A DNA stretch of 64,000 bases, the filler included, from Dimargaris cristalligena (Eukaryota): assembly GCA_003614675.1 (NCBI GenBank). It is 7 parts of 7 records of this genome, joined end to end, with 100 filler letters (N's around TTAATTAATTAA, not from the genome) between each part and the next. Parts side by side here need not be neighbours in the genome. Positions count along the whole stretch, not along the records: positions 37,464 to 46,706 come from ML003277.1; 6 more parts are not named here. One strand, given 5' to 3'. Below are positions 1 through 64,000 of this stretch, one piece after another. The position numbers and the translations under genes are program-made. Position 1 is the stretch's first letter. Each line of letters opens with the position of its first letter. The notes below the pieces were generated by a model. It was not told the DNA's origin. It ran no database searches and worked only from the letters and a program-made list of their open reading frames with translations.

Positions 1-689
1 GACGAAGACCACGACGACGAGGAGGAGGAGGCGCTACTGGGGGCACTCGGGGCAGTATGACACTGACGAGCGTACAGATGAACTCTCACCCCTCTGTTAC
101 TGCAATGAACAGTTCTATGGAATGTGTATCGACAAGAATAAAGGTACCACAGCTGCGTAAAAATAGAAATAAACAGTCCTACAACCTCCCATCAATGTAA
201 ACATCAAGGCGAGCACTGCTAAATCTCTGGCTACTCTGCGTAGGGCCTGTACCTAGTTTCTTACTGTTTTTCCATGGGCCTGTACATTCCAATTGGGCGG
301 TACATGCCTTTACGTAATCTCGCTCGGCTTGTAAGATACTCCTTCGAAGTGCATTCGGCTACTGGTACGGCCCATCCACTCTCTATTATTCGCGAGCACT
401 CTCAATTACCACAGTGGAATCGAAAGTTGAGTACCATGCTAAAGTCAGCGTCGCACGGGGTCGGGAGCGCACCCGCTCCCGTCACCAGTGATAACTTTGC
501 CAAGTACCTAAAGCCCTGGGATGAACTAGTGTGTATAGTAGGTAGGTTAATATCATATTGGACAGCTCATCGGGACAATAACCCCCAAATCATTTGATTC
601 CATTCGAAATGGAGAACTTCAAACTACAGTTCCTTTTTTCCTACCACCCATTTCCGCATGACCAACCGACACATGTCCCTTTCCCTTAG

Positions 690-1260
690 CCCGTCTCCCG
701 GCTCAGCAGCTCGGTTACCGGCCGTCTGACCCGTGGATACGCCCAAGCCTCCTCGACCCGGGCCTCCGCCCCCGACTACCAGCGGCTGCAGCGTAACTTG
801 GCCGTTATCCAGGGCCGCCTGGACGGCCGGCCCCTAACCTTAGCCGAAAAAATCCTCTACTCGCATTTGGCCGACCCGCAGGGGACCGAGCTCCCCGAGC
901 GCGGCGTATCGTATCTCAAACTGCAGCCGGATCGGGTGGCCATGCAAGACGCGTCGGCCCAAATGGCCCTGCTCCAATTCATGCTCTCGGGTCTGCCGAC
1001 CACGGCGGTACCCACCTCGATCCACTGCGACCACTTAATCGAGGCCCAGCACAGTGCCGACCGTGATGTGGCCCAGGCGCTCATCACCAACCGGGAGATT
1101 TTCGAGTTTCTGCAGAGTGCCGCGGAGAAGTACGGCATCGAATTTTGGAAGCCCGGTTCCGGGATTATCCACCAGATCGTGCTGGAAAACTACGCCGCCC
1201 CGGGTACCCTGATGCTGGGGACCGATAGTCATACCCCGAACGCCGGCGGTTTGGGAATGA
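690..1260 (+). pseudogene. ACO2: Aco2/AcoB-type mitochondrial aconitase (homocitrate dehydratase-like), exon 2 fragment, truncated after ...[13 protein letters not shown]
   Basis: Frame opens after pyrimidine tract + TAG acceptor (687-689). Encodes presequence-like [18 protein letters not shown], then [70 protein letters not shown] (rather than DATAQ) points to the Aco2 clade. Similarity stops near 1260, with a stop at 1269-1271. Confidence 0.85.
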
Positions 1261-1409
1261 GTATAGCATAGGCTTTGTAGAGCTGTGCTCCTGGGTAAGA
1301 GAAAACACCCAAGTGCTATTGAATTCACAAGGGTACTTGACGAATGGCAGTTGCTAATCGACTATTATGCTAGTAGAAAGATTGAATAGTCCTGGTAGTT
1401 AGTACTTAC

Positions 1410-1448
1410 CTGAAGGCGCCGTGTGGTGGCACGTAGGGACGCGAGCAT
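1410..1448 (-). CDS. Probable exon 1 of the aconitase (MLASLRATTRRLQ, start of a mitochondrial presequence), on the opposite strand from exon 2
   Basis: Minus strand reads GCC-ATG, 13 codons (Arg/Ser/Thr/Ala-rich, no acidic residues), then CAG|GTAAGT, a canonical phase-0 donor matching the phase-0 acceptor at 689/690. Confidence 0.7.
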
Positions 1449-2224
1449 GGCAAGGTCTGGTGGGAGAATCGGCGGAGAGGACTGGGAGACGCTTGGCTAA
1501 ACTGCCGTATAGCACTAACAGGCGTGAAGGCACTCTGCGACTATAGGTCTAATAAAAAAACTAACCCAAAATAATACCAAGTTATTGTGTTGCGTAAAAT
1601 AGTAAATAAATAGAATAGTGGGCCAGTGATAAAGAAGAGGAGAAAGGTATATACCATATACAAACACGCAATTAATTCAATCTCTTCACCAATATAGATA
1701 AATATAATTATATTTGCACTTACATATTGAGTAATAGCCATTTAATCTAAATTGGAGTTATGTTGGGTTGGGTGGATTTTTTTTACAAGTGGTCTACCTA
1801 CGCTGCTATAAGGCTCCTCTACAGCAAAACCAGATTTCATTGGTGCATAAGCGACCGACAGCCCAGGCATCATCAAACAGGCGTGGTTACAGGGGCGTGA
1901 CTCATTTATCATCACGAACCACGATCCAGAGTTACTTGGCAAAGGGCAAATCAAATCCCGCGTCCTGGGCCAGCAGAGGAGAGAAGTCCTAAGTCCTTCC
2001 CTCCATCTAATGCTTATACTAAAAATGTAAGTTAATCCCCCTATAGAATCAGGCTTAACTCTTCAACCATACAAATGATTCACCCAGCAAGTTAGTTCAG
2101 CACAGCATTTTGGTCTGTATTGCCAATATATTTCAATGCTTCAAATTGGGATTTTATTAGAGAGTCTAAGGTATTTAACCAAGCATGCCATGCCGCCCCA
2201 CATTACACAGCCCAATCTAGTAAT

Positions 2225-4123
2225 TTACCGCACATCAATGCTGACAATTTGGACATCGTCGTAAGGCTTATCCTGTTTGTCAACTTTGACATTTTCAATC
2301 ATGTGGACGGTATCCATACCAGCGGTAACCCGTCCGAAAACCGTGTGCTTGTTGTCGAGCCAGGGCGTAGGCACTACCGTGATGAAGAACTGGGACCCGT
2401 TGGTGTTGGGCCCGGCGTTAGCCATACTGAGGGTATAGGGCCGGTCATGGCGTAGGTCGCGGTGGAATTCATCTTCAAAGTCCTCGCCCCAGATGGACTC
2501 GCCGCCCGTTCCGTCCCCCAGTGGATCCCCCGTTTGCAGCATGAAACCCTTGATCACGCGGTGGAAAATCAGGCGGTTGTAGTAGCCCTGGCGGGCGTGG
2601 GTCACGAAATTCTCCACAGCTTTAGGGGCCTGCTCCGGGAAGAGCTTGAAATGAATGTCGCCGAGGGTGGTGTGCATGACCGCGGCACTGCCCAGTTCCT
2701 GGTGGAGGGGCTTTTCGATAGCCAGCGTCTGTTCCTCCCGGGACGGTTTTTCGTTGAAAATGTCGCGGTCCGTCTGATCGCCCCGGTCGCTGTGGGGGTC
2801 CCGCCGCGTGAAGAGGTAGAACCGGTTACGCCGGTAAGCGGTCGCAAAGAGCGTGGGGTCCCCGGTCTCCTCGATCTGCAGTAGCGGGTTCTGGGCGGTC
2901 ATCCGCGCCAGGCCCGTGGGCTGCTTGGCCAACAGGGGTATGCCCTGATACAGGGATAAATTAAGGAACCGCAGGGGCTCCGATTTGCCCAAGAGCAGCG
3001 CCACCTTATTCGTCACTATGTTCACCACTTTGATGCCCTCCATCGTGGGGTAGAGGATAAAGTGGCCGCTCTGGTCAAACACCGCATTCATGGTCCGGGC
3101 TAGGGGCGAGTTCTGCAGCTCGAGCTCCACTGAACGCCGCCGACCGAACTCCATAGGGTCGAGCTTGTAGATGCAGGTACCCGCTTGCTGCATGTTACTA
3201 ATGGTGTCCAGGGATTCATCGTATTTGCGAATGAGTTTGCCGGTATCAAACTTGAAGACGCGGATTTGACGGTCGTCCACGTTCAGGGTAACAAAGTGAT
3301 TGTAGTCAGGGGAAAAGGTCAGCGACGTGGGCACACATTTGCCCTTTTTAAACTCGTACAAGTCGGTTTCTGACTTGAAGCGGAACCCCAATTGGGAAGG
3401 TAGTTCGAACGTCGGGGCCTCGGGGGTCCAGTACTCGCACATGCCGGCACTATCGACCGACACCACGCAGTTACGCAGCGGGTTGAACGTCATCAGAGTG
3501 ACGGGTTTCGAGTGAATGCTGGAGATGGTGTGCAGCGGCTGACCGTCGCCGCGGCCATCGTACAGGTAAATCAACGACGACTCCAGGTCGGTACAGGCCA
3601 CAACGGCCTGGGCCTGGCCCCGCCGGTGGAACCAACACACGCAGCGCGGGGTATAATCAAGGCGAATGGCGTTAATCATGTCGAAATTAATCACGTCGTA
3701 AATCTTGAGAGTCTTATCCGTGGATATCGTGGCGAACAACAGTCCATCGGCCGACAGGGCCACGCCCGTGATGGGTCCGAGGTGGGACCGGAAATGCTTG
3801 ACGAATTCGATCCCTTCGGGGATCTTCTTCCAGAATTTGAGGTGGCCATTGCTGGACGTGGTGATGACAAAATCGTTAGCGGCCACATTGGTGTAGGTGA
3901 GCACATCGCTATGCATGTAACTGCGCTCGTACATTTCGGCATCCGGGAGGGCGCGTAAGTAGAGGGGCTCGTGCGGTAGTACCCGCCGCTTCTTACGCGG
4001 CCCTTCGGCATCGGCGGCTGAGGGGGGTAGGGGACCTACTATGCCGTCGTCATCGCTACCATCGTCCGAAGGAGGATTGGCCCGTTCGGGCTCAGGGACT
4101 TTCGGGGCCTCGGAATCCGACAT
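2225..4123 (-). CDS. PPWD1: Peptidyl-prolyl isomerase with WD40 repeats (PPWD1/Cyp15), spliceosome-associated, 632 aa, intronless
   Basis: [27 protein letters not shown]40 region; [13 protein letters not shown] linker; cyclophilin domain [27 protein letters not shown]...[29 protein letters not shown]. Confidence 0.97.
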
Positions 4124-6570
4124 TGAATAAGAGTCAAAAAAATGTATTATAGAGTGAAAGGAAGGTCGAATAGGGGAACTGAATGCATATAGAGAGGTAG
4201 GAAGGTGGAGAACGAACGGTGGCGGTACTAAATCGGAAACACCGCCTTGGCATGTCTATTTTTTCCGCCTCACTGGCAGAGAACCCCGTTCCGCGTAGGT
4301 TAGTGAAAGTTCCACAAGGCGATGGAGAGGCCAAACTGGTGGTTTGAAGTAGAAAATGATTGGGTTTAACAAGGGTGTGCTGGTATGGTACTTTCCCTAT
4401 AAACTGCCCGCAGCAATTAGTTATTGACCAGGCCCTTTAGTCTCTTCTACCAATACTCGTACCACTGGGCTAGTCGCATTTGACCCGCTCCTGTTACCTA
4501 TCCAGCCCTTTGTCGAAACGTCTCATATCAGGATTCCAGGGCTTTTGCACTATCGTGTGTGGAAAATATTTTTACAGTTGGCTTTCTATACAATCACCAA
4601 GACTTCATTATGGAACCGTTAATTCGAAATCAAGCACACGGAGGGGAAAAGCGGCGTTTCCGGTGAGAGGACATTGCACACGGTTAACGAACTTGCGTAC
4701 TGTGCCAGCCCAACGACCTGTGCGCTACCAAATATTACGTTTGTGGGTATCACATTTAAAATACCCAGGTAACAGCAAAGAGGTATCGCAGCACCAATGT
4801 GGGGCAATGTGACCCATTTCTAGAAACAGTAAGGTCTTGCTATATCACGAGGCACCAGCTGCTGCACACGCGTAAAATGGCCAGCGCTAGTCTGAACTCC
4901 AATATTATGAGTATAGGAAATGGTTTTCACCCGCCGGAGGTGGCTTACCGATAGCACATGTAAGAGGCGGATTAATTAACTGCGAAATCGAATGAAGCAG
5001 CTGGACTGCAATCGTACCGCGTACATTTGCTCTAACTGGAGCACACTTGCACATATGGAGGGGCGACCCGCCACAAGTAAGCCAGTGGGACATAGCCCGC
5101 TTTTACCCTGGGATATGAGGAGCGTGGGTGGAGCGGGAAGCTCGGGGTGACCTTGAGCCCTCCGAGCAGGTATCGAGCGAGCTCGTGCACAGGATATAAA
5201 TAACCCAGAACTGGGGGCTAATTGCAGGCGGGTTCTAATGAAGAACTGGCCCGTCATTTAAAAACGAGGACACTTCGAGTCGCCTAATTGGTGTGTAGTT
5301 AGGTGTGATTTACAAGTTATGGGGGCACGTACACTCTCTCTAGGGTGATTAGCACCTTTACCAAGGGTATAATCAACCACAGCTAATCTCATGATAACCC
5401 GACTGTGGATGCAATCTTGGGCAACTCGATAGTTTATATTGACAGTCACTGAGGGCAGCTTAGCTGATTTCTAAATCAACGGGTTGTTGTGAAGGCCGAT
5501 TTCTCTATTACCTGCCAAGTGCCGTTGGTTCGAGGGGAATAAGGTAACAAGATCCCTGATGCTAAGCTGATAAAGACCGCCACGAACCCTTCCATGTAGG
5601 ATATAAGTGCATGGAGTGTGGGCTATGCGGCAGATAATGTTCTCAGTCTTGTACTAAGGCGCAGGGAACTAAAGACTAACCAAGGGAAATCCTGGCATTT
5701 GTTGCCAAATGAGTCACCCGTAGCTTCATTCAGGACACTTGGAGACAATGAGAAGCGATATGTATTGGGAAGAAGATATTCAGCGGTACGTTGTACAGCG
5801 ACGATAGGGCGGAAACGCGACTTCCCTGTATCGAATAATTGCTGAACCCCTTAGGGCCATGGCGGGGGGCCTGCTTACCCCCCGATTCAGCACGAGGCGG
5901 CTCACCAAGGCCTACTATGGCATATTAACTTCCCTTCAACTGGCTCAGGGATCAGCTAGCCGGTGCTTGATAACGATTGGCACTCAATGTGACTCGGCCA
6001 GCTGACCATCACTTGAAACATTCCACCGATTGAGTGGCGGCAATTGTCTCCCTTTAGGTTATACACCAACCCCGCAGCGGTTGGATTCCTCCTGATTGGC
6101 GCCCCATAATATCCACTATTCACGGGCTACAGCGCTTCCCCGAGTAACTTGTATAAATATCATCCCGAGCGCCCCACGAATGAGACGCATCATTTACACC
6201 CCACCGCTACCCTCCCCTAACTTCACCACTATTGAACTATATAGCCTACAATTTTCAGATTTATTGAGCAATTCTTGAATTAGTTAGCCGCCCCGCTGCG
6301 ACACACTCCTAAAAGTTACACCTACAGTCCCTCCCCTACTTTAGCACACTCATTCTGTGTATCCTCTCCATCATCCTTGATTGCTATCATTTTTTATCCT
6401 GTTACACTACCGTATAATTATTGTCTCTGTCGTTCTTCGGTACTACCGACCGCTCACATTCGCTCGTGCAAGCTCGTCCAGTCATTAGCACCCGCTAAAC
6501 TGTACTAGTACTTTTCTTACAGCAACTTCCCCTCCCGCCATTTAACACCCCATCTCCAACTCCGTTAGCC

Positions 6571-7933
6571 ATGCGTTACTTAGTTCTATCCGCCCTGTTG
6601 GTTTTCTGCGGCACTACCGCGGCCCTCCCCGAACGCCAACTGGTTATCCAGGGCGAAGCCCCGTTCCCAACCCCAAGCTTCAACCGCGACTCCTGTCCCA
6701 TTGACCAACGCTCATGTACTAATGAGCAAGCCGACAGCTGCTGTACGCCCAAGAACGGCCTTTTGGTATTCGCTCAACAGGTAAGTCGGAGCTCCTAAGC
6801 CATGATTAGTTTGGCGTTATGGAAGTGGTATTATAAGTCTAGGTCGAGCCTATTTCGCCAAAGTCTCCTCGATATTATTGGAGTTACCCGGTTATGGATA
6901 TCAATTGACCCGGGTTTTAATCAAACCAACCATGCTCTAGCCCGTCTCTTAGCTACTAAGTAGCAAATTTCCACCCATGTGACCTATTTTCTAATACACC
7001 GGCTACATTTAATCCTACCTACCATCCCGAATCTAGTGGGAGCTGAACTACGGCCCCAAGAAGAGCTTCACCATTCATGGCCTATGGCCCGACTTATGGT
7101 GAGTGAATTGCTATCTGGCAGCATGTTGATCCCCTTTAACCAAACCCGCCTTTTTGCTGTGCACTCGGGGGTGACTGTAATGAGGCCAGGCGGACGGAGC
7201 TAGTTGCCCAAATCCACATAGTGGGTGGTATGTTCCTTCACCCCTTGGCTCTTGCCTCAGCCCTTCACTCACCTTATCGTCCATGATATCACTGCAATAG
7301 CAATTCACCCCTGGCTATGCCCCACTTACTGACCACTGCCCTCCCACCCCTGTCTAATATTGGATTGAATCCATTCCCCCTTTCCGCACCATGTACCCAC
7401 CCCTCTCCTACTATCACAGTGACGGCACTTTCCTGCCCGCCAATGGCTGCGACCGTGATCGCAATTACGACGATATTGCGAGCATCGTTCGCCGGCGGGA
7501 TTCCAGCCTCCTCGAGTGGATGAACCAATACTGGCCATCCAACCGCAATAACAACAACGTGTTCTGGGCCCATGAGTGGAACAAACACGGTACCTGCGTG
7601 ACCACCCTCGACCCCAAATGCTACGGCGATACCTACAAGCCCCAGCAGGAGGTGGCCGACTACTTCAACCAGGTCAAGGGCGTGTATGAGGCCAACAACC
7701 TGTACCAAGCCCTCAGTAACCAGGGCATTATCCCTGGCAGTAGCTACCCCCTCGTTAATATGGCCGCGGCCATCCGCCGCGAATTGGGCGTCGAGCCCCG
7801 CTTTAGCTGTCGCCGGGGCCGGATTCAGGAAATTCGAATGTGGTTCTACGTGAAAGGCTCGACAAACTATATTCCGGCCCCTGCCATGGGTGGTCACTCT
7901 TGCCCCAAGATGGTTTTCTACCCCGCCAAATAG
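6571..7933 (+). CDS. Secreted ribonuclease T2 (RNase Rh-like), 3 exons: 6571-6780, 7037-7098, 7420-7933; 261 aa
   Basis: Signal peptide MRYLVLSALLVFCGTTAA; introns GTAAGT..TAG and GTGAGT..CAG with compatible phases. Splicing rebuilds CAS I FTIHGLWPDLCDG; CAS II FWAHEWNKHGTC. Confidence 0.93.
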
Positions 7934-9273
7934 TAAGTGTCCCAGTTACTTACTTCCCATACCGTCGACATCGGTCACCGACTAATATCTAAACTACTAT
8001 GAATCCCAAAGCCCTGAGTGGCGGTCTGCTACTGCATCTCTTTAATGATCATGGAATTCTAACCCTTTCCAAGGGTGTCTCATTGTGATGTATTGCTATA
8101 TATCTACATCTTCCCTTTACCCACTAGCGAAGGTGATGACAAATTCCCTAGTCATGGTCAGCCAAGGGTTTCTCCTACTTGGACGTTTCCGCAGAAGTTT
8201 CTGTATACGGGATCGCTTAGCGTTTTTGCATATCTGTACTCTATGTCTCCCCAATTTCTTACATCTACGTTCACTCTACTTTTAATCTATTTTGCGACGG
8301 TACCCTAATCAAATAGTTAAATTATTGTTCATGCTTTTTTTCTTCTTTTGGTTGATACCAGCTTTCATGTAACCTTCATAAATATATATCTTATTATGAA
8401 TCAAATACCCGATTTCCTGAGGGACGTATTGGCTAGTTTTAATAGACATAGTTGGGGGCGTCGAGATGGCACGTGTAGTTCAACTGTAAGACCAGTCCAT
8501 TATTTGGTAGCATGTCGGGGGCACTGCTACACAGGCCCGGCCCATATTGTACAGCGACAGGGGCACCCATGAAGGATCGCCGGCCATAGGAATGGGCTCC
8601 TGCTGGTGAATAATCCGACGGTGTTTATGTTGATCCCCATTTTATGGTACTGGCGTCTGTCGGACGCATCTCTATAATTAATAGTAGTAGAAAATATCGC
8701 ACGTCTACAGCCCAGGTATTCGTGTGGATTAACCAAATGGTGCCATGTGTTTACTTGGCGATTTTCCCTATAAAGTCGTTCGTCTAATCGTAATGATAAT
8801 AATGTAAATAATTAGATACTGGAATCCAGCAAGGTAAAAAATGCCACTAGTTAGTAAACGAATAAATTACTCATTCTTGCTACACATATCAAAGTTATTC
8901 AAGACCCTCTGCTCTATATATTATGTTGGGTATTCCCTGCCAACCATGAGATCAAACACTCCCAATTCCAGTTCTTCTAATTAGACGAACATATACTTTT
9001 CTGTTAGCCAGAGGTCTGTCGCATCGGCGCTAGGCCGTCCGAAATGTGAGGTGGAGTCCACCTTACGTGTTCCCAGGCCTAGCACCCCAAAGGCGGAGTC
9101 ACCCAGCATCATAGATAGAACAGGGCCGCAGGGGTAGAAGTAGCGGACTCAGTCTATCCAACTGCCACTATGCCCCTGAACTCTAGGACATATGTTCATC
9201 GAAACGTGAGTGGACTACCCCATTCAGTTCGGTACGATCAAATGAGAGCCGGCGTTCAACCCGAACGATAATA

Positions 9274-9373
9274 NNNNNNNNNNNNNNNNNNNNNNNNNNN
9301 NNNNNNNNNNNNNNNNNTTAATTAATTAANNNNNNNNNNNNNNNNNNNNNNNNNNNNNNNNNNNNNNNNNNNN
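9274..9373. other. Artificial contig linker
   Basis: N44-TTAATTAATTAA-N44 (stops in all six frames), identical at six places. Confidence 0.99.
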
Positions 9374-12300
9374 GTAGGAACAATTTCAGATTCCACAACT
9401 TGAGCGGCAGAAACCTCAGTCGCAGCTTCTTCAGTAGCAGCAACTCCTGGCTCTTGCACTTCGGCAGCGACAACCAAGGTCTCGGATTCCTCAGTGGGAG
9501 AGGTCTCGGCTTCGATTACTTCTGCAGCAATGGAATCTTCAATGATTGCCTCTACGGGAGCGATGTCGGCCTCGACGGCTTCAGCGGTGGTAACTTCAGG
9601 TTCGACCACCTCGGCGACAGGAGTTTTTTCGACGACCTCGCCACTGGGAGTGGAATCAGCCTGGACATTTTCAGGCTCTTGAACCTCGACAGCGGCATCG
9701 TCGGTGTTGACTTCCTCGACTTCGATAGCAGGGACGGTATCGGTCTCAACAACTTCAACAGTAGCAGCCTTAACCTCGACTTCCTCGACGGTAGGGGTCT
9801 CTTTAACAACTTCAGCCGCGGGGGAAGTCTCGGCTTCGTCACCATTGGACTCTTGCATGGCGGCAGCGGGAATCTCAGCCTCGACTTCTTCAGAAGCGTT
9901 GGCCTCGGGCTCTTGCACTTCGTCGACGACAGCGGCCTCAGTTTCGACAGCCTCGGTGCCCGTAACTTCGGGTTCTTGAACTTCGGCAGCAGCCCCGTCA
10001 GCGTCAAAGGCTTCGGAGGTGGTAGAATCTTCGACAACCTCGGTATTAGCAACTTTAGCCTCGACCTTCTCAACGACAGTGGTTTTGACATCAACCTCAT
10101 CAGTCGCCGTAGATTCTACAACGATCTCATCGACTGGGGTGGTCTCAGTCTCGGCAGCTTCGGCAGGGGCAACTTCCTGCCCGGCCTCCTCCAAGGCAGC
10201 GGATTCATCTGTGACTTCTTCGACAAGAACAGAATCGGCTTCGACGGCGGCAACCTCGGCCTCTACTTCCTTGGCCGCAGCGGATTCGTCGGCAACTTCA
10301 GTGACGGGGGCAGCCTCAACTTCTACAGTATCAGTGATGGCGGTCTCGGAGTATTGCAATTCGGCAGCGGATACCTCGGCCCCAACATCTTCCCCGGCGG
10401 GAATGGCCTCGGCTTCGATGACTTCAGACGGACCGACCTCAGACTCTAGTACTTCGGCAGCGGCAGCCTCGGTGCCAACAGCCTCAGAAGTGGCAAGTTC
10501 GTCGACAACTTCTTCGGCGGGAGCAAGCTCATCCTCAATGGGTTTACCAGCAAGGACGTTGGCCTCGACTTCATCAACGGCAGCGGATTCTTCGACAACT
10601 GCAGTGGCGGAAGCAGCCTCAGAATCAATGACAGCAGATTCTTCCTCTACGTCGGCTGCGGGAGCAGAATCAGCTTCGACGGTTTCAAAGGTGATAACCC
10701 CGATCTCGACTTCCTCGGTGGCGGGTGATTCTTCCACAACGTCGACGAGGGGAGCAGCATCAACCTCGGGTTCTAGCACTTCAGTGGCTTCCACTTCAGT
10801 ATCCACATTATCGGCGGCCGCAGATTCTTGGACGACTTCAACGATAGGAACAGCCTTGGCCTCGACATCTTCAGTAACAGTGACCTCGGGCTCATTCACC
10901 TCGGCAGCAGGTTCGTCCACAAGTTCGGCAGTAGGGGCGGTATCAGCATCAGTATCTTCAGCGGAAACGGCTTCGGGCACATGGACCTCGGCCTCAATAT
11001 TTTCAGCGGCAGGAACAGTCTCAGCCTCTGTTGCTTCAACGGTAGAAACTTCCATATCGGCTTTCTCAACTTCAGTAGTTTCTTCAACGACTTCATCGAT
11101 GAGAGAAGTTTCAGCCTCGACAACTTCTGCGGCCTCGACTTCATCCTCTTGCACTTCGATGGAGGTAACCTCGGCCTTAACTTCTTCAGAAGCAACGACT
11201 TCGCGCTCCTGTACTTCGTCGACCGCAGGGATGTCAGCCTCGACAGTATCGGAAGCAATAACCTCGGTTTCTTGAATTTCGTCAGCGGCAATCTCAGCCT
11301 CGATGGTTTCGGAAGTGGCAGAATCTTCGACAACCTCGGCAGTGATAACGTCAGCTTCGGCCTCCTCAAAGACAGCAGTTTCGGTATCGACATCCTCGGT
11401 CGCTGTCGATTCTACAATGATCTCGTCGACAGGAGAGGCCTCAGTCTCGATAATTTCGGCAGTGGATTCTACGACTTCATCAACGACGGGAGCAGCCTCG
11501 GGCTCTGGCATTTCGGTAACGACAATCCCAGCGTCGACGGTTTCAGTAGTGGCAGATTCTTCGACAAATTCTTTGGCAAGAGCGAGCTCATCTTCAACTG
11601 GTTCATCAGTAACTATGCTGACCTCGACGTTCTCGGTGGCGGTGGATTCTTCTATGACTTCGGACTCCACTACATCAATAGGAGCAGCGACTTCATCGAC
11701 GGGCGACATTTCAACTTTAACTTCTTCGGCAGCGGCAACATCGGCCTCGACGGCAGCGGGTTCTTCGACAACATCATTGGCGGTAGCAGCCTCGGCCTTA
11801 ACTTCTTCAACGGCAGTGGATTCTTCCGAGACATCTTCAACGGGTGCAGCATCTGCCTCGACGGCATCGACGGTGGCAACCTCAAAGTCTACTTCCTCGA
11901 TGGCAGCGGATTCTTGAACGACTTCAGCGGCGGGAGCAAACTCATCTGCTACGGCCTCAGTGCTGACGGCCTCGGGATCTTGCAATTCAGTAGCGGTAAT
12001 CTCGACCACAACTTCTTCCGCGGAGGTAGCGGCATCAGTATCGACGATTTCAGCGGTGGTAATGTCAGACTCGACATTATCGGCCGCAGAAAATTCCTCG
12101 ACTACTTCAGAAGAAACGGCCTTGGGCTCTGGTACTTCGGTAGCGCCAATCTCAGTGTCGTCGGCTTCAGCAGTGGCAGGTTCTTTGATAACTTCTTCGA
12201 CGGAAGCGAGCTCATCCTCGACAACTTCGGACTTCACTCCATCAGTGGGAGCAGATTCTACAGTGACTTCATCGACGGGCGATGTTTCAACGTCGACTTC

Positions 12301-15300
12301 CTGGGCGGCAGAAGTTTCTTCGACAATTTCAGTAGCTCGAGCAATCTTGGCCTCAACAGCCTCAGATGGGGTAGCCTCGGTGTCGACTTCTTCGGCAGCA
12401 GAAACCTCTGCGTGTAAAACTTCAGCAGGAGCGGATTCTTCCACGACTTCGACGGCGGAATCGGTTTGGGCCTCGACGGATTCATCGGTGGTAGCGCCAG
12501 CTTCGACCTCCTCGACGACAAGAGATTCTTCCTCGACTTCGGCAGCGGTAGTAGAATCAGCACTAGCGGCTTCAACAGTGGCAACCTCGGCCTCTTCTTC
12601 ACCGGCACCAGCGGATTCGTCGACAGCATTAGCAACAGCCATTTCTGGCTCTTGCACTTCGACAGCTTCAACCTCGGCTGTCACTTCATCCGCAACAGTA
12701 GAATCGTCGACGACCTCCTCGACTGGAGCAGCCTCGGTCTCGATAACTTCAGCGACAGCGACTTCAGGATCATGCACCTCGACCTCGACTTTTTCAGCGG
12801 GAACAGGTTCGTCCATGTTTTCGGCGGCAGTATCGGCCTGGGTCTCATCGGATTCATTGTCGGCAACGTTGGCTTCGGCTTCGACTTCGGCAGTGATAGC
12901 AGAATCAGCCTCAACGGCTGCAGCAGTGGCAACCCCGGCTTCATCTCCACCGGCACTGGCGGACTCTTCGACAACTTCGATGGCGGGATCGGTTTCAACC
13001 TCAACTATCTCATCGGCAAGGGTTTCTTCAACGACTTTGGCAGAGGGAACGGTATCGGTCTCGACGACTTCAGCTGTGGGAGCTGTCCCGGCTTCCACAA
13101 CTTCAGAATCTGGCACTTCGGTAGCGATTATCTCAGACTCCACTACTTCAGCTACGGCAGAGTCTTGTTCAACTTCAGCGGTGGGTGCGATAGCAGCCTC
13201 GACGACTTTGGGAACAATAGACTCGGGCTCTTGCTCATCAGCAGTAGTTACCTCGGCCTCGGCAATATCAGCGGGAGCAGATTCATCCACGAATTCGTCA
13301 ATTGGAGCAGCCTCAGTCTGATGCACCTCGACAGCAGATTCGTCCACGACATCTGCAGCAGCAACAACTTCATCGGTGGGTTCGGATTCGTCCACGTCTT
13401 CAGCGGTGATATCCGCTTGAACCTCCACGGCTTCATTGTTGGCAACTTCAGCCTCGACTTCCCCGGTGGCAGGGAATTCTTCTACGGTCTCATCGATGGG
13501 AGCAGTCGCAATTTCCACAACTTCGGTAGCGATGTCCTCGGGTACCTCCACTTCCTTAGCGGCTGCCGATTCTTCGACAATTTCATCGGCGAGAGCAGTA
13601 CTACCTTCGACACTTTCATTAGCAACAACCTCCGGCTCCGGAACCTCGGTGGAGACAACCTCGGCGTCGAGTTCTTGAGCGACCGCGGATTCTTCAACGA
13701 CATCAGCTGCCGGAGTAGTCTCGATCTCGGCAACCTCATCAACAACGACTTCGGGCTCTGGTACGTTGACTGCGGATTCTTCCTCAATGTCAGTGGTGGA
13801 GGCCGTAGCAACCTCGACTACTTCGGCAGCAATAGGCTCGGGCTCTTTCTCGTCGGAAACAGCAACTTCGGCCTCGACAATATCGGCGGGGCTGGATTCG
13901 TCTACGACTTCGGCGGTGCTATCGATGTGAGTCTCTACGGATTCACTGACAGCTACCTCAACTTCAACTTCCTCGACTTCGACAGCAGGAACGGTATCGG
14001 CCTCAACGGCATCGGTGTTAGCAACCTCTACCTCGTCATCACCAGCAACAGTGGACTTTTTGATGACTTCAGCAACAGCAATCTCTGGCTCTTGCACTTC
14101 AGTAGCTTCAACCTCGGCCTTCACTTCATCGGCGGCAGCCGATTCTTCAACAACGTCGGCAGGAGCAACCTCGGCCTCGAATTCTTCAGTGGGAGCAGTT
14201 GCAGCCTCGACAACAGCAATGTCGACCTCGACTTCTTCAGCGGCAACGGTCTGTTCGCCAACTTCAGTGGTGGGAAAGGCATCAGCCACATCAACTTCGG
14301 CGATGGCGATCTCAGCGTCGACTTCTTCAGTGGCAACGATTTCGCGCTCTTGCACTTCGTCAACAGAAGCGGTCTCAGTCTCGACAGCCTCGGTGGCAAT
14401 AACGTCGGCAGTGGTAGAATCTTCGACAACTTCAGCGGTGGTGGCGTCAGCCTGGACATCCTCAACGGGGAAGGTTTCAGCATCGACTTCCTCAGCAGAT
14501 ACAGATTCTGCAACAGCCTCATCGACTGGAGAGGTCTCAGTCGCGACTTCTTCGGCAGCGACAACGTCGGCTTCGACTAATTCAGTAACAGCAGCCTCTT
14601 CCTCAACTTCGGCGGGGGGAGCAACCTCAGCTCCAGTTTCCTCATCAGCAGCAGACTCCTCTACAACTTCGGCAACGGGAGTAGTCTCAGCTACCTCGAC
14701 GGTTTCGAAAGTGGCAACGTCGGCCTCAAAGGTAATTGTTTCTTCAATGGCCTCGTCTACGAAAGCGACATCAGCTTCAGCGGAATCAGTAATAGCAATT
14801 TCGTCTTTCACCACTTCAACTGCAGCCGATTCTCCATCAATTGTATCGATGGGAACTGTCTCGGCCTCAACGTTTTCAGTAGCATGATCCTCAGGCTGTT
14901 CCACTTCGGAAGCAACAGATTCCTCGGCAACTTCAGTTGCGGGAGCAGCCTCAGCCTCGACGGATTCGCTGGCTATTACTTCCGTCACTTGAACATCGGC
15001 GGCATCATCCTCAGCCATAACGAATTCTGGTTCCTGCACTTCGGCAGTAGAGGCGATGACATCGACTTCCTCAGAGGCAGGGGATTCCGCCACAATTTCA
15101 ACCGTGACATCCTCAGCCTCCACCTCTTCAGCAGATGCGGATTCTCCAATGACTTCGGCGACGAGATCGGTTTCAGCGTCGACTATTTCAGTGGCAGTAA
15201 CCTCTAACTCCACTTCTTCAACAGGGGAAGCGTCGGCCTCGACAATGTTGGCGGTAGAGACTTCAGATTCTAGCTCATCGGCGGCTGCAATCTCGATATC

Positions 15301-18300
15301 ATCAACAACAGCGATAACGGACTCCTCAGTTACATCAAGGGCAGGAGCGGCGTCGGCTTCGATCACGTCATCAGCAATAACCCCGGCCTTAACCTCCCTA
15401 GCGGCAGAGGATTCTTCCACGGCTTCCTCGATGGGCGCGGTGTCTGATTCGACAACTTCGTCGGCAGAAACAGACTCGGCCTCGTCGGTTTCAGAAGCAC
15501 TAACCTCGGGTTCATGCACGTCGGCAGCGGATTCTTCAATGGTATCGGTGAGGAGAGTGGTGTCAACCTCGACTGCTTCGCTAGTAACAACCACGGGCTC
15601 AGGTTCATCGGCGGCGGATCCCTCAACAATCTCAGTGGTGGGAGCGGCGTCGCCTTCGGGCGCTAGCACTTCGACAGCGGCAACACCGTCCTCGATTTCC
15701 TCGGCGGAAACGGATTTTTCGACAGCATCAGTTGAGGGAGCAGACTCGGCCTCTTCGGCTTCGACAGTGACAGTTTCTTCGAAAACTTCGACCGCGGAAA
15801 CCTCGGCCTCAACTTCTTCAGCGGCAACAGATTTTTCCTCGGCTTCAGCGGAGGGACCAACATCAGTCTCGACAACTACAGCGGTAGCAACATCAGCCTT
15901 AGCATCTTCGACAGCAGCAGATTCGTCAACAGCTTCATAAGTCGTGACATCGGGGACTGGCACTTCGGCAGCGGCAGCGTCAGTCTGGATGGCCTCAGTA
16001 GGGACGGACTCTTCCACGATTGCAGCAGCAACAACCTCGGGTTCTTGCACTTCGGTGGCGGCAACTTCAGTGTCTGGAGTAGTCTCATCCTCGAAGGCTT
16101 CCACACTGGCAGATTCTACAACAACATCTTCAGCGGGAGCAGTCTCGGCTTCCGTATCTTCAGGGGTAGCAGACTCTTCGAAAACCTCGTCGGCGATTGC
16201 AGATATTTCTGCTGCTTCTTCCGAAAGGGCGGGCTCGTCCTCGATGGCATTATCAGCAATGACCTCGACCTCAACATTCTCAGTAGTAACGGATTCTACA
16301 AAGGCTTCAGTGACAGCGATCTCTGGCTCCTGTACCTCGGTAGCGTCATCCTCGGCTTGTACTTCTTCAGCGGCAAAGGATTCTTCGACGACATCAACAA
16401 CGACCTCGGGTTTTTTCACCTCGGGAGCAGTTTCTTCCACGAGTTCAGCGGCGGGGGCGGTATCGGCTTCGGGGGCTTGCTCATCGGCAACAGCAACTTC
16501 GGTTACGGCGTCCTCAGCGGCAGGAGATTCGTCCACGGCTTCAATGGTGGGGACAACTTCCGTCTCAATGGCTTCGGCAGTGACAACCTCGGCCTCCTCA
16601 GAAGCAGCGGGTTCTTCCACGATCTCATCGATCGGAGAAGCTTCCATTTCATCAACTTTGGTAGCGACAACCTCGGGCACCTCCACTTCATCGGCAGCAG
16701 CCGATTCTTTGGTGACTTCGGCGGAAGGAGTGTCCTCAACCTCAACTGCTTCAGCAATAATAGACTCTTCGGCAACTTCTTCGATGGGAGTGGCCTCGGC
16801 CTCAACAATTTCAGCGACAACAGCCTCCGGCTCAGGAACATCGACGGTGGCAACCTCAGCAGACACTTCATGAGCGGTAACGGATTCTTCGACGACTTCG
16901 CCAACAACCGCCTCGGGTTCTTGCTCATCGACAGCAGTAACCTCGATCTCGGCCTCTTCTGTGGCAGGTGATTCTTCGATGACCTCCTCAGTGGCAGCTA
17001 ATTCTTCCACCGCATCGTCAGCGGGAGCGACATCAGCCTCGGCAACCACGGTGGCGTCAACCTTGACCACAACCACCTCTGACACAGCGGACTCTTCAGC
17101 AACTTCTCCTGCAGGGCTGGTCTCAGCCTGGACGACTTCAGCAAGGACCGCAACCTCGGGAAGTTCGACAGCGTCAGTCTCTGTCTCCAATTCATCGGCG
17201 ATAGCGGATTCTTCCACGGCTTCAACAACGGGAGCAGTCTCGGCTTCCAAGACTTCGGGGACAGTATCAGCCTCTGCCTCGATAGATTCAGGGGCAACAA
17301 CCTCGGCCTCATCTTCTTCAGTGGGGGCGGGTCCTCCTACGACATCGGCGGCGGCAACATCAACCTGTACAGCAATCGACTTTTCAATGACTTCATCAAC
17401 AGGAGCGACATCCGCCATGACTATTTCGGCAGCAATAACCACGGGCTCTTGTTTATCGGCTACGGCCTCTTCCACAGTTTCAGCAACGGTAGCAGCTTCG
17501 ACTTCGGGCTCTTGGACCTCAACATCAGCAATGGCAACTTGGGCATCGACCTTATCAGCAATACCGGACCCTTCGACATCTTCAGTGGCTGGAGAAGCCT
17601 CAGACTCGATGACTTCAACGGCAGCGGATTCTTCCGCTACTGCGGCGGCGGGGGCAGCATCGGCTTCGACGGATTCAGAGGCGGTAATCTCGGCCTCGAC
17701 TTCCGCGACGGTAGGAGTTTCTTCCATGACTTCGTCGACAGTAGAAACATCAACCTCGGGCTCTTGTACTTCGGTGGTGACTACTTCAGTCTCGATTACC
17801 TCGGCAGCCATGGGTTTCTCGACATCATCTTCGGCGGGGACAGCCTCGGCCTCGACAACTTCAGCAGCGGTGATCTCGGCCTTGTCGACTTCAGCAGCGA
17901 TACCCTCAGCCTCAACTTCGTTAGAAACAGAGGATTCGTCAATGACTTCAGCGGCCGGGGAAGATTCAGCCTCAACGACTTCAATGGCGGCAACCTCGGG
18001 CTCAGACACTTCGGCAGCGGCAGCAGATTCCTCCACAATAACGTCCGTGGGGGCGATCTCAACATCGACGACTTCAGCAGCAGCGGGTTCTTCTACGACT
18101 TCGTCAATGGGGGTGGCCTCAGCCTCAACACCCTCAGTAGAAATGACTTCCGGCTCTTCGACATGAGCGACGGCAACCTCGCCCTCAGTTCCTTCAGTGG
18201 CGGCAGATTCTTCGACAATTTCGGCACTACGAGTACCCTCAGTTTCCACGACTTCGTCAATGGGAGAAGGCTCAGCCTCAGCAGTTTCAGTGGTGGCAAC

Positions 18301-18639
18301 TTCCACCTCGACTTCTTCAGTGACATCGGATTCTTCAGAAGCTTCAGGGACAGGAGACGTTTCAACCTCGACCTCGGCGGCCGAAGATTCCTCGACAATT
18401 TCATCGACAACAGAAGTCTCGGATTCCACAATTTCAGCAGAAATGGCCTCGGGTTCTTGCTCTTCGGTAGTCGCAACTTCGGCCTCAACTTCCTCCACAA
18501 TAGCGGACTCTTCCACGACTTCGGCGGCGGGGATCGACTCGGCTTCAACAACCTCAGTATTCACGACCTCCAGCTCTTGAACCTCGGTAGTGGTAACCTC
18601 GGTCTCGATTTCGATAGCCGCGGCAGACTCTTCAATGTC
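9374..18639 (-). CDS. Giant acidic Glu/Ala/Val/Thr-rich degenerate-repeat protein (>3080 aa, partial; fills the whole contig)
   Basis: Uninterrupted frame of about 9.27 kb running off the left contig end. No start Met: an in-frame TAA at 18640-18642 lies 6 nt from the contig edge (possible intron end or edge error). Degenerate ~10-aa units such as AEVVEESAAA, TEVQEPEVIA, EAETSPVDE. Confidence 0.9.
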
Positions 18640-18648
18640 TTAATAGTG

Positions 18649-18748
18649 NNNNNNNNNNNNNNNNNNNNNNNNNNNNNNNNNNNNNNNNNNNNTTAATTAA
18701 TTAANNNNNNNNNNNNNNNNNNNNNNNNNNNNNNNNNNNNNNNNNNNN
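18649..18748. other. Artificial contig linker
   Basis: N44-TTAATTAATTAA-N44. Confidence 0.99.
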
Positions 18749-19800
18749 GTAATTAATAATAGTAGAGGTAGAAGCGGTGGGATTGCTAGTAAACTAAGGA
18801 GACAATGGTGCCCTACCTGAGCACCCTTTATATAGTCGGTTTGTCAGCTACTGCGGGTCTGTTAATAAATGCATGGTGCATATATGGTGGTCCCCGCTGA
18901 GTAAGGATCAATAGGGTATCCCATAGTGGAAGAATTGTCAGCGCATGGGTCTACTATATTTCGTGGATAGGGCTGTCCTCATCAACGGCTGGGGTATCTG
19001 GATTACCTAGTCTCTGGTTATCTAGGTCTCTATACATATTCTCCCCTAGTTGAGGTGTTGCCGTAGCATTATTGAGAGCATTGGCCTCATCCACTGGGGT
19101 AGATGCAACAGGAACACTGATGGTAATTGGCCCTGCTGACCATTGGTATCCCACGCTATATGATAAAGTCAGGGCACTCCAGAAAATATGTACTGCATAA
19201 TTAGCAGCCTTAACCACCCTGGTTAAGTATGATAGGCTTATTCACACAGTTGGATAGCCAATATGTCTGAAGGCATAGTCATAAACCGCCATGAATATAT
19301 TGCACTGAGACCCCAATGCTTGTGGTATTTAATATATTGTTAGAATAGCGAATGGTATGAGTGTTTTGTTAGAAAGAGGAACTGGTGGTAAAAGCCTTAA
19401 TGATAGCAATATGAGCTCTAGTAAACTAAAGGATCAGGGTGTGTCACCCATACACTTTTATATGACCTATAACTAACACCTAAAGGCATTGAGAGGGACA
19501 GGAAAAACTACATCAAACTTCTAAGACCAATGTATGTATGAGCTGGTCATTAACTGGCTATAGTGTTGTAGAAGTTTTTAGCAAGGAGTCCCTGGTCAGG
19601 TCAAGGGTGACTGTAAGACACTCTGGTTATCTGGCATAGTGACCTGGGCTATAGTCCCATCTGTGCCGGTGGGCTCTAATGGAGCTGGGTCACTTTGGTG
19701 ACTGGAGTTAGGCCCAGCCATGGCTGTGGGTGCAACAATATGATCTATTGCATTGCAAATGCGCAATTTCAAATAGTTATATTTCTTGATGTTCATACTC
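18749..19800 (-). repeat. Degenerate ~0.6-kb tandem unit (TATA module + short ORF), about two copies
   Basis: CTAGTAAACTAA at 18786 and 19418, each ~40 bp from a TTTATA (minus-strand TATA). CTCTGGTTATCT at 19012 and 19621. Confidence 0.65.
18954..19292 (-). pseudogene. Short ORF (112 codons) of the 0.6-kb unit, interrupted by an in-frame TGA
   Basis: ATG at 19292: MAVYDYAFRHIGYPTV*ISLSYLTRVVKAANYAVHIFWSALTL... The TGA at 19242-19244 is compatible with CGA>TGA in a CpG-poor region. Confidence 0.45.
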
Positions 19801-20654
19801 ACCCCTTGCCCTGAACTCTTTTGGGTTATGCAAATTAATAAACCATTTTAGCTAGGGGCCAATTCAATAATGAATATTCACTAAATCATTCTTGACAAAC
19901 AATTTCACCAATGGTCAATGATGAACAATTGTTGTAAGATTTCCCATCTCATTTTTCCATTCAGTGAGTTATATGATACTTGCCTTTGTGCACTTAGATT
20001 AACTGGCTATAAAATGTGCATTTAATGTAAAATATTTTCATTTCATTTCATTTTCAAAAATGCCATACTCTGGTAGCTAATATATCAACAATTGTTATGA
20101 CCAGGGACATATTTTTGGTTCAATAATAGTTTAGAATTCTGATATTTGAACAGTATGTGCATGGGATGAATAAGGTCAAAAATGAATTCCAGTTGACCAG
20201 GGCTAAGTCTGTCTTATCAAAAAATATAAAAGTATGGCCATATATTGGAGTTTTTAATCAATGTATCAGCCCTCCTAATCCAACTTAATCCAGACCTAAT
20301 GATTGCCTGTCCTTACTAGGCCTTATAGTGCCATATTAACCCTCCCATAATTACCCCCGGTACTATGGGGTCATCTTTTATTAAATAACCCCACCCATTC
20401 AACCCCAATGCTTTGCCCCCCAAATACTCAACTTGCTGATCCAAGACTCTTCCAGTTCCCATGAGAGTCTTCCTAATACAAAGTCATCCGGTCAGATTCT
20501 TTACCTATCCACACCTTAGCCTTAGTAGTATTTCCCTTGGGACCTCCCTCTGGAGCTGTCTCCGCATATATATAACTAGGCCCCACTGGGACTGGTTCAA
20601 TTCCTTAGCTTATTCATTTCCCCAGTTTACCTTAATAACCTCTATATATGCTCA

Positions 20655-20843
20655 TTCCACCTTATACTAACTAGTAGGTGTGCCTACTGCATGTCCCTGA
20701 CATTTACTTGTATTATCCTTATTGGTTAGTATTATGCCCCCCTCCTAATGCTAGTAGCCCACTTAGCTGAGCCTAAGCCCCACCTACTATTAGAAGCCTA
20801 TCCTCGAGACTCTTGATAGACTAAGAGTGGTTAACCTGGGTAA
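20655..20843 (+). repeat. Dispersed decayed repeat/gene relic, homologous (inverted) to 63703-63890
   Basis: Reverse complement of 20751-20843 matches 63703-63795 at 82/93 nt without gaps (hand alignment); weaker similarity extends ~95 nt further. Confidence 0.9.
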
Positions 20844-21902
20844 CATGTAGCAAACTCTTATATAGTTTTGATCATTAATGTGTCATTGTCTAGATTTACT
20901 TCAGACTTACCCTTTTTTCAGTAACAGATGGCTCTACTACCCTTGCTGCTACGATTTAAGCCAAGATCTATATGACTGATAAATTGCATAGTGAGATATT
21001 AATTGGTCCAACAGGGGTATACGCCTCCCAAAAGCCTGGAAATATTCACACAAACTGGCATATCTGCTGCTATTGTTGTTACTACGCCACCGGGGCCGCC
21101 ATGTACCAGCCCAATCACCCCTGTCAACGGACTCGTGACCAGGCCACCTCTAGCACCTACTCCTCCCTTGGCAACTATTGGGCCCTGGGCCACTACAGAG
21201 GGACGGCCTGAGACCGCTTTGTCAATTAACGGTGATATAATTAGTACTCCATTATAAAAGAGAATGGTTTCCTCACCCTGATATGGCTCCTTAGATGACT
21301 ACAACTCCATCCGCTTATTACTATCCTTATATGTTAGTCTACATTCATACTTCATCACTACTATTTATAAAAACACTCATCTATATTCTGATAGTAACAC
21401 TATCATAACCATCAGCTGATCTTATAGCTGTATTTTCAAAGCCAATATGTGACCATCCTACAGCTCTACATACTTGGTGCAATCGGTATTGCCAAACAAA
21501 TACCACAATAAATAAATGCGGAGAAAGGCCACACTCAAACAATTTGGGCATGAAGTACAACTATTACATTGGTTAAAACAATTTTATTGGTATAGCCGCA
21601 GTAATCTGTCATGTACAAAATTGAAAAAAATTACAGTAAAAATATAGAAGAATACGAAAGCATCAGCTTGTTCGACTTGTTACACTGGTTCATTCATATG
21701 GGAAAATAAGCAACAGGGGAAAGGTGCCACCATATCCCAGTTGGAATCAAGTTGGCCCAATACTCAGTAACCTTTTCGAATGTGATAATAGTCGAGTATC
21801 CTAGTTGAGACATAACTTAAATGTCCACGCGGTTCGGCCTATTTGGCGAGGGTCTGGAGCTCACCTACCCGTAAGTTAACAACCTGTTCTTGGTCGAGCA
21901 GT

Positions 21903-22691
21903 TTATTGGTACATCATGTCCATATTGTCGGCACTCGTGTCCACAGGGGTAGTTCCCACAAAGATGGGGTCGTCATTCTCAGTCGACAGAGTGGCATCAG
22001 TATTCTCAGCCGGCAGAGCGTCGCCGAAACAGGTCTCCATAATGTAGACGTGTTCACCCTTTTCGGCATCGAGGCTTAGGTAGCGTACTTCTTCGCCCTT
22101 GGCGCCGTCGGAGTAGTAGTTGAAGAAGGAAATTTGGGACTCCGTGGTTACTTTAATGGCAAAGGCACCGGTTTCGGTGGGCAACAGGGCGTATGTGGCC
22201 AACTGGGAACCGGCCGACGGCACGGGATTTTTAGTCAGAAGGTCGTTACTGTCCCCTTCGCTGACTTGTTCGAACGACTCCTTCAAGTCGCTGAGGGCTG
22301 TAGCATCGAATTCCTCGGGTGTGACACCGGTGGCGGTAGGGTCGGTCATAGCTTGACTCCCGGATTTGAACCTGCTCATGAACTTATTAGCCCCAAGACT
22401 AAACGCACGGCCCTTGGCCGAGAAACCCTCATTCTTCGCATTGTACAACAAATAACATTGCTCAGGCAGATTGGATTCGGGGTACTCGACAGTTGGTTCA
22501 CTGGAAAAACGACTGCTTAGCTTGCTCATTGGGTCTTTGAACCCGTTCTTAATCTTGTCAAAGAAGCCAGTATTGGCCTCCGTGTTGGAAGAGCTGTCGA
22601 CCTGTTGGGTCTGAAGATCGTCCGCATACTGTGGGAGGGCATGGGTACCAACCAAAGCCATAGCAATCAAGGCAGTGCACTGAACCTTCAT
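21903..22691 (-). CDS. Secreted hypothetical protein, 262 aa, intronless
   Basis: Signal peptide MKVQCTALIAMALVGTHA-LP; ACC-ATG context; C/G-ending codon bias like the housekeeping genes; pyrimidine-rich leader and TATAAATA near 22924-22931 on the minus strand. Confidence 0.85.
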   Translation of the reverse strand: MKVQCTALIAMALVGTHALPQYADDLQTQQVDSSSNTEANTGFFDKIKNGFKDPMSKLSSRFSSEPTVEYPESNLPEQCYLLYNAKNEGFSAKGRAFSLGANKFMSRFKSGSQAMTDPTATGVTPEEFDATALSDLKESFEQVSEGDSNDLLTKNPVPSAGSQLATYALLPTETGAFAIKVTTESQISFFNYYSDGAKGEEVRYLSLDAEKGEHVYIMETCFGDALPAENTDATLSTENDDPIFVGTTPVDTSADNMDMMYQ

Positions 22692-24899
22692 GGTAAATTA
22701 ATTAAACAAGAGGAGGGGACGGAAAAAATAAACGTTAGAGGAATATCGCTAAAGTACAGCTAAATAAAAGGAGGTTGTAAGAAAGGGAAGGTCAGTGTAA
22801 GAGAGGCCAAGGAAGGTAAGAGTAGAAAGCCACACGAGGGTCGTAATGGGTGAGATCAAAAGACAGAGAAGTGATGGTGAGAGGCTGATGATTTGAATAG
22901 CCAAGAGGCAGGGAGGGAACGGCTATTTATAATCGAATTGATGCGAAGTTCTGTACAGTGGTAATGGGTAGAATATGCCGGTACCAATCACTCGGCAGTT
23001 TACTAGAGAAACCGTAGTGTATGTTGGTTCGATGTAAGCATATGGGCAGGAAAATACATGGAGGCAAGCAAAAGCAGTATGAGGGATGCGTAGCCGAAGA
23101 GGGCCCAGCCCCAGTATAGGTGAAATGGATCGGGAACATTGTTATCCAAGCAATTATATGAATGAGTTGGCTCTTAGTGGACTCAACGAGAAACCCGTCG
23201 ACCAATAGAAGTGGCCTAAGCGGTACGAGGTTATAGAAATATGTAGAGGCTTGAATACAAACGAATCCCAAAGCAGTCGCAGAGTCGAGGGGCCGCATTG
23301 AAGTCGGGGACCCACCGGCGCAGGTCTCCATAGTAGCTTGGACAAAATGATTTATCCGGTCCCAGCCAGCCTACGATATCCGCCTTCTCCAATCCCGTCG
23401 TCATACGGGGAGGAGGCTCTCGTTCATTGAATGTATCGGTCCTCCGAGCAGCCCCTGCACTCCGTTAATTGGAATCCTTCCCTTCCCTCCCCTCGCCCCC
23501 TATGAACCGAATGGCTGCATCTGATTTAAAGGTTAAATAGGCGGGTAAACGGTTTAGCGGGACACAGGTGATTGGGATTGTAGAAGAATACGAATATTCT
23601 TCACAGAAAGCAGAATATGGGACCCCGATATTACTATTTTTAACATCCGGTTGACTTCGCCGGCATCATTTACTGACCATTGGGCTTCTTTGCCCAACAT
23701 TGTCCCGTGTCGTTTTTACGAGCTTCTCTATTGTTGAACTGTATTATCCACCCCGCTAGACTTGCAATCCTTCCTATGCGGGTTCCCTCTTTCTATAAGT
23801 TCTAAATATACATTAGCGGGCATTAGTTCGAAGAGGCTAACTGCCATCGGGATAATAGAAAACGAACTTTTAAACACAGAACAGAGTGGTGGTAAAAGAT
23901 GTAGCCAGTTGACTGGGCAAAAACTTAAATATGTAAGCATATATAACAGTAGAATATATACATTATTATTGCCTGTACGATAATTCCCCAACTAACTTTG
24001 ATACAAAATGAGGGGGACCAATGTATTAGTTGATGGGATTTGGGTATAAGAGAAAACGAATGAAAATGGGGGAAAGGAGAGAAAAGAGAAAGTAAAGGGT
24101 GGTCTGCAAGGCGGTGCGACCCTATTTTGGACTATTATTGTTGGTCAATAAAGGCGAAGCCCCTTCTGCAACGGACCACCGCCTCATTATTGCCTACTAT
24201 CCAGATAAAGGAAGGCAGGAAGTGGAGGAACATAAAAGACTATATCCTCGGGGATGCGGGTATAAACAGTACCTATATACAGCTACACTGAACATAATGC
24301 TGGCTAAGTGTATTATTTTGGCGTCCGAGACTCCCAGGACACAGGCTGCTGAAGAAAACATGCGCCTGGGGGGGTGAGAGGTTCCAAGGTTGTTACTGTA
24401 ATTGCGATTAGCCCAACCGTGGTAAATGGGTGGCCTGGGGTTTTAGATGCAGCCTCGTGGTGGTTGGTCTGCGGGTTTATAGGAACTGGCGAGTACTAGG
24501 CCGAACCTGGTTGAGCCGATCGGGACTCTAGATTGTATTGGAATAGCTGACCACCACTAGGTAAACGTATGCTAGTTTGGAGTATCTTGTCTGGGTCGAC
24601 CTGAGCGCTTTTGGACTGCTGCAGTCGGATGTAAATGAGAGAGATATTCATCTGAAATTAATGTCTAGTTAATTTCACCGTGGTATCTGCACATCATCCA
24701 CTTAAAAGCCCCAAAGATACCAGGGTGACTTCACAGAGAGCCACTTGGCATCTGAATGGTTGGGTTCTTTATAATATGGCATACACTGTGGTGAATAGGT
24801 TTAGAATATCGAGTACACCAGATCAACAATGTTTCTGGAGAGGCAATCTCATATATCCTTATATCAGCTGAGGGATCTAATATAAGGAATCCAATCAAT

Positions 24900-25400
24900 G
24901 TCCACGGAGGTAATTGATGGACTTTAGGGCCAAGGCATAGGCTTACATGATGCTAGGTGCCATGTAGGTGGCATATTAGAATGGCATTGGTAAATAAGCG
25001 AATATAATGGGCTTTTTATTATAGGAATATGCAGTGGATATAAGGGAGTGGGGGAAGATAACAGCGAAAGGGGCACTAGTAAAGTGAGGAGGTAATAACT
25101 CATTGACCGAACAGTCTTTATAAAGAAGGATTATATTCTACCACGCGTGTGCTAATAATACATAACATCTATGAGGTTCATCCCCGCTGGGCCTTGGAAC
25201 CTTGAGGTAGCCTTGTAAGATGGTGAGTATCGGAAGTTGGACCTACTGCTGCTCGTGGATAGGCTAGTTATTCATCAATGCAAGATGTCTGTAGTGGCCA
25301 GACCCCCAGTCGCATCGCCTTCTGGCAAGGGTACTACCATGTTCATTATCAGCGGGGTTAGCCTCGGCTACTGGGTTAGAATCACTATATGGAAGAAGTT
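24900..25400 (-). repeat. Further degenerate copy of the 0.6-kb unit
   Basis: Colinear with 18786-19110 at offset ~6290: CTAGTAAA 25076, TTTATA 25117, TCCCCGCTG 25181, TCGTGGATAGG 25253; peptide SNPVAEANP vs STPVDEANA. Confidence 0.8.
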
Positions 25401-26677
25401 CATTCAAGCTGTATAACGCAAAATCCATTGGATGAAGCCCATATTACCGATTAATAGCTATTCTCACATATATTCGCCCATACACGTATTATGTAAAACT
25501 TTATAGAGCTGGTTTGAATTTCATCCATGTGCAACTGATGGAGGGAACCATTGTCCTAAAGATCGAGGAGCTCACCTGCCCCAGTGGGAATGCACTGTCA
25601 AGCTAAACGCGATTAACTTCAGATCATACTGGCCACTCTAACGAGCCCAGGTTCCCCAAATCTTAATAATATATATATATATATATATATCTAAATTCCA
25701 CCTTACTCAGTACCCACGATAATACTGGCCTCCCCCTACCTGGGCGTAACACTATCAACCGAGAATAATACAAATGAGAGGGCCCTGATCAGCCATGGTT
25801 GTTCTGAAACCTGGTGATTGGTGAGCACCAATTAACTAGGGCGGTTCGCTGCGGGGAATTACGTATATAGTTATCAGATGGTTAAAATCACATATGGTAA
25901 AGCAGAGCCGGCTATTGGGCGGCTTCTTGTATACTATTCTACAAGTTTACCGCACCGGATTTGAGAGAACAGCTGGCCTGGCTTTCCCACCAGAGGGGCT
26001 GTTACACGATTCCCGGCAAGTATGGTTAGCTAAGACAATGTCTATAGCAACTCCGGGTGCTTAGTATATACCGCGGTTGGCCGGATATGTTTATGCACCT
26101 AAATTAAGAACGGGAGGTGGCCCTCAATATGGGAAGAGAGGCATGGAAATTAGGAGAAAAAAATGGGATTTAACCTCTGGGTAATCTTTGGGGGGATTTT
26201 TATCAGATTGGCAGTGGGGTGGATGAGACTGGCCCTGAAGAAATCCACCAATTAAAATAGATGTGGCGATTTCCAATAGTTTGTGGCCCACATATACTGT
26301 TCAGCGTAGAGCTAGTTAAGCATTGGGAACAGATAAACGAATACTGCTGTCCCAACCACTCAATTTTGATATATATATATATATATTGACCAATGTGTCC
26401 CACCTCAACTTAGAAGAGCCTTTCATTTCTTTTCTGTTCACCTAGCTGATTACTTTACCCCCAATAAAGCTGTCATTGAACTCCACCCTCATTCAGTCGC
26501 GTGACTTGAAGAACCTACCTATCCTAAGACCTATCTATAGCTTGAGGTACACTGACAACCTTACTATATCTTGCCTATTACTGGCCATTTCTACCATACT
26601 TTACTAGCGACTGCATTGGCGCTTGCCATTCATACTTCTCATTAACGGAATCGGCCCATATAGTTAACTCATCCTCC

Positions 26678-27676
26678 ATGTTTCGATCAACCTCGATCCG
26701 GCCCCTTACTGGCCGTCTTCCTTGGGTCCGGGCGACCACCCCCAACGTTGCTGCCCGCTTGGGTCGCGCCTGGTACAACACCACACCCAAAACCCTCGCC
26801 GAAGCCGAAACCACCCCGACTGCCACGGTGGTCACCCCTGACCAAGACTCACTGGGTTTTCAGTCCCAGCTGGTGAAAGACCCCACGAATGCGGCCCGGC
26901 CCATCTACCTGGACGTACAGGCCACAACTCCGACCGATCCGCGGGTGCTGGACGCCATGCTGCCGTACATGACCGAGATGTACGGCAACCCGCATTCCCG
27001 CACCCACAAGTACGGCTGGGAGACCGAAAAGGGCGTGGAATGGGCCCGGCGTCAGCTGGCTTTGCTGGTGGGGGCCGATCCCAAGGAGATTATCTTCACC
27101 TCGGGCGCCACGGAGTCCAACAACATTAGCATCAAGGGCGTGGCCCGGTTCTACCGTAATAAGAAAAATCACATCATCACGACCCAGACGGAACACAAAT
27201 GCGTCCTCGACTCGTGCCGGGTCCTGCAGGACGAGGGCTTCGAAGTCACCTATTTGCCGGTGCAGACCAACGGCCTGGTGGATCTGAAGGAATTGGAAAA
27301 GGCCATCCGGCCCACGACGGGCCTGGTCTCGATTATGACCGTAAACAACGAAATCGGGGTCACCCAGCCCATCGCCGAAATTGGGGCCCTCTGTCGCCAG
27401 CATAAAATCTTCTTCCACACGGACGCCGCCCAGGCGGTGGGCAAAATCCCCGTGGACGTGAACAAGCAAAACATCGATCTCATGTCGATTTCCGGTCACA
27501 AGATTTACGGTCCCAAGGGCATCGGGGCCCTCTATGTGCGTCGTCGACCCCGCGTACGTCTCGAACCTATTCTGACGGGCGGTGGTCAAGAGCGTGGACT
27601 GCGGTCGGGTACCGTCCCCGCTCCCCTGGCTGTCGGGTTGGGGGCCGCTAGTGCCCTCTGCCGGGCGGATATGGAG
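26678..27676 (+). CDS. NFS1: Mitochondrial cysteine desulfurase Nfs1, exon 1 (333 codons); remainder lies beyond the contig end
   Basis: Presequence, then [44 protein letters not shown]-lysine motif [22 protein letters not shown]. Donor GAG|GTAAGC at 27676/27677. Confidence 0.97.
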
Positions 27677-28008
27677 GTAAGCTCACTATATAGTTATCAT
27701 TGCTTCTAAGGTATTTTTTAGATGTTTTAGGCGGTACTCACTCACTGACATCCGGTAACCTAATACTATCATCAATGAGTATAGGGATGGGGATGAGAAA
27801 AGAGGAAGAGGATTCCCTATGATTACAATGGTATCCCATCCATATGTATCGAATGGTCGCCAACCTGCCACGAACCCGTGCCTTCCTCCCATCCATTGGG
27901 ATATGCTGGTATCAGAAATCATTACTGACACCTCCCAAGGGGATGGGTGCGGCCGGGTGATGTGTGATGTGCAGGGGTTATGAGGGATCCACCTTTTCTT
28001 TAGTTCCT

Positions 28009-28108
28009 NNNNNNNNNNNNNNNNNNNNNNNNNNNNNNNNNNNNNNNNNNNNTTAATTAATTAANNNNNNNNNNNNNNNNNNNNNNNNNNNNNNNNNNNN
28101 NNNNNNNN
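28009..28108. other. Artificial contig linker
   Basis: N44-TTAATTAATTAA-N44. Confidence 0.99.
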
Positions 28109-28255
28109 AGTCCTGTACAGTTAGCATCCCAGCCGACGTGTCATGATTCCTTGTAACCGGTCAAGGGGTGCGAAAACGATTGGTGGGCGGTGAGGAAGGC
28201 CTGGGATTAATTTAGGTGTACTATATAAGTTAAATATTTTACGGAGGAACAAGTC

Positions 28256-28361
28256 GTCAGTTTGGCCGAGTGGTTAAGGCGTTGGACTTGAATAGCCTGG
28301 TTCGCCAGAGCAAGCTATCCAATGGGGTTCCCCCGCGCAGGTTCAAATCCTGCAGCTGACG
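28256..28361 (+). tRNA. tRNA-Ser (anticodon TGA) with a 24-nt intron at 28293-28316
   Basis: Acceptor GTCAGTT/AGCTGAC + discriminator G; A box TGGCCGAGTGG; anticodon arm TTGGA-CT-TGA-A^A-TCCAA; long variable arm GGGG-TTC-CCCC; T arm GCAGG-TTCAAAT-CCTGC; TATATAA ~30 bp upstream. Confidence 0.96.
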
Positions 28362-28366
28362 ATCCA

Positions 28367-28383
28367 TTTTTTGGAGTTTTTTT
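28367..28383 (+). terminator. RNA polymerase III terminator (T6 and T7 runs)
   Basis: Oligo-T runs starting 5 nt after the tRNA 3' end. Confidence 0.85.
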
Positions 28384-31300
28384 GGATGGTGCCATTGAGT
28401 TTTATTTTTAATGGCTTTGGTTTTGTTAGCATTCCCCCACTTGCCACACTCGATTTTTAGCGGGAGGTCGTAAGCTATGATAATGAACCAATTCAATAAA
28501 ATAATTAGCTTAGTAGCTCCTTTCATCGAAATATTCATATATATGTTTCTTACTGCGCCCGAATAAGTAACCCAAATAGGTGTAATGGTTATACTTTTAT
28601 ATTTTTGGGAAATGCTTTATAAGATGCATTAAAGCACCTTAGCAATGGCTCTTGTCCTATATAGCGGTCTACAATTTTATGGAGTTACTGTATCAGATGC
28701 TCTGTCCACTTAATATCGTCTACAGGCCAAATTCCCCAATCGATACTGCTTTGGTTATTGAGATATGGATATTTGATATTGTATTGGTATTTAGACTGTA
28801 CCCGTAAAGATACTCCATAATACAAGCTAAGGGCTTGGTTGTACTTCAATAAACTGCGTAGGCTAATGAATAGTAAGTAGAACGTAGAAGTTCACCTCAA
28901 ATAATATATATGGCAGGATATTGGTAAGCCCATGATGTAATTATATGTACTGTATTCCAGTAAAATCATGTCGGACAACCTAACGCACGCCGTTGGTAAT
29001 ATAAAGTGGTATTGGTTTGCAATCCACTGTAATTGGTCGCAATGTCAAAAGGACAGGGGCAATAGATTTAATGAACTATACCACAATGATGGCGCCTGTC
29101 CCCTTTAACCCTGATGGGACCCTCTCTCTTCAACCGTTGCCTCGCCCTCCCACCGGTATTGTTTTATTCAACGCCTGGTGCTTGCCACTGCGGCCCTTGA
29201 AGGCACGGGACTCACACCCCCACCCTGCCCCCCTTTTCCGCCTCTTGGCTGCTTTAATTGCTTGGCCACGTTAACCATATGTCTTTTTTTTATATTTCAT
29301 TCCGGTTTACTGCACCTCCTATTCCCCACCCCCAGTATCTTGTGCTACCCCAGTTAATGAGAGGGGAAGATTACTCACCGTGTGGTGCGGATATTTTTGG
29401 CTTTACGGTCCACCACACCCGTAGTCGGCTACGGAGGCCCTCGCTAATGCTTGAAGAGAACCAATGTGGATATTTAGTGTGCTTGGGAGGTGGAGGGTGA
29501 CTACCGCGTGTATTTAGTACAATACATGGCCGGGCTGGTATTCTAAATAAATTATTTCGGACCAACTGCCTGCGAACCCATTTGGTCGTGAGAACTGGCG
29601 GAGGGAGATGGCTATTTTACCTAAATTGCACCCACCGACGGGTGCGTGGCTGGATAAGCAGATCATCGGATGCCGAGACAAAAAAATAGAAAGAAAGAGG
29701 AGCACACGTTTGGAAACCTTCGTTGGTACAGAAGAGGCGGCTGAAAGTTCGTGAGGTCTATTTAGAGGGCAAGGGTGGTGAATGGCAATTGACGGTAATG
29801 CAACGCAGGACACGCCCGGTCTAATTTTCCGCCTTTTAAGGCTGCCATTACTTTGTACATTTCGCGAATTAGGGGTAATATAGGTAGCTACATGCTTTAC
29901 TTGAAAACGGTGCGTGGGTGTACAGGGCCGCATACCTAAAGGTGTAGCCATTCTTCAATATACTGGAGACCTCAATAGTTTGAAGCTAGTATCATATAAG
30001 CCTTCCAAGCCCACCTTCTGTATACTTATGTATACCGGTGGATATTGCAACTCGTCTAGTCGGCGGTTTAGCCACGTTTAGCGTTTCGACACTCCCATAC
30101 TATTTTCTAATCCGAACAGAACAGTCTGCTGTTCAGCTATCAGGGCAACCGAGGCCAGGTACTCGAGGATCGCGGAGGGCGGCCCTGGGTTGGCCCATAG
30201 CCACCTGCGCTGCCTTCTCACTGTACAGAAACTGATTCCTTAAGCGGCTGAGCACCACATTGGGGCTTGCAAATAAACGCGAAAATAGAGATGGACACAG
30301 CTGCTGACCACCTGACACTGGCATCGGCTAAATCCTCATCCACCAAAGACAGCCTCCCTCTTCTTCTCTTTTTCTCCTTTTTTTTGGTATTGCTTCAATA
30401 CTGGAGGGAAATACTAACATACTACTTCTACACCATCGTGTTTATCCGATGACTATAGTAGTGTTTGTATTTCCATGGACGTAATATTATTGTAGGCTGC
30501 ATTAAACAGGAAACTCTATCCAAGTTGGGTTGTCTGGTACCATTGTCCAGCGACCCCGTGTACCTCAGCCCATTGTATTGAATAATGATATTGAATTGGG
30601 CAACGGGGAACTCGCTTGAGGTCTCATGTGGAGAGGTTCGCATTCGCCGCTGAGAGGCAGATTGGACTTCGGCTTTTGAATGTGCGATTATTCCTCCTCT
30701 CCCCTCCCTCTTCCCCCGCATAATTGCGTAAATGAGAGGTTAGTGTCTTTCTAGTACACCAATACACCATGAATTCGGTAATTAACTGCCACTCCAGTCG
30801 TTGGGGCGAGATATTCAGAAAGTACAACTACTTTGTCCACATGGGCTTGGCTCGAGAACAGAAAAAACATTCTAGAGACCAATCTTATACTTAGGTGCGC
30901 TATACAGCGCCGATTTCTATTGGACATATAGTCGCAATAGAAGTGTGATGTCTTGGATTTTGCATCAGTGGTGGTAGAACTTTGGTTAACTCGCTGGCCC
31001 TATTACATGACCCTAAACTATCTATTTTTTTATGGATCACATGCCCAGCCATCATTCGCAGTTTCCTTATAGTATTATATAGCCTTGACGAATCGCCTGG
31101 CTATTTCACCGGGCAGTCGAGCGGTAGCAATGGCGGGAAGACGGCCGTTATCGGCAGTACATAGGCGAATGTAATACATTTGGATTTTTCTTCTTATGCT
31201 GAAGCCAGCGTTGCTTTGTGAATTTGTAGATCCTTTTCAGCCCCCATTTTTATCACGGATATCTCCCCCCTTTCTATAATAGTTCGGGGACCGGAGAACA

Positions 31301-34300
31301 TTCCCAATCACACTTACCACCCGACGGGTTGCGCCCGTTGAGAGGGAGAGCATATGGGGTTGGGATGGTCAAGGTGACCTAAAGGGTAGTTTTATTGGCA
31401 ACCCTCTCTTTATACCCTGCGACTTCCTCCAATCTCTTTACCACTTAATTGTTTCGTGGGTATAACCACCGTGACTGGCCCCCCGAGTGCCACACTGGGC
31501 CAGTAATGATTTACCAAAATATAAAGAAGGGGAACAAGACCAGTGACTGGTTGGTTGTTCAACGCGCCACTTATTCCATCGTTGAAGTCCAGTGGATTCA
31601 GTCGATCAGAAATTTTTTATTATCTATCTAACCTCCATGTATCCCTCCTACTATTGGCCATCGGCGGCACTCCTCACACATTGAAGCGCCGCTCGGACTA
31701 ACTGCTTAAATATATACTGATTAGCTGACTAGACGGCCATGTCCAAAGTGGGGGTGAATGGAGTTGATTTGGCGGACGAGTTATCATCCCATCGTAAAGT
31801 GGTGTATTCACGCCCTTCTACAATTCGATAAGCGCCATATTAAGGGTTTGTGAAGACATGTACCCTTCATTCATAAAGAAATGTATGACTCTCTGGCTCG
31901 TTTCAGGAGATAACTCGCTTTTTTTAGAAAGGGGATCATGCGACCTCCCCAATTGTCCGCCAACCCCAGCCTCCCAACCATTTAAATTGCCCCCAATCAA
32001 ATTCACGGATGGTTCACTATCCTCTCCTCTTCATCCTATACGAGGGAAGCCGACTTATAAGAGACAATAGGTAGAGGAGGTCTTCTTGGCACGTTCCGAA
32101 TTAAGGATATCGGAATAACTTCACGAAACAACTATAATAGTACCGGAGGAGAAGGACATGTGAGTGAACAATGCTGAGAGCCCCGCTATGGCCATTGATT
32201 TCCAAGTAGCTAGTCTACAACTCCCATCATTAGTGTGAAGCCGGTTGATGGCTGTTGGTAGAAGGTGGATATAGTGGCGCGATAGGAACCTCTTAATGAT
32301 GGTTTTGATAATGAATAAGTGATATAGACTTACAATATTAAAGTACAACCAAAGATTTAATATATGGGAGGTGCATATCTGTGCGATTAGATTTGATACG
32401 GCTAGAAGATATACCCATACCTGTCCTATCCCAAACCAAAAATGACCTGCGATTCATTGATAGGCTAACTAACCGCATCACGGTTCCATGGTTCAATTTT
32501 TTAGTTGGGATATTAAAGGATTTAGCATTAAACAAAGTTTGGATGTTTCGGCTTGGTATTTTGAAATATAAAAATTATATTCTGAGTAGAAAAGGCTGTC
32601 GAGGGGGATGTGTGTGATAGTAAGGGTCGGTTATGGAGACCACTTCGACTCACAGCAGATGAACGGGCAGTTACACCATGGCAATCGGCGGCAGCTCTAC
32701 TAGTATATTACATTGTAATGGGATAATACTTTTGCACGCCAATTGACTACACACTCCTCGATTTGGCTAAATAATCGGGACAGTAATGCGAAGGGTGCGA
32801 GGACTGGTGTGGGGCATTAGCACTTGGAAAAGGTCGCTCCGCTTCCTCCCACCCTGTCTTGGTCCGATAAAGAGCCCCTACATTGAGGTCGGAATCCCCA
32901 CGTTTCGTATTTTTAAAGAAAAAATAAGTATATGATTGCGTTCTTAATATGGCATAGCAGGTGTTACTCACTCATCCCCGAGGTTTACTCGGCGGGAAGC
33001 TAGCTGGCGGCTGATATTTTAGTCCAGTTCCGATAGTTACTATAGTAATTTTAAAGGCACGGTTTGCAAATCGTATATTGGGAGGGGAATCTTTCTGTCC
33101 AAATAATGATGTGAAAAATTCGGAAATGTTGCATTCAAATCTTCGGAGATTGGCAATGTGAGTTGATGGCGACTTAACCAAGACAGTCCCTCCGCAATTA
33201 GGTAGGAATCACGGGCTAATTTGATGCACAGGGATTAGACCGCCATTTTTGCTTCACTCCAATCACCAGTCTGTTTCCCTCGGCCCATGGCCTTCACTGG
33301 ATAATGTAAAACTGCATATGGGAAAGGATAAAACGACCGCCAAGTCCGAAGAACCCTCCACCCCAACTCACTCCATATAGCAAGTTCCACTAAGGGGCTG
33401 GGAATAGGCCGGGTGTAACCAGTGGCGGCGATACTACCGGTTGGGCCAGCTGTATAATCAGCTAGGAAATCCTGAAACTAAGGACCGAAGGAACAACCTC
33501 CGAGCTGTATCTATTTTATTATTTAAAGAAAATGGTATTCTCTCAGTCCAGACCGGGCCATACAGTGAGTGACTTGGTGCCGAATCCTTTCTCTTCCCAG
33601 CAACTCAGCCGGCAGGCCCAATCATTGCAGTTTGGGGCGGTCTGGCGAATAGCATGAAATCTATTATCGAACCAATGAACACGTCCGGGTCTTATCGAAT
33701 CACTGAGCCTGACTTGGCATACGGACTTTGGGGAAATTCATCGACAGACACATCCGATGAAGGAAAAGGGTGCCCATGTGCTCTTCTCGTCCTTCGTGTT
33801 TATCCTATAATACATGGACAGCTATTCCGAATAGTTGGCCAATAGTTAGCCGACTGGGGAGGGCTGGGACAAGTAGAAGTGGCCGGATTCTTATCGAGTT
33901 GGTATGAAATGTTTGCCGGTTGGATCTGTGGACCACAGCACCCTGGCTAGCGTGAGACGGGGTGAAGTAAGGAGGGCGCTTGAGGGGGAGCGCAAATGCA
34001 ATAAGATTGGTGAGGACTGCCTTTCCTATTCCCGTTCCCCACTGCACATGTGGCCAACCTCGTATGCCTTGCCGGTGTAATTGACCACGCCACACTTTGC
34101 GCCGCCTTTAAGGCGATGCCTATAGAGCGAGATTAAAGCAAACTACGCTAAAAGCTGGATAAGGGGATGGAGAAGTAACTAAACCAGGCTGTGTGCTGCT
34201 GATATGAATGGAGTGGGGATGTCTGCCTGTTTTCAACAACCTCCCCCCCCCCCACATTTTCCCCTTCGCCGCTACTCCTTTTCTGAAAAAATGGGGGGCT

Positions 34301-34340
34301 GGAGGGATTCCACCCCCTCTGTCCAACCTGGCTCGTTTCC

Positions 34341-34350
34341 TATATAAATA
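34341..34350 (+). promoter_or_regulatory. Probable TATA box of the permease gene
   Basis: TATATAAATA followed by ~830 nt of pyrimidine-rich, ATG-free sequence up to the permease ATG. Confidence 0.5.
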
Positions 34351-35180
34351 CGGACCCATCCGACCCTTCCCTCTCCTGACTTAACCCACTCTCCACAGCC
34401 TACACCACCTCCTGGGTTTGGATCACCTTCGATTTTCCATCTCCGCTAACATCGCCGTACCGCGGAAACCACCCCTCTCCCACCTTAGCCTTGCTGCTTG
34501 ATTTTGTTTAAGCCAGCGCCCTCCCCCCGCATATCTGCGATTATTCCAGCCGGTTTAGCTCGACCCGGTCCAGGCATTCGAGGTCTATTTTTAAGCCCAT
34601 TCCCGGATCCGGCAGTTCCCATTGTGTTCGCTGCAGTAGTGGCTAGCTTACGGCGCCAGTTGCGTCCCTCCTTCTCCTCGTTTCTCACTTTCACCCAGCC
34701 GTTCTAATTTAGGCAGACTTCGTAGATTGTCATCCACCTGCTTGAACTACTGGTGGCGGTCAATCTTTTCTCCCTTAGCCTTCATTACCTCTCTCTCGCT
34801 CCGCTTTCTTTTCTCTCTCTCGTTCTGTCGTCTGTTTAAGGCAGCTGCTCCCAGACATTGTTGGGCCTTCTTAAAGACTCACCCCCTGGCCTTAGCTTAT
34901 TCCCTTGCCCTTTCTTGCCTTTATATCTCATTTTAATTACGGACATCATTGATCAATCCCTACTAATTACTGTCTGCTGATATATATATATATATACCTC
35001 TCCTGACTCTCTCCCTTCCTCCAACTCTGCAGCCCTTAGCTTGCCTATTCCTACTACCAAACCTTTACTTCCCACTGTTCAGTAGTTCTTGTCTCTCGCT
35101 CTCTCACTCAGTGTGTATATAATATTTTTCTTACAGTTTCCATATACCTCCTCTCTTTTCTAAACCCCCCCCTTTCCATA

Positions 35181-36764
35181 ATGACTGATAAAGAGGAGGT
35201 CGCTATAGCCCACGTCGAGGGCGGTTCGATGGGCAAGCCCCGGCGGCCCGACGAAAACTGGTTCAAGCACCGCCTCCGGCTACTCGCTTCCCGCAAGTCC
35301 CTAGACCAAATTCTGCGGGAAGGCAACGCTTCCACCATGAAACGGTCGCTCACCGCGTGGGACCTGACCATGATTGGGGTCGGCGCAATTATCGGCGGTG
35401 GTATTTTCGTCCTTACGGGAGTGGCCGCCGCCAAATACGCGGGTCCGGCCATCATTGTGTCCTTCATCATTGCGGGGGTGTGCGCCGGTATCGCCGCTTT
35501 CTCGTATTCGGAACTGGCGTCGATGGTGCCTATTTCGGGGTCCGCTTACACCTATACGTATGCGACCATGGGCGAATTGCTGGCCTGGATTATCGGTTGG
35601 GACTTGATTCTGGAGTACTTGGTGGGTGCAGCGACCGTGGCCGTGTCGTGGTCGTCGTATCTGGTGGCTCTGTTCAAGGATGCGTTCGGTGTGACATTGG
35701 ACCCACGGACCACGAGCGGACCCGTGATTTGGGACGGCTCGACGTTTGTGCGCACGGGCAATATCATTAATATTCCTGCGATTCTGATCGTCTTGCTCAT
35801 CACCGTGGTCCTCGTCGTTGGTATCCAGGAATCGGCGCGCCTGAACATGGCCGCCGTCCTCATTAAAGTGCTGGTCGTGCTCATTTTCATCTTCGCCGCC
35901 TGCGGTCGGGTGGATCCGGCCAACTACAAGCCATTCGTGCCGCCTGCCCAGGACGGCAAGTACGGCGGACTGGGTATCATTCGGGGGGCTAAAACGGTCT
36001 TCTTCGCCTACATTGGTTTTGATGCCGTTTCGACCGCCGCCCAGGAGGCCAAAAACCCCAAACGGGACCTGCCCATCGGGATCATCTCCTCTCTCATCAT
36101 CTGTACCACCCTGTACATCGCCACCGCTGCGGTTGTGGTGGGCCTCCGCCCGTACTACGAACTGGACGTGGCCCATCCCATTTCCTTCGCTTTGGAAAAC
36201 ATGAGCAACACCCGATGGCTCCGTATTCTAGTGGATATCGGTGCCGTCGCGGGTTTATTATCAGTGATGCTTATCCTCATGATGGGGCAACCCCGGATTT
36301 TCCATACCATGGCCAAGGACGGGATGCTACCTAGCCTGTTGGCCCGCATCCACCCGCGCTTCCGCACCCCCTACATCCCCACGATTATTACGGGGGTGTG
36401 CTGTGCCGTACTGGCCGGCTTCCTGCCGGTGGATTTATTGGGCGATATGACGAGTGTGGGCACCCTATTAGCGTTCTTTCTGGTCCACGCCGGGGTCATC
36501 ATCCTCCGCTTTACTAATCCCGATATGCCCCGGGGGTTCCGAGTGCCGCTGGGACCGTTTGTCCTACCCGTCCTGGGGGGAGCTATTTCCATCGCCCTCA
36601 TTGTCCTGTCAGAACCGACCACGATTTACCGGCTATTCGCCTGGCTGGGCATTGGCCTGATTGTCTACGCCATCTACGGGCACCGCAAGTCCCATCTCAA
36701 TTTCCCCCGCGAAAATGAAGAAGTCGAACCCGATTACGGCTACACTGCCACCGGCCACGCCTAA
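35181..36764 (+). CDS. APC-superfamily amino acid permease (CAT/SLC7-like, resembling bacterial YfnA/ApcT type), 527 aa, intronless
   Basis: TM1 GVGAIIGGGIF, AGPAIIVSF, YSELASMVPISGSAYTY, GWDLILEY, TM6 FFAYIGFDAVSTAAQEAKNPKRDLPIGI, QPRIFHTMAKDG, SVGTLLAF. Confidence 0.95.
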   Translation: MTDKEEVAIAHVEGGSMGKPRRPDENWFKHRLRLLASRKSLDQILREGNASTMKRSLTAWDLTMIGVGAIIGGGIFVLTGVAAAKYAGPAIIVSFIIAGVCAGIAAFSYSELASMVPISGSAYTYTYATMGELLAWIIGWDLILEYLVGAATVAVSWSSYLVALFKDAFGVTLDPRTTSGPVIWDGSTFVRTGNIINIPAILIVLLITVVLVVGIQESARLNMAAVLIKVLVVLIFIFAACGRVDPANYKPFVPPAQDGKYGGLGIIRGAKTVFFAYIGFDAVSTAAQEAKNPKRDLPIGIISSLIICTTLYIATAAVVVGLRPYYELDVAHPISFALENMSNTRWLRILVDIGAVAGLLSVMLILMMGQPRIFHTMAKDGMLPSLLARIHPRFRTPYIPTIITGVCCAVLAGFLPVDLLGDMTSVGTLLAFFLVHAGVIILRFTNPDMPRGFRVPLGPFVLPVLGGAISIALIVLSEPTTIYRLFAWLGIGLIVYAIYGHRKSHLNFPRENEEVEPDYGYTATGHA

Positions 36765-37052
36765 ACCACGCCAACTTTTCGGTATTCATTCATTTATATA
36801 TATATATATATATATGCTACTCGATCTGAGTATAATTCGTTTGTATTTATTAGTGTTTAAAATAGATATTTTTATCCTCGTAGTACAGCATTGTTGCCCA
36901 CTGCCTTTCCTTCACCATGCGTGTCGCCCCCATTATTACCAGTAGTATGCTACATTTCTAGACCCATCCGGACTGGCCTTATCCCCTCTCTCCCCTACTC
37001 ATTATAGTCCCAAGCAACTTTCATAGTATGCTGTGTATTTTGTATTGACCAC

Positions 37053-37055
<3 letters not shown>

Positions 37056-37079
<24 letters not shown>
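37056..37079. repeat. (AT)n microsatellite; similar tracts near 25669-25690, 26369-26385, 34979-34996, 36795-36815, 62141-62161
   Basis: Perfect AT dinucleotide runs in gene-flanking DNA. Confidence 0.9.
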
Positions 37080-37084
<5 letters not shown>

Positions 37085-37363
37085 TTCCTTTCCCCTTTTA
37101 GCGCACTGCACTCTACATAAATATGACCGTACAACAGTGACTACGCCTAGTAACGTGTGGGGTATTGACTGGATATGTATGCCGGGTCGGGCTTGTCAAT
37201 GCACATGATGATGAGAGGTGACTGGAGGATTCCCCCCCCCACTGGCTAGTCTGCCAAGAATAATAACCAAGTAACAACAGGGTTATTGGAAAGGAGGAAG
37301 GGGAGGGGGTGTTACGTTTGGTCGTGGTGGACTAGTATTTAGGGGAGCCGAGTAGGACGTAGA

Positions 37364-37463
37364 NNNNNNNNNNNNNNNNNNNNNNNNNNNNNNNNNNNNN
37401 NNNNNNNTTAATTAATTAANNNNNNNNNNNNNNNNNNNNNNNNNNNNNNNNNNNNNNNNNNNN
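37364..37463. other. Artificial contig linker
   Basis: N44-TTAATTAATTAA-N44. Confidence 0.99.
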
Positions 37464-38301
37464 CCGTTCTCTCCAAAACGCCTAGACAACAAAGAGAGGC
37501 CCATCCGATGGTTATATGGTGTATAATAAGTATCGCTGGTGTTTGTAGCCAAGGTTTAATAGGTATCAGAATGAAACAAGGGAACTTCAACCGCCACATC
37601 GCCATTTCGGGGGTTTGCCCGCTTGGACCTTTTCTTGGCTAGCTGGTGGCGGTAAACCGCACCCAAAACCCGCGGTCCTTCTGGTATGAGATGTAGTGAT
37701 ATACCCACGGAAGTTTGGCTTAGGAAAGTGGTCCTTGGACGTCTCAAAGATGCGTGCTTCGTTGTAAAAGTCCGCGCCCGTTTATTTGGTGATGGCTGAT
37801 GGTGAAGCCCGCATAGGGTCACAAGGCGGGTGGGCAATCGGTGTAGGTTTAATAAAAGAGCAGATAGTCAGAAACCATTGGCTGCCGAGTCCTGCGACGA
37901 TGCCAAGCCTGCCGACGACCAGCTTCCACTCTACCATTCTATTATAAGTAACTATTCTTATATATACCCTTTGCGGGGGGTGACTTATCGCCCCACACAC
38001 ACACACGGTAAGCCTTCTGACTGTCGTAAGCCTTTTTTTAGCTACCCCGATATCCTCTCCCTCTATACCCACGTTCTTCGCATTCAGTGTTTCTATTGCA
38101 AGTCACTTGTGTTCCCACATTCCTTGCTTTTTTACCATTTCTCCACCCTTGGCAACTCCTCGCATTCACCCATTGCCTGCCTAGTAAAGTATTGTTTCAC
38201 CACTAGCACCAGCCTCCCTCCCCCTTCCCCGGCGCTCTAGCCGCCGAACCGACTGACTTCCTTCCCCTCGCCCAACTCCTCTCCCTCCTCCTTTCGCGGA
38301 T

Positions 38302-39486
38302 ATGCCCTTGCCCCCAGTGGTTCTCTTTCTGGCCGGCAGTGCTGCCATTGCCGCTGTGGTGGGTGTTATTCTGCTCCACGAAGCCAACCGCCAACGTTGG
38401 GAACACTCCGAGCACCACCAACATCGCCAAGACAACCACCAATACCACCAGCAACACCACTGGCATAATACCTGTGAGTCCAATGAACCCCGCCATGATA
38501 CCCACACCAACGAACCCGAAAACCACATTTCACTGGACGAGCTCAACCGCCCCAAAGAGCCGGAGAAGCAGCCCCACGACCCCGACCAGAAGGTGCGACA
38601 CCGTACCCAAGGACAGCGTCGTTCAGGGACCTCCTCTTCATCATCATCATCGGCGTCGGCGTCGAAGCCGGCCCGTCGTCCCGACCAGAGCCAACGGGAT
38701 AGCTACTACGAGAGTGTCCAGCAGGAGCACTCCTACCTGAAGGCCATGGAACAGGACAACGAACGGCGTCGCCAGGAATTGCTGTCCGAGCGGCAGCAGC
38801 TGAAGGAACTCGAAGCGGATGTGGAAGCCCGTCGGCATCGACTGGCCCAGGCGGGGGAGGGTAACGGAGTCTCACGGTCGACTAGCGGAGCCACGTTATC
38901 GGCCGCATCGGGGACTAACAACCCGTGGCTGCCGGGCAGTAGCGTCCGTGTACCCGGCTCCCCTCCCACGCTCTTCCAGTCCGCTCCCCATAGCCCCCCC
39001 AGGGGAGGATCCGTGGTCGACCAGGTCGTTCCCTTTACCCTACCTATGAGTGCCCCCACTTCGACCGCCCCCCCGTCACTGCCGGACCACCTCCTGTCCC
39101 CCGGGTTTCAGAGCCAGTGGAGTGGACGGGACGCCTCGCGCCTGCTGATACCGACGTCCCCTCCGGCGTCGGACCCCTTCTTCTCCGCCCACGAGCCCTC
39201 CACTAGCCCGTCCATGAACCCGTTTCCCCATACCCCGTCCCTGTCCAGCGTCGGTGCCCCGCCGGTCCCGCTGCCCTCCCTTATGCTCAGCCCTACGGCC
39301 CTATCCGCCCGCATGAGTGATATGAGTACCGTACTCACGGCCTTGGAAGACAGTCACGAGTCCCTGCCGATGCACGCGCCCTCCAGCACGTCGTCCCGGC
39401 TCCGGGGAAGCATTGCCGCAATGAGACCCCCCTCCGAAGACAGCTGGGTGGAACTCCAGGACCGGTATTCCGACCGGAGTTTGTAA
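38302..39486 (+). CDS. Hypothetical N-anchored membrane protein, 394 aa: TM helix, His/Gln-rich tract, coiled coil, Pro/Ser-rich tail, C-terminal LIR-like SEDSWVEL
   Basis: Long GC-rich ORF with coding-type codon bias; hydrophobic VVLFLAGSAAIAAVVGVILL; charged helical segment LKAMEQDNERRRQELLSERQQLKELEADVEARR. Confidence 0.88.
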   Translation: MPLPPVVLFLAGSAAIAAVVGVILLHEANRQRWEHSEHHQHRQDNHQYHQQHHWHNTCESNEPRHDTHTNEPENHISLDELNRPKEPEKQPHDPDQKVRHRTQGQRRSGTSSSSSSSASASKPARRPDQSQRDSYYESVQQEHSYLKAMEQDNERRRQELLSERQQLKELEADVEARRHRLAQAGEGNGVSRSTSGATLSAASGTNNPWLPGSSVRVPGSPPTLFQSAPHSPPRGGSVVDQVVPFTLPMSAPTSTAPPSLPDHLLSPGFQSQWSGRDASRLLIPTSPPASDPFFSAHEPSTSPSMNPFPHTPSLSSVGAPPVPLPSLMLSPTALSARMSDMSTVLTALEDSHESLPMHAPSSTSSRLRGSIAAMRPPSEDSWVELQDRYSDRSL

Positions 39487-40735
39487 TGGTATAATCAGAG
39501 CCTGATCATTATGCCTAACAGACTCGGAGTGGTTTTGCTGGGCCCGCTTTCATTGACGTAATGGACGCTCAGTGAGTGCCTTTACAGTTTCTTGTAACCC
39601 CCCGACTGGTGTTTTTACTTGCCCTCCCCGCTTCCTCGCCCCCCTTTTTTTCTCTACCTCACTGCCTCACAGCTATACTCATAGTACAGTATACCTCTAC
39701 AATTACCACTCTACCATATATGTATTTCTTCACGACCGCTTTAGGCCATTTCGATATGTATTCATTCGATATATCCCTTCGACTTTCTATCTTTTGGGGG
39801 TATCGACCGTCACTCTCAGTAGAGATTACTAAGCGACTCTGGTGCATTCTGGATCTCTAATAAATTGCCTCCACTCGCATGTAATGAATCAAAATGCACC
39901 CATTTCCTACTCACCCGCTATATTTTATATGTCTCAATACCAACGACAGGCATTACCACACCGCCCCACTTCTATTCCGAGTTTTTTTTTGGGTCGCGAG
40001 CCCTAAGGTTTGTGAGACGGCTACAAAACCTGGGGGGCCGTCATTTTACGGAGGGACATCCACAGCAGCTCTACCCAGAAAACCGGATATCGCGCAGTGA
40101 AGCCCGAGCTTTGCTGGGTTAAGGTGACCCATTGGGCCTTCGCATATTATCGGTTTTAGCCCATCAAATCCCCTTAGAAATTACATTATGGGAGGGGTTC
40201 AACTATGCTATACACCAAAAAATCCGTTGGATGAGCCAAGAAGTACTACTGGTTAAAAATGAACCTCCTGTCTATTTTCTCATACACACATCATTTCAAG
40301 CCTTATATAGCTGGGCTGGATTTCACCCATATATACCCTTCAACAGGGAAATCTAATACAATTATATAGAAGGCAGAATATAAGTTTAGGGGTGAAGAAA
40401 GGGGGGGGATATACTGTTAGCTAGTAAACCATGTCCCATCAACCTGTGCATTTGTTCCATGGCACGGCACGGCTGAGCCCAGTCCTTTTGGGGGTCGCTG
40501 TATTTCCACCCACCATACCCTCTAGTCACCCTTGTTGGAGCCAAGCAGATGGGCCAAAGAGGAGGGCTTCACAGAGTAGGCGATGGAACCAGCAAGACCA
40601 GCCAACCTTTCAATCCATTGGACAATGTGGATGACGGTGAATTCAAGAACAGCAGCCGTCTGCTCGAAAACTATGCACATCTCCCCTCTCCTTTTCCTCG
40701 CCTCGTCGAATTTACCATTGGGCTGAGTCGCAAAT

Positions 40736-40766
<31 letters not shown>

Positions 40767-42165
40767 AAAGAGAAATACTAGTCATCCGGCTAATCAATGG
40801 AGGCAAACCCAGATATTTATAGACCCGCTCTATGTAGAATAATAGGGGATGTTCAATCTGATTGCACAACGATATGTTCGGTTGATTGGCCCACTCCGAA
40901 TACCTCAAAGGGCTATTTGTTACTTGGGAGGAACAGACCTCTCTCTCTACACAATGGGCGGGGATATAAACCTGGTGTGGTGCTTTAGTGCTATCGACAG
41001 TGTGGTTCCGTTATAGGCTAGTGGGAGGAATATGGGGACGACGCGTATAGGGGTTGGCTTCATTTTTCCCGTATAATATGCCGATAAAAGGGTAAAAATG
41101 AATAAAGGTATATAATTTACTTCAACTTGGTATAACTTATCGAATTTTGGCGCATTTAAGGCTTATTTTAGTTGTGCAGAGGGACTCAGCGTCTCCCATA
41201 TGATTATTGATACGGAAATAGCTATGGCAAAGAACCCTCTTGGACTAGAGGGGGGCGGCAGGAGTTGCTTTTGATAGAAACCGACACGTACCAATACGCT
41301 CGTTTAGATGACTGTTGTGGTGGCTATTGTATTAGTCAAAATACCCATTTCGTTTCGAATAATTCGCGATGGTTGAAACGCCATATAGACCGAATGGCCA
41401 CAAGGGAAAGTAGCACAAGCAAAATCTACCGCGGTCTTCTCGCGTACGCTACTCTACCATTTCCGTTAGCCAACCTTCATCTGCTAGAGTGAATTCGCAG
41501 CAAAAAGCAGTGAAATATAAATAAGTGTTGTTGGCGGTGGTCTATACATAGGGAGGGTTTGGCTTTACTCCCTGTATAGTTTCATAATCGACCCCAGGCA
41601 AGTGCCGATTAAATGGAATACTTCAAGTGAAATCCGCCGCAACGCCTTCGTAGTTTATTATATTTATCCAACCCCTACTTTGTCATGGGAGAAGTTATTG
41701 GTGGGGGGACATAATGCCCCCAGAAAAAAAAGCGAACAGCTAAATCTAATATCCACGACGGCAGCAGAAGGAGTCTTGTGCTTCATTGCTATGGCCTTTT
41801 GTTGGTCTAGAGAGAAACGCGAACTTGGAAAGCACCAATCAGCAATACTGGTGTTCCCAAACTGTCGACTTGCGAAACGTACCAGCAAAACGGAAAATCC
41901 CGTTAAAATAGTTCTATAGACCAACCGCTAACTGATCAGTAGAGGCGGCCCGTCGGAGGGTCCTTTAGGCGGGTAAAACGGTATAAAGCGTAGTGGGTGT
42001 CTTGTGCCGATTAGCCCGCCATTCCTATCTTTGAAATTATCTCTGCCCCCGTAGTGAATTAGGTCACCTATTCGGCATTATTATTTTTGCTAATTCTCGA
42101 CGCTTAGGCCATTCTACCCTTCCAACAGCCTGGCCGTTAGAAACATCTCCTTGCTATCCGCCATT

Positions 42166-44027
42166 ATGCAGCCTCGCTATATTGGCCTACTTTCCCTGGC
42201 CGTACTCAGCCTCTTGCTCAACAGCTACTGCGGTGCTAGCGCTACAAACAGCAACCAGCTGGGGACCAAAGAGAAAACTGGACTCCAAGATCAAGTCTAC
42301 CTTGGATCCGGCCAAAAGGAGGGCTTTGCGTCAAATGAAGCTCTACTGGGTCACAGTTCGAATAGCAAAGGATCTGATAGCACCAAGACGTCTGCCGAGA
42401 TTGATCGATTATCTATACTACCCGGTGGGCTCCTTGACCGGATTTTGGACATATCCCTCAATGCTAAAACATACCCTGAACTAATGAAAACCTCCAGAGT
42501 GGTAGCGCGTCGAACCTTAGACAGGCCCACTGTAAGAGTCCTGGTAAGTGTGAACCATATTGTCTATAGGTTACTGGAGACAAAGTATTCCTGTTTATAT
42601 AGCTGCATCCGGGTGGCGCGTGCTAATGTGTTAGAATAGGTGACAGAGTCGGCATCCGGTCTATATGTGTAAGGTCCAAATATACCCTGTTTTCTGCAGC
42701 TTATATGAGTGTATATACGCCGATATTCCTTACAAAAAGCCTCCGAATCGTACTGGCTTTATTTTTCTACGAAATCTAACCAGTGCCTTACAATTCCACA
42801 TCGCCAACTACCCATACCTAGATGGCCTATGACGAACTCCAAGCTAGCCTTAAAAGATATGAATACTATCACGATATCGATAGTCCGGAACCGAGAGAGA
42901 GATCTGCCAAAATCCTGAAGGCTAACCGGGTAACTAGGCGCCATAATCGTCTAGTAGCGACCCGGGCCACTTTTGATCCCTGGCAAAAGCTACTCCGCCA
43001 CCAGTTCGCCATATTATTTTGGAGATATGCCTGTGTTACTATTCGTACCGCCTACACTGTTGAGAATATCGACGGAGCCGAGAGGCTTACATCCGAAACT
43101 GGTGGCATTGATAAATATCATCTTCATAGCCTCCTGATAATTGGCCAAGGTAGCCCTGCTTTCGAACAAGACGCCCGGCGATTCATCGATCCGACCCAAC
43201 TGTCACCAGATACCCTGACAAAACAATTGCCGCACCTACACTTGGTGGAGGTATATAAAAACTCCTCCGAAATTATCGAGGTACTTGTCACTCTGACCAA
43301 CCCCCGATTGCATGGATTTGTTAATTCTGAATGGAAGCAAGCCCGAGTATCCGAAAATGGCTATGCGAAGGGTCCCTTGGTAAACTTAGTCGAGTTTTTA
43401 TGGAAACCTGACTACAGCGAGGGATTGGAGAATCCTTTCATAGAAATAGCTACCGCTGTGACCGCCCAAATTATGGCCTATTTGGCTCTAAAGGGATACC
43501 ATGTCCTGTTTCACGAATTCGTGGCCGGCCTCCGAAAGACCCAAGCCGGCTACAGGACTGATTATCGCTCAAGTCTCGGTGAATTCGGCACATTGGCCGT
43601 TATATTGGGGGCCATTACTGGCCAAGTGGACCTGGTGCGTATGCTGCCCCACAACATTATCGGCATTCCCCCCGATTCCCGGACGCCTCCCACGATGCTT
43701 CAAGATAACTGCTCTATAGCCAAGGTAATGCACCAGATTAATTTGGTCAAGAGCGCGGAGTTTCTTGAAGCAACCCTGGAATGCCCAAAATCTAGGTTTG
43801 ACCAACTACCTGAAGAGGACCGAAAAGCCGATGAGCCCAACTTTAGATATCTCCGGCAATTACGACTCGTTGACAGTGGCGAGGTACCCCAAATGGGTGT
43901 ACCGGTTATTATTTCAGAGTTTAGTGCCCACTACAGAACGTGGCTTACAGATCTTGGGCCTTGGGAACACGATTATAATTGGAAGGTTGGCGAATTGTTT
44001 CTCGACCAACGACCCGACCGAGTATAG
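42166..44027 (+). CDS. Secreted hypothetical protein with F-box-like segment; 2 exons (42166-42543, 42822-44027), 527 aa
   Basis: Signal peptide MQPRYIGLLSLAVLSLLLNSYCGASA. Phase-0 donor CTG|GTAAGT and acceptor CCTAG|ATG join two ORFs that the track lists separately. Confidence 0.8.
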
Positions 44028-46706
44028 TCCCAAAGCGAAGTAAATCTATAAATCATCGTTGGCTACGTTTTCCTCTCTTGATTTTAAGCTACATATATGT
44101 GCCCAATTGACCAAGTCCACTTTGTGGGCCAGTATTACCTTAATAAAATCCAAACCGTGACTATAATGATAGCCCTGTACCAATACTTCCCCTCTCAGTA
44201 CTTCAAATTGATTGTCCCGTCTGCGAGCTCTTGTTTAATACTGAACAATGGTGATATGTGAGGTGTTGGTGGATGGGTAAATGAATTACCGGGCTTACTA
44301 AGTGAGAGATTTGTAAGATTTGGTCCGATAAATTAAGTTTTTAATTGCTAATAGGTTATGGCTGCTTGCCTACACTCTCTACCAGATGTGGTCCAAAGCA
44401 ACTCCATTCAAGTGCAGGTTTGTACATGGGATTATAAAACTACAAAAAGGGGTGTCCCTTTACGCCTATTCAGTCATTTCAGAATTAATTTTGCTAATTT
44501 CTGTGGGGCCCATGCTGGTTTGTAATGGTGTTACCGTCATCAATCGTTTAGACCGTCCTTATTGTTGCCTGCCTACTGTCTTAGCTCAGATAACATACAC
44601 ATCACCGGCCAACATACTATGAATGTCCCGGCTCACGGTCTCTCATTACAATAATGTCCGAATAATAGACCTCGCAATCGTTCACCTAGTATTCTACTTA
44701 TATCAGAGCAATCATATTGAGTTTTCATATATGGAGCTTACCGCTATTGCCACCAAGAGGGGAGGGTTATTATCTTAATCCATGTGCTATTGCACTGGCG
44801 GTACTTCACTTAACAATACACCAGTCATGGGTATGTTACACCCGGTAAATAGTACATGCGGAGAGAAGTGTGTTATAATAATCAAGTGCATATGGTAGTT
44901 ATAGATAATTAAAGGAATGCTAGTCCAGACTCCAAGGCGTACAACTGCCTACAGTTATAGGAGGTTGCGGTATTTAATATAAGCCTGTATATAGACTCAT
45001 TGTTGGAAATGTGTGGTCGACATTGGAATACTACACGGTCTTGTGAATCATATCTACAAGAGGGTATACTATATAGAAATGTGGTATTTGACCCGAGACT
45101 GCATTTATTGTCGCCTTCTACAAGTATTTAATGCCATTACTTTGGCACAATTATATTTGGACCTGCAGGATTACCCTTCTCTCCAGTCGCCATTATACTA
45201 AATTAAATGATGCTGCTCAGAAGAGGCTCGCTTATAATTGAGCACGATGGTGCCATATTAATAGCTATTCAATCCTATTTTTTCCCAACACCCTACTATA
45301 TCTATTTTATTGTGGGTGTATCAACAGGCCAGTGAAAATGGTCAGTTTTGGAAAAGGGTCACTGAGTAATGGAAAACAGTTACCATTGATAGTAAGGCCA
45401 AACCCGGGGTCTCACAAGATTCAATCTAACCATCGCGGCTTTTCATCGAAGTTCGCGTTTCCAGAGAGGGCAAATAGATGAATTACGGAACGGGGTTGGC
45501 CCCCATACCTTCTGCCCGCCAGGGGCGCCATAATTGGTGAGGGGGGGAGTATACCTTGTATTTTTAGGTGGCTGTACTGCCCAGATCATGGGACTATGTA
45601 ATAGTAATCCGGCTTACCTCATGGCCAATATCGTTCCCTGCCGATTGCCATGAATAGGTGGGCCTTGGTCCCTAGTCCATTCAGATCGAGCCCCCTGACT
45701 TAGTCAAGAACAATTAAACCACAGTGTTGGGGGTTGGGAGATCCCTGTTTAATATAGCCAGCATATGATTGCCCAAATAATACTGATATGCCGCCACTGG
45801 GCTAATTCATACCGGCACCAAGCTAGAAACGCACATTTCAGGAAAACTCACATCTCTTCAATTAATCGTTTATGGCATTGTAAGGAGGGTTATTCACAGG
45901 CTGCCATCCATAGCATTGTTAACCGCGGTATGTGGCCCGCATGCCTATATAACTTAGCGGTGAACTACTCATGTTTGAAGGGTAGTTGAGTTACCATGGT
46001 GTCGACTTTACTATAAAGCAAACCGCCGGGATGTCAATTGATTACTATTAAGGCGAGGTGCGTTTCTTGGGCGAGCTATGTTGAAGCCTGGGTTGAATAG
46101 GGAGTATGGACAATGGTTGGGGGTTGGTCATGTTGGTGATTATTCATGGCTGGGCTTGGCGCAAAGCAGGCCGCGCGGATCTCGTTTTTGAACTATTTTA
46201 ATTTGGCCTGGCAGGTTTTAAATAGCACTTAAAGCGGGAACTGGAAGCTCCTTTGGCCTACTTTTGGATACCTTTTTCCTAGTCCAACTACTTTAGCCAG
46301 TCGTCTTCCAGCGACTTTCGGATTAACCAGCTTAATTGGCCTGGCCGCTCGCTTCTTCGGTGGTATTTCCTGAGGCACTGTTACGTCTTCCGACTTCCAG
46401 TTCGTTAATGCATTACTGCAGCCTTCCAACTCGTGAGGGCCTGCTTCAGTGCCGGCGAACGAGGAGACGGCGGCCATCCACGGTGGTGGGAATTACCCGG
46501 CATTGCGGCTGACACATCTGGACTCTGATAGACTGCCGACATCACTCCTTCATTGTGGCCCACCAACACTGAGTCTATTTTAAGGGGGCTGAGAAAGGAC
46601 TCCCTGTCGACAAGTCCGCTTATCCCGGCTGGCGGTGTATTATATTCCCTTTTTTTCCCCTTACCTGGTGTGTGCTATTGTGTTGACCATCCCGCAGGAG
46701 ACAGCT

Positions 46707-46806
46707 NNNNNNNNNNNNNNNNNNNNNNNNNNNNNNNNNNNNNNNNNNNNTTAATTAATTAANNNNNNNNNNNNNNNNNNNNNNNNNNNNNNNNNNNNNN
46801 NNNNNN
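46707..46806. other. Artificial contig linker
   Basis: N44-TTAATTAATTAA-N44. Confidence 0.99.
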
Positions 46807-49800
46807 GGGGAATTAGGTGGTATAGTTAAGTGATGTATGAATAATGGAAGGGGAGGGGGTTTGTATTTATATGAGCATTTACAAGGCCGATCACACTCAT
46901 TATTTGAGAATCTTTTAACGATGCTTTCTGGGACATGCCCTCTAGCAGTATCTATTCATTGATGGTTGCCTTCATTCAACCATTGTATGGGATGCTAAGT
47001 GGCGCCGCAGGGATTGATCGGGGACAGTTTGCAACTTGAGGACGTAGTCCAATCAGACATTTGCGGGCACGTCACGCGGGCTCGCTATACCCTTTTCATA
47101 CCCCTGGGCCTGTTATGATAGTCGTGCTTCGGGGGGGGGGGGGGGGGGAGGGTGCGGCCTTTGCAATACCAGCTCAACGAAGTTGATGAGCATTCTGTTT
47201 CCCACACATCCCTCAGACAGTTAGCGGTATTCTGTGGGATGCCTCTAGTTTATAATCGGGTATATTCGGGCTATATTTTTATATTTCGCTCGAAAAATGT
47301 TAGCTCCCTGAAGAATACTTAGTCACGCCGTAAATGGCTCTTAACCACTGCGGGCAAGGATATTGGCTAGGTTAGGGAGGAGGTTGGGCACATGCGCTGT
47401 CCCTCTAAACTGGCGTAGGTCGGTGGGTTCCTTCAGCCGCGCCCAATGATTTGTCGAATGCTACAGTGCTGAGGGGATTGTCCTGTCATTTTCGGAGAAA
47501 TGCCGCTACATGACTCTACTTGAGTTGAGGAGGTCATTGGCGACGATGCTAGCCCCTTGAATCACGATTGCCTAATAAGGCAATGAAGACAGACCTGCTA
47601 TAAGGGGCTGCTTAGGCCTACCGGGTACTATTAGTCATTTTTTAGAAAAAGGCAATCATTTTCAATATGGAAGGTTTCTTGATTTCCTGCGAAATCTTCA
47701 ATGGGATTGGCCTAGGCTTACTCGCATGTTGGGGGCGACAGGGCTGGCTGAGCTGAATAGCAAATTTTCCGGTTCGCACAGAGCGATTGGCACATTGAGG
47801 AAGTCATTACGACGCAGCCCTCCAATTAACTGACAAGGAGGGCAGTAGCCTTTACAATCAAAGTAGTGGACACATCATCCAAAAAAAGCGCTGCCCATTT
47901 CCACTATAAGTTTCTTCTACAGATAACAGCCCCTGGGCCATCCTTACCAATGCACAAATACACTCCGCCTCTCAGACCTACACGCATGGGAAGGCGGCAT
48001 TGATTGGTAGGTGGTGCACCAATATAGAATTAATGAGTTTTTAATGCTATAATACAAACACAAATACTGAGTTTGCCAATGAGCCCACTGATAGCGTTTT
48101 CAGGATAAATGGGTGGATTCAGGAAACCAAAACGAATCACGAATTGGGTATTAAATTCCCACCGCGACCTAGAAAAATTAGTAGCTACACTCTTGTTAAA
48201 GTATTAAAATAAATGATAATCTTTACACGTGTGAAACGACACCCGGTGCTATTTCCCATTAGTAAAGAGGCTCGACCCACTCCTTGAATCATCAGGCAAC
48301 GGAAATCCAGACTGAGAAATAAATGTTATAGTCATTCAGATTTTTGTAATAGAGGGTAAGAATTACTAACAAAATAAGTTTTGCGGGGTTTCAAGTATAT
48401 TTTCTAAAATGTGGTTAATGTATGTATATTGGAATTTTATGATAGAGTGTTATTTAAGGTAATTGTACTGGCGAATATAAGGTCAGACAGGGGGTTTACA
48501 CTGGCAAGTTTAGAAAAATAGTAGTATGTACCAGGTTACTGTTATATTTAAATGTATATGGGTGAAGTTCAGCTTGGTTGTATAAGGTTTTAACCGATAT
48601 GTGTATGGGAAAATTGGTGGGATGTTTATATTCAATCAGTAGTACTTTACCTGCCTTATCAAATGGTTTTTTCGTTATACAGCCTTGTTGAACTACTCCC
48701 ATATGGATAGGATTCAGCGCAGCTGTAAAAGGCTTTAAGTAAAGAATGGATGGGAAAATATGATGGAGATTTGGTTTTAACCAGTCGGAATATTTCGAAT
48801 TGTATACCGTATTATAATTTAGTTAGACTGGTGGGAAAAGGCAATCCACCCGCCCGAACTTTCTGGCAAATCCTTATGAGTTTGTCAGGTAGCACATTGG
48901 TAGACCCCATTGAGTACTTTAAGTCGGGTAAGCACCAATAGAATGAGAATTCGGTACTAATAACCGACCAACGCGTTTATTCTGCTTGCGGTTCAGGTCA
49001 TATCTATCAATATAAGGTAAGTTCAACCTAACTGAATAGGGAAAAAGCGGAGTGCTAAAGAGAGAAAATCCTGTTAAACACAAGACACTCATCCACCTTC
49101 CCAATTGCAATGTGCAATAAACCCTATTCAATTGGGAAGGACGTCTCCTGTATAATGATGGTATCCAAAAAGTGATATATTTTCTACGCGTTCTTAACCC
49201 CTATTCCAATAGCCCTCCTATTTGGGGATAGCCCTTACAATATGGGATTGGTTGATGTTACACTAGTTTTCTTAGTGTAGCAATTAACGTTTAGCTGAGT
49301 AGAGCTTAATCCATAGCAATAGTTTCCCTTGGGAAAAATCGACAGTCATCCGAACCAGTCTGTTCGTATTCCTCGAACGTCCTTCGCGAAGGGGTAGCAA
49401 GTGACCTTGAGCTGACAAACCATTGGCTTAAGTACACAGTTCTAAACCCAAAATATTCCCGGGAGATGATACTTTTTACCAGGGCTGGATATTACAAGCG
49501 CGTATTCCTTGGTAATGCACAGCATGGGGCGTATTGGCATTTGGCCACTGTGATGTTTTAAGGGCGCATTCGTTTGAAGTACTTGGTGGGACGGCATTCT
49601 ATACTGACAACGATAGCGCCTAATGGGGGCCCAATATCAGCTAGTGCTATATCAAAGTCTAACAAGTATGGATCATTAATCTTTAAATGCTAATTGCATG
49701 CCTGTATTAACAAGGATACCGTAGTAAGATAGTTGGGGTTGGGGTATCAGTGGGACTTCCCATCGCTTCAATAGGGCAATACGCTGGGGAGTCAGGGGGG

Positions 49801-50714
49801 TTACTGAACGAGGCATTATGAGCGAGTCTGAGAATCGCTCAGTGGACTGGTTAGGGAGAAGGGGCCAGCGAGAACTGGAGGAAAATCGTACCCGTATAAA
49901 GGTTACATTAATGGTGACATGCAATCATAAAGTAGTGAATTAGTTTGTCCACGGGCACTCGCAAGGAAATGCTGGTCACCTTCTTTACGTTTAGGCCGTG
50001 TAAATGTACGACACCATTACGTACCCCATGGCCATTACCTATGCCTAATAGTGGATGTCGCAATGCCATACTGGAGTGGGTGGGTATGGCATTTCGCTGG
50101 AAAGTCAGGGCGGAATACGCACCTGGGCAAAGACCTGATTTCGATTGTTATGGCTCGTTTTTCCTTGGTAGTCATTTATCTAATTCTTAAAATAGTGAAC
50201 TTTGTACACAGATATTAGTTTAATGCGAATAATGGCTTGCTGATTCACCTATTTTCTTAACTTCATTGACCACTATAACTTGGCCTAGTCATGGATAATC
50301 AATTTTCAGTGTAACGGGCCCTTCAAAGCATTGGTGTTGAATTGTATAGCTTTTCAGCCGGTCCTGTATAAGGCTGGGTAAAAAAGGCCCAGGTGAAAGT
50401 ATTCTGCGGTGATATATTACTACTCAATTAGATATTTCATATTGGCTGTTATAGTGATACTTTGTTCTTTCAATACAAAGAGTGGTGGTTGGCTATGTCG
50501 AAGAAGATATATGCCTTATCCCAACTCGGCCTGTTTTAGAATATATTAAAATTGACTTGCCAGTTCTTCGTCATGCGTAGCGGTGTAGAGCCATAGTATA
50601 CACCAAGTCCAGTATCCTTTTCCTGCTTCACTGAATTCTATTATATCAATTCTACACATAATTCGAGGAATCTCCCTACCACTATAGCCACAACACCTAT
50701 CAAGTAATCGTATG

Positions 50715-50730
50715 AGAATCACGTGATTCT
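50715..50730. promoter_or_regulatory. Perfect 16-bp palindrome with CACGTG (bHLH E-box, Cbf1-like) core upstream of RPB5
   Basis: AGAATCACGTGATTCT about 320 bp before the RPB5 ATG. Confidence 0.45.
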
Positions 50731-51047
50731 AATCTTCTAACCTGCTGGCTTAGTGTAATTTGACAGTGGGGCGCGGGTGTTATTGAGAGCATTCCTTTAC
50801 CTTTTTTTTCTGTGGAATAGGCTGGTGGGGGAGTAGCAGTGGTGCACCGTAGGTACTTCGGATTTTTTTGTAGTATACTTGAATTCGCCATTGTGCTTGT
50901 ACCATTTCTTTTCCTAATGTATTTTCCGCTCTAATTCTGGTCACTAACTTTACGTGTGGACTTGCATTCATCGAGTTCTCTATATATTTTCTTTTCTTCC
51001 ACCAACGTTCATATTGTTTCCATTCCGTACATTTCTTATCAACCAAA

Positions 51048-51677
51048 ATGGATTCCTACGATTCCCGTGAAGTCCCGCGTCTGTGGCGCGTTAACCGAAC
51101 CATCCACGAAATGATGAGCGATCGCGGGTACCTAGTGGGGCAGTCCGAACTGACCATGCCCCTGGAGCAATTCCAACAGGCCCATGCCCCGGGTGGCAAA
51201 GTGGACCGCACCACCCTTACGTTTCTGGTGCAAAAGCGGGATGACCCTAGCGACCAGATCTTCGTGTTCTTCCCCGACGACACTTCGCTGGGGGTGGCCC
51301 CTATCCGCAAGTATTGCGAGCGGATGATTAGCCAGAACGTCCAAAAAGGCGTCGTCATTTATGTGAAAAATCTGACTTCGGCCGCCGTCAAAATTATGGA
51401 CCAGATGCGGGACAAGTACCGGTTCGAGTTCTTTAAGGAGGCCGAATTGATGGTGAATATCACCCGTCACCGTTTGGTTCCCAAGCACGAAATCCTGACC
51501 CCCGAGGAGAAGCGTACGCTGCTCCACCGTTACCGGTTGAAGGAAACCCAACTACCCCGAATCCAGAACACGGATCCTGTCGCTCGGTACTACGGATTGG
51601 ACCGGGGCCAGGTCGTCAAGATCACACGAGCGAGTGAAACTGCTGGCCGTTACCTGACCTACCGTTTGTGTATGTAA
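51048..51677 (+). CDS. RPB5: RNA polymerases I, II and III subunit RPABC1, 209 aa
   Basis: RLWRVNRTIHEMMSDRGYLV, ELMVNITRHRLVPKHEIL, LKETQLPRIQNTDPVARYYG...VVKITRASETAGRYLTYR. Confidence 0.98.
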   Translation: MDSYDSREVPRLWRVNRTIHEMMSDRGYLVGQSELTMPLEQFQQAHAPGGKVDRTTLTFLVQKRDDPSDQIFVFFPDDTSLGVAPIRKYCERMISQNVQKGVVIYVKNLTSAAVKIMDQMRDKYRFEFFKEAELMVNITRHRLVPKHEILTPEEKRTLLHRYRLKETQLPRIQNTDPVARYYGLDRGQVVKITRASETAGRYLTYRLCM

Positions 51678-52227
51678 ACGCGGCCTGGAAAATACCCTTA
51701 ACCCAGTCGGGTTGAAACTGCTACGCGACTCTTTATTTTACTCATCTATATGATATATACTCCCGGAAAACCGTCGATAAAACCACTGAATCCTTTGTTA
51801 GTTATCTTGTGAATGGCCCAGGGGCATAAATATTTAACGCTTATAAGAGTTGCTAGTTAATGAGGTTATGCGAGGCATTATATAAATATAAGTTATATAT
51901 CATGAAAAAACCAGGCAAAAACGAGAGCATACTTTTCATCGTTGCTTTATCATTCAACATAGTAGTTGGTTTTATTTCATATACAGGCGACCGACCTGTC
52001 GGTCTGCTCAATACCCGCTATCTTTTTTTGGGCTTTTTGGATAGTTGCCGAGTGCCACCATGGTTTTCGCCGGCTCACAACTTGGAGGCTGTGTTTAAAT
52101 GGGAGATATACACAAAAACACTCCCTTACAAATGGGTTATCCATCTAATTATATTAATTCATTTATTGGGCAAACTAAGAGAATAAAAACGGCCTCTTAA
52201 TTACACTTCGTCTACTAGATATGGTTG

Positions 52228-53736
52228 CTAGAGACCAGAGTAAAAATTCTTTTTCTTCTTTAGATGATCCCTGGTGTCTTTCTTGACGGCGACTTTCTGT
52301 CTTTGACGACGGGGTTTCCTAGATGATTTCTTGGCATCACTGTCGCTGCTGTCGTCCAGGGAGTCGTTGGCCTTGTCGGCCTGGTCGGAATTCAATGGAG
52401 CGGCTTCCGGGGCGTCAGTGGACTCGGGTTTCGCTGGTTCATTATCCGTTGGTTCCGACGAGGGGGCTGGTTCGGTGGTGGATGTAGTCTCCTGGGGCTG
52501 ACTCTGCACCCGCTTTCTTTTCAGCTTCTGTTCCCGTTGCTGTCTAATTTGATGTCCGACCCGTTTGATAAGAATGGCCAGAATGTGGGGCGGGGGGGTT
52601 TTATTTCCCACCATTTCAAGGATACGCTTTCGAACTTCCTCTTCTTCCGTCTCAGTCAGCACAATATCCTCTAATTTAACTCTGGGAAGCGTGTCCGACT
52701 CCGTACTGGAGGGCTGCTTCGACTTTTTCTTGGGGGCAGTCGATTGCGCGTCGTCATCCGAGCCGAAATCGCCGTCGGAATCGGACTCGCTTACTTGGCC
52801 ATTGTCGGTAAACAAACTGGCAGTTCCCCAAAGTTTGACCGTGGTGTCGTGGGACATGCTGGCGAGGTAATGGCCCGTAGTCGAGAAGTCCAACTTTTCG
52901 ACGGGGAAGCGACCGTGGACACCCACCACCCCGATGAGTTTGTTGGGCTGGATACTGACCACCCGGATAATGCCGTCACTCGAGCCCGTGCACAGGGTGT
53001 CTTCGTCGATTTTAGCGAGAGTGTCGACGGATTCGGGGTGGCCCGGGAAACGGTCTACAATATCACCCCAGTCTCCCCATTTGAAGATGCCCAGGACTCC
53101 ACTCTGCATACCTACTACCGCCCGCGAGTTATCCTTAACGGCCATGACGGATAATAGGTCGTCGTCTTGATTTTCGGAAACGGCCAGGGGTTTGTCTTTA
53201 CGTAGATCAAGTACCGTCAATAAACCATCGGCCCCGGCCACCAGGAGGGTCCGTCTGGCCGCCGAGTAGCAGGAGTCCGTAATCAGGTCCGAGTGAATGT
53301 CACCGAATTCACGAACGACACGTGGGGAGCGGGTGTCCCACAGTTTAATACCACCAGCGTCGTCACCCGTCATTAGGTTGTGCTCGTCCATCACCCGGAT
53401 ATGGGACAGCGGTTCCTCATGGGCGTCGGTTTTCCGGAATACGACTTTGCCGGCCTGGTGAGTATCGAGGCTGGCCCAGCTTTTATCGCGGGAGGCCGTG
53501 TATAAGTACTGGCCGCTCGGGTGAAAGCCGAGACTGCGACAGGGTTTGGTATGCGGGCGGGTGGTGAACGCTAGGTCTGACGCAATGCCGCGCCGCAGGA
53601 TTTTTTCCCCGGAACCATTGTGGACCCGATGGGCGTAGATCTCGCCAGTGACGAGCCCTGTAGCGAGAATGGGTTCCTCTGGATGGAATTCCAGGGTCAG
53701 AGGCTGGTGCTGCAATTCGATACGGCCGCGACGCAT
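52228..53736 (-). CDS. WDR55: WD40 protein WDR55/Jip5 (ribosome biogenesis), 502 aa
   Basis: WD40 repeats with SENQDDDLLS, FKWGDWGDIVDRFPGHPESVD, TGSSDGIIRVV, YLASMSHD; acidic/basic tail ending KKNFYSGL. Confidence 0.9.
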   Translation of the reverse strand: MRRGRIELQHQPLTLEFHPEEPILATGLVTGEIYAHRVHNGSGEKILRRGIASDLAFTTRPHTKPCRSLGFHPSGQYLYTASRDKSWASLDTHQAGKVVFRKTDAHEEPLSHIRVMDEHNLMTGDDAGGIKLWDTRSPRVVREFGDIHSDLITDSCYSAARRTLLVAGADGLLTVLDLRKDKPLAVSENQDDDLLSVMAVKDNSRAVVGMQSGVLGIFKWGDWGDIVDRFPGHPESVDTLAKIDEDTLCTGSSDGIIRVVSIQPNKLIGVVGVHGRFPVEKLDFSTTGHYLASMSHDTTVKLWGTASLFTDNGQVSESDSDGDFGSDDDAQSTAPKKKSKQPSSTESDTLPRVKLEDIVLTETEEEEVRKRILEMVGNKTPPPHILAILIKRVGHQIRQQREQKLKRKRVQSQPQETTSTTEPAPSSEPTDNEPAKPESTDAPEAAPLNSDQADKANDSLDDSSDSDAKKSSRKPRRQRQKVAVKKDTRDHLKKKKNFYSGL

Positions 53737-54350
53737 GGTTAAGAATGTGAAATGGTTGGAAGGAATGCCAATCGACTAAGGGTTTATGACAGTCAAGGTT
53801 GGCACAATGGCACTAATAGGGAATGCTATATATTGTTAGGATAACGTCGTGAGCGGGTGGACTGTAGAATTCTTTTTGTGAAAATAAAATTTGAGCTGCT
53901 CATATATTTTTTTGGCTGAAGAGTAGGCCAATAGTGTTGGATAGGACAGCTATAGGGTTTTAGATTGTACCACAAATGCCCCGTATTTTCCTTGCCTGCC
54001 GACAGACCAGCTTAGGTTCCCTCCCATTGGGGTGGACCTGGGGGCCTCAGGAATTGTCTGAGAAACCCTGTGGGTAAGCGTTCCTGCGGTCTTCAAAACC
54101 AAACAGAGCCGCTGGCTGGAGTGGGCCTTCTCCATTGACTTTCAGGGCCAACTGGAATCGCCCGCATTCCCCTATGGAAGTCTGAGACTATGTTGGGCGG
54201 AACTGCCCCCAGTGCCCTCGATTCGTCCTAAAGCACCTCTCATTCGCAGAGATGCCATTGAATTATCTACCCCAACTGTTTCACTTACTGTGCACCTGCA
54301 CACTTCACTATTAGCATTAAAATTTTCTCCATCTAATTACTCGTTTCACC

Positions 54351-56005
54351 ATGATAGCGGCCAAGCGCAAGGGGTCGGCAAACTCCACTCCAACCCTGCC
54401 CAAGATGGACTTAGACGAGGATCCGCAGCACATCCTCTCCGACTGGATGACCCGCTATTCGATTCCCGAACTCCGCCGCATGACCCGAGCCCTGGAACAA
54501 GAGTCGGCCCAGCGGGGCGGCGACCTCCAGCAACTGGTGGGGGCTGAGTACCGGGATGTCATCGCCGCGGCCGATTCCATCGTGCGCCTTAACAACGATG
54601 CCACCTATATTGAAAATACCCTAGAACGTATTCGGGCCGTGGTGAATAATACGCGCAACACCCCTACCGTCTCCAAACACAGCTCACCCGTCCCACTAAG
54701 GGAGGCCGCACCTGGTTACTATTTCACAGCCGCCGCTGGACTCAAACTGCTAACTGACATTCCCGAGCTTCTATGGGGCGCTTTGGACCGGCACCACCTA
54801 CTCCCAGCCGCCATCCTGTACCTGTACGCCCACCAGCTCCACACCGTCCTGAGTGACATGGTTTCGCCCGACGGTCGGCCCCTCAGTGATCAATTTCCCC
54901 TAGTGCAACGCCAGTGGACTTTAATCAGTGCCTTCCGGGGTAAAATCCTGGAGCAGAGCCGGGACCTACTTCGGGGTGCCTTCGCCCCTCACGCCGCGTG
55001 TCCCACTGACCCACCTCGGCTCGCTGATGACACTTTCCTAGGAAAGCATGGGGGAAGTACCACCACCACCCGGAGAGGGGAGTTACCCCTCTTTGAGCTA
55101 CATGCCCTGTGTGCCCTGGGTCTGTTGGAGCAATGTTCGCTGGGGGAATTGCAGCGGCAATTTCTGGATGGTCGCCATGAAGCCATCACGACGGCCTGCC
55201 AACAGCTAATACCCATCGGTCCAGGGCTTCTTCACTCCCCCGCTCCCGAGTTCAATCAGGTGGCTAACACCGCGTTCGACCTGCTGGTGGATGCCCTACA
55301 CTGCTTTACATTGTTGTTCTCACCGGATCCTCAGGTTCGGGGCTTATGGGCCAAACACTTCAGTCCCCCCGCCGACTTAAGCTCCCCGTCTATTAGCCGC
55401 CCACCCACCTTTCGCGGACCCTCTTCTACTGGCCCCGATGCCAACCGCCCCCGTGCTAATACGGGCGTTCCTCTTTTTACCAGCCACCGGGTCGAGCCAA
55501 CCGGTATGGTATCAGATGTACTGAATTCCTTGGTACGTCCTCCCCATCCTTTGACCGGAGCGGAAGGCCACGGAGACAATCCTAGCATTATAAGGCGCAA
55601 AAGTTCGATTCGCCATCGAAGTGGATCGGTCCGCTCGGCAAATCCCGGTAGTTCACCGCTGGAGTCCGGTAATAATAGTGACTCGCCCCACTCGGATCCC
55701 ATTCGTCGCCTGGCCTACCTGATTGCATTCCCGGGTCTCCACTCCCGCTATTTGTCCGGCCCAGACCTTCCCTTATTTACCCTGGCCCAGCTGAGTCTGT
55801 CGGGCGGTGCCCTACCGGCGGCCACCCGGACCAACTCCACCTCCACCCGGAAGGCCTTCTCAAATAGGCTAAATAGGTCCAATGCCAGCAGCCCCAAACT
55901 GCCCAGCAGCCAGTCCCTAGTCTACAATCACCTACCCATGTCAGTGCTTACCTATATTCCGCCATGGATCCCCCCCAGTGTTGAGTCGCCTGCCCCTTTG
56001 GCTGA
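54351..56005 (+). CDS. COG1: Conserved oligomeric Golgi complex subunit 1 (Vps51-family N-terminus), 3' partial
   Basis: DLQQLVGAEYRDVIAAADSI, KLLTDIPELLWGALD, AAILYLYA, FPLVQRQW..ISAFRGKIL; frame runs into the linker. Confidence 0.85.
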
Positions 56006-56105
56006 NNNNNNNNNNNNNNNNNNNNNNNNNNNNNNNNNNNNNNNNNNNNTTAATTAATTAANNNNNNNNNNNNNNNNNNNNNNNNNNNNNNNNNNNNNNN
56101 NNNNN
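56006..56105. other. Artificial contig linker
   Basis: N44-TTAATTAATTAA-N44. Confidence 0.99.
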
Positions 56106-56106
56106 C

Positions 56107-56424
56107 CACGAAACCAAGTCCGAAGCCGAGAGTGGTACTAGCTCGTCTCCGCCCCCCGAAGAAGCCACACTAGACGAATACCAGAGCTTGTCCCGCGATG
56201 ATTTCGCCCTGGCCCTGTTACGCGGTATGAATTGGAAAGAGGGCGAAGCGATTGGGCGGGACCGCCATAAGGGAGCCGCGGTTATTCCGGATATTGAAGG
56301 GCGACCGCACCAGCTGGGACTAGGGGCCCGTCCGTTAAATAATCCACCACCCACTGGTGGAAGACCCCATCAGGGAAGGGGGAGATATATTCCAAAACCA
56401 ACCGGAACCCGCCCAAGCCGCTAA
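56107..56424 (+). CDS. SPP2: Spp2/GPKOW-type G-patch splicing factor, C-terminal part (5' partial)
   Basis: EATLDEYQSLSRDDFALALLRGMNWKEGEAIG...RPHQLGLGA matches the Spp2-type G-patch. Ends shortly after it with no KOW domains, as in yeast Spp2. Confidence 0.85.
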   Translation, partial: HETKSEAESGTSSSPPPEEATLDEYQSLSRDDFALALLRGMNWKEGEAIGRDRHKGAAVIPDIEGRPHQLGLGARPLNNPPPTGGRPHQGRGRYIPKPTGTRPSR

Positions 56425-56731
56425 CTATGACTTTACTCTGTAGTTAAGGTAAAATGCCAATAGTGAGTGTTTGGGTTATATAAACATCGCCATTCCCCGG
56501 AGCCCAACATTAATCTGTGTTTTATAGCGAAACTAGTCAATAGAAGGGGGTATGTTTAGTATTTATGTGCATGTGAATATCTTGGGAATGGTAGCGTACA
56601 ACGAAATATAAAAATAAAATAGAAGTCGAACTAAGGTAGCGACTGATAACCCGGTGTTAATAATAATTGGGGATTAGGTAGGATGGAGTGATATGGGAAC
56701 GGGACAACGTAAATTAAACCTGTCTATTTAT

Positions 56732-59700
56732 TTACTGCACCATTTTCTGCTTCAAGTATTCGTGCACGCGGAAGTTTAGTTGTTTCAATAGCGTTTTCAA
56801 GTTCCGGTTAGTTTTGTGGGAGTTGCCGATTAAGAATTGTTCAAACTGTCGCCGTAAAAGAGTCATACATTTCACGCCATCTGCCCGGGACCAGTGGGTA
56901 GCCGAAGGTGACGCCGGCCGGGTTCCCGCACCACTCATTGGCCTACCGGCGGTAGCGATACCATTTCCGAAGGGGTATTGGCCGGTAGTCCGCCGATTCA
57001 GCAGTTGCGGACCTACAATCTGGGGATTGAGTAAGAATTGGAACAGGTCGGTCCAGAGCGACACCTGCCAATACCGTTTGAGCGCCGCGTTGGTGGGCAT
57101 TACAAGCTGGAACGGGGCGGAATTAGGCGCCTGGGGGTCAATGAATTCGGATGGTTGCAGTTGGAGCCGTTCTAGATATTTGCCGAACAGTAAACCGTGG
57201 ACAATCCCAGCCAGACCCACATAGTCGAGTTGGAACACCCAATCCGGGGATGGGTCCCCGCCGCCACCCGAGCCAGCGGAATCCTCACTTGATCCTCCAC
57301 CATGATTACTACTACTACTAGGCCCACTGGCTTCCCGCCGTAACCGGCGAATCCGACTATAGATATCCAGGTTAGAGAATTCCCCCCGATCGGTTGGAAG
57401 CCCCGCCCCTCCACTTCCACCACTGCCCGACCGATTCCGGGATTTTGACCGGGATCCGGACCGGGACCGGGATCGATTGCCGCGGTCGGATCCAGCGAGA
57501 CGAGGGGAAGGTTGCCCACGAACTCGGGGGCCTTCACTGCCGCCGTTGCCACCCATGGTCAAGCCCGAACCGCCACTACCACCACCGGCGGACATGTAGT
57601 GTCGTTGAAAGACGGTGTGAAATTGACCACACTCTTGACTAGTGAGGGCCACCCCACCGCCCGTTCCCGGCCTACCCTCACCGGGACCACCACCCCCACC
57701 ATTGGGCCACCGGTCCGGCACGCACGTCAAATCGAGGGCCCGACCGAAATCAATGAGACAGATCCCCTTATCGCCCCACCCTTCTTTTCCGTGTGGCGAA
57801 TACTGGGCGTTCCAACGCTGGCCACCCACCGGTCCCAGGCCGGGTGTACCACCCATTGACCGGTACGGGGTGGCCAATTCCACGCCGGAGCCGTGACCAC
57901 CCAACGTACCACCCGTCCCCGGCCCTGCAGGTCCATCAAACCGCAGCATGGCGTTATCGAGTTTCAGGTCCGTGTGCACCAGGTTGGCTTCATGGAGGGC
58001 CTCCACGGTACGCAGAAGTTCCACCGTAAAATAAATGGCCAACATTTCGTCCAATCCGGGAGTGTCGACCCCGGATCCCCCACCACGGGCGGTGGCTAAG
58101 GCGTCAAACGCAGCGGGTGGTAATCCAGGTAACGACTGGGGATCGGCGCGCCAGGCGTTAATGGCATCGACCAAATTACCGTGTCCGTAGTAAGGGGTCA
58201 GCAAATACGTTTCGTCGCGGAAATGGTAGCAGCTGAGAGGGGCCACGAGGGAGGCGTTGAGGGGAGCGCTAACGCGCTGGCGGATTTGGTGCAAAATGTA
58301 AAACTCCCAAGGGGTACCTCCAGTTTCGACCTTCAGAGCCCGATAAATACTGCCGGCCCCGGGTGAAGTGGCAGTCCCTGAGCCCGAGGACTGGAGGTAC
58401 GAATGGGAGGATCCCATGGCCGTTCCGTGATCTCCCCAGTCCATGGCTTCTACTACCTGTAGGTCCGTCACCAAATACACTACCGCATCCCCCCCTTCCC
58501 CCAATTTGGTTTCGATCGTATACTGGTGGGGTCCTAAGTCGACCATACCCAAGGCCTGACCGAGCATTTCGGTGTTCATGCTCAAATCGTCTTGGTCGAA
58601 GCGGGTGCGCGTTAGGGTGACGGTGGCATCATCGCCACCATTCACACCGCCACCGCCGCCGCGCGCGAACCGCTTGCCCCGTTTACGACACAGCTTTTGG
58701 ATATATGCCGTTTGGTTGCACATTTCGGTAGGGTAACCGTGGAAGTCGGGTAAAGCGGGCAGAACCGAGCGCACCGCTTGAACTGCGCTGTCCACCCAAC
58801 TCGCCAGTGGGGTTGCGGCGGTGGGTGGATCCGTACTGGTGGTAGCCGTGATAGTAGTACCCGGGGCGGCGGTACGGGCCATAGGGGGTACGGAACCCTC
58901 AGCGCCCCCCGGGGGTCGTTGGAATTCGGCGCCCCAATCCATGGCGGATGGCGGATGGGGCCAGGTCGTATCTTCGGGGACATCCATACTATAGTCGAAT
59001 TCCGACAGATTAGCCCGGAATGAACCGGTCGAATCTGCCGACTGGACGGGCCTAATAGTTGACACGGTAGTTTCGTGGAAACTAGGGCCGGGTATTCCGT
59101 TACTGCCACCGTAGCCCAGGTGATCCAATGTGTCATCGCCGTCAAAGTCGGGCACGGAGCCTGAGCCCAAGCCTAAGGCTGAGCCCCTCCAACTGGACGA
59201 CGGGTAGGATGGCGGAGCATCCACTGATTTAGTGTGAATCACCTCGTCCCGAAAAATGGCAAAATGGGAGTGTTTGCGATTAAGTGGGGTCGGGTCCGGC
59301 TGGGGCCGGGTACTACTACTGGACCCAAAGGCATGGGCCGCTGATTTAGGTTGGAGTACACTGGCCGGGGTCCCGAAACCCCGGGCGGCGGAATGGGAGC
59401 CGCTGGTACCACTCGACCCCCCACCGCCGGGGGTCATGATGGACGATCGGCTAAACGCGGAAGGGGCCGAGGGGGTAGGTTGGGGAGTAGGCTGATCACA
59501 GAAAATGGCCATTTTCATCGGTTTGCTTTGGGAAGCAGGTGGTCCCCGAAAAGACGAGGACGCTGCGGTAGCGGCGGTGGCGGAATCAATTCCCTCGTCG
59601 TTATCGGATGACGACGATGACGAGCCGGTGGGGTAATGGAGGGGTGCGGCTTTACTTGCCCCAGCAAAAGGTCGGGCCGCCGATCTTAGCTGTGTCGCAT

Positions 59701-61328
59701 TTTCGTCGTTATAGTCCATGGGGTTAGAATGGGGGGTAAAAGCCACGCGGGCTGCTGGCCCGGGCCCAGATCGTGATGGGGAAACAGCTCCTCCATCCTC
59801 ACCACGGTCGTCATACAGAGCGTCATCTTCGGACTCGTCGCATTTTAGGGGCTGGTTCCAAATTTCAATCATTTCGGCTTCGGCCGCTTTAGTGTTGATT
59901 GTCGGTGATGATACTAGCTTCGGGGCCGGTTTAGCTTGGGCATTCTGAGCTAGGGCGGATGCCGAGGTCCGGCGCGCAAACGGAGTTCGGTCATCAGTAT
60001 CATCGTGTAGAGGTACTCGGTATTGGATCGGGGTTTGGTGGACCATAATTTTGCGGGTACTCGGTGGCATTTCTAAAATGTCGAGAGCGTCTAATTGAGC
60101 TGTAATATCATGATTGTCGTGAACCATCCGCGGAGGAAGGTCAGGGTGAGCAAACGAGGACTGGGGGCTGGCGGGGGGTAATTCCATCTCGGTATCCGAT
60201 TCATCCAAGTAGTAGGACCATTCGTAGCGTGCAAGACTGGCCCGGTATTCCTCAAGGGAAACTTCTTGGCCTTCGGGATAGAATAGGTCAGTATTGATGT
60301 ATAGGCGTTCGATTCGGGAGGAACTGGTCGGCTTGGCCACGGGAGGGGCTGTGAGAACAGGCGAAGCATGAGTCGAGCGATTCTGAGGTATCATCGACTG
60401 TTGGAGTACGGGAGAAGACTGTAGTGGTCCAAATATATTATAGAGATTAGTTGAAAAATACTAAAAACGCATGCGATGGACCTGTCGAGTAATAAACTAA
60501 TGGCCGAAAAATACAATGAGCTCGCGGAACATCACCATCAGCCTATAACCCATCTACCTACCGACCTAAATTAACTAGAATATGACTTACTTGGCTAGAA
60601 CTGGTACGGCCGGCTTGTTCTCCCTCGACCCGCTGGCAGAATTGAGCATAGCGGCGTAGCAACCGCTCCTTCGGCCTAGCCTCTCTTTGCACGCCTTCTT
60701 CGTATACAGACCGGGCTTCTTCCCACCGGCCCATCCGTTCCAAGACCTCAGCGTACTCTTCGTAATAAACCGCCAGGGCCTGCCCAATACTATGTTCCGC
60801 CATGTGTTGGAAAATGGCCAACGCTTTATCCAAACCGCCCTTCTCCGATGCGGGCAAATGCATCAAAAACCGACTGTACGTGGTACACATTTTAAGGAAC
60901 CGGGCGTCGGAGCGGTACCGACTGTCTTCTAGAAATAGGTCAAACGTTTCTTCAACGAGAGCGAACAGTCGGTCGAGCTGCTCGTCCGGGTCGACAAAGT
61001 GTTGCAGGCCCCATTGGAGACACCGGTAAAAAGGGTCTAGGGGGTCATCGTCAAGCTCGAAATTAACCTTTTGGATTTCGCTGACGTATTGGTTGAATTG
61101 GCGCTCGAGCTGCGCCCGGGGTAGGGCTCGGGGCGCCGTTACAGTAGCGGGTGAAATTGGGTTCGCCACGGCGGACTGGGGCGACACCAGCGGGGATTGG
61201 AAATGGGTTAAAGGGAGGGGCTGCGGCGGCGGCTGATGGGGAGCCTGTTTAGGGACCATGGGCCGCGGAGGCTTGGCACTCCAGTCTTCTGGTCGATAGT
61301 CCCGGGGATTGCCGTGCTTTCGGAGCAT
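56732..61328 (-). CDS. BUB1: Spindle checkpoint kinase Bub1; 2 exons (61328-60591, 60418-56732), about 1474 aa
   Basis: TPR domain (DDPLDPF, YRSDARFLK, IGQALAVYYEEYA, ARPKERL); phase-0 intron GTAAGT..CAG; GLEBS (EVSLEEYRA); CD1 (SPTINTKAA..EIWNQPL); ABBA-like MAIFCD and FAIFRDE; kinase LGEGG, ALKVE, HTDLKLDN, LIDFGRA. Confidence 0.94.
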
Positions 61329-61913
61329 AGTTGTAGCAAGGTCCGGCTAATCGGCTGGTTTAACAAGATTTCTGAAATAATAAAAGGGTTGTTGAGGTTA
61401 ATGGTTTGAATATAATACAAGCACACGAATCGCCGGAAACCATATCCCCTGGATTCAATAGGAGAATGTAATAAAACTAGTAGATGGCCAAGGGGTGAAG
61501 ACGGGACATTTGGTATACCTTAGAACTGGTCAGGGTTGGCCTTCAACTCACCACTCTTTTGTGTACAACAATCCAAACGTAAACAAACGAATGAACGGAC
61601 TTGAAACTCCACCCAATCCTTCCTTCGAGAAAAAAACCCCCGCCTAGATTTTTTTGGGTGAAATTCCAGGGGTGTAAAAAATAACACTGAAAAGCAGTAT
61701 ATAGGGGAAATTCGGCCTAACTGTAAAAGGTTAAGTGGCGTTCGAAAGGAAATATTCCCATTAGTAATGACAAGGGAATCGAATTTACTTAAGAACGAGG
61801 CCGGAGATGCCCCCGTTGATTGGGTGGGCTTCAAGGGAGCACATCTAATAGTGGCTGGGGATAGGTGACGGAGCCCTAGGGATGGGGGGCGGTGTGTCCA
61901 AGGAGACGGTGTG

Positions 61914-62066
61914 CTAGTGTCGTAGAGTTTCGAAAGGACCGGCGGCACGTTGGGCTAATTCAATCCGAGCTTCAAGGATGTCTTTCCCAACTGGAAACAG
62001 GGCCGGATGAGCCAAACTGGTAGAACCGAACCAAAGAATCGTAATGTAAGTACCGACTACTCTCAT
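61914..62066 (-). CDS. Possible small secreted peptide (50 aa) or truncated secreted-protein pseudogene
   Basis: AAA-ATG; signal-like MRVVGTYITILWFGSTSLA-HP; (TA)n TATA-like tract ~75 bp upstream. Confidence 0.35.
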   Translation of the reverse strand: MRVVGTYITILWFGSTSLAHPALFPVGKDILEARIELAQRAAGPFETLRH

Positions 62067-63299
62067 TTTGGTGAACAGATACTTCCTTATCGCGATGTGG
62101 GGTATTGAACAAGAACTGGGGCTACCATATACCGTGGCTGTATATATATATATATATATATGGAGTACGGTGTTTGACAGGCGAGGAAACGTCGAGGCGG
62201 GTTGAGGAACGGAATAATAGAGCGTATACGGCCTAGAACGATGGGGGGCCAGGGGGTGGGGGTTAAATATGATTGGAAAAGGTCTCGATCGTTGGCACAA
62301 TTAATCATTAGCCAGGCCACTAGCTTCAATCCGCGGGATAACTATTATCCCCCATCCATAGTTGGTTGGCTCATAACAGCATAATATTGTAAACGTCAAA
62401 TCCGCTTTAAACACCAGCTTGTCCATAATCGGCTGGGAATGGTGACCAGCGATGATAATCCAATATACGACCTTATGTGCCGAAGGCCTATCCATTCCTA
62501 TTTAGCGATGCCCATATAATGGGCGACAAGGTTTGCATTCCGAGTTGCTGTTATAAACGAGATTGAGCGAGTGTAGGATTATTCAAGAAGATAGCTTTAT
62601 TATAATTAGCGGCACCAATAGGATATGAAGATTAATGTAATGATTGTAGGGAATTAAAGTAAACGTATGGGAGTAATAGTCATCTGAGGACCCGTCTCTG
62701 GGTTGGCCAACTGTTCCTTTTTATACTGGGATAACTCAAGAACCATTTATGCGCATACAGCCTTCAGGATGAGTCGAGGGTAGTGGAGGAGAAGATACCA
62801 TCGGAGGTCCGGCTGGATGCCTGCCTATATGCACCATCTGCTTGTCGCCGGGCACATCTGGCGCCGCAACATTAACATGGCCGGGGACTGCCCTATTCCC
62901 TCTAGCTGCCTGATGTGCAACAAGTGTATATCACCACTCTTTCTTACATTCGTAATGTCGGTGATTCTATAACAGGCGAACATTCCGTAACTGGCTAGCG
63001 GCAGAAAGTAATGCCCGGTATTATGATTTGCCTTATCATTGAAACGCCTAATACGCCCAATTATAAATAATCGGATCACCAAGAAAGTGATCTTGCTTTG
63101 CCACTGATGTGCAAGAGGCTGCATTTCACCTGGAAGCAGTTGTAAATGGCCCATTTGATTAATGGATCATCGGGAAATAGTTATATTCATCTAATCCCTG
63201 CCATAACAGATCCTAAATGGTAATGTAAAAAAAATCGGACATTGATGTTCAATCACTTTATCTTTTAGTGTACCTAATATCTGCATTAATATCCACTAT

Positions 63300-63890
63300 T
63301 AGATGATCAAGCAGCATCAAAACCATACTCAGCTTTGTGGTTCTTACTTGTCCTAGGCTATTTGGTAACAGAGAAGACACCCTCCAGGGCAGCCCCATCC
63401 TGTGAGATCAACCGAATAGATTTTGGAGTACTACTTTTATTTTTGGTAAGAGGCTGCTCCTATTGTATGTGAGTCAGTTTACCCTAACATTATTGGTGAT
63501 AAATATAACCCACTCTCAGAGGATACCATACCACCCTTATCTCTAAATAATAGAGCTGAAAGGTTCTTGAGGGGGGCTCATTATCAAACCATTATATATA
63601 TCCTCCTACCTTAAAGGGTTGAATAATTTTGATAATTTCACTACTGCAACTGCCCAAAGGGGACAACTGTCCTAAGGATATAGAAGTAACCTGACCTCTC
63701 TATCACCCAAGTTTACCACTCTTAGTCCATCAAGAGTCTAGAGGATAGGCTTCTCATAGTAGGTAGGGCTTAGGCTTAGCTGAGCAGGCTACTAGTGGCA
63801 GGTACATGGTACAGTACTAACTAATATAGGCTATAGCAGATATATGTAAGGGGCATACAGAAAACACACTTATTAGTTAATATAGGGGGT
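63300..63890 (-). pseudogene. Decayed coding relic in a CpG-depleted tract; includes the repeat shared with 20655-20843
   Basis: Minus-strand reads PAQLSLSPTYYEKPIL*TLDGLRVVNLGDREV and PKSIRLISQDGAALEGVFSVTK*PRTSKNHKAEYGFDAA*, broken by TAG/TGA. Confidence 0.5.
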
Positions 63891-64000
63891 GTAAAGAACT
63901 GAACTCAAATCCTTGAAAACTGAACTTTATTCAAAAAGATAGGTGATAAAAAGGGAAAGGTGATGATGGACTTGCTGTTCCAATAGGTGGCAGCAAGGGG

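Follow-up and report, generated by a model that had tools for sequence, protein, structure and literature searches.

Organelle autophagy receptors are typically lineage-specific: fission yeast, for instance, has neither Atg39 nor Atg40 but possesses Epr1 instead (PMC9346472). Such receptors are driven by short motifs and evolve rapidly, with differences from one lineage to the next, and most fungi beyond the two model yeasts are hence without a known receptor for ER-phagy, mitophagy or pexophagy. General traits have nevertheless been described for organellophagy receptors, namely an intrinsically disordered region (IDR) of net negative charge with more than 47 residues and an Atg8-interacting motif (LIR or AIM) at least 24 residues away from the membrane (PMC12431859). 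In TEX264, a vertebrate ER-phagy receptor, about five lumenal residues precede one N-terminal transmembrane (TM) segment, and the LIR, FEEL, occupies residues 273-276 of 313 aa; of its spacer only the length matters, the sequence being irrelevant (PMC6971691), and the IDR is net negative (PMC12431859). Atg39 and CCPG1 combine an AIM/LIR with an Atg11/FIP200 motif on a disordered cytosolic region (PMC6971691). In NIX, phosphorylation of the serines ahead of SWVEL raises the affinity for LC3B approximately 100-fold, the Ser immediately preceding the Trp regulating affinity through its phosphorylation (PMC5430633). A proteome-wide screen of LC3B binding names Trp at X0 together with N-terminal acidic residues as the strongest determinants (bioRxiv 10.64898/2026.01.05.697675). 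The core that binds the FIP200/Atg11 claw consists of an acidic residue or phospho-Ser/Thr, followed by a bulky hydrophobic residue and L/I/V at +3 (PMC7946963). An AIM is also found in the effector PexRD54 of Phytophthora infestans, where WEIV (residues 378-381) lies on a disordered C-terminus (PMC5025708).

Here, we analysed a protein, P0001, encoded in a 64,000-nucleotide stretch of DNA from Dimargaris cristalligena (GCA_003614675.1), hereafter the window. A first, sequence-only reading had put it forward as a selective-autophagy receptor. We tentatively favour the view that P0001 and its relatives represent a lineage-restricted, phospho-regulated organelle autophagy receptor, a candidate whose chances we place somewhat below even.

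Locus and protein anatomy

Seven separate pieces, with N44+TTAATTAATTAA+N44 spacers between them, make up the window, and the gene's own piece spans 37464..46706. As the pieces are concatenated, genes beyond these limits are no true neighbours of P0001, and genomic neighbourhood was hence discarded as evidence. When the window was searched for three short Atg8 motifs, none of them was found. The P0001 frame is uninterrupted and starts at the first ATG past an in-frame stop at 38254-38256; its GC content at codon positions 1, 2 and 3 is 0.65, 0.53 and 0.73. The features of the locus are as follows.

38302..39486, + strand: open reading frame of P0001, complete single exon, 394 aa plus stop
38314..38376, + strand: hydrophobic helix at the N-terminus, aa 5-25, predicted to be a signal-anchor or single TM segment (Kyte-Doolittle mean, conservation)
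38377..38472, + strand: His/Gln-rich juxtamembrane helix extension, aa 26-57; the predicted helix 5-57 runs on from the TM segment
38473..38685, + strand: poorly conserved charged linker with Ser runs, aa 58-128; pLDDT <50 for most of aa 61-119
38686..38865, + strand: long conserved coiled-coil-like helix, aa 129-188; pLDDT 94-98, signature E[YH]S[YH][LM]..ME[QR]
38866..39297, + strand: first part of the Ser/Pro-rich disordered arm, aa 189-332; pLDDT <50, pairwise identity 0.12
39298..39351, + strand: aa 333-350, a further short motif that is conserved, ..S-x-[MV]-S-D..S-T-[VI]-x-T-A-[LM]-E; a helix is weakly predicted here
39352..39432, + strand: second part of the disordered arm, aa 351-377; pLDDT <50, pairwise identity 0.12
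39433..39456, + strand: SEDSWVEL, candidate Atg8-interacting motif, aa 378-385; sole match to the extended LIR pattern, core W382-V-E-L385 at 39445..39456
39457..39483, + strand: C-terminal tail, aa 386-394; Ser/acidic with a hydrophobic last residue

An AlphaFold2 (AF2) model of P0001, built on the eight-row family alignment described below, contains three helices (5-57, 129-188 and 331-349), while the remainder of the chain has pLDDT <50. The parts listed by the sequence-only reading were recovered. The N-terminal helix, given as aa ~6-25, corresponds to the only window of P0001 with a Kyte-Doolittle mean above 1.0, which peaks at 2.72 over aa 6-24; the His/Gln tract amounts to 14 His and 12 Gln in aa 28-135; and the roughly 190 residues of Pro/Ser-rich low complexity map to aa 186-375, with 39 Ser and 31 Pro in 190 residues. 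SEDSWVEL maps to S378-E-D-S-W382-V-E-L385 with nine residues remaining to the C-terminus, exactly as reported. The 15 residues after the TM segment hold four His in P0001 and six in its relative P0002, and the two Dimargaris proteins carry CxxC...CxC in this juxtamembrane stretch in place of the His-rich sequence.

Family and islands of conservation

Seven relatives of P0001 were found, with identities of 23-35%, all from mycoparasitic Zoopagomycota (Dimargaritales and Piptocephalis, which belong to two subphyla). The family thus comprises eight records from about five lineages, seven of them full-length and the eighth, P0004, a truncated partial record. A profile search with the long helix alone returned eight proteins at E values up to 10, all of them family members. 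Whole-length searches recovered little because low-complexity words swamped them: a word-index search with the whole protein found only the query itself among 8000 scored proteins, and one with the whole-length alignment found 3 of 7999 scored. Pfam gave nothing above the cut-off for P0001 (E up to 10) or for the eight members (E up to 1), and no family appeared in more than two of the eight. A profile search of the PDB did not find a relative, its six matches (E 0.01-0.8) all being generic coiled coils over the helix, and searches of the ESM Atlas with the whole protein and with aa 1-190 gave no usable lead (best feature score 0.80, TM-scores ≤0.45).

Computed over five non-redundant lineages, pairwise identity is concentrated in four islands: the anchor (0.36), the long helix (0.36), aa 333-350 (0.38) and the W motif (0.41 over aa 377-386). 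The stretches between and after these islands reach only 0.11-0.14, with 0.14 for aa 26-128. The proposal that conservation would be limited to the TM segment, the coiled coil and WxxL therefore largely held: all three are kept, but aa 333-350 form an additional conserved motif. This second motif (0.38 vs 0.12 in its flanks) was found in six of the seven full-length members, with Piptocephalis keeping only S..SD.

The C-terminal W motif

P0001 contains two [WFY]xx[LIV] cores, at Y136 and W382, of which only W382 fits the extended LIR (xLIR) pattern taken from PMC5119064. All seven full-length members have exactly one xLIR match, S-W-[IV]-[ED]-[LV], located 7-24 residues from the C-terminus; no match was found in the truncated record P0004. 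Taken alone the pattern is weak: when the family proteins are shuffled, 18-30% of the resulting sequences contain it at some position, and the authors of iLIR themselves list 20 unverified matches alongside 27 true ones (PMC5119064). A W-type xLIR within the last 35 residues, however, arises in only 0.27-0.59% of shuffles (20,000 composition-matched shuffles per protein). In the seven-row alignment, Ser at X-1 and Trp at X0 are invariant, X2 is D or E in all rows and X3 is aliphatic, while positions X-10 to X-1 hold one or two D/E and two to four S/T in each full-length member.

The motif is situated in predicted disorder (pLDDT <50 over aa 348-394), and 234-384 residues separate it from the anchor in all seven full-length members. 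This agrees with the earlier view of a LIR-type motif on a long disordered arm far from the anchor. The S+T+P share of the arm after the helix is 0.44 in P0001 and 0.29-0.44 across members, and the part following the TM segment has a negative net charge in all eight (−4 to −24). Net-negative charge, IDR length and the LIR's separation from the membrane all fall within the range described for organellophagy receptors (PMC12431859). In addition, the C-terminal S-W-x-x-[LV] of all seven members matches, at the sequence level, the claw-binding core psi-Theta-x-x-Gamma of FIP200/Atg11. Two other readings of the motif were tried and rejected. A FFAT-like element has a small residue at position 5, where the family has L or V, and a kinesin W-acidic motif is incompatible with the aliphatic residue after the Trp.

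Long helix, second motif and possible partners

The coiled-coil-like segment of the sequence-only reading is confidently predicted as a 60-residue helix, and the AF2 model of the Piptocephalis member shows the same helix at 131-190. Heptad position a is taken by V139, L146, N153, L160, L167, V174 and L181, and the invariant residues are E137, E142, S144, M149, E150, L160, E163, L167, E171, R178 and L181. Because two of these, E142 and E163, are glutamates at heptad d positions, simple homodimerisation of the helix is not evident. The second motif is covered by a helix with pLDDT ~50 (331-349), whose amphipathic moment does not exceed that of shuffled sequences, since 36% of them reach the same value. 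As a strict FIR, that is an Atg11-binding region, aa 333-350 were rejected because Ala would occupy Gamma of the FIR core consensus.

These elements permit another reading, which we consider rather unlikely: P0001 could be a membrane-anchored cytosolic scaffold or tether with the 60-residue helix as its main functional module and a C-terminal motif that binds a partner other than Atg8. Such a partner might be SUMO (via a SIM-like hydrophobic/acidic strand), Atg11 only, 14-3-3 (via a Ser-x(1-3)-hydrophobic C-terminus) or a lineage-specific protein. The helix is indeed the longest and best conserved element of the family, the invariant polar residues at its core positions suggest a specific partner, and the conserved aa 333-350 may serve a further partner. 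Furthermore, six of the seven full-length members end on a hydrophobic residue (L/F/F/L/L/M) with a Ser one to three residues earlier, and short hydrophobic/acidic motifs are degenerate, as the frequency of xLIR matches in shuffles illustrates. Yet the SUMO groove accepts aliphatic residues according to the SIM consensus, whereas a Trp invariant at X0 in seven of seven members and an aliphatic X3 point to an aromatic pocket of the HP1 or claw type. Moreover, all flank features of the motif match those of high-affinity LIRs, which argues for the autophagy receptor rather than for a scaffold or tether.

Predicted membrane anchor and topology

Whether the W motif could meet Atg8 depends on the N-terminal segment, which has a Kyte-Doolittle mean of 2.30-2.72 in all eight members and is as well conserved as the long helix, with M1, P4, G12 and G21 invariant. 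A single hydrophobic segment is predicted in each of the eight, in keeping with the membrane-tethering module among the traits of PMC12431859. The apolar core measures 19-22 residues in the five of eight members in which our script measured it, no K or R precedes it in any of the eight, and the small-residue sites compatible with the (−3,−1) rule are all within the core itself. In a cleaved signal peptide, a basic n-region is followed by an h-region of about 7-15 residues and by a polar c-region, in which a (−3,−1) site is located. In a heuristic check, the family proteins showed no basic n-region, a long core and no polar c-region. With a core of 19-22 residues, no polar c-region and no N-flanking K/R, the segment thus resembles an anchor and not a cleaved peptide.

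Its orientation is less easily read. In the 15 residues past the TM segment, the eight members have K+R versus D+E counts of 2/3, 2/2, 2/3, 1/1, 2/2, 1/2, 3/7 and 4/3; with flanks so balanced or mixed in charge, no clear side follows from the positive-inside rule, and the flank of the Tieghemiomyces protein leans the wrong way for a cytosolic C-terminus. Absence of N-terminal K/R combined with a long apolar core favours a lumenal N-terminus, and the C-terminal part would then probably be cytosolic.

If the opposite orientation applied, the family would consist of type II or secreted Ser/Thr/Pro-rich proteins with a lumenal or extracellular C-terminal part, e.g. a glycosylated stalk, and the W motif would never meet Atg8. 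We regard this as improbable. The N-terminal hydrophobic segment could direct translocation into the ER, the charges next to this segment do not dictate that the C-terminus be cytosolic, small residues that would satisfy the (−3,−1) rule are present and the S+T+P content of the arm would suit an O-glycosylated stalk. On the other hand, the anchor lacks the hallmarks of a cleaved peptide listed above, the arm is net acidic and five of the eight proteins have only one or two Cys. N-x-S/T sequons, too, are absent from five of eight proteins, with none conserved and six observed against 20.8 ± 3.9 in shuffles, a depletion that speaks against a lumenal arm but is not relied on as evidence because the rows are related. 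A charged helix of 60 residues is typical of cytosolic regulation, as are short motifs of acidic, Ser-rich character.

Distribution and lifestyle

All detected members come from fungi with a mycoparasitic lifestyle (PMC9866270, PMC6784888). Each genome has one or two copies without expansion, and the two copies in Dispira simplex are consistent with the 59% duplicated BUSCOs of that assembly (PMC9866270). Relatives were not found in Syncephalis or Thamnocephalis, mycoparasites sequenced in the same study (PMC6784888), an absence limited by search sensitivity and genome completeness. Kickxellomycotina are represented by 171 described genomes (PMC9866270); saprotrophic Kickxellales did not occur among the five proteins listed by the search. 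Rapid divergence of a largely disordered protein could be all that lies behind the restriction to mycoparasites. Should the restriction be real, the family may have a bearing on the ways in which fungus-feeding fungi handle host membranes or their own.

A more far-reaching thought, which we rate as a long shot, is that the family arose as a novelty in biotrophic mycoparasites and works at the parasite-host interface, membrane-borne or exported, with the W motif capturing host Atg8, which the lack of saprotrophic Kickxellales among the listed matches would fit; host autophagy or membrane supply might then be diverted to the haustorium, in a fungus-on-fungus counterpart of PexRD54. The strictly exported version, an effector or interface protein delivered towards the fungal host whose C-terminal AIM engages host Atg8 as PexRD54 does in plants, could draw on the occurrence of all members in mycoparasites of two subphyla, on the N-terminal hydrophobic segment and on the PexRD54 precedent, but is the least probable of all readings, since the hydrophobic segment resembles a conserved anchor and not a signal peptide, copy number shows no expansion and the mycoparasites Syncephalis and Thamnocephalis yielded no relatives, within the limits given above.

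Proposed mode of action

We thus return to the organelle autophagy receptor, for which the following mode of action can be envisaged. The conserved N-terminal helix of about 20 residues would anchor the protein, so that only about four residues extend beyond the membrane on its other face, and the remainder would face the cytosol, an orientation that we infer from the nature of the anchor. The cytosolic part would then consist of a helical His-rich juxtamembrane stretch, the 60-residue helix and a disordered, net-acidic arm some 200 residues long. The long helix probably mediates self-association or partner binding, while the arm carries the short motif at aa 333-350 and, close to its end, the candidate W-type Atg8-interacting S-W-[IV]-[ED]-[LV]. 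In this model, the anchor would mark an organelle membrane, most likely that of the ER, for degradation, and the length of the arm would allow the terminal motif to reach Atg8 on the forming autophagosome. The W motif also fits the claw-binding core of Atg11/FIP200. Binding might be triggered once the invariant Ser before the Trp is phosphorylated, as is the case for NIX, BNIP3 and TEX264.

If correct, this would make the family the first organelle autophagy receptor candidate in Zoopagomycota. Beyond this family, a usable rule for discovery emerges: a single LIR match, identified without an alignment, that persists amid the divergence of the arm around it.

Comparison with known receptors and effectors

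PexRD54 resembles the P0001 family in its AIM at a disordered extreme C-terminus and in being made by a parasite nourished by living host cells. PexRD54, however, is secreted as an RXLR effector and is composed of WY domains, whereas the P0001 family has a conserved anchor and no folded effector domain.

Budding yeast Atg39 and vertebrate CCPG1 are single-pass organelle receptors with an AIM/LIR and a second short motif on a disordered region, an arrangement that the P0001 family would share, but their motifs are N-terminal and their C-terminus is lumenal. Rich in Ser, Thr and Asp around aliphatic residues, aa 333-350 would fit a loose description of an Atg11-binding region, although they deviate from the FIR core consensus.

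With the mitophagy receptors BNIP3 and NIX, P0001 and the Tieghemiomyces protein share an identical S-W-V-E-L, as judged from the NIX peptide in PMC5430633. The anchor of the P0001 family is N-terminal and its motif C-terminal, with no C-terminal TM segment, and a BNIP3 match was not found in Pfam for P0001 at E values up to 10 or for the eight members at E values up to 1. As far as the sequences tell, the resemblance is that of a convergent short motif and not of homology. The description of P0001 as the reverse of tail-anchored BNIP3 is therefore apt with regard to polarity, the only hydrophobic segment being N-terminal. Its novelty did not stand, since TEX264 already has this layout and an N-terminal anchor combined with a C-terminal LIR is thus not a new arrangement.

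In layout, TEX264 parallels the P0001 family, with a single N-terminal TM segment, a disordered spacer and one LIR near the C-terminus. A sequence relationship was not detected, and the P0001 family has neither a GyrI-like nor any other globular domain: Pfam gave no match to a GyrI-like domain after the N-terminal TM segment, and the two AF2 models consist of helices and disorder only. Unlike TEX264, the family possesses a conserved helix of 60 residues, a juxtamembrane stretch that is His-rich or bears Cys, and a second motif. The candidate LIR of the family is W-type where that of TEX264 is F-type, and its arm is about twice as long. If our tentative reading is right, the TEX264-type solution, a minimal anchor, a long acidic spacer and a terminal phospho-LIR, would have arisen independently in fungi.

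A conserved and previously unnamed protein family

The plus-strand frame at 38302..39486 comprises 394 unbroken codons, and its ATG is the first after an in-frame stop codon at 38254-38256. Its product, the window protein P0001, belongs to a family that is real, conserved and previously unnamed. An exhaustive phmmer search of 1.84 billion representatives yielded five proteins at E ≤0.001 (query included), and a profile built solely from the conserved helix retrieved eight proteins at E ≤10, all from a single family. Whole-protein word-index searches were uninformative because of low-complexity words. Pfam assigned the window protein to no family at its cut-off, and no Pfam family was found in more than two of the eight members. 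A PDB profile search with the family returned coiled-coil noise only and an ESM Atlas search nothing usable. The open-access articles searched gave no account of such a family, nor of a selective-autophagy receptor from anywhere in Zoopagomycota.

Relatives of the window protein, all named hypothetical proteins by their sources
Dimargaris xerosporica, hypothetical protein
D. verticillata, hypothetical protein, record flagged as partial, contig of 1244 nt
Dispira parvispora, hypothetical protein
Dispira simplex, hypothetical proteins, two copies
Tieghemiomyces parasiticus, hypothetical protein
Piptocephalis cylindrospora, hypothetical protein

Six of the seven relatives, all but that of Piptocephalis, are from Dimargaritales, a mycoparasitic order described in PMC9866270 as earliest-diverging in Kickxellomycotina; Piptocephalis belongs to Zoopagomycotina and lives as a biotrophic mycoparasite (PMC6784888). 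The two Dispira simplex copies fit the duplication of 59% of BUSCOs given for that assembly in PMC9866270. Identity of the window protein is 29-35% to Dimargaritales members compared to 23% to Piptocephalis, and an MPLP- start is common to it and the Dimargaritales members. A fungus of Dimargaritales is hence the probable origin of its piece.

The anatomy proposed in the sequence-only reading was recovered in full by inspection of the frame, Kyte-Doolittle scanning, composition and AlphaFold2. The window protein has a single hydrophobic segment, which is N-terminal (peak 2.72, aa 6-24), followed by a stretch with 14 His and 12 Gln, enriched in both, at aa 28-135 and a 190-residue arm with 39 Ser and 31 Pro (aa 186-375). 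The motif S378-E-D-S-W382-V-E-L385 (39433..39456) is followed by nine residues to the C-terminus. With the family alignment, AlphaFold2 predicted helices at aa 5-57 and 129-188 (pLDDT 94-98) and 331-349 (pLDDT about 50), and pLDDT was below 50 outside them, including aa 348-394. The most distant member, from Piptocephalis, was predicted alike (helices 6-66 and 131-190, remainder disordered).

Genomic context

Six spacers of N44 + TTAATTAATTAA + N44 split the 64-kb window into seven pieces of ~9.2-9.3 kb each, so that genes of different pieces are not neighbours.

Features of the window
9274-9373, 18649-18748, 28009-28108, 37364-37463, 46707-46806, 56006-56105, spacers, six-frame stop linker
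2225-4255, minus, WD40-cyclophilin (Pfam)
9322..18639 as listed, minus, one unbroken reading frame filling the whole piece 9374-18648, 3105 aa stop-to-stop
26546-27709, plus, class-V aminotransferase (Pfam)
35040-36764, plus, amino-acid permease (Pfam), also given as 35181..36764
42822..44027, plus, 401-aa ORF, the sole other long ORF in the candidate gene's piece
50883-51677, plus, Rpb5 (Pfam)
52228-53775, minus, WDR55 (Pfam)
54321-56057, plus, Vps51/Exo84-type N-terminal domain (Pfam)
56732-60460, minus, 1242-aa ORF, no Pfam match
60558-61346, minus, Mad3/BUB1 region (Pfam)

The candidate receptor gene lies in the piece 37464..46706 (9243 nt), the remainder of which has a GC content of ~0.45 and whose 401-aa ORF gave no Pfam match at E ≤1e-5. 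As the amino-acid permease sits in another piece, the neighbourhood is uninformative. The 3105-aa frame likewise had no Pfam match; its first 400 residues (P0009) consist of degenerate, very acidic Glu/Val/Ala/Thr-rich repeats, and its opposite strand carries many overlapping long ORFs, a pattern to be expected of repetitive DNA with a biased composition. The remaining pieces hold ordinary eukaryotic housekeeping genes according to Pfam. A scan of the 64-kb window for three short Atg8 motifs found none.

Conservation lies in four islands

Pairwise identity was calculated over five non-redundant lineages, with the partial record dropped and the two Dispira simplex copies left out as near-duplicates of the D. 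parvispora row.

Pairwise identity along the protein
Anchor, aa 1-25, 0.36
Linker, aa 26-128, 0.14
Helix, aa 129-188, 0.36
Arm, first part, aa 189-332, 0.12
Second motif, aa 333-350, 0.38
Arm, second part, aa 351-376, 0.12
W motif, aa 377-386, 0.41
Last residues, aa 387-394, 0.11

Anchor, helix and W motif, the elements to which the sequence-only reading had looked for conservation, are indeed islands, but they are joined by a fourth at aa 333-350. Its consensus ..S-x-[MV]-S-D..S-T-[VI]-x-T-A-[LM]-E is present in 6/7 full-length members, and Piptocephalis keeps only S..SD. The conserved helix (38686-38865) shows a clean heptad a-stripe (V139 L146 N153 L160 L167 V174 L181) with Asn at one a position (N153) and invariant Glu at two d positions (E142, E163). 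Such residues are atypical of a simple coiled-coil homodimer and suggest a specific partner or register.

Two further features flank these islands. In the window protein and the Dispira proteins, His is abundant in the juxtamembrane stretch (aa 26-57; 38377-38472), with 3-6 His in the 15 residues after the transmembrane segment, and CxxC...CxC takes this place in both Dimargaris relatives (P0006 and P0004); either version could be a metal-binding site beside the membrane. At the other end (aa 386-394; 39457-39483), 6/7 full-length members finish on a hydrophobic residue (L/F/F/L/L/M) with a Ser 1-3 residues upstream, and the extreme C-terminus could be a separate recognition element, e.g. a phospho-dependent one.

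The W motif as a candidate Atg8-interacting motif

Matches to the extended LIR (xLIR) pattern, in the form published with iLIR (PMC5119064), were counted alignment-free over the whole length of each protein. Each of the seven full-length members has exactly one, always S-W-[IV]-[ED]-[LV] at 7-24 residues from the C-terminus, and the truncated partial record has none. Lack of conservation, named in the sequence-only reading as one of the findings that would refute it, is hence not what the family displays. When each protein was shuffled 20,000 times, 18-30% of the shuffles had an xLIR at any position, compared to 0.27-0.59% for a W-type xLIR within the last 35 residues. The motif is of W-type, with X1 aliphatic, X2 acidic and X3 L/V; both Trp and its preceding Ser are invariant in the seven-row alignment, and the ten residues upstream contain 1-2 Asp/Glu and 2-4 Ser/Thr (7/7). 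The constant acidic residue at X2 puts the invariant Ser in an S-x-x-[DE] context, the consensus of casein kinase 2.

In a proteome-wide LC3B screen, affinity depended mainly on a Trp at X0 and on acidic residues in positions X-1 to X-3 (bioRxiv 10.64898/2026.01.05.697675). The core of the window protein's W motif and its preceding Ser match those of NIX letter for letter. In NIX, phosphorylation of the two serines ahead of the Trp brings a gain in LC3B affinity of ~100-fold, and BNIP3 has one such Ser (PMC5430633). The W motif also agrees with the FIP200/Atg11 claw-binding core psi-Theta-x-x-Gamma (PMC7946963), so that one element could serve both contacts. The second motif, in which Ser, Thr and Asp cluster about aliphatic residues, agrees with the broad terms in which yeast Atg11-binding regions are described (PMC6971691). 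As a claw-binding core, it fails the structural consensus of PMC7946963 because of an Ala at the Gamma position.

We therefore put forward a membrane-anchored LIR receptor as candidate mechanism, tentatively and as a possibility that stops short of a probable one. A cytosolic scaffold, with the terminal motif engaging some partner other than Atg8, appears rather unlikely to us. In its favour, such short motifs are degenerate and the second motif is left unexplained; against it, the invariant Trp points to an aromatic pocket like those of Atg8 and the claw.

Membrane topology and receptor-like architecture

According to Rudinskiy et al. (PMC12431859), organellophagy receptors combine a membrane tether with a cytoplasmic IDR, which is net negative, longer than 47 residues and holds the LIR at least 24 residues off the membrane. 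Net charge after the anchor is negative in 8/8 family members (-4 to -24, His not counted), and 234-384 residues separate anchor and W motif. The N-terminal flank of the anchor is short (4-7 residues) and uncharged in 8/8, its apolar core spans 19-22 residues in the five proteins measured, and every (-3,-1)-compatible position lies inside this core. Following the signal-anchor orientation rule, the sequence favours an uncleaved anchor whose short N-terminus would be translocated. The 15 residues after the transmembrane segment are not net positive (net -4 in the Tieghemiomyces protein), so the charge rule gives no orientation. Because hydrophobicity is 2.3-2.7 and a basic C-terminal flank is missing, we infer, by the rules separating the two classes, an anchor more like the ER type (TEX264, P450) than a mitochondrial outer-membrane signal anchor.

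These anchor features and the acidic arm weaken the reading as a lumenal or extracellular Ser/Thr/Pro-rich stalk, which we consider improbable, as does the lack of conserved N-glycosylation sites in the eight proteins. N-x-S/T sequons are also far rarer than expected (6 observed vs 20.8 +/- 3.9 in 30-residue block shuffles, with 0/2000 reaching as few), a shortage we do not lean on since the rows of the eight-protein alignment are related and the test is not independent. A host-directed effector by analogy with PexRD54 (AIM WEIV at residues 378-381, disordered C-terminus; PMC5025708) has its sole support in the mycoparasite-only distribution and is very improbable, since the anchor is conserved, copy number is low and no relatives were detectable in Syncephalis and Thamnocephalis within the limits of search sensitivity and genome completeness.

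Comparison with known receptors

For the candidate LIR receptor, the closest known layout is that of TEX264, which has ~5 lumenal residues, a single N-terminal transmembrane segment and a disordered spacer of unimportant sequence, towards the end of which stands its one LIR (FEEL, 273-276 of 313; PMC6971691). TEX264 thus already combines an N-terminal anchor with a C-terminal LIR, and the reversed BNIP3 layout can no longer be regarded as new. Homology to TEX264 is absent, as Pfam and AlphaFold2 found no GyrI-like or other domain in the family; nor is there homology to BNIP3/NIX, the family having neither a BNIP3 domain (Pfam) nor a tail anchor (Kyte-Doolittle). Selective-autophagy receptors are known to be lineage-specific (PMC9346472). 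In design, the family matches TEX264-type receptors, which are membrane-anchored and bear a LIR.
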